Origin: Lancefieldella rimae ATCC 49626
Lineage (GTDB): Bacteria; Actinomycetota; Coriobacteriia; Coriobacteriales; Atopobiaceae
Assembly (NCBI RefSeq): GCF_000174015.1
Contig: NZ_ACFE01000002.1
Span: 290,430-314,429, forward strand
Reading direction: 5' to 3'
DNA: 24,000 nucleotides
Positions within the stretch are counted from its first letter, which is position 1. The number at the start of each line of letters is the position of its first letter. The position numbers were made by a program, and so were the translations under genes. Shown piece after piece: positions 1 through 24,000 of the stretch. A model generated the notes under the pieces. The model was not told where the DNA came from. It saw nothing but the letters and a program-made list of their open reading frames with translations, and did not search any database.

Positions 1-822
1 GCGAACCTCTTTCAAGGAACGGCTTGCCGCGTTCTCGTCGGAAAACATGACGATGGTGTAGAGTGCATCCACAAGAGCAAGCTGAGAGATCCTCGATGCC
101 AGCGATTCGGAGCGGTATGCGGTCTCCTCGGCGATAGTCACAAGGCAGGCATCGGCAAGAGCTGTCAGGGGCGAAGAGGGATTGCTCGTGATGACGATGG
201 TAGATGCTCCGACCTCGCGGAGCTTCTCGGCGATCTGAATGGTCTGGATGCAGCGCCCGGAATGTGAGACGAGAAGTGCGCAATCATCCCCATTAGAACG
301 TGATGCGCGCATGAGCTGCAGGTGGAAGTCTGCGTCGTAGGCTACACGCTTGGGCGTGCGCAGGAATTTATGGTAGGCATCTGCCGCCACCACGGAGCTT
401 CCGCCCATGCCATAGAAAGTGAGCTGATAACAATCCTCAATGAGTTTTGCCGCATGGATAATATCTTGCTCAGAGAAAAGCTCTTTGGTATCAGTGAGCG
501 ATCGAATGCTGGATTCAAAGACGGTTTCTGCCATCTGTTTCGGTGTTGACTTGTGCGTTATATGTTCATGGATGGAGACTTCGGGGTCAAATCCTTCTGC
601 CGCAAGTTCTCCACGAAAATCTCGAAAACCCTCAAAACCCAGTTTTTGAGTGAACTTGAAGACTGTTGAATCGGCCATACCTAATGTCTGAGCGATTTGG
701 CTTATGGTCATTTTGGATGCCTTGTGCGGATCAGCGAGAAGAAACTCTGCCAACTGGCGTTCCTTATCCGAGAGCGATGATTCTAATGCACGAACTCTTA
801 CCCTGATAGTCTGGCTGGCCAT
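1..822 (-). CDS. RpiR/MurR-family transcriptional regulator (HTH + SIS sugar-phosphate-binding domain); the 3' end runs off the window
   Basis: I translated the reverse strand by hand from the ATG at complement 820-822. It stays open for all 274 codons down to position 1. The N-terminus, MASQTIRVRVRALESSLSDKERQLAEFLLADPHKASKMTISQIAQTLGMADSTVFKFTQKLGFEGFRDFR, is an RpiR-type HTH. Further on, TFYGMGGSSVVAADAYHKFLR...ALLVSHSGRCIQTIQIAEKLREVGASTIVITSN fits a SIS domain. An AGGAGG Shine-Dalgarno lies at complement 827-832. The ORF is missing from the ORF track because it has no stop inside the window. Confidence 0.9.
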   Translation of the reverse strand, partial: MASQTIRVRVRALESSLSDKERQLAEFLLADPHKASKMTISQIAQTLGMADSTVFKFTQKLGFEGFRDFRGELAAEGFDPEVSIHEHITHKSTPKQMAETVFESSIRSLTDTKELFSEQDIIHAAKLIEDCYQLTFYGMGGSSVVAADAYHKFLRTPKRVAYDADFHLQLMRASRSNGDDCALLVSHSGRCIQTIQIAEKLREVGASTIVITSNPSSPLTALADACLVTIAEETAYRSESLASRISQLALVDALYTIVMFSDENAASRSLKEVR

Positions 823-1017
823 GCTACCTCCTAAGTTAATGAATTACTTTGAGTATATTCGAAAAAAGTTCGATGTCTTTCAAGTTGATGAGAAAATACA
901 AAGGAATATCTCATGAAGATTGTTGATTGTGTGCGAGCCGCATTCCGTTTGATTTTGCAGCTGTGATTCTAGTGAGCAACTAGATACCTCTCAAAAGATA
1001 CTGACGGGCAATTGTAT

Positions 1018-1047
1018 TTGACATTTCCATTAAAATGTTACGAGAAT
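1018..1047 (+). promoter_or_regulatory. Candidate sigma70-type promoter for the lipoprotein gene (-35 TTGACA at 1018-1023, 18-nt spacer, -10 GAGAAT at 1042-1047)
   Basis: The -35 hexamer is a perfect TTGACA and the -10 matches 4 of 6 positions. This would place the transcription start about 24 nt before the ATG at 1078. It also lies inside the 1012-start extension in the ORF track, which argues against that start. The evidence is motif only. Confidence 0.25.
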
Positions 1048-1077
1048 ATGTTGCATTCTATGAATATAGGAGAACCC

Positions 1078-2172
1078 ATGAGCAAGAAACTGTTTACCCG
1101 TCGCTCTTTTACCGGATTGGCAGCAGTAACTACGATGAGCTTCTTTACCGGCTGTGACAAAGTAATGAAGCAGGTCCTTAATGGGTCAGGCCAAGATGAC
1201 GGCAAAGGAAGCAGCCAGACTCAAGGTAAAAACCAAGAGGATGAAAAAGAAAGAGTTCTTGCTGCTTGGAATACAACGCCGTTTGTAGAAAAGCCGGATA
1301 ATCCAACACTGGACGGAGACATCAACAAAATTATCGTTGGTGTATGGCAAGTTGATACGGCTATTGGAGCCGGTGATAAAGCCGGTAAAACCTACGATCA
1401 CGCAGGTATGCTTAACCAGGCATACCATGACGGCACCGTCCCTCACTACATTTTTAAGAGCGACGGTACCCATGAGCTGCACCATTTTGACGGTAAAGTA
1501 GATCATGGCAAATGGACTGCCAAAGGCGATTCAGCCATTTCTTGTGTCTATGAGGAAGACGGGACAACGGATGAGTGGATCTACGACAGGGAAGCGCAAC
1601 GACTCAAGTTTGAAGGTAAATCCGCCATTTCAAGTTATCAAAAACTGAGCGACAACCCCAAAGATACCTCTCAAATTGCCTATATTGATGGCAACGTTGT
1701 CAACTTTGCTGCAACGATACCGGGCGTATGGGAGCTCGTAAGCCTCCATCGTATTAATTCGGATGAACCTGATTTAAGTACAGAGGACGTCAAATCTAAT
1801 ATTAAGAAGACCGGAACAAGCTATTTCTTCTCGGTACATAAAAACGGTTTCTGTGCTCTGTTCTATCCAAGCGGAAGAGTCTTGCCGGGAAGAATTGAGG
1901 CAGAGAGTTCTTCTGACGATAAGCAAACCTATCCGATGCTTGTTGCGGCGTCGGATCAATTTGAAAACGTTGAAGAGGCTTCGCTTCAGGCGCATCCAAA
2001 GCGTCCGACAACTGTTTACGTTAAGTTGAAAGAGGTAGAGCTGCTCTTTCAGCATCTGAATCATCGCGAGGATGACTTTGGCGATATTTCTTATGCTCCA
2101 AAAGCATCGTTCCCATGGCACCTCGATAAGCTCGGCAATCCAACGTCTGAATCGAGTGGCGGTAATTCCTAG
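1078..2172 (+). CDS. Secreted lipoprotein with a Tat-like signal and two lipocalin-like (GxW) repeats; function unknown
   Basis: This uses the frame of ORF 1012..2172. I prefer the ATG at 1078, which is preceded by a GGAG-containing Shine-Dalgarno (...TAGGAGAACCC-ATG). The N-terminus is MSKKLFTRRSFTGLAAVTTMSFFTGC. It has a twin-arginine motif (TRRSF), a hydrophobic core, and a lipobox-like FTGC cysteine. The motif recurs as KIIVGVWQVD and ATIPGVWELV, which suggests two lipocalin-like beta-barrel modules. Confidence 0.7.
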   Translation: MSKKLFTRRSFTGLAAVTTMSFFTGCDKVMKQVLNGSGQDDGKGSSQTQGKNQEDEKERVLAAWNTTPFVEKPDNPTLDGDINKIIVGVWQVDTAIGAGDKAGKTYDHAGMLNQAYHDGTVPHYIFKSDGTHELHHFDGKVDHGKWTAKGDSAISCVYEEDGTTDEWIYDREAQRLKFEGKSAISSYQKLSDNPKDTSQIAYIDGNVVNFAATIPGVWELVSLHRINSDEPDLSTEDVKSNIKKTGTSYFFSVHKNGFCALFYPSGRVLPGRIEAESSSDDKQTYPMLVAASDQFENVEEASLQAHPKRPTTVYVKLKEVELLFQHLNHREDDFGDISYAPKASFPWHLDKLGNPTSESSGGNS

Positions 2173-2663
2173 AATAATTACGTCCCAAAAAGTGGTGTAA
2201 GGGCTATTTCCTTACTACCTTCTAGCCTATATTGTGCCGTCTCCTATAAGGCGGAGCATTGCTTGCTTGGAAGGAAATACCCAACGACACAGTTGCGCCT
2301 TTTAATTTCTCAATATGAGAGAAGCATTGTCAAGTGGCATGACGTAGCAGGCCCTAAGATCTTCTTGGGACTTGCTACTACTTTCAACCAGAGAAGTGCC
2401 TGCGCTGAGCATTCCTTAGTCGGCGCTTGCTCGGCAAGCTAATATTCGCGGGCTTTGCTCCACGCCTTTGCTGGTTATGAGATCCAACAATTGGTAGGGA
2501 GGTGTGGTATCGCACTTCGATTCTTCGTCTGGAACCTTCGGTGCGAAGAGCAGTCTTAATAGCGGACACAGCCGATGGCTGTTCAAAAAAGGTTCGTGAG
2601 TAGATCCCAGCTTCGCGTCGACCACAGACATCTCTGATAAAAGTCTTATGAGATACAGTGGGT

Positions 2664-2790
2664 CTAGCTCTTCTGATAGGTCCCTTCCACCCTGCATCCT
2701 ATCTCCCAGACCCAGCACGCAAGTTCGCGAGCGACCGAGATGGTTGAAACTTTGCTTGTGTTGCCGGCTCTCAAGAGCTGCTCATAGCGT
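2664..2790 (-). mobile_element. IS110-family transposase C-terminal remnant (about the last 40 codons only)
   Basis: The minus-strand frame reads RYEQLLRAGNTSKVSTISVARELACWVWEIGCRVEGTYQKS*. This resembles the conserved C-terminal block of IS110/IS116/IS902 transposases (FYxRL..GK..KVA..AvARkLa..iW). Upstream of about 2790 the open frame is only the antisense of the dps fragment, so the transposase has lost its 5' end. Confidence 0.5.
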
Positions 2791-3087
2791 TTGGAGAGGC
2801 GCTTTGATGAGGTAGCTGAGCTCATTCTCATGAATGAAGGCATGCCGCTTGCTTCTATGGATGAATACCTTAAGAACACCCATCTTAAGGAGGCAGCGGA
2901 TGGCTATAAGGATCCCGCCGAGATCTTCTCCGCTATCCTTGCTGACTATGAGTCGATTCGCAACCTTGCCGCAGAAATCAAGAAAGATGCAGATGCAGAG
3001 GGTAACTACCTAGTGTCTGCCGCCATGGACGAGCACATCGCTGCTCTCTCCAAGACCATTTGGATGATCAAGCAGTCTCAGAAGTAA
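2791..3087 (+). pseudogene. dps: Dps (DNA-protection-during-starvation / ferritin-like) C-terminal fragment, 5'-truncated
   Basis: The 98-aa ORF reads (M)ERRFDEVAELILMNEGMPLASMDEYLKNTHLKEA...ILADYESIRNLAAEIKKDADAEGNYLVSAAMDEHIAALSKTIWMIKQ. This matches the C-terminal two helices of Dps-family proteins. The roughly 55-60 N-terminal residues that carry the ferroxidase-centre histidines are missing. An in-frame TAG sits at 2785-2787, immediately upstream, and only a TTG start is available. Confidence 0.7.
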
Positions 3088-3168
3088 CAAGCAGGGCCCT
3101 CAATTTTAAGAGCCTTCAGTTCTAGAAGCTGAGAAGATCTTAAAGGCGCTTCAGTGAAAGCACTCTAA

Positions 3169-3200
3169 GGGTATCGCTTTAACCAGCGGTACCCTTTTTT
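3169..3200 (+). terminator. Rho-independent terminator downstream of the dps fragment
   Basis: The stem is GGGTATCGC (3169-3177) pairing with GCGGTACCC (3186-3194), 9 bp with one G-U pair. The loop is TTTAACCA and a TTTTTT run follows at 3195-3200. Confidence 0.6.
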
Positions 3201-3362
3201 ATAACGCTTACCCCTACTTTTATACCGTTTACGGGGTTTAGGTAAAAAGTAGATGGCATGGATCTAGAAAGAAGAGCAAAATATTATCTAGAATATATTT
3301 TATTTTGTATATTCAATATAGTAGCAAGAAACGTAATGGCAGAAAACTCAAAGGGAGAGACG

Positions 3363-4280
3363 ATGAAAAAAACACTGAGTAAAGCAGGATATGCGATTCA
3401 GTGTGTTGCGGGTGAGCTATGCAAGTGTGATGTAGGGGACAAGATTCCAACCGTTACAGAGCTTGAAGAACAATGCGGCTGCTCTCGAGGGAATATACAA
3501 AAGGCCCTATCTGTGCTCAAAGAAGCAAAAGTTATTGCACTTGAGGCTCACGGCCAGAACGGAACATACGTAACAAAGATAGATTATGTGCTTATCGCCA
3601 ATGTCTGTGACAAGGATATTATAACGGGGCTCATGCCCTTGCCGTATACGACTCGCTACGAAGGGCTTGCTACAGGCCTTTTATCGGAGTTAAACGAATG
3701 CGGGGAAATAAAGGGATTTCTTTCTTTTGCACGAGGCTCAGAAAACAGGATCGAAGCCTTAAAGAATGGTTTTGTTGACTATGTAGTATTAAGTAGATTT
3801 GCAGCAGAGCAATATATAGCAAGTGGCTTTCCGCTAAAAATAGTCCTGAAATTTGGCCCTCATACCTACGTTGGACGACACGTTCTTCTCGCGCGCCAAG
3901 ACTCTACCGATAATCAGGATCTACTTAAAGTTGGGATTGACGTGTCGTCTGCTGACCAAAGCATGCTTACCAAACAGTACTTCAAGCGCATGGAAGTCGA
4001 TTATGTCCCCGTTCAATATATGAATATCGTAAAAATGCTTGACGAGAAGAGCATAGATGTCGGCATTTGGAACGAAGACGATATCCACGTACTTGAAGAT
4101 CACTTGGATATAAAACCTTTGCATGACCCTGATGAACAGTCGTCTAATAACGAGGCGGTAATTGTGACGTTAAAAAATGACGCTCTTACACAGAGTCTCA
4201 TTGCACACCTGGTCGATAAAGAGCGCGTTTTGAATATTCAAAAGAAGGTTATGTCCGGAAATATGCTTGCTCGGTACTAA
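3363..4280 (+). CDS. yhfZ: YhfZ-family regulator (GntR-like winged HTH + YhfZ C-terminal ligand-binding-like domain)
   Basis: This uses the frame of ORF 3258..4280. I prefer the ATG at 3363, which follows AAGGGAGAG and gives 305 aa (E. coli YhfZ is about 300 aa). The HTH is IPTVTELEEQCGCSRGNIQKALSVLKEAKVIALEAHGQNGTYV. Blocks I remember from E. coli YhfZ are present: MPLPYTTRYEGLATGL, VVLSRFAAEQY, GPHTYVGRH, GIDVSSADQ and a VMSG...Y C-terminus. Confidence 0.9.
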   Translation: MKKTLSKAGYAIQCVAGELCKCDVGDKIPTVTELEEQCGCSRGNIQKALSVLKEAKVIALEAHGQNGTYVTKIDYVLIANVCDKDIITGLMPLPYTTRYEGLATGLLSELNECGEIKGFLSFARGSENRIEALKNGFVDYVVLSRFAAEQYIASGFPLKIVLKFGPHTYVGRHVLLARQDSTDNQDLLKVGIDVSSADQSMLTKQYFKRMEVDYVPVQYMNIVKMLDEKSIDVGIWNEDDIHVLEDHLDIKPLHDPDEQSSNNEAVIVTLKNDALTQSLIAHLVDKERVLNIQKKVMSGNMLARY

Positions 4281-4296
4281 AAGGAGGGGAGAGAGT

Positions 4297-4659
4297 ATGC
4301 GAGAAGTTTTTGAAAGAATTGAAATATTAAAGCAAGCGGGTTTTGTTGACGAGAACGACGCCGAGAGCCTGAAGAACGTTGTTGCACTCATTGAGCATGA
4401 GTGTGGTCCTGCAGAATCTGACGAGCATATTGGCATTATCATTACCCACATTGCCGCTGCTCTTAAAAGAAATGTCGAGGAAGAAGAAATCGCTCCTATC
4501 AATCAGCAGGCACTGGAAGAGGTGTATGCAAGTCCCGTATTCCCAAAAGCAAATCGTATAGCCAACGATATCAGCGACATGTTTGCAGAAAGGTTAAGTA
4601 AAGATGAGTTTGGTTTTGTTCTTGTCCATATAGCCGGTTTGTTGGTGGCACACCAGTAG
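4297..4659 (+). CDS. yhfY: YhfY-like stand-alone PRD-domain protein
   Basis: This uses the frame of ORF 4267..4659. I prefer the ATG at 4297, which follows AAAGGAGGGGAGAG and gives 120 aa, the same size as E. coli YhfY. It has two PRD-like helices with conserved histidines (IIITHIAAALKR and FVLVHIAGLL). There is no DNA- or RNA-binding domain. Confidence 0.8.
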   Translation: MREVFERIEILKQAGFVDENDAESLKNVVALIEHECGPAESDEHIGIIITHIAAALKRNVEEEEIAPINQQALEEVYASPVFPKANRIANDISDMFAERLSKDEFGFVLVHIAGLLVAHQ

Positions 4660-4672
4660 GGAGGAAGAATCT

Positions 4673-5032
4673 ATGAGAATTGCAGTTGGGGGTCTTAATA
4701 AAAACGAAACGGAGGCAGCGATCAAAAAGGCCGACCCTTCAATTGAAGTCGTTGTTACGAACGACATGCAGGGAGCCCAGATGATTAAAAGCGGGAAGGT
4801 TGATTATTACATTGGAGCATGCAATAGCGGCGGCGGAGCAGCTATTTCAATTTTGATTGGACTCGTGGGCTATACGAAGTGTTGCACAGTCTGCAAAAAC
4901 GGGGGCAGCCCCAGCTTTGAGGAAATCAAAAAGTTTGTTGATGAGGGAAAACTGGTATTTGGAACAACGGTAGATACTATCGATACAACAGTGCCCTTAC
5001 TTGTCCGGGCTCTCGTTGAAAAGTCAGAGTAA
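4673..5032 (+). CDS. yhfU: YhfU-like protein (DUF2620 family)
   Basis: The protein is 119 aa. MRIAVGGL...VDYYIGACNSGGGAAISILIGLVGYTKCCT matches the block I remember from E. coli YhfU (LDYYIGACNTGAGAALSIAI..IGYNKSCT). The start lies 13 nt after the yhfY stop and is preceded by GGGAGGAAG. Confidence 0.85.
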   Translation: MRIAVGGLNKNETEAAIKKADPSIEVVVTNDMQGAQMIKSGKVDYYIGACNSGGGAAISILIGLVGYTKCCTVCKNGGSPSFEEIKKFVDEGKLVFGTTVDTIDTTVPLLVRALVEKSE

Positions 5033-5056
5033 ATAACGGTTGAGAGGAAGTGTGTT

Positions 5057-6385
5057 GTGGAAGTTTCTGCGCTAAGCGTTATTTTGATTGGGGCAGTATG
5101 TGCGGTAACAGCTTTGTTATCCCATATGGGCGTTGCAGTTTTTAATGATGGTGTAAGACCGTTTGTCCCAGAATTCCTTGAGGGTCGTATGCCGCGTCCT
5201 GAATATGCTCTTGCGGTGTTTGGTCTTTGCATTGGCTTTATTGCTTCTGTCGGTATCGGCAATGCACTTGCGACAAATCTTTTGAACCCCTGGCTTCTTT
5301 TTCTTGCGACAGACATTATTGGTGCATTTTGCCCAAACAAATGGTCTGCTGCTATTGCGGGAGCTGTATGGGGTGTTCTGTGTCTTGTTAGCCTTGGCGG
5401 TATTAATACAGCTCTTACCTTTCTTCCTGTTGACTTGCTTGGGTCACTTGGTCAGCTTGGAACCTATATTGTTACTGGCTTTGCCCTCTTTCCTGTTCTT
5501 GCCATTACGATGCAGTTTGGTTGGAAGAGAGGTGTCGTTACAGCAGTTTTAGCTATTCTTGCTCGTATTTTTGGGCCTATGTGGAAGTTTGGACCTTCCA
5601 AGGCGTCAATCAGCGCTGATGCATGGATGCTTCTTGTTGGTGTGATTTTGCTCTTTGGCTTCGCAATTGCTCAGGACCTCTCCAATAAAGGCGAGAAGAA
5701 CGGTGAGTTTGAAGGTAACTTGTTCTCTGAACGCGTTGCTCGGATTCGCAAGAATGTTCCATTCCTTATGGTCGGTGGCGCTCTTATTGCAGTTATTTGT
5801 AATCTGCACCTTTTTGCTGGATCAACAGTGTCTATGTTTAGCTTAGCTGATGCCTACCATGGAGCTGCGAATGCCTCAGAACTCATTCAGTCCGCAGCAG
5901 TAAACGAGCTCTTCCGTGGCTTGAGCTTTATCCCCCTGATTGCGGTCACCGCTATTACTACAGGTGTTTACGGAGTTGCTGGCTTTACCTTTATTTACGT
6001 GGCAGGCTATCTTGCTCCAAATCCATTTGTAGCAGCAATCTTGGGAGCCCTTATCATTTTTGTTGAAGTTATGCTCCTTGGGTTTATTGGTAAGCAGCTT
6101 GGACGGTTCCCAAGTCTTCGTGATGCTGCTGACAATATTCGTTCTGCTATGGGAACGTGCGTTGAGTTTGCAGTTCTCTTTGGATCTCTCAATGCGGTAA
6201 TTGCCATGGGAACAAAGATCGGAAACCCGGCTCTTGCCTTTGCGATTGCAGCCGCGGCGTACTATCTCAATGAAGTGACTGGTCGAAAGATCATGCGCAT
6301 GGCCATTGGTCCTGTATTTGCTCTTGTAACGGGCATTATTTTGAACCTTTTGTATTTTGTTGGCCTCGTTGCTCTTGTCGGTTAG
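5057..6385 (+). CDS. yhfT: YhfT-family polytopic membrane protein (putative permease)
   Basis: The protein is 442 aa with a GTG start after GAGAGGAAG. It is hydrophobic throughout, with at least 10 predicted transmembrane segments by eye. Its size (E. coli YhfT is about 434 aa) and its position next to yhfU match YhfT. Confidence 0.82.
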   Translation: MEVSALSVILIGAVCAVTALLSHMGVAVFNDGVRPFVPEFLEGRMPRPEYALAVFGLCIGFIASVGIGNALATNLLNPWLLFLATDIIGAFCPNKWSAAIAGAVWGVLCLVSLGGINTALTFLPVDLLGSLGQLGTYIVTGFALFPVLAITMQFGWKRGVVTAVLAILARIFGPMWKFGPSKASISADAWMLLVGVILLFGFAIAQDLSNKGEKNGEFEGNLFSERVARIRKNVPFLMVGGALIAVICNLHLFAGSTVSMFSLADAYHGAANASELIQSAAVNELFRGLSFIPLIAVTAITTGVYGVAGFTFIYVAGYLAPNPFVAAILGALIIFVEVMLLGFIGKQLGRFPSLRDAADNIRSAMGTCVEFAVLFGSLNAVIAMGTKIGNPALAFAIAAAAYYLNEVTGRKIMRMAIGPVFALVTGIILNLLYFVGLVALVG

Positions 6386-6433
6386 AAAGGCTTGCCGGGC
6401 GTATGAGGTAAGTTTGGATATAAGGTGATGTAG

Positions 6434-7348
6434 ATGATTCAAACAGTGCTTGGACAAATTGATGCAGCAAAGCTTGGTATCACCATGGCGCATGAGCACC
6501 TTTCGGTCAATTTAGGAAGTGTGCGAGGAGATACTGATTCCATCTTTTCGTATTCAAAAGATTTGTTACAGGAGCTCAAAACACTTACTGATGCCGGAGT
6601 GCATACGGTGGTCGAAGTGAGCTGCAATGATATGGGAAGAGACGTCCAAGCACTGCGGAAAATCTCTCAAGAATCCGACTTACAGATTGTATGCTCAACG
6701 GGATTTTATCTTGAGAAGTACCATCCTGCATGGATCAAAGATGCTTCTATAGAAGATATTGAAGAGATTTTTGTTAAAGATCTTACGGTAGGTATCGACG
6801 GTACCAACATCAAGGCGGGAATTATCGGAGAAATTGCTGGTGAGGAGAAGCGCATAACTTCTTCTGAAGAAAAAGTTATGCGCGCTGCCGCGCGTGCTGC
6901 TTCCAAGACGGGATGTGCCGTAACTACTCACTGCCAACTGGGACAAATGGCGCCAGCTCAGGCGGACCTTTTGCTCTCGGAAGGAATGAAACCCGAAAAG
7001 CTGATTTTAGGTCATCTAGATTTGGCGAATGATCTTGACTATTACCATACCGTCCTTGCATATGGGGTAACTATGGGCTTTGATACCTGTGGAAAGACAG
7101 CGTATCTTGCTGACGAGGCGAGAATTAAGAACCTAATAAAATTGATTGAAGAGGGTTTCAGTTCCCAAATAGTACTTTCAACGGACATTTCGCGTAAATC
7201 CTACATGTCAGTCTATGGAGGGCTTGGCTATGCAAGAGTGATGAACTATATTGTTCCGCAGCTCAAAGAGCATGGCGTCTCTACTGACGATATTGATAAT
7301 TTGCTTTCACGTAATCTTGCAAGAATTCTTGATATGGCAAAGGATTAA
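6434..7348 (+). CDS. php: Phosphotriesterase-homology protein (Php/YhfV; amidohydrolase superfamily, binuclear metal centre)
   Basis: The protein is 304 aa. The metal-ligand pattern aligns with my memory of E. coli Php: MAHEHL (HxH), GIDGTNIKAGIIGEIAG (Glu replacing the carbamylated Lys), VTTHC, LGHLDL and LSTDISR. The blocks FDTCGK and IVPQLKEHGVS..DID.LL..N are also present. Confidence 0.92.
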   Translation: MIQTVLGQIDAAKLGITMAHEHLSVNLGSVRGDTDSIFSYSKDLLQELKTLTDAGVHTVVEVSCNDMGRDVQALRKISQESDLQIVCSTGFYLEKYHPAWIKDASIEDIEEIFVKDLTVGIDGTNIKAGIIGEIAGEEKRITSSEEKVMRAAARAASKTGCAVTTHCQLGQMAPAQADLLLSEGMKPEKLILGHLDLANDLDYYHTVLAYGVTMGFDTCGKTAYLADEARIKNLIKLIEEGFSSQIVLSTDISRKSYMSVYGGLGYARVMNYIVPQLKEHGVSTDDIDNLLSRNLARILDMAKD

Positions 7349-7350
7349 GT

Positions 7351-8451
7351 ATGGAGACATTTCCCTTGTATTCCCGGTCATTTGAAGAGGCAAAAGAATT
7401 GCAGTTCAAAATTGTTGACTGTGCAACAAAAGTTTTCAATGGAAATGACGCCCTCTCGATAGGGGACTTGGGTGTGCATAAAGGCACCAATGAGCCTCTC
7501 CAAACCATCCGAGTTGAGAAGGTACTTGCAAGAGCTTTCGATGCCGAAGATGCCGTTCTTGTACGGGGTGCGGGAACCGGAGCGCTGAGATGGGCTCTTG
7601 CAGCCACAATCAAGCCAGGGTCAACCATACTTGTGCATGATGCTCCAATATATCCAACAACAAAAGTGACGCTTGAGCTTATGGGATGTACGGCAGTTTA
7701 TGCGGATTTTAATAATCTAGAGCAGACTAAGAGAGTGATTGAAGAAGCCAAGGGCTTATCGGCAGTCTTAATACAACATTCCCGACAAAAGCCAGATGAT
7801 TCGTATGATCTTGGGCAGGTTATACGAGTTGTCAGAGACGCAAATCCAGGGCTTCCGATAGTGGTCGACGACAATTATGCCGTTACGAAAGTCATGAAAA
7901 TCGGATGGCAAGCGGGAGCTGACTTGTCGGCGTTCTCAAGCTTCAAATTACTTGGACCAGAAGGAGTCGGCATCGTACTTGGTGCCAAGGACTACATTTC
8001 TGCGATCCGCAAAATGCAATATTCGGGCGGAAGCCAGGTCCAAGGTTCGGAGGCAATGGAAGTCCTTCGTGGTCTTATTTATGCACCGGTCGCACTATCA
8101 ATTACGGGGGCAACGTGTCATGAGTTGGCAGACCGGCTGAATGCGAAAGAGATCCCTCATGTTGTTCAGGCCTTTGTCGCCAACTCCGAAAGTAAGGCCG
8201 TTCTTATAGAGTTTGATGAAGATATCGCCGAGAAAGTTCTTGAACTTGCACCTGTGTACGGAGCTGCTCCTCATCCCGTGGGATGTGAGAGCAAATATGA
8301 ATTCTTGCCAATGTTCTACCGGATAAGTGCAACGTTTCGAGAGGCAAATAGTGCGTGGGAACATCGAATGATCCGGGTAAATGTTATGCGTTCCGGAGCG
8401 GATACCGTTATACGGATCCTTAAAGAGCTGTTGGATGAGATCTATAGCTAG
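7351..8451 (+). CDS. yhfS: YhfS-like fold-type-I PLP-dependent enzyme
   Basis: The protein is 366 aa and starts 2 nt after the php stop. METFPL..., VRGAGTGALR, ILVHDAPIYPTTKV, DDNYAVTKV, FSSFKLLGPEGVG (the candidate PLP lysine), YSGGSQVQG, PVGCESKYE and FYRISATFR match blocks I remember from E. coli YhfS. Confidence 0.9.
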   Translation: METFPLYSRSFEEAKELQFKIVDCATKVFNGNDALSIGDLGVHKGTNEPLQTIRVEKVLARAFDAEDAVLVRGAGTGALRWALAATIKPGSTILVHDAPIYPTTKVTLELMGCTAVYADFNNLEQTKRVIEEAKGLSAVLIQHSRQKPDDSYDLGQVIRVVRDANPGLPIVVDDNYAVTKVMKIGWQAGADLSAFSSFKLLGPEGVGIVLGAKDYISAIRKMQYSGGSQVQGSEAMEVLRGLIYAPVALSITGATCHELADRLNAKEIPHVVQAFVANSESKAVLIEFDEDIAEKVLELAPVYGAAPHPVGCESKYEFLPMFYRISATFREANSAWEHRMIRVNVMRSGADTVIRILKELLDEIYS

Positions 8452-8478
8452 GGATATGTAGAAGAGCTGGAGGCTCTG

Positions 8479-9639
8479 ATGTTTTTGGACAGGCTGAATA
8501 AAACCAATAAATCGCTGGTAGATCTAGCATTTTCTCTGCATCAGCAGGGGGCTATAGAGCCAGATACCTATATAGTTGATCTTGACTCACTGATAGAAAA
8601 TGCACAGAAGCTCAAAAAGAAAGCTAACGAGAAGAACATCCAGCTGTATTTCATGCTCAAGCAATTAGGAAGAAATCCTCTTATTGCTCAGACTCTTGAC
8701 GAACTTGGGTATGCCGGAGCGGTATGTGTTGATTATAGGGAAGCAACAACGCTTGGTGAGAATGGAGTCCGGCTGGGGCATGTGGGAAACCTTGTGCAGA
8801 TTCCTCTTCAAAGTATTGAGAGAATACTGACGTACCGACCAGAAATCGTAACGGTTTTCTCACGAGAAGAAGCAAAAAGAATTGGAGAGGTTGCAGAACG
8901 GCTTGGTTTTGTTCAGTCTATTATGCTTAAAGTTCTTGATACAGAGGATGTTCAATATTCTGGCCAAAGTGGCGGTTTTTATGTGGATGAACTTGAGCAA
9001 GTGGAACAAGAAATCGCAAAAACTTCCGGTGTACATATAGCAGGAGTCTGTTCGTTTCCGTGTTTCTTGTTTTCTGATCAAACAAATCGTATAGAGACGT
9101 TGCATAACGTTTCTACAGTACAAAAGGCTTGCGAGTACCTTCATTCAGTAGGTTATGACAATCTCCAGGTTAATCTACCCTCGCAGAGCTGTACTGCTCT
9201 TGTGGATCGAGTGAGCCAACTTCAAGGGACGCATATGGAGCCTGGACATGGGCTGACAGGAACGACGCCCTATCATGCTGCCGGTAACGACATGGATGAG
9301 AAGACGTCGTACGTATACGTAAGCGAGATAAGCCACAATCTTGGATCAAATTCTTATTGCTATGGTGGGGGCTTTTATAGGCGCGGACACCTGCATCGTG
9401 CTCTTGTAGGAAAAAGAGAAGATTCTGCAAAGACATGCGAGGTAAACGCGCCAACTCCCGAAAGTATTGATTACTATTTTGAACTATCTCAGAATGCGAC
9501 CGTAGGAGATACGGTGCTTATGTGTTTTAGAGCACAGATGTTTGTTACCAGAAGCCATATTGCCGTGGTACGTGGTCTTTCACATAATGCTCCGGTAATT
9601 GAAGGAGTATTTGATTCGCAAGGTAGAAAAATTCGCTAG
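8479..9639 (+). CDS. yhfX: YhfX-like fold-type-III PLP enzyme (alanine-racemase N-terminal domain family)
   Basis: The protein is 386 aa (E. coli YhfX is about 387 aa). The matching blocks are PDTYIVDLD, LYFMLKQLGRNP (candidate PLP lysine), AVCVDYREA, FPCFLF, EPGHGLTGT, SEISH, SYCYGGGFYRRGH and CFRAQMFVTRS. Confidence 0.88.
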   Translation: MFLDRLNKTNKSLVDLAFSLHQQGAIEPDTYIVDLDSLIENAQKLKKKANEKNIQLYFMLKQLGRNPLIAQTLDELGYAGAVCVDYREATTLGENGVRLGHVGNLVQIPLQSIERILTYRPEIVTVFSREEAKRIGEVAERLGFVQSIMLKVLDTEDVQYSGQSGGFYVDELEQVEQEIAKTSGVHIAGVCSFPCFLFSDQTNRIETLHNVSTVQKACEYLHSVGYDNLQVNLPSQSCTALVDRVSQLQGTHMEPGHGLTGTTPYHAAGNDMDEKTSYVYVSEISHNLGSNSYCYGGGFYRRGHLHRALVGKREDSAKTCEVNAPTPESIDYYFELSQNATVGDTVLMCFRAQMFVTRSHIAVVRGLSHNAPVIEGVFDSQGRKIR

Positions 9640-9648
9640 CTATAGTGA

Positions 9649-10878
9649 ATGGAGCATATGATGAGCGGAAAGTTCGTAGTTATTGTTTTGGATGGTTTTG
9701 GTGTTGGAGAAATGGAGGATACAAAGGATATCCGACCAGCAGACATTGGCTCCAATACCTGCGCCCACATTTTTGAAAACATGCCAGGTCTTACACTTCC
9801 GACCCTAGAGAAGCTCGGTCTTGCAAATGCTGTAGGGAGAGAATTTGAGACACTGCACTTCTCGCCAAGCGCTCTGTATGGTAAGAGCAAGCTCATGCAC
9901 CAGGGTGCTGATACGTTTTATGGGCATCAAGAAATTATGGGAACAAAACCACCAAAACCTCTGGCTGAAGCCATACAGAGCCATATTGAAGAGATCAAAA
10001 CAGAGCTTTCCAAGGCAGGGTTCAAGGTTCGAGAATTCTCGTCTTCTGAGTCAGGGAATAAGATCCTTATCGTCAATGAAGCATGTACTGTGGCAGATAA
10101 TATTGAGTGTGATCCTGGCCAGGCGTTCAATGTAACTGCTGCAATAGATGATATTGATTTTGAAACTGAGCTGACAATCGGATGTATTGTGAGAAAGGTT
10201 GCAAAAACCCCGCGGGTTATTACGTTTGGAGGCCGGGGAATGCATCTTCAGAACCTCTTGGATGCGATTGAAGAGCATGGTAATTTTATTGGCGTTAATG
10301 CTCCGGCCTCAGGGGTTTATGACAATGACTATCACTGCGTCCATATGGGTTATGGAATTGATGAAAAGGTGCAGGTTCCTTTTATTTTAGGAGAACAAAA
10401 GGTTCCGGTGTATCTATTAGGTAAAGTTGCCGATGTCTGTGCAAATGCATTTGGACAGTCGGAATCTATTGTGGATACGGCTCAGGTACTTTCTCGAACC
10501 CTTGCCATTGTGTCATCAATTGAGGGCGGGTTTGTTTGTACCAATGTGCAAGAGACAGATCTTCAGGGACATGGAGAGAGCGTACCTGGGTATGCCGAGA
10601 AATTGAGGATCGCCGACTCATACATTGCTCAAATCATTGATGAGCTACAGGATGACGATATTTTGATAGTTATGGCCGATCATGGCAACGATCCTACGAT
10701 TGGTCATCCTCATCATACAAGGGAACATGTGCCGCTGTTGATATATACCAAAAATGGGACTCCAAAAAATATTGGAGTCCGAGAGACCCTGTCTGATGTT
10801 GGGGCAACCGTAGCGGATTATTTTGGAGCTCCTTCACCTGAGAACGGTACGAGTTTCTTAAGTGCAATAAGAGAATAA
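9649..10878 (+). CDS. yhfW: YhfW-like metalloenzyme (phosphopentomutase/alkaline-phosphatase superfamily)
   Basis: The protein is 409 aa from the ATG at 9649. In-frame ATGs at 9658 and 9661 sit closer to a GGAG at 9651-9654 and may be the true start. The matching blocks are IVLDGFGVGEM, LPTLEKLGLANA, GADTFYGHQEIMGT, VITFGG, VHMGYGIDEKVQVP, CTNVQETDLQGH, VMADHGNDPTIGHPHHTREHVPLL and LSDVGATVADYFGAP. Confidence 0.88.
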   Translation: MEHMMSGKFVVIVLDGFGVGEMEDTKDIRPADIGSNTCAHIFENMPGLTLPTLEKLGLANAVGREFETLHFSPSALYGKSKLMHQGADTFYGHQEIMGTKPPKPLAEAIQSHIEEIKTELSKAGFKVREFSSSESGNKILIVNEACTVADNIECDPGQAFNVTAAIDDIDFETELTIGCIVRKVAKTPRVITFGGRGMHLQNLLDAIEEHGNFIGVNAPASGVYDNDYHCVHMGYGIDEKVQVPFILGEQKVPVYLLGKVADVCANAFGQSESIVDTAQVLSRTLAIVSSIEGGFVCTNVQETDLQGHGESVPGYAEKLRIADSYIAQIIDELQDDDILIVMADHGNDPTIGHPHHTREHVPLLIYTKNGTPKNIGVRETLSDVGATVADYFGAPSPENGTSFLSAIRE

Positions 10879-10882
10879 AACG

Positions 10883-11956
10883 ATGGGGTATACACTCGAA
10901 CAGCGAATAGTACTTGCTCAGCGGGCACTTGGAAACAGTGTTGTGGCAATTAACCATGATGTTGCAGGAGCTTCAACTGAGACAATCTATGTTGGTATAA
11001 AAGATACCGAGTGCATTTCCGATGATTTGATTGAGACCATTAAAAGTTCTTCTCGGTATCGAATACTTACGGTTGACAAAATGAGTGATTTTGGTCGCAG
11101 TGTTGACAGTGATTTGGTCAATCCTCTGACATTTAGTCCCATGACTGGATCGACAAGCGGAGGCCCAATCAATATTCTGAAGGGCATTACCGATGTATGC
11201 ATTGGGACGGACGGTGGTGGCAGCGTTCTAGCGCCGGCTCTTGCAACAAATCTGTATTCATTTCTGGGAACTGGTATGGGTTTGACGTGTACGCAAAAAG
11301 GCATTTCTACCGACGGCATTCCATTGAGTCCAGGTGTGGGAGTTATTGGCGCTTCTCTGGAGAGTGTCATTGATCTTGTGAAGTTGATCTGTCAAATAGA
11401 TATTGATTGCAGCCCAAGAAAGAGGCACTTAAAGCTGGTACTTCCGGCGCCATCGTGTAAAAAGCATCCTTCGAGGGCAACAATATATGAAAGGATACAG
11501 TCCTACCTCAAGGCGTTGAGCGTTGAGGTGGATTGTGTCACCTATCCATATATAGATATGGCTGACCGAAAAAGTACCGTTAATGACTTAAAGCATATAT
11601 GGCGAGAAGATCCGTGCGCCATAGTGGTTTCATTTGAAGGGCCGATTGACTATCCGCTTCCTGAAGAGTCGATACGTAGTTCGTTTAGAGGGCTTGTTGA
11701 GGAAGAGAGTGATGTAGATCATACAAAATTGCTCTGCAAGTCTATCAACATTGCAGGTGGGACTGCTATAACAATTCCAGCTGATGAGATTGCGAGTGGA
11801 CTGTTATTGGCGGCTGCTCCAGGGTTAGAGCAAGTGCAGAATTTGGTTTTTCTCGCGAAAGAGATTGATAAAATTACCCCAAAGTCAGCCCTTTTTGAAA
11901 AGTATTTTCTCAATCATGAAAAAGCACCAACAATAAGGACGAGTACTGTATTTTAA
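10883..11956 (+). CDS. Short, divergent amidase-signature (AS)-like protein; ninth gene of the operon
   Basis: The protein is 357 aa and starts 4 nt after the yhfW stop. NPLTFSPMTGSTSGGPINILKGITDVCIGTDGGGSVLAPALA resembles the AS core (NP...GGSSGG...GTDtGGSiRiPA). VGIKDTE resembles the catalytic-lysine block (KD). The C-terminal roughly 200 aa has no motif I recognise. Confidence 0.65.
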   Translation: MGYTLEQRIVLAQRALGNSVVAINHDVAGASTETIYVGIKDTECISDDLIETIKSSSRYRILTVDKMSDFGRSVDSDLVNPLTFSPMTGSTSGGPINILKGITDVCIGTDGGGSVLAPALATNLYSFLGTGMGLTCTQKGISTDGIPLSPGVGVIGASLESVIDLVKLICQIDIDCSPRKRHLKLVLPAPSCKKHPSRATIYERIQSYLKALSVEVDCVTYPYIDMADRKSTVNDLKHIWREDPCAIVVSFEGPIDYPLPEESIRSSFRGLVEEESDVDHTKLLCKSINIAGGTAITIPADEIASGLLLAAAPGLEQVQNLVFLAKEIDKITPKSALFEKYFLNHEKAPTIRTSTVF

Positions 11957-12293
11957 TTGGCGGTAATTTTAGCTTTTGCGCATGTAGATACGCTGCCGAT
12001 GGTGCTGTTCTTGGGTTTTTAGATTAATTCTTGCCATAACATATGTTTGCTCGTTATAGATGAACGTTGAAGTGTGTGGCTTTGTGCTTGTATTGGTAAT
12101 TTCTCACTAATAAAATCCAGGCTTTGAAGATGTTGATAAGTGCTGTGTACGAATTTAACATATCAAAATAATAACTTACCAATGGTCTGAGCACGTCGAT
12201 TAGCCAGTCTCATTTAGTTCATTAATTACGAAACAAATGGGTTTTGTTGCAGAATACTGGACTTTTATATCTTTATCATAGAGGAGGAAAAGC

Positions 12294-12407
12294 ATGAACA
12301 ATCGCGCGGAGTTGTTGTTTACCTTAGTATGCAAGCGTGCCGAGAGGGTTTCTGTTGAACAGATATGTCAAAATGCAGGATTGAAAACTGTCCGTCATGG
12401 CGAGTAG
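12294..12407 (+). other. 37-codon ORF with a strong Shine-Dalgarno: possibly a TetR/DhaS-type regulator N-terminal remnant, or an upstream small ORF of fsa
   Basis: GAGGAGGA at 12281-12288 lies 5 nt before the ATG at 12294. The product is MNNRAELLFTLVCKRAERVSVEQICQNAGLKTVRHGE*. The ...VSVEQICQNAGL segment looks like helices 2-3 of a TetR-type HTH. The stop lies 31 nt before the fsa ATG. The ORF is too short for the ORF track. Confidence 0.2.
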
Positions 12408-12438
12408 CTATGACAATGCGTGAACGGAAACTTATAGC

Positions 12439-13107
12439 ATGGAATTTATTCTTGATACCGCTGATTTAGATGCCGTAAAGAAGCTTGATGAATTGTTGAC
12501 TATTGCAGGTGTGACCACTAACCCTACAATTATAACGAAAAGCGGTAAGAGTCCAGAGGATGTCATTCGGCAGTTTGTGGACTATCTGCGCCCTGAGCAG
12601 AAATTCTTTGTCCAAGTGGTTTCGACAGAATATCAGGAGATGTTGGATGAAGCTCGCTACATTTGCGACCTTCGCCCCAAGAATACATATGCCAAAATTC
12701 CCGTTACTCATACGGGTTACAAGGCGATAAAAATACTAAAGTCAGAGGGTCGTGGCGTTTTGGCAACGGCCATCTACTCTGCTGACGAGGCTTTTTTGGC
12801 AGCGTTGAATGGTGCCGATTACCTAGCTCCTTACGTGAACCGCATGTGCAACTACGGAGATGGTATCGGTCAGGTCGTAGATCTTCTTCAAATGCTTGAA
12901 GCCCAGGAATTGAATTCAAAAGTTATTGCCGCTTCATTTAAGAATACGGAGCAGGTCCACGCTCTTATTGCTGCAGGCATTCATGCAGTGACTGTTCCAC
13001 CGGAGATTGCCTATGCGATGATTGGCCATCCTGGCACCGAGATTGCCGTTAAGGAGTTCTCTGCCAACTGGCAGGTCGCTTATGGTCGGGATTCTTTAAG
13101 GAGCTAA
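12439..13107 (+). CDS. fsa: Fructose-6-phosphate aldolase (transaldolase-family class I aldolase, Fsa/TalC type)
   Basis: The protein is 222 aa. The matching blocks are MEFILDTADLDAVKK...AGVTTNPTII, a candidate Schiff-base lysine in YAKIPVT, the APYVNR block that is Fsa-like rather than Tal-type SPFLGR, and a FSANWQVAYGR C-terminus resembling E. coli FsaA F..DWQGAFGR. Confidence 0.87.
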   Translation: MEFILDTADLDAVKKLDELLTIAGVTTNPTIITKSGKSPEDVIRQFVDYLRPEQKFFVQVVSTEYQEMLDEARYICDLRPKNTYAKIPVTHTGYKAIKILKSEGRGVLATAIYSADEAFLAALNGADYLAPYVNRMCNYGDGIGQVVDLLQMLEAQELNSKVIAASFKNTEQVHALIAAGIHAVTVPPEIAYAMIGHPGTEIAVKEFSANWQVAYGRDSLRS

Positions 13108-13246
13108 AGGTTTACTAAAAACCTGCTGTGACTGTGGAGCGTAATAGATTCTTATAAGGTAGCTCCATGAGTAGGACTTGATACTAACGTCCTTTCTGCA
13201 GTTCGTTAGTAGTCTTTTGGTGAAAATGATGCTGTCTCAAGAACAG

Positions 13247-13292
13247 TGCAACGCAAATGCAACGCAAACGTTTGCGTTGCATTTGCGTTGCA
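13247..13292. repeat. 46-bp perfect palindrome built from four copies of the 11-mer TGCAACGCAAA (two direct, a CG centre, two inverted)
   Basis: Read directly from the sequence: TGCAACGCAAA TGCAACGCAAA CG TTTGCGTTGCA TTTGCGTTGCA. Every position pairs with its mirror. The symmetry ends at 13246/13293. Confidence 0.95.
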
Positions 13293-13326
13293 AAGAAAAC
13301 CAGAGAAATGAAATTTCTGAATCCAC

Positions 13327-13357
13327 AAGACGCCGATGCTTCCAACATCGGCGTCTT
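13327..13357. repeat. 12-bp perfect-stem hairpin with a 7-nt loop and no U-tract
   Basis: AAGACGCCGATG (13327-13338), loop CTTCCAA, CATCGGCGTCTT (13346-13357). Neither strand has a T-run after the stem. Confidence 0.85.
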
Positions 13358-13388
13358 ACTTCTCCTCCAAATCAAGAAATTCTCATTA

Positions 13389-13410
13389 TACTGAGTAAAT
13401 TTACTCAGTA
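13389..13410. promoter_or_regulatory. 22-bp perfect palindrome TACTGAGTAAATTTACTCAGTA; candidate operator overlapping the ATPase gene promoter
   Basis: Perfect dyad symmetry read directly from the sequence. It ends 22 nt upstream of the ATG at 13433. A -10-like TATACT at 13387-13392 overlaps its left arm. Confidence 0.45.
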
Positions 13411-13432
13411 CTGCAAGAAGTAGGAGAGTTTG

Positions 13433-14629
13433 ATGTTCGAGCGAAGCTATGTAGAAACAATCGTTGAACGAATTGCAGAAGAGAATAATCCGTTGATGCA
13501 GGTTGTTGTGGACCCTCGTCAAACCGGAAAGAGTACCATACTTGGACAAGCACTCGCCAAGATGGATATGGAGCAGTTCTTTGTAAGTGCAGATGACGCT
13601 ATTGTTCCAACTGAAGAGTGGCTTCAAGTTGAGTGGCAACAAGCGCGCAACTCGACTCTTTCTGGATCTCGGACGGTAGTGTTAGCAGTTGATGAGATAC
13701 AAAAAGTTCCGCATTGGTCAGCTGTGGTAAAGGCACTTTATGATGCCGACCGACGCAACAATATGCCCATTCGTATTATCCTCAGCGGATTATCTTCGCT
13801 ACTGTTGCACAAAGGCCTAGAGGACTCGCTGATGGGGCGCTTCGAGATGATTTACTCTCCCCATTGGAGCTATGCGGAATGTTCGCAGGCGTTTGGATTC
13901 TCCCTTGACGACTATTTGTATTACGGCGGTTATCCGGGGGCAGCTCGATTTGCGGGTGATGATATACGTTGGACTTCTTATGTGCGCGATGCAATTGTTG
14001 AGCCCACCATTTCACAGGATGTTCTTGCGTTGGAAGATATCCGTAAACCCGCTCTTATGCGCTCTCTTTTTAGACTCGGTTCGACATACTCTGCGCAGGA
14101 ACTCTCCTTTAACAAAATGCTTGGGCAGCTTCGGGATGCCGGAAATACCGTAACAATTGCTCATTACCTAGATCTCCTAGGTAAGTCAGGAATACTCTGC
14201 GGTATTCAAAAATATGACAAAAAGGCAATTACGCGCAAAAAGAGTTCTCCACGTCTTATGGTATTTGATACTTCGCTTATGACTGCCGTATCCGGAATTG
14301 CAAAAGAACGCTGTCTCAACGAGCTGGATTTACGTGGACGTCTCATTGAATCAGCTGTTGGCGCAAGGCTTCTTGCGCGCTCGGCAGAGGAGGGCTTTGA
14401 TGTGTTTTGGTGGCGAGAAGGATCGAAGGAGGTTGATTTTGTCATTTCGAAAGGTACGTCAGCTCTCTCCGCAATAGAGGTCGAAAGCGGGCACAAAAAA
14501 GAGCAAAGCGGTATGGCAGCTTTTCTTTCTTTGCATCCAAATGCCAAGCGCCTCGTTGTTGGCGGTATTTCCGCCGGAGCTTGTGAAATCGAGAAGTTCC
14601 TGAAAGATGAAGTGCCGCTGTTTTATTAA
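13433..14629 (+). CDS. AAA_14-type ATPase with a DUF4143 / PD-(D/E)xK-like C-terminal domain
   Basis: This uses the frame of ORF 13430..14629. I prefer the ATG at 13433, 6 nt after AGGAG. The P-loop is VVVDPRQTGKSTIL and Walker B is VVLAVDEIQKV. The central part is DUF4143-like. The C-terminal WWREGSKEVDFVI...LSAIEVESGHKK resembles the nuclease-like E..EVDFV...iEVK motif of this family. Confidence 0.85.
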   Translation: MFERSYVETIVERIAEENNPLMQVVVDPRQTGKSTILGQALAKMDMEQFFVSADDAIVPTEEWLQVEWQQARNSTLSGSRTVVLAVDEIQKVPHWSAVVKALYDADRRNNMPIRIILSGLSSLLLHKGLEDSLMGRFEMIYSPHWSYAECSQAFGFSLDDYLYYGGYPGAARFAGDDIRWTSYVRDAIVEPTISQDVLALEDIRKPALMRSLFRLGSTYSAQELSFNKMLGQLRDAGNTVTIAHYLDLLGKSGILCGIQKYDKKAITRKKSSPRLMVFDTSLMTAVSGIAKERCLNELDLRGRLIESAVGARLLARSAEEGFDVFWWREGSKEVDFVISKGTSALSAIEVESGHKKEQSGMAAFLSLHPNAKRLVVGGISAGACEIEKFLKDEVPLFY

Positions 14630-14708
14630 GGGGAAGAGGAGACCTAGGGAATGAGGTTTGGTCTAAAAGTTCCAAGCCCAAGTTCCGTCTCTTAGCAAAT
14701 GGTAAACG

Positions 14709-14756
14709 TGGTTTGCAAAATCCCTATTTCGACCTAAAAAATGGTTTGCAAAATCC
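14709..14756 (+). repeat. Two copies of the 15-bp direct repeat TGGTTTGCAAAATCC, 33 bp apart start to start
   Basis: The copies are at 14709-14723 and 14742-14756 and are identical. They lie in the 366-bp gap between the ATPase gene and rhuM. Confidence 0.9.
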
Positions 14757-14995
14757 GAATTACTATGATTACCAGCTGTTTCTCTAGGTCAGAATTTTGC
14801 ACTCTGAAACGTGCATTGAAGAGTGGAATCTCATACTTTTCCGATTGCATTATGTTATGGTCGTTATCAGTTGAAGAATTTAGGAAAGATGTAAGTGAGC
14901 TTTACCGGCAAGGCTTTATCGTGATACTTTGTCGGAAGCTAAAGATAGAGACGTAACCTTTTAAATCTAGATGCTGTAGAGAAAGGTGCTGTTAT

Positions 14996-16081
14996 ATGGC
15001 AAGCGACAAGAAGAAAGAATTGATTGTGCGTAGCTCTGCAGCAGAGTACTTGACGTTTGTTGCTTCCACCGGAAACAGCGATGACAGTTTTGAAATGCGA
15101 TATGAGGACGAGAATATCTGGCTCACTCAAAAGATGATGGCAGAGCTTTATGGCGTATCAAAGCAGTCGATTTCTCAGCATATCAATCGCATCTATGCGG
15201 ATGGTGAGTTGACACCTGAGGCAACTGTAAAGAAATACTTGACAGTTCAAACTGAGGGGAAGCGGCAGGTCAGCCGCAATCAAGAACACTACAACCTACA
15301 GCTGATCATCGCCGTAGGTTTTAAGGTAAACAATCAACGTGCGGTACAGTTTCGTAAATGGGCCGGTCAGATTGTCAAAGACCATACTATTCAGGGCTGG
15401 ACGATGGATGTTGATCGCCTGAAAAAAGGCCATATGTTTACTGATGAGTATTTTGAGCGACAGCTGCAGCAGATTCGAGAGATTCGTCTGTCGGAGCGTA
15501 AGTTCTATCAAAAAGTTACCGATTTATATACAACGGCCTTTGATTACGACAAGGACGCAAAGACTACCCGTCTGTTCTTCCAAACAGTACAGAATAAATT
15601 GCATTATGCGGTTCATCGTCATACCGCCGCGGAACTAATTGTGAAACGAGCAGATGCTACGAAAGAGCATATGGGACTTACTACATGGGAAAATGCTCCA
15701 GAAGGAAAGATTCTAAAAGCAGACGTATCAATTGCTAAGAACTACTTGAATGAGCAAGAGATGAACTATCTGGAAAGAATTGTTTCTCTCTATTTAGATT
15801 ACGCAGAGTTGCAGGCGGAGCGCAAGATTCCCATGAGCATGGAGGACTGGGCAAAGCGTTTGGACGGTTTTCTTGAGTTCAATGAGAATGAGTTACTCAT
15901 TGGTCCTGGAAAGATCAGTGCAGAGCAAGCAAAGCTTCATGCAGAAACTGAATATGAAAAATATAGGATCACACAGGATCGTCTGTATGAAAGTGATTTC
16001 GACCGTTTTCTTTTGCTGGAGCGGGAGGTAGACGATGAGAGTAAAGCTCAGTTTAAAAAACGTCCGGAGGATTTCCTATAG
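14996..16081 (+). CDS. rhuM: RhuM-family protein (Virulence_RhuM domain)
   Basis: The protein is 361 aa. IWLTQKMMAELYGVSKQSISQHINRIYADGEL, YNLQLIIAVGFKVNNQRAVQFRKWA, EYFERQLQQIREIRLSERKFYQKVTDLY and NYLNEQEMNYLERIVSLYLDYAE are the characteristic RhuM blocks as I remember them. Confidence 0.85.
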   Translation: MASDKKKELIVRSSAAEYLTFVASTGNSDDSFEMRYEDENIWLTQKMMAELYGVSKQSISQHINRIYADGELTPEATVKKYLTVQTEGKRQVSRNQEHYNLQLIIAVGFKVNNQRAVQFRKWAGQIVKDHTIQGWTMDVDRLKKGHMFTDEYFERQLQQIREIRLSERKFYQKVTDLYTTAFDYDKDAKTTRLFFQTVQNKLHYAVHRHTAAELIVKRADATKEHMGLTTWENAPEGKILKADVSIAKNYLNEQEMNYLERIVSLYLDYAELQAERKIPMSMEDWAKRLDGFLEFNENELLIGPGKISAEQAKLHAETEYEKYRITQDRLYESDFDRFLLLEREVDDESKAQFKKRPEDFL

Positions 16082-16201
16082 CAAATAAGATTGCTTTTGC
16101 GATGGTTGGTCATCTAGGAAAAGTTTGCTTTTGATGATGCATCTGTGGCTTTGTGTGAAGCTTATAGTAAAGATACGTTGCTGAGATAGGTTTATTGGAT
16201 G

Positions 16202-16240
16202 CTAAGACCTCATTTTAGATTTCGTGAAATGAGGTCTTAG
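16202..16240. terminator. Hairpin between the convergent rhuM and HAD genes, probably a bidirectional terminator
   Basis: The stem is CTAAGACCTCATTT (16202-16215) pairing with AAATGAGGTCTTAG (16227-16240), 14 bp and perfect, with an 11-nt loop. Its A/T-rich inner stem ends supply U-runs in both orientations. It lies between the stops at 16081 (+) and 16250 (-). Confidence 0.6.
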
Positions 16241-16249
16241 TGTAAACAG

Positions 16250-17356
16250 TTACTCCTTATTTGGTAACGAATTGAAAAAGCGTTTAACGTCAGAGTCCTC
16301 ACGTATTGCAGATACTTGACTGTTTTTCTCTCCAATCTCGAAAAGTCTTCTAATTTCTGATGGCTCCCATTCATCTTTTTTGATTTCTTCTAATTCCGCG
16401 ATAACAGAGTGAGTGGTTGCATATGTTCTACTATCTTCTAACTGGTTTATCAGCTTTTGTCTTTTTTTGAAGCTTGCATCTTGTGCTTTTGTCTCCCGGT
16501 CTTTTAAGTCAATGCACTCATAGTGAAAATCTTCGAGAGCTTCATTAGCTTCTGTACGATCAATAATTTTTTTAACAAGACTCTCTAATTGTGATTCAGA
16601 AGAATAGTCTGCAGCTGCAAAGTACTTAATTCGATTTTCATTAAGAAGGCTAAACACTCTTTCTTTATTTTCATCTTTAGGATTAAACACTCCGATTGAG
16701 TGTCCTCCGTTTATATTCACTAGCTTCATGCACGGAATATCAGTCGCACTATCTCCTATATATACGATATTTCTAAAAGGGATTTTTATTTTATTTGGAG
16801 ACAGATAATTATTCACGCTCTGATCATTAACATCCAATACGTCTTTTTCAATTCTAAAAAGATATTGTGTTTTATCTGTATAGTTCACAACTTGGGCAGG
16901 CCATCGTGCCACGTTATCTTTGTCGTAATAAAAGGAACTTGCATAAATTTTTTTAAATTCTGGTGCGATAGGAGTTCCCTCAATAATTTCTTTTAAACCT
17001 GAAGAGATGATGTAATGCTCAACAGTCACATTATGTTCCTTGCCATAGTCATTTATTCTTTTAAACCAATCTTTCACACCGTTGTAGAGTGAAATTTTTT
17101 CACCGTATTCTTTAAGTGAATTTTTTGTTATATAAAATTTCCCCGTTGATAATTTTGACATAGAATACATGTAGGCAAGATTTTGGTCCATGTCATTATG
17201 TAGTGCAAGTGAGTTTGAATTTTTCCAAAATTCATCGATATCGTAGCCAAGTGATTGAATAAACCCTTGGTTTTGCATATCTGTGTGGGTAAGGGTTTTA
17301 TCAAAATCATAACAAATGGCTAAAATTATTGGTTTGTTTTTAGATTGTGTGCACAT
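16250..17356 (-). CDS. HAD-superfamily (IB-like) phosphatase with a charged helical C-terminal extension of about 100 aa
   Basis: The protein is 368 aa, with a GAAAGGA Shine-Dalgarno 5 nt before the ATG. HAD motif I is ICYDFDKTLT (DxDxT), motif II is IISSG, motif III is the lysine in NYTDKTQY, and motif IV is YIGDSATDIP. The C-terminal segment EANEALEDFHYECIDLKDRETKAQDASFKKRQKLINQLED...EEIKKDEWEPSEIRRLFEIGEK is helical and charged. The gene is very AT-rich, roughly one-third GC in lines I counted by eye. Confidence 0.8.
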   Translation of the reverse strand: MCTQSKNKPIILAICYDFDKTLTHTDMQNQGFIQSLGYDIDEFWKNSNSLALHNDMDQNLAYMYSMSKLSTGKFYITKNSLKEYGEKISLYNGVKDWFKRINDYGKEHNVTVEHYIISSGLKEIIEGTPIAPEFKKIYASSFYYDKDNVARWPAQVVNYTDKTQYLFRIEKDVLDVNDQSVNNYLSPNKIKIPFRNIVYIGDSATDIPCMKLVNINGGHSIGVFNPKDENKERVFSLLNENRIKYFAAADYSSESQLESLVKKIIDRTEANEALEDFHYECIDLKDRETKAQDASFKKRQKLINQLEDSRTYATTHSVIAELEEIKKDEWEPSEIRRLFEIGEKNSQVSAIREDSDVKRFFNSLPNKE

Positions 17357-17681
17357 GTAAATCCTTTCTAAACGAATTACTCAAGCGCCTTCTATTATGG
17401 ACCACCACATTAGAAATTTCGTTTTGTACTGATATTGGGATAAGAAGAATGGGAGACTGACGAGTTAAAGTGGCTAATAGGTGTTGAGCTTAGCATAAGT
17501 AAAAATCTACCACAAACACACTTAGATTATGTATATAAACCCGACATAGGGGGAATAAGCAGAGACGTAAAGATGAAACACCGCAGATGCGGATGTCGTT
17601 AATACGTGCTCTGAACAGGTAGAACGCAAATAAGCACGTACTTCTCGCCAGCCGGGTCTGCATAGGAAAGGAACATGAACT

Positions 17682-19589
17682 ATGGGAAAGATTCTTGGTA
17701 TCGACCTCGGCACTACCAACTCGGCTATGGCTGTCCTCGAAGGTGGCGAGCCGACTATTATCGTTAACGCTGAGGGCGATCGCACTACTCCGTCGGTCGT
17801 GGGTTTCCGCGCTGACGGTGACCGCATTGTCGGTAAGGCAGCAAAGAACCAAGCTGTTACCAACCCTGTGAACACGGTATTCTCCATCAAGCGCTTCATG
17901 GGCCGCAAGTTTGACGAGGTCCAGTCCGAGATGAAGACCGTTCCGTACAAGGTCAAGTCTGGCACCGACGGTCGTGCCGTTGTGGAGATTGAGGGCACCG
18001 ATTACACGCCTGAGCAGATCAGCGCCATGATCCTCTCTAAGATGAAGGCTGACGCCGAGAAGTACCTCGGTGAGAAAGTAACCGACGCCGTCATTACCGT
18101 CCCTGCGTACTTCAATGACTCCCAGCGTCAGGCAACCAAAGACGCCGGCAAGATTGCAGGCCTCAATGTCCAGCGTATCGTTAACGAGCCGACGGCAGCT
18201 GCCCTTGCTTACGGTCTTGATAAGAAAGACAAGGATCAGAAAGTCCTCGTCTTCGACCTAGGCGGCGGCACCTTTGACGTCTCGCTTCTTGACCTTGCCG
18301 ACGGCGTTGTTGAGGTCCTCGCCACTAACGGCGACAACCACCTGGGCGGCGATGACTGGGACCAGCGCGTGATTGACTGGCTTGCCGATAAGTTCAACTC
18401 TGACAACGGCATTGACCTGCGCAAGGATCCTATGGCACTTCAGCGTCTGAAGGAGGCTGCGGAGAACGCCAAGAAGGAACTCTCCAGCGCTCAGCAAGCA
18501 CAGATTAACCTGCCGTTTATTACCGCTGACGCAACCGGTCCTAAGCACCTTGACTACACGCTGACCCGTGCTGAGTTTGAGCGCATCACGCGTGATTTGC
18601 TCGACCGCTGCAAGACCCCGGTAACCAAGGCACTTCAGGACGCCGGTCTTCAGATTTCCAACGTTGACGAGGTCATTCTCGTCGGTGGCTCAACCCGTAT
18701 GCCTGCCGTTCAGGATCTTGTGAAGACTATGACCGGCAAGCAGCCCAACATGTCCGTGAACCCGGACGAGGTCGTCGCTGACGGTGCGGCCGTCCAGGGC
18801 GGCGTTCTGACCGGCGACGTCTCCGGCATCCTGCTTCTGGACGTTACCCCGCTTTCCCTTGGCGTTGAGACCATGGGTGGCGTGATGACCAAGATGATCG
18901 ACCGTAACACCACCATCCCGACGTCCAAGACGGAGATCTATTCCACGGCTGCCGACAACCAGACGTCCGTTGAGATTAACGTCCTTCAGGGCGAGCGCGA
19001 GATGGCTGCGGACAACAAGTCGCTCGGCAAGTTCAACCTGACTGGCATTCCTGCAGCTCGTCGTGGCACTCCTCAGATTGAGGTTACCTTCGACATCGAC
19101 GCCAACGGTATCGTGAAGGTTACCGCAAAGGATAAGGCAACGGGTAAGTCCCAGGAGATTACCATCTCCGGCTCCACCGCGCTTTCTGACGACGAAGTCG
19201 ATCGCATGGTCAAGGACGCAGAGTCTCACGCCGAGGAAGATAAGAAGCGCAAGGATGAGATTGAGGTCCGCAACCAGACCGACTCTCTTGCGTACGGCAC
19301 CGAGCAGACGCTGAAGGATCTTGGCGACAAGGTCCCCGAGGATCAGAAGAAGGCCACCGAGGAGGCCGTTGCTGAGGCTCGTAAGGCACTTGAAGGTACC
19401 GATATCGAGGCCATCAAGGCAGCCGGCGAGAAGCTCCAAGAGGTCGGACACAAACTCGCCGAAGTAGCGTACGCTGACGCCCAGGCTCAGACTGCGGGTA
19501 CGGACGGCGCCTCTGCCGGAAACTCTTCCGACGGCGACGTTGAAGATGCTGATTACGAGGTTGTTGACGACGACAAGTCTCAGAACTAA
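17682..19589 (+). CDS. dnaK: Molecular chaperone DnaK (Hsp70)
   Basis: The protein is 635 aa. The matching blocks are [70 protein letters not shown] and an acidic C-terminal tail. AAGGA lies upstream of the ATG. Confidence 0.98.
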
Positions 19590-19721
19590 GGTGCGAGCGG
19601 AAGGGCTTCTCGCCATTGCTGTGCGCTAGGGGCAAACGGAAGTTGGAGAAGCAAGACGTTCGCATTGGGGAGGTGGCCGGCTTTGATCGGCTGCCTCCCT
19701 CGTACATAGAAGGAGGGTGAC

Positions 19722-20558
19722 GTGAACGTGCCAATTGATGAGGGCAAAGACGCCGCTTTTGAAAATGAGAATAACGGAGGCGCACAGGTGGGCGCTGCCG
19801 GTGTAGACGGAGATGACGTTGCCGGTGCCGCAGGTGCGGCTGCCGCTGATGACCTCGACGAGCAGGCCATGGTTGAAGAGGCTATCCGTCGGGGGGAAGA
19901 GCAGGCGGAGCGTGAGATTGCGGAGGATGCCAATAAGGCTCGCTCCGAGCGCGATGCTCTGCAGGCTCAGCTTGATTCCGTGGCAGATCAGATTGAGGCC
20001 GCCAAAAAGGAAGCCGCAGAGGCCACCGATAGATTTGTGCGTCTGCAGGCAGATTGGGATAATTACCGTCGTCGCACGGCTCAGGAGCGCCTGGACGAGC
20101 GTGAGCGCGCAACGGAGAAGCTGGTAGTCGAACTCTTGCCGGTCATTGATGACTTGGAGCGTGCGATTGAACACGCCGATAATCTCACGGATTCGCAGTC
20201 GATACAGTTTGTCGAAGGCGTTTCGGCGGTAAAGAATAAGCTCGTAGGCGTACTGAACAAAGAGGGCGTCAACGTGATTGACCCTGCCGGCGAGGCGTTT
20301 GATCCGCTGTCGCATCAGGCGGTCGGCCGGGTTGAGGATACCGAGGCATACGATGAAAGCGTTGCACAGGTATATCAGAAGGGCTATCGCATGGGCGGCA
20401 AGGTCATCCGCACCGCCATGGTGACGGTGACGCACGGCGGACCCAAGCGTCCCGAAGAGAGCAATAAAGATACGGATGCCGGCAAGGACGCCGACATTGC
20501 TGATGATGCCAGCGACGGCGATACCGCTGATGCAGGCGGTGACAAGGACACCAAGTAA
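19722..20558 (+). CDS. grpE: Nucleotide-exchange factor GrpE, with low-complexity Ala/Gly/Asp-rich N- and C-terminal extensions
   Basis: The protein is 278 aa with a GTG start after GAAGGAGGG. The GrpE core is RLQADWDNYRRRTAQE...LLPVIDDLERA...G.E.FDP..HQAV...V.QKGY..GGKVIRTAMV.V. The extensions (GAAGVDGDDVAGAAGAAAADD and DTDAGKDADIADDASDGDTADAGGDKD) make it longer than the usual roughly 200 aa. Confidence 0.93.
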   Translation: MNVPIDEGKDAAFENENNGGAQVGAAGVDGDDVAGAAGAAAADDLDEQAMVEEAIRRGEEQAEREIAEDANKARSERDALQAQLDSVADQIEAAKKEAAEATDRFVRLQADWDNYRRRTAQERLDERERATEKLVVELLPVIDDLERAIEHADNLTDSQSIQFVEGVSAVKNKLVGVLNKEGVNVIDPAGEAFDPLSHQAVGRVEDTEAYDESVAQVYQKGYRMGGKVIRTAMVTVTHGGPKRPEESNKDTDAGKDADIADDASDGDTADAGGDKDTK

Positions 20559-20592
20559 GTAAAACTTTTATGAGAGGAGGTCGTGCTTAGTC

Positions 20593-21525
20593 ATGGCTGG
20601 TAAGAAAACATTTTATGACGTGTTGGGTGTGAAGCGCGACGCCTCGAAGAGCGACATCCAGAAAGCTTTCCGCAAGCTCGCTGCTAAATATCATCCTGAT
20701 GCGGGCGGCGATGAGAATAAGTTCAAGGAGATTTCCGAGGCGTACAACACACTTTCAGACGAATCCAAGCGCAAGGAATATGACCAGATGCTTATGTTTG
20801 GCGGCATTCCGGGCTCGGGCTTTGGAGGTCGCGGCACGCAGGGTGGCTACACCTATACCACCAATGTCGACGGCGCTGATTTTGCCGATATCTTTGGCGG
20901 TATGGGCGGTATGGGAGGCTTCGATTTCTCTTCCATTTTCGGTGGCGGTCGAGCTGCTGCTAACAGACCATCTGCCGGCGGAGATTTGACGATGTCCGTT
21001 GAGGTGAGCTTTGATGAGGCGCTTAAAGGCACTTCTCGCAAAGCAACCTACCGTATTCCTTCGACGGGCGATGAGCAAACGCTGACTATCAAGATACCTG
21101 CAGGTGCGTACGACGGCATGAAGCTCAGGTACAAGAAGCGTGGCGAATACGGAATTAACGGCGGACAGCGCGGTAACCTGGTGGTTTCCATCAAAGTTGA
21201 TCCGCATCCGGTGTTCAAGCGTGACGGTGCTGACGTGAGGATGGAGCTGCCCATCAGTATGTATGAGGCCGCTCTTGGTGCAACGGTTGAAGTTCCTACG
21301 CCCGACGGCACGACGGTTCGCCTGAAGGTTCCCACCGGTACACAGAACGGCAAGACGTTCCGCTTCCGCGAGCTCGGTGCGCCGCGCGTGAAAAATCCGG
21401 ATTCTCGTGGAGCTTTGTATGTGTCGGTTGACGTGAAGGTTCCTACAAGACTGACCAAGAAGGAGCGCGAGGCGTTGGAGTCTCTGAAGGACGACGACGC
21501 TCGCAGCTACCGAAAGGATGTGTAA
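20593..21525 (+). CDS. dnaJ: J-domain co-chaperone of the CbpA/class-II type (J domain + G/F region + C-terminal substrate-binding domains, no zinc finger)
   Basis: The protein is 310 aa. The J domain is FYDVLGV...AFRKLAAKYHPDAGGDE.KFKEISEAYNTLSD..KRKEYD and the Gly/Phe-rich linker is GGMGGMGGFDFSSIFGGG. The whole translation contains no cysteine, so there is no CxxCxGxG zinc-finger domain. Confidence 0.9.
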   Translation: MAGKKTFYDVLGVKRDASKSDIQKAFRKLAAKYHPDAGGDENKFKEISEAYNTLSDESKRKEYDQMLMFGGIPGSGFGGRGTQGGYTYTTNVDGADFADIFGGMGGMGGFDFSSIFGGGRAAANRPSAGGDLTMSVEVSFDEALKGTSRKATYRIPSTGDEQTLTIKIPAGAYDGMKLRYKKRGEYGINGGQRGNLVVSIKVDPHPVFKRDGADVRMELPISMYEAALGATVEVPTPDGTTVRLKVPTGTQNGKTFRFRELGAPRVKNPDSRGALYVSVDVKVPTRLTKKEREALESLKDDDARSYRKDV

Positions 21526-21528
21526 ACG

Positions 21529-22002
21529 ATGGCGCGCAAGAGCGACGAGAATCGCAAAAGTCGGGAAAGTCGCAATAAACCGCTCTACATGATTAGCGTT
21601 GCGGCTGAGCTTACGGGCATGCATCCACAGACCCTTCGTGTCTACGAACAGAAGGGTCTGGTCAATCCCGGCAGGTCCCGCGGTAATACGCGTCTGTATT
21701 CGCGTGCAGATATCGACCGGTTGAACCTTGTGGCCAAGCTGACGGACGAGGGCATCAACCTTGCCGGCGTCGTGCGCATTCTCGACATGCGCGAGCGTGC
21801 TGTTGAGAAGGACGATGAAATCGATGAGCTCCGTGCCCGTGTCCGTGAGCTTGAGGATGAGCTGCACGAGTACAAGATGCGTGAACGCATTACCTCGCTT
21901 GCCCGCTACGAGGAGTCGAGTCCTGAGCAGATCATGCAGCGCCTTTTGGGTATGTCGTCAGATGCTGAAGATGCCGAAGACGATACCGAGAAAGATGCAT
22001 AA
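21529..22002 (+). CDS. hspR: MerR-family heat-shock repressor HspR
   Basis: The protein is 157 aa and starts 3 nt after the dnaJ stop. It has the MerR-type [49 protein letters not shown], then a coiled coil and an acidic tail. Being the last gene of dnaK-grpE-dnaJ is the classic actinobacterial HspR position. Confidence 0.9.
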
Positions 22003-22051
22003 AGAGGTAAACTATACAAATAACATCTAAAGCATCCAAGAGGGAGAACAC

Positions 22052-23803
22052 ATGCTTAGGTATTTGTATTTCAATCAAAAAGGCAAACTAATCCTATTCA
22101 TTGTCTTCTCCCTCTTAAGCAGTCTGTTTGAAATTGCGCTTTCATACGTGATGCTTCAGTCTATTGATCTTGCCATGAGCGGCAAACTCTCGGACGCCTT
22201 GAACTATGGACTTTGGTTTGGCTTGTATATTTTCTGCTACTTCTTCGTGGACCTGGTATGCAGGCGCCTGCGGTGGTCCGTGCTCCGTGGCAGTCAGTCA
22301 CACCTTCGTGATGATTTGATGAGCCGTATTCTTGGTCAGTCGATTCCTGAGTTCCATACGCACAACACGAGTCATTGGCTCTCGGTACTTACCAATGACC
22401 TTGATTTGATCGATGAGACGTATTTCCGTGTTTTCATGGATACGCTGGTAGACATCTTCTCTGGCATAGTCAGTTTAGTGGTGCTTCTGTTTATCTCGCC
22501 ATGGCTTGTTTTATTCATTTTTGCTATGATTGCCATTCAGATGCTGATTCCTAAAGTCATGGCTCCACGTATTTCCAAAAGGCGAGCAGAACAGTCCAAG
22601 TCTGCAGAGCGTTTTACGGCTACCGCCAATGAGCACCTTGAAGGTTTCGATCTTCTCAGAAGTTTCCATCTTACGGAAGCTTCGCGAGAAGCAATGAGTA
22701 AAGCAAACCAAAGCTGGGAAGAGAGTAAATTCCAAGCGCGTTATTTTGGTTCGTTGGCGCGTCTGCTTTCGTTTACCGTCGGCCAGGTTATCTATATCGG
22801 TATTTATTTCATTGGTGCCATCCTTACCCTTCAGGGTTTGATGACGGTTGGTATGATGGTGGCTGCTTCTCAGCTTGTGGTCTATATTGCAAATCCTATT
22901 CAAAATGTAAGCGACGCCATTACCGATATGCGCGGTGCTGAAGAGATTATCAAAAAGTTCCGCGCTCTTCTCGATAAGAGAAGTGCTGTTGAAGACGGAA
23001 CAAAAGATATTCCTCAGCGGTTTTCAAACCTTACCGTGGATCATGTGTCGTATAGCTATGACAAAGAGCGTCCTATTCTGTCTGATGTGTGCCTCAGTTT
23101 AGAGCACGGTGGCAAGTATCTTCTTGAAGGTGATTCGGGAAGTGGTAAAACTACGTTGATACAGTTGCTTACCGATGCGATGAAGCCGGATGCAGGACGG
23201 ATTCTTTTGGATGGACAGCCTATTGGGCAGTATAAAGCCGAACAGTATGCGCGTTTTATCATCCCATGTTCTCAGCAGACTTTCATTTTTAACGCGAGCA
23301 TCAGGGATAATATCACGTTGTTCTGCAAAGATTTTACTGACAATGCCGTAATTGCCGCCCTTAAGAAATCGGGTTTTGAAGAGATTCTTACTCGCTATCC
23401 GGATGGGCTTGATCACAAGATTGATCAGTCGGGGAGTAGTTTGTCCGGTGGAGAGCGACAAAGGCTGGCACTGGCTCGGATTTTTCTGTTTGAACCACAG
23501 ATCGTGATCTATGACGAAAGCTTTGCGCATTTGGATGCCGCATCAGTGGAGAGCTTGATTGATGCGGTTATGGAGGATGAGGACAGGACCGTCATCATGA
23601 CATCCCATCAAGTAACCCCAGCGATACGTAATCGGTTCCAATCGCTTGTGCTGAAAGACGGAAGCGTTCAGACGTGTGGTGGAAACGTGCAGGCATCGGT
23701 TTCGGCATCTGCTCTCACGTCATTTTGGGATGAGTTAGGCGATCGCACGTATAAAGAAGCAATTAGTGAGTGGAAAATGAGAGACTACGAGGCTCTTGAT
23801 TAG
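22052..23803 (+). CDS. ABC exporter half-transporter (N-terminal 6-TM domain fused to an ATPase domain)
   Basis: The protein is 583 aa, preceded by AGAGGGAG. Walker A is GDSGSGKTTL, the Q-loop is PCSQQTFIF, the signature is LSGGERQRLALARI, Walker B is IVIYDESFAHLD and the H-loop is MTSHQ. A C-terminal extension of about 60 aa follows the nucleotide-binding domain and has no motif I recognise. Confidence 0.9.
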   Translation: MLRYLYFNQKGKLILFIVFSLLSSLFEIALSYVMLQSIDLAMSGKLSDALNYGLWFGLYIFCYFFVDLVCRRLRWSVLRGSQSHLRDDLMSRILGQSIPEFHTHNTSHWLSVLTNDLDLIDETYFRVFMDTLVDIFSGIVSLVVLLFISPWLVLFIFAMIAIQMLIPKVMAPRISKRRAEQSKSAERFTATANEHLEGFDLLRSFHLTEASREAMSKANQSWEESKFQARYFGSLARLLSFTVGQVIYIGIYFIGAILTLQGLMTVGMMVAASQLVVYIANPIQNVSDAITDMRGAEEIIKKFRALLDKRSAVEDGTKDIPQRFSNLTVDHVSYSYDKERPILSDVCLSLEHGGKYLLEGDSGSGKTTLIQLLTDAMKPDAGRILLDGQPIGQYKAEQYARFIIPCSQQTFIFNASIRDNITLFCKDFTDNAVIAALKKSGFEEILTRYPDGLDHKIDQSGSSLSGGERQRLALARIFLFEPQIVIYDESFAHLDAASVESLIDAVMEDEDRTVIMTSHQVTPAIRNRFQSLVLKDGSVQTCGGNVQASVSASALTSFWDELGDRTYKEAISEWKMRDYEALD

Positions 23804-24000
23804 TCTTACGTTTTCGACGTCTCTTGTGAGAATTCCATACTAATAAAGCTGTTTATAGTAAATTGAGTATCCATAAGTTAGAAAATCTACTATTAACGGA
23901 CTTAGATGTTGTATAAAAACCACGCTAGAGGGAATACTACTCTCGATTAAAAATGATTTCCAGCACGTCTGTTACTGTGCTTGGCGATGGATCAAAGCCC

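Follow-up and report, generated by a model that had tools for sequence, protein, structure and literature searches.

The 24,000-nucleotide stretch analysed here (the window) contains the yhf/php operon of Lancefieldella (Atopobium) rimae, an oral actinobacterium of the class Coriobacteriia, in which nine plus-strand genes follow one another with gaps of 2–48 nt (in order 16, 13, 24, 48, 2, 27, 9 and 4 nt) as yhfZ-yhfY-yhfU-yhfT-php-yhfS-yhfX-yhfW and a ninth gene of amidase type. The locus is a further instance of an already known, widespread orphan cluster type, and we consider it probable that it represents a catabolic operon of the yhf/php type, self-contained and inducible by its substrate, in which conserved modules of two genes each are combined. 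This reading draws on the family assignments, the tight packing, a census of related loci and the near-invariant catalytic or phosphorylatable residues. The nine same-strand open reading frames (ORFs) described in a sequence-only reading of the window are present where it placed them, and its proposal that eight of the products are orthologues of E. coli yhf/php proteins is borne out by profile-HMM searches, which strongly recovered all eight Pfam families (YhfZ_C, PRD, DUF2620, YhfT, PTE, YhfS-like, Ala_racemase_N and Metalloenzyme). Full-length identity to the E. coli K-12 counterparts is 29–52%. The K-12 cluster (b3383-b3376) shares with L. rimae all eight families, their placement on one strand, the tight packing and the catalytic residues, whereas the short amidase is absent from E. 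coli; that no frl (fructoselysine) operon is adjacent in L. rimae is another difference.

A census was used to place the L. rimae locus among its relatives: YhfT relatives occur in at least 568 species, and 80 species loci were examined. In at least four phyla, the families of all nine genes occur together. Three main gene orders were seen among the 80 loci, with Z-Y at the head of each; yhfX and yhfW are adjacent in 70 of 70 loci, and yhfT lies immediately downstream of yhfU in 76 of 76. The set had been proposed to be a functional unit across phyla, and the census agrees, in that modules are shuffled yet kept together. The E. coli order had been given correctly as Z-Y-X-W-php-U-T-S, and the L. 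rimae order does differ from it, but the re-ordering is not peculiar to this genome or to an actinobacterial setting: Z-Y-U-T-php-S-X-W is the commonest order in Bacillota and Coriobacteriia (Clostridia, Bacillales, Atopobiaceae), occurring exactly in 11 census loci and with an added amidase in 4 more, while E. coli and Vibrionaceae carry two other orders. Gram-positive-type clusters (Lachnospiraceae, Oscillospiraceae, Bacillales and other Atopobiaceae), with YhfT proteins 60–81% identical to that of L. rimae, differ from it in flanking genes only. The same order with a terminal amidase is found in Olsenella uli, Olsenella sp. Marseille-P4559, Atopobiaceae MAGs (L011, L012, L014, L015) and two metagenome loci (L092, L094).

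Some cluster variants lack yhfW, yhfS, the amidase or even php or yhfZ, so the pathway is not uniform, and php, yhfU and yhfT form a working core, as a minimal module of Pseudomonas and Serratia (IclR-php-U-T-PAP2) shows. The sugar-phosphate neighbours pointed out earlier are present, namely an RpiR/SIS gene on the minus strand (1-822, continuing past the window edge), divergent from the operon and 2.4 kb away, and an FSA gene, the next gene downstream, which lies 482 nt beyond the ninth gene. Because neither lies beside the cluster in any other sampled species, they carry little weight.

Upstream of the operon, a candidate terminator-like hairpin on the plus strand (3167..3196; a 12-bp stem then a T-run, by pattern match only) may insulate it from a dps remnant, and a pattern search found no strong terminator inside the nine-gene operon. 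An AT-rich putative promoter/operator on the same strand (3200..3362) extends over the opening 35 codons of the longest yhfZ ORF, which starts at 3258; a promoter-like TAGAAA-18-TAGAAT at 3265-3294 is not above chance expectation. The start of yhfZ is likely the ATG at 3363 rather than 3258, since a Shine-Dalgarno sequence (AAGGGAGAG) precedes this ATG and the NCBIfam profile YhfZ_full (NF041241; 332 bits against a cut-off of 260) matches residues 38-340 of the long ORF. Products called as 305-314 aa in other assemblies support the same start. With that start, yhfZ (3363..4280) encodes a GntR-like wHTH (HTH_41) and a YhfZ_C ligand-binding domain (2e-63), and its product matches PDB 2OZZ (‘hypothetical protein yhfZ’) at 1e-34. 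The next gene, yhfY (4297..4659), encodes a stand-alone PRD-domain protein (27.8 bits, GA 23); its longest ORF starts at TTG 4267, and 4297 is probably the true start. All 67 of 67 sequences keep the histidine of its T-H motif (H61 when counted along the long ORF). The usual phosphoryl donor of a PRD domain is HPr or a cognate EIIB.

The product of yhfU (4673..5032; DUF2620, 7e-40) is a small cytoplasmic alpha/beta protein in which Cys50, within a loop, is conserved in 82 of 82 sequences. Its predicted structure (pLDDT 95.6) has an RpiB-like fold, and the top 22 Foldseek matches in the PDB are all RpiB, at a TM of about 0.7. The model has the five-stranded alpha/beta fold of RpiB/LacAB isomerases, and its Cys-x-[ST]-G-x-G loop, in which the Cys stands where beta-3 ends, is equivalent to Cys66-Gly-Thr68-Gly-x-Gly of RpiB. 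However, YhfU is shorter by 30 residues and lacks both the RpiB Asp9/His10 region, which falls in an alignment gap, and the C-terminal part of RpiB, which carries phosphate-binding arginines; unlike RpiB/LacAB, YhfU is always encoded beside a membrane protein. The two sequence profiles do not match significantly (hhalign E = 0.4), and the link to RpiB, as modelled, is one of fold only. That membrane protein, YhfT (5057..6385; YhfT family, 2e-138), is a polytopic putative permease with 10-11 hydrophobic segments and no detectable kinship with other Pfam families or with any characterised transporter family; no EIIC family of Pfam matches it even at E = 10.

The constant pairing of yhfU with yhfT, the invariant Cys50 and the invariant histidine of the PRD-only protein could also suit PTS-like group translocation, in which YhfU would be EIIB-like and phosphorylated on Cys50, YhfT EIIC-like, and YhfY would sense YhfU~P. 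The substrate would then enter phosphorylated, which would explain a cluster that has a phosphomutase yet no kinase; in addition, DUF2620 weakly matches Gly_rich_SFCGS (0.048), which is the small protein in a different type of PRD-containing cluster. We nevertheless regard this mode of uptake as unlikely. Foldseek groups YhfU with RpiB, with PTS EIIB absent from the 50 best PDB matches, and the YhfU Cys follows beta-3, as in RpiB, whereas that of lactose- and galactitol-type EIIB follows beta-1; the cluster encodes no EIIA, and YhfT resembles no EIIC. Under the preferred catabolic reading, the cluster, which has genes for neither a kinase nor a PTS EIIA, does not explain where the phosphate that YhfW handles would come from.

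The other PRD-containing type, EF_0829/AHA_3910, comprises clusters with a PRD protein, a Gly-rich SFCGS protein and DUF4310/4311/4312 membrane proteins, together with a DgaE-like PLP enzyme, an amidohydrolase and a KDPG-aldolase-like protein. Going by TIGRFAMs descriptions, its architecture is analogous to that of the yhf cluster: each type has a PRD-only protein, a Gly-rich Cys protein of small size, one or more membrane proteins, a PLP enzyme and a hydrolase of the amidohydrolase superfamily, although the Pfam families differ throughout. Besides the DUF2620 match, YhfY weakly matches TIGR03582 (2.6e-4) and YhfS the DgaE/selA_rel family (6.8e-7, NCBIfam). No characterisation of EF_0829/AHA_3910-type clusters was found in the searchable literature.

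Php (6434..7348) belongs to the PTE family (3e-68) of the amidohydrolase superfamily and is a hydrolase with a binuclear metal centre, with H20, H22, E133, H166, H194 and D251 about 100% conserved in 81 sequences. Its PTE membership, and the many PDB phosphotriesterases that it matches at about 1e-45, might suggest a phosphotriesterase that detoxifies organophosphates or xenobiotics, in a cluster handling phosphotriester-type compounds. This is highly improbable: the best matches are E. coli PHP (1BF6/4LEF, 9e-55) and, among named NCBIfam models, phospho-furanose lactonase, the nearest characterised relative there (1e-42), and not OPH; the metal centre is Glu-bridged (E133, 81 of 81), like that of PHP; and two PLP enzymes and a mutase have no role in triester detoxification. 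The bridging ligand is Glu in PHP (1BF6 structure) and a carboxylated Lys in true phosphotriesterases. The mammalian Php homologue PTER is an N-acetyltaurine amidohydrolase (PMC11374699), and php overexpression in E. coli rescues a pdxB deletion by a route inferred to give a phosphorylated 2-oxo-hydroxy acid (PMC3010111).

Three further enzymes follow. YhfS (7351..8451; YhfS-like_C, 4e-38), an optional cluster member in the census, is a fold-type I PLP enzyme that matches E. coli YhfS (4J8L) at 3e-114, with Cys/Met-metabolism PLP enzymes next (1e-9), and its Lys199 is conserved in 42 of 42 sequences. YhfX (8479..9639; YhfX-like_C 2e-37, Ala_racemase_N) combines a fold-type III, alanine-racemase-like PLP barrel with a YhfX-specific C-terminal domain, matches E. 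coli YhfX (4KBX) at 1e-89 and keeps Lys61 in 77 of 77. YhfW (9649..10878; Metalloenzyme, 1.5e-33) is phosphopentomutase-like, of the alkaline-phosphatase superfamily, and scores 550 bits against PRK12383 of NCBIfam (cut-off 254). It aligns full length with the B. cereus phosphopentomutase (3e-38), keeping the Thr nucleophile (position 89: T in 68 sequences, S in 5) and the Mn ligands (in 72-73 of 73). Against the DeoB equivalog model, YhfW scores 161, below the cut-off of 341.

The PLP enzymes, mutase and hydrolase have no intrinsic direction, and polysaccharide biosynthesis genes adjoin the cluster in one of the metagenome loci (L092), which would fit a cluster that makes or remodels an amino-sugar or amino-acid-derived metabolite or an envelope component, with YhfT as exporter. 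We judge such a biosynthetic or modifying role quite improbable, as in about 90 loci the cluster is never accompanied by a ligase, an ATP-grasp enzyme, a glycosyltransferase or a nucleotidyltransferase, its flanks are unrelated between taxa, and its patchy distribution resembles an accessory nutrient trait; a sensor-type regulator of its own and a PRD protein are also always part of it, as is usual for catabolic operons under catabolite control.

The ninth gene (10883..11956) encodes a compact amidase-signature (AS) enzyme of 357 aa that falls below the Pfam GA (Amidase, 2.8e-4) and all NCBIfam cut-offs. Its assignment as an amidase-type enzyme holds, with an AS fold and a conserved Lys/Thr-Ser/Ser triad: all top Foldseek matches of the predicted structure (pLDDT 86, pTM 0.88) are AS amidases, and malonamidase E2, GatA, FAAH and allophanate hydrolase share its fold (E 1e-10 to 4e-13, TM about 0.6 over the query). 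Also kept are the AS motifs that hold the Lys, the cis-Ser position and the Ser nucleophile (IKD, GS[TS]SGG and GTDGGGS), the family invariants being K40, G89-S90-[T/S]91-S92-G93 and G108-TDGGGS114-VL, but the cis-Ser position is Thr in L. rimae and the protein is about 100 residues below the smallest characterised AS enzymes in length. The family is small (about 103 cluster representatives) and separate, with no gradual transition to canonical amidases. The gene had been taken for a local extension; instead, it recurs with yhf clusters in Bacillota, Fusobacteriota and Coriobacteriia, lying inside or beside them in 12 of 14 contexts, in five different positions and always with yhfS alongside. 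The short-amidase family is dedicated to yhf clusters.

No substrate or pathway assignment for the cluster was found in the searchable literature or in annotation, as the sequence-only reading had maintained: the E. coli yhf proteins are ‘putative’ or ‘uncharacterized’ in RefSeq, and PDB entries 4J8L, 4KBX and 2OZZ are uncharacterized or hypothetical. The suggestion in that reading that the cluster would break down an amino compound carrying a phosphate and/or an N-acyl group is reasonable and fits the conserved catalytic residues. We infer every reaction step of the following pathway from family membership. YhfZ would act as a DNA-binding sensor, the conserved histidine of YhfY would let the state of the sugar phosphotransferase system govern expression or uptake, and YhfT and its obligate neighbour YhfU would jointly bring in the substrate. 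As an RpiB-like Cys protein, YhfU may isomerise a sugar-phosphate-like intermediate or relay a phosphoryl group. Php would open a lactone, lactam, ester or amide bond, YhfW would shift a phosphate ester on a pentose-like moiety, and YhfX would act on an alpha-amino centre by racemisation, or by elimination or retro-aldol cleavage. YhfS and the short amidase, as an optional extension, may process a form of the substrate that bears an amide or is further aminated. The substrate itself would most likely be an amino-sugar-acid in phosphorylated form, the lactone of such an acid, or a compound resembling a glycated amine.

Nine plus-strand ORFs were called contiguously at 3258-11956, with intergenic gaps of 16, 13, 24, 48, 2, 27, 9 and 4 nt in order and then 482 nt to the next gene, confirming the tight same-strand packing (2-48 nt) noted in the sequence-only reading. 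Profile searches against Pfam and NCBIfam recovered in the window all eight families of the E. coli yhf/php operon type, as that reading had predicted: YhfZ (HTH_41 and YhfZ_C, 2e-63; NCBIfam YhfZ_full, 332 bits vs. a cut-off of 260), YhfY (PRD, PF00874, 27.8 bits vs. a gathering threshold of 23), YhfU (DUF2620, 7e-40), YhfT (YhfT family, 2e-138), Php (PTE, 3e-68), YhfS (YhfS-like_C, 4e-38), YhfX (YhfX-like_C, 2e-37, and Ala_racemase_N) and YhfW (Metalloenzyme, 1.5e-33; NCBIfam PRK12383, 550 bits vs. a cut-off of 254). Over their full length the proteins share 29-52% identity with their E. coli K-12 counterparts, and similarity is reciprocal (E 7e-16 to 1e-143). The best-supported starts are ATG 3363 for yhfZ, preceded by the Shine-Dalgarno sequence AAGGGAGAG, rather than 3258, and 4297 for yhfY. 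A pattern scan places a strong terminator-like hairpin at 3167-3196, where it closes the upstream dps remnant, and a terminator scan found no strong plus-strand site within the nine-gene block. No Rfam riboswitch or leader RNA family reached threshold anywhere in the window, and match counts in a promoter scan did not differ from those in shuffled sequence. YhfT, DnaK and the ninth protein match proteins of L. rimae (formerly Atopobium rimae) exactly. The region, with a GC content of ~45% over most of the window, is identical to contig JQCP01000002.1 of GCA_001438885.1, and public annotation already names parts of it (“YhfT family protein”, “GntR family transcriptional regulator YhfZ”). The observation is confirmed, and the locus adds one more member, from Coriobacteriia, to an orphan operon type already known to be widespread.

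In the annotation of E. coli MG1655 the order is yhfZ-Y-X-W-php-U-T-S, as the sequence-only reading had given it; the cluster adjoins frlABCDR there, and every product is labelled putative or uncharacterised. The order in the window (Z-Y-U-T-P-S-X-W, with P for php) does differ from this. To place it, we searched the GTDB representatives, a single genome for each species, with a YhfT alignment drawn from three phyla and found a YhfT relative in at least 568 stretches or species representatives of Pseudomonadota, Bacillota, Fusobacteriota and Coriobacteriia; 80 loci were fetched and their ORFs classified against the window and E. coli proteins. The main arrangements are Z-Y-P-U-T-X-W, without yhfS, in Vibrionaceae (17 loci); Z-Y-X-W-P-U-T-S in Enterobacteriaceae (15 loci); exactly the window's order in Lachnospiraceae, other Clostridia, Thermophilibacter and Ca. 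Olsenella (11 loci), with a terminal amidase gene added in other Atopobiaceae (4 loci); and Z-Y-U-T-P-X-W, again without yhfS, in Clostridia and Oscillospiraceae (5 loci). Smaller variants include the Yersinia form Z-Y-X-(W)-P-U-T. Given these arrangements, the apparent re-ordering is not peculiar to this organism: it is the ordinary Gram-positive and Coriobacteriia form, and the commonest Gram-positive order in the census.

yhfU and yhfT are neighbours in 76 of 76 census loci and yhfX and yhfW in 70 of 70, and every main arrangement begins Z-Y. The cluster is therefore modular: its building blocks, the fixed pairs Z-Y, U-T and X-W, are shuffled but hold together. This pattern recurs across phyla and supports the earlier argument that selection acts on the whole set as one functional unit. 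The pair yhfU-yhfT is its irreducible core, usually accompanied by php. Moreover, a minimal IclR-php-yhfU-yhfT-PAP2 (phosphatase) module lacking yhfZ, Y, X, W and S occurs in Pseudomonas lundensis and Serratia proteamaculans (fetched loci L077, 7523-12215, and L069), followed by genes for a GntP permease and an IlvD/Edd-type dehydratase, which suggests that php, yhfU and yhfT form a working core. Separately, a contig labelled ‘MAG: Bacteroides thetaiotaomicron’ (L024) carries a clostridial-type yhf cluster in the window's order, with 60% YhfT identity to the window; this contig may be mis-binned, or the cluster may have been transferred into Bacteroidota.

The ninth gene (10883-11956) encodes a protein that scores below the Pfam PF01425 gathering threshold (20.5 bits vs. 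27, E 2.8e-4) and below all NCBIfam amidase cut-offs (20-23 bits vs. 391-498). Its residues 80-128 nevertheless register on the amidase signature of aryl acylamidase 4YJ6 and others in PDB sequence matches. Across 28 aligned family members, K40, G89-S90-[T/S]91-S92-G93 and G108-T-D-G-G-G-S114-V-L are invariant, so that the Ser-cisSer-Lys triad is kept, with K40 as the lysine, residue 91 (Thr or Ser) at the cis-Ser position and S114 as the nucleophile. All 50 of the 50 best Foldseek PDB matches to its AlphaFold2 model (pLDDT 86, pTM 0.88) are amidase-signature enzymes, among them FAAH, GatA, malonamidase E2 and allophanate hydrolase, with E to 4e-13 and TM ~0.6 over the query. An HMM search run exhaustively over 1.84 billion representatives returned only 103 members at E <= 1e-30 and 137 at E <= 1e-10; they span ~300-390 aa and show no gradual passage to the canonical amidases of at least 450 aa. 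The protein thus belongs to a divergent, shortened subfamily of amidase-signature enzymes.

This gene lies inside or directly beside a yhf cluster in 12 of 14 contexts, at five different positions: after yhfW (the window and loci L011, L012, L014, L015, L092 and L094), ahead of yhfZ in Paraliobacillus (L093), between yhfX and yhfY in Radiobacillus (L006), between yhfT and yhfS (Sebaldella, L042 and L096) and between yhfT and php (L095). The two exceptions are a Clostridium polynesiense copy that stands alone beside a phosphohexomutase-family (PGM_PMM) gene, and a 511-aa fusion (protein P0072, 10001-11536 of locus L009) of a GntR/UTRA regulator with a region that is 43% identical to the short amidase. 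The latter locus, on JGI metagenome contigs, is unrelated and carries genes for DeoC, for a mannose-type PTS and for a pair of glycyl-radical enzymes alongside; the fusion could be real or a gene-calling artefact. Gram-positive and fusobacterial versions of the cluster often include the mini-amidase, and yhfS is present in every amidase-containing cluster. From these contexts and the constant presence of yhfS, we conclude that the ninth gene is a dedicated optional member of the cluster; the sequence-only reading had its amidase type right, as fold and triad attest, and the gene is more than a local extension.

When unassigned ORFs within 4 kb of the clusters were themselves clustered, the amidase was the only cross-phylum accessory partner, and the other groups reflect lineage-specific synteny (e.g., frl and trpS in Enterobacteriaceae). 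Two flanking genes had been put forward as sugar-phosphate neighbours, and both exist: a minus-strand RpiR/SIS regulator at 1-822, running off the window edge (HTH_6 6e-20, SIS 1e-17) and separated from yhfZ by 2.4 kb that hold a lipoprotein-like gene and the dps fragment, and a fructose-6-phosphate aldolase-type (FSA) gene at 12439-13107. Neither these nor any other flanking genes of the window stand beside the cluster in another species sampled, and we reject RpiR and FSA as functional neighbours; because the flanks are not kept elsewhere, the neighbourhood says little on function.

Several further features were observed around the clusters. In Aeromonas and several Photobacterium species, a gene for a 740-790-aa protein lies directly downstream of yhfW (13805-16021 of locus L081; 13753-16113 of locus L052), and the Aeromonas protein that was examined (L081) has a chitin-binding CBM5/12 module at its end; some loci of Vibrio and Photobacterium have genes for PTS EIIC or EIIBC downstream of the cluster. 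Within the window, the 482-nt gap between the amidase and FSA genes holds a 37-codon ORF (12294-12407) that has a strong Shine-Dalgarno sequence (AGAGGAGGA), is called in several independent assemblies and has no family match. Directly downstream of the FSA-like gene, a 46-nt perfect palindrome (13247-13292) forms a 20-bp stem of repeated TGCAACGCAAA units. Upstream, dps is present only as a 98-aa 3′ fragment (2791-3087), and 2172-2790 contains no ORF with a family match; an L. rimae-like metagenome contig (L002, 97.9% identical) is collinear from 2804 on and has intact fur and dps upstream. The stretch 2172-3087 looks like a strain-specific rearrangement with its breakpoint within dps. Between the operon and dnaK, 13430-17356 looks like an island or mobile element; its genes encode an AAA_14/DUF4143 ATPase, a RhuM-family protein and, on the minus strand, a HAD-like protein, and GC dips to 0.36 at 16-17 kb. 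The dnaK-grpE-dnaJ-hspR block (17682-22002) then rises in a sharp step to a GC of 0.55-0.59, vs. 0.36-0.49 in every other kilobase of the window.

Catalytic residues of the operon's enzymes are essentially invariant across the census sequences. The six ligands of the Php binuclear metal centre, H20, H22, E133, H166, H194 and D251, correspond to H12, H14, E125, H158, H186 and D243 of E. coli PHP, and the metal bridge is Glu, not carboxylated Lys, as in the E. coli PHP structure 1BF6. The equivalog for E. coli Php, PRK09875, is the best-scoring model even though Php falls below its cut-off (226 bits vs. 486); among named NCBIfam models the best is phospho-furanose lactonase (1e-42), ahead of OPH, and we consider it unlikely that the cluster serves organophosphate detoxification. 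YhfW residues D15, T89, D304, H308, D344, H345 and H356 correspond to D13, T85, D286, H291, D327, H328 and H339 of the B. cereus enzyme, so the phosphopentomutase nucleophile (T in 68 sequences, S in 5) and Mn2+ ligands of the alkaline-phosphatase-type core are kept. YhfW scores below the DeoB equivalogs (TIGR01696, 161 vs. 341; PRK05362, 189 vs. 256) and belongs to a separate group, PRK12383, apart from DeoB. The PLP lysine is present in 77 of 77 YhfX and 42 of 42 YhfS sequences, and the PRD histidine H61 in all 67 YhfY sequences; YhfY is 120 aa long and consists of a single PRD, with no output domain for binding RNA (CAT) or DNA. For YhfS, YhfX and the C-terminal domain of YhfZ (2OZZ for the last), the nearest solved structures are those of the E. 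coli or Shigella proteins themselves, whose entries call them uncharacterised or hypothetical. E. coli php, encoding a protein of unknown function, was recovered as a multicopy suppressor of a pdxB deletion, with a bypass inferred to form 2-oxo-3-hydroxy-4-phosphobutanoate (PMC3010111), and the mammalian Php homologue PTER is an N-acetyltaurine amidohydrolase (PMC11374699). Both reports are consistent with Php substrates that are acyl, lactone or amide compounds, small, polar and possibly phosphorylated, and neither names the bacterial substrate.

The YhfU family (DUF2620) shares an invariant loop, D-Y-Y-x-G-x-C-x-[ST]-G-x-G-x-A, with Cys50 in 82 of 82 sequences. The YhfU model (pLDDT 95.6) has five beta-alpha units, and every one of its 22 best PDB matches is a type-B ribose-5-phosphate isomerase (RpiB; TM 0.6-0.72, rmsd ~3 Å). 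Cys50 sits at the end of beta-3 and is followed by x-[ST]-G-x-G, a layout like that of RpiB Cys66-Gly-Thr68-Gly-x-Gly, and hhalign pairs the two cysteines. By sequence YhfU could not be identified as an RpiB: the hhalign comparison has E = 0.4 with RpiB Asp9/His10 falling in a gap, PF02502 is matched by one of 29 family members (at 0.02), and a check of YhfU for the RpiB active-site residues Asp9, His10, His99, Arg133 and Arg137 did not recover this set. YhfU also stops before the C-terminal part of RpiB, which carries Arg133 and Arg137. Because the profile comparison is non-significant, we retain the fold-level likeness and not family membership; on the model, DUF2620 resembles a Cys enzyme of the RpiB type.

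YhfT has 10-11 hydrophobic segments and showed no link to another Pfam family, EIIC included, even at E = 10, so no relationship to known transporters is detectable by this comparison. The main rival reading is that YhfU and YhfT act as a PTS-like group-translocation system, which would account at once for the PRD protein, the invariant YhfU cysteine and the missing kinase. However, the YhfU fold is RpiB-like and not EIIB-like, no PTS EIIB occurs among its 50 best fold matches, the operon has no EIIA, and YhfT has no match to an EIIC family.

The best-supported reading is that the locus would be a self-contained, inducible catabolic operon; a biosynthetic role for the cluster seems unlikely. 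YhfZ would serve as sensor-regulator and YhfY as a PRD coupling protein, YhfU-YhfT as the uptake pair, Php as hydrolase and YhfX-YhfW as a PLP/phosphomutase pair, with YhfS and the ninth gene product as an optional PLP-plus-amidase extension. We infer a phosphorylated amino-sugar-acid, lactone or amide-like nutrient, to which this set of activities points and which lies near the compound class first proposed from the sequence. Three weak cross-matches together hint at a sister relationship between the yhf cluster and the uncharacterised EF_0829/AHA_3910-type PRD clusters, which we treat as a lead only: DUF2620 with Gly_rich_SFCGS (5 of 29 members in the YhfU-family alignment A5, best 0.048), YhfY (4267-4659) with the EF_0829/AHA_3910 PRD family TIGR03582 (2.6e-4) and YhfS (7351-8451) with the DgaE/selA_rel family (6.8e-7).

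A further reading, which taken with all its parts we judge improbable, is that the invariant YhfU-YhfT pair and the PRD-only YhfY make up a previously unrecognised uptake device. It would couple an RpiB-like Cys protein to a permease from a new family, with the free-standing PRD as the link to the PTS; Php, YhfX and YhfW would receive a phosphorylated or isomerised amino-sugar-acid-like nutrient (e.g., a glycation or Maillard-type product); amide conjugates would come into range through the short amidase and YhfS; and the EF_0829-type clusters would be a sister system.

The yhf/php cluster is among the larger functionless gene blocks of E. coli K-12, despite crystal structures for four of its proteins. 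The statement in the sequence-only reading that it has no assigned substrate holds for the searchable full text and the E. coli annotation: in that full text, which leaves most subscription journals outside, no substrate or pathway turned up for the cluster, DUF2620 or the SFCGS-type clusters, and mentions of yhfZ (PMC12147183) and yhfX (PMC4448311) are incidental. As far as we found, the literature likewise lacks the cluster-dedicated family of small amidase-signature proteins, the RpiB-like fold of DUF2620 and the invariant U-T and X-W pairs. These three results are concrete handles on the function of the operon, and the ninth gene is the most informative element of the locus.

The question is long-standing, and the window alone leaves the functional problem unsolved and makes it hardly more testable than E. 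coli already does; the comparative work around it sharpens the problem. Taken together, the spread of the cluster, its fixed pairs and core, the DUF2620 fold and the mini-amidase narrow the substrate search to phosphorylated amino- or amide-sugar-acid-like compounds, and they indicate experiments that would be tractable in organisms besides E. coli. L. rimae and its relatives inhabit mouth and gut, which makes it probable that the nutrient comes from the host or its diet.
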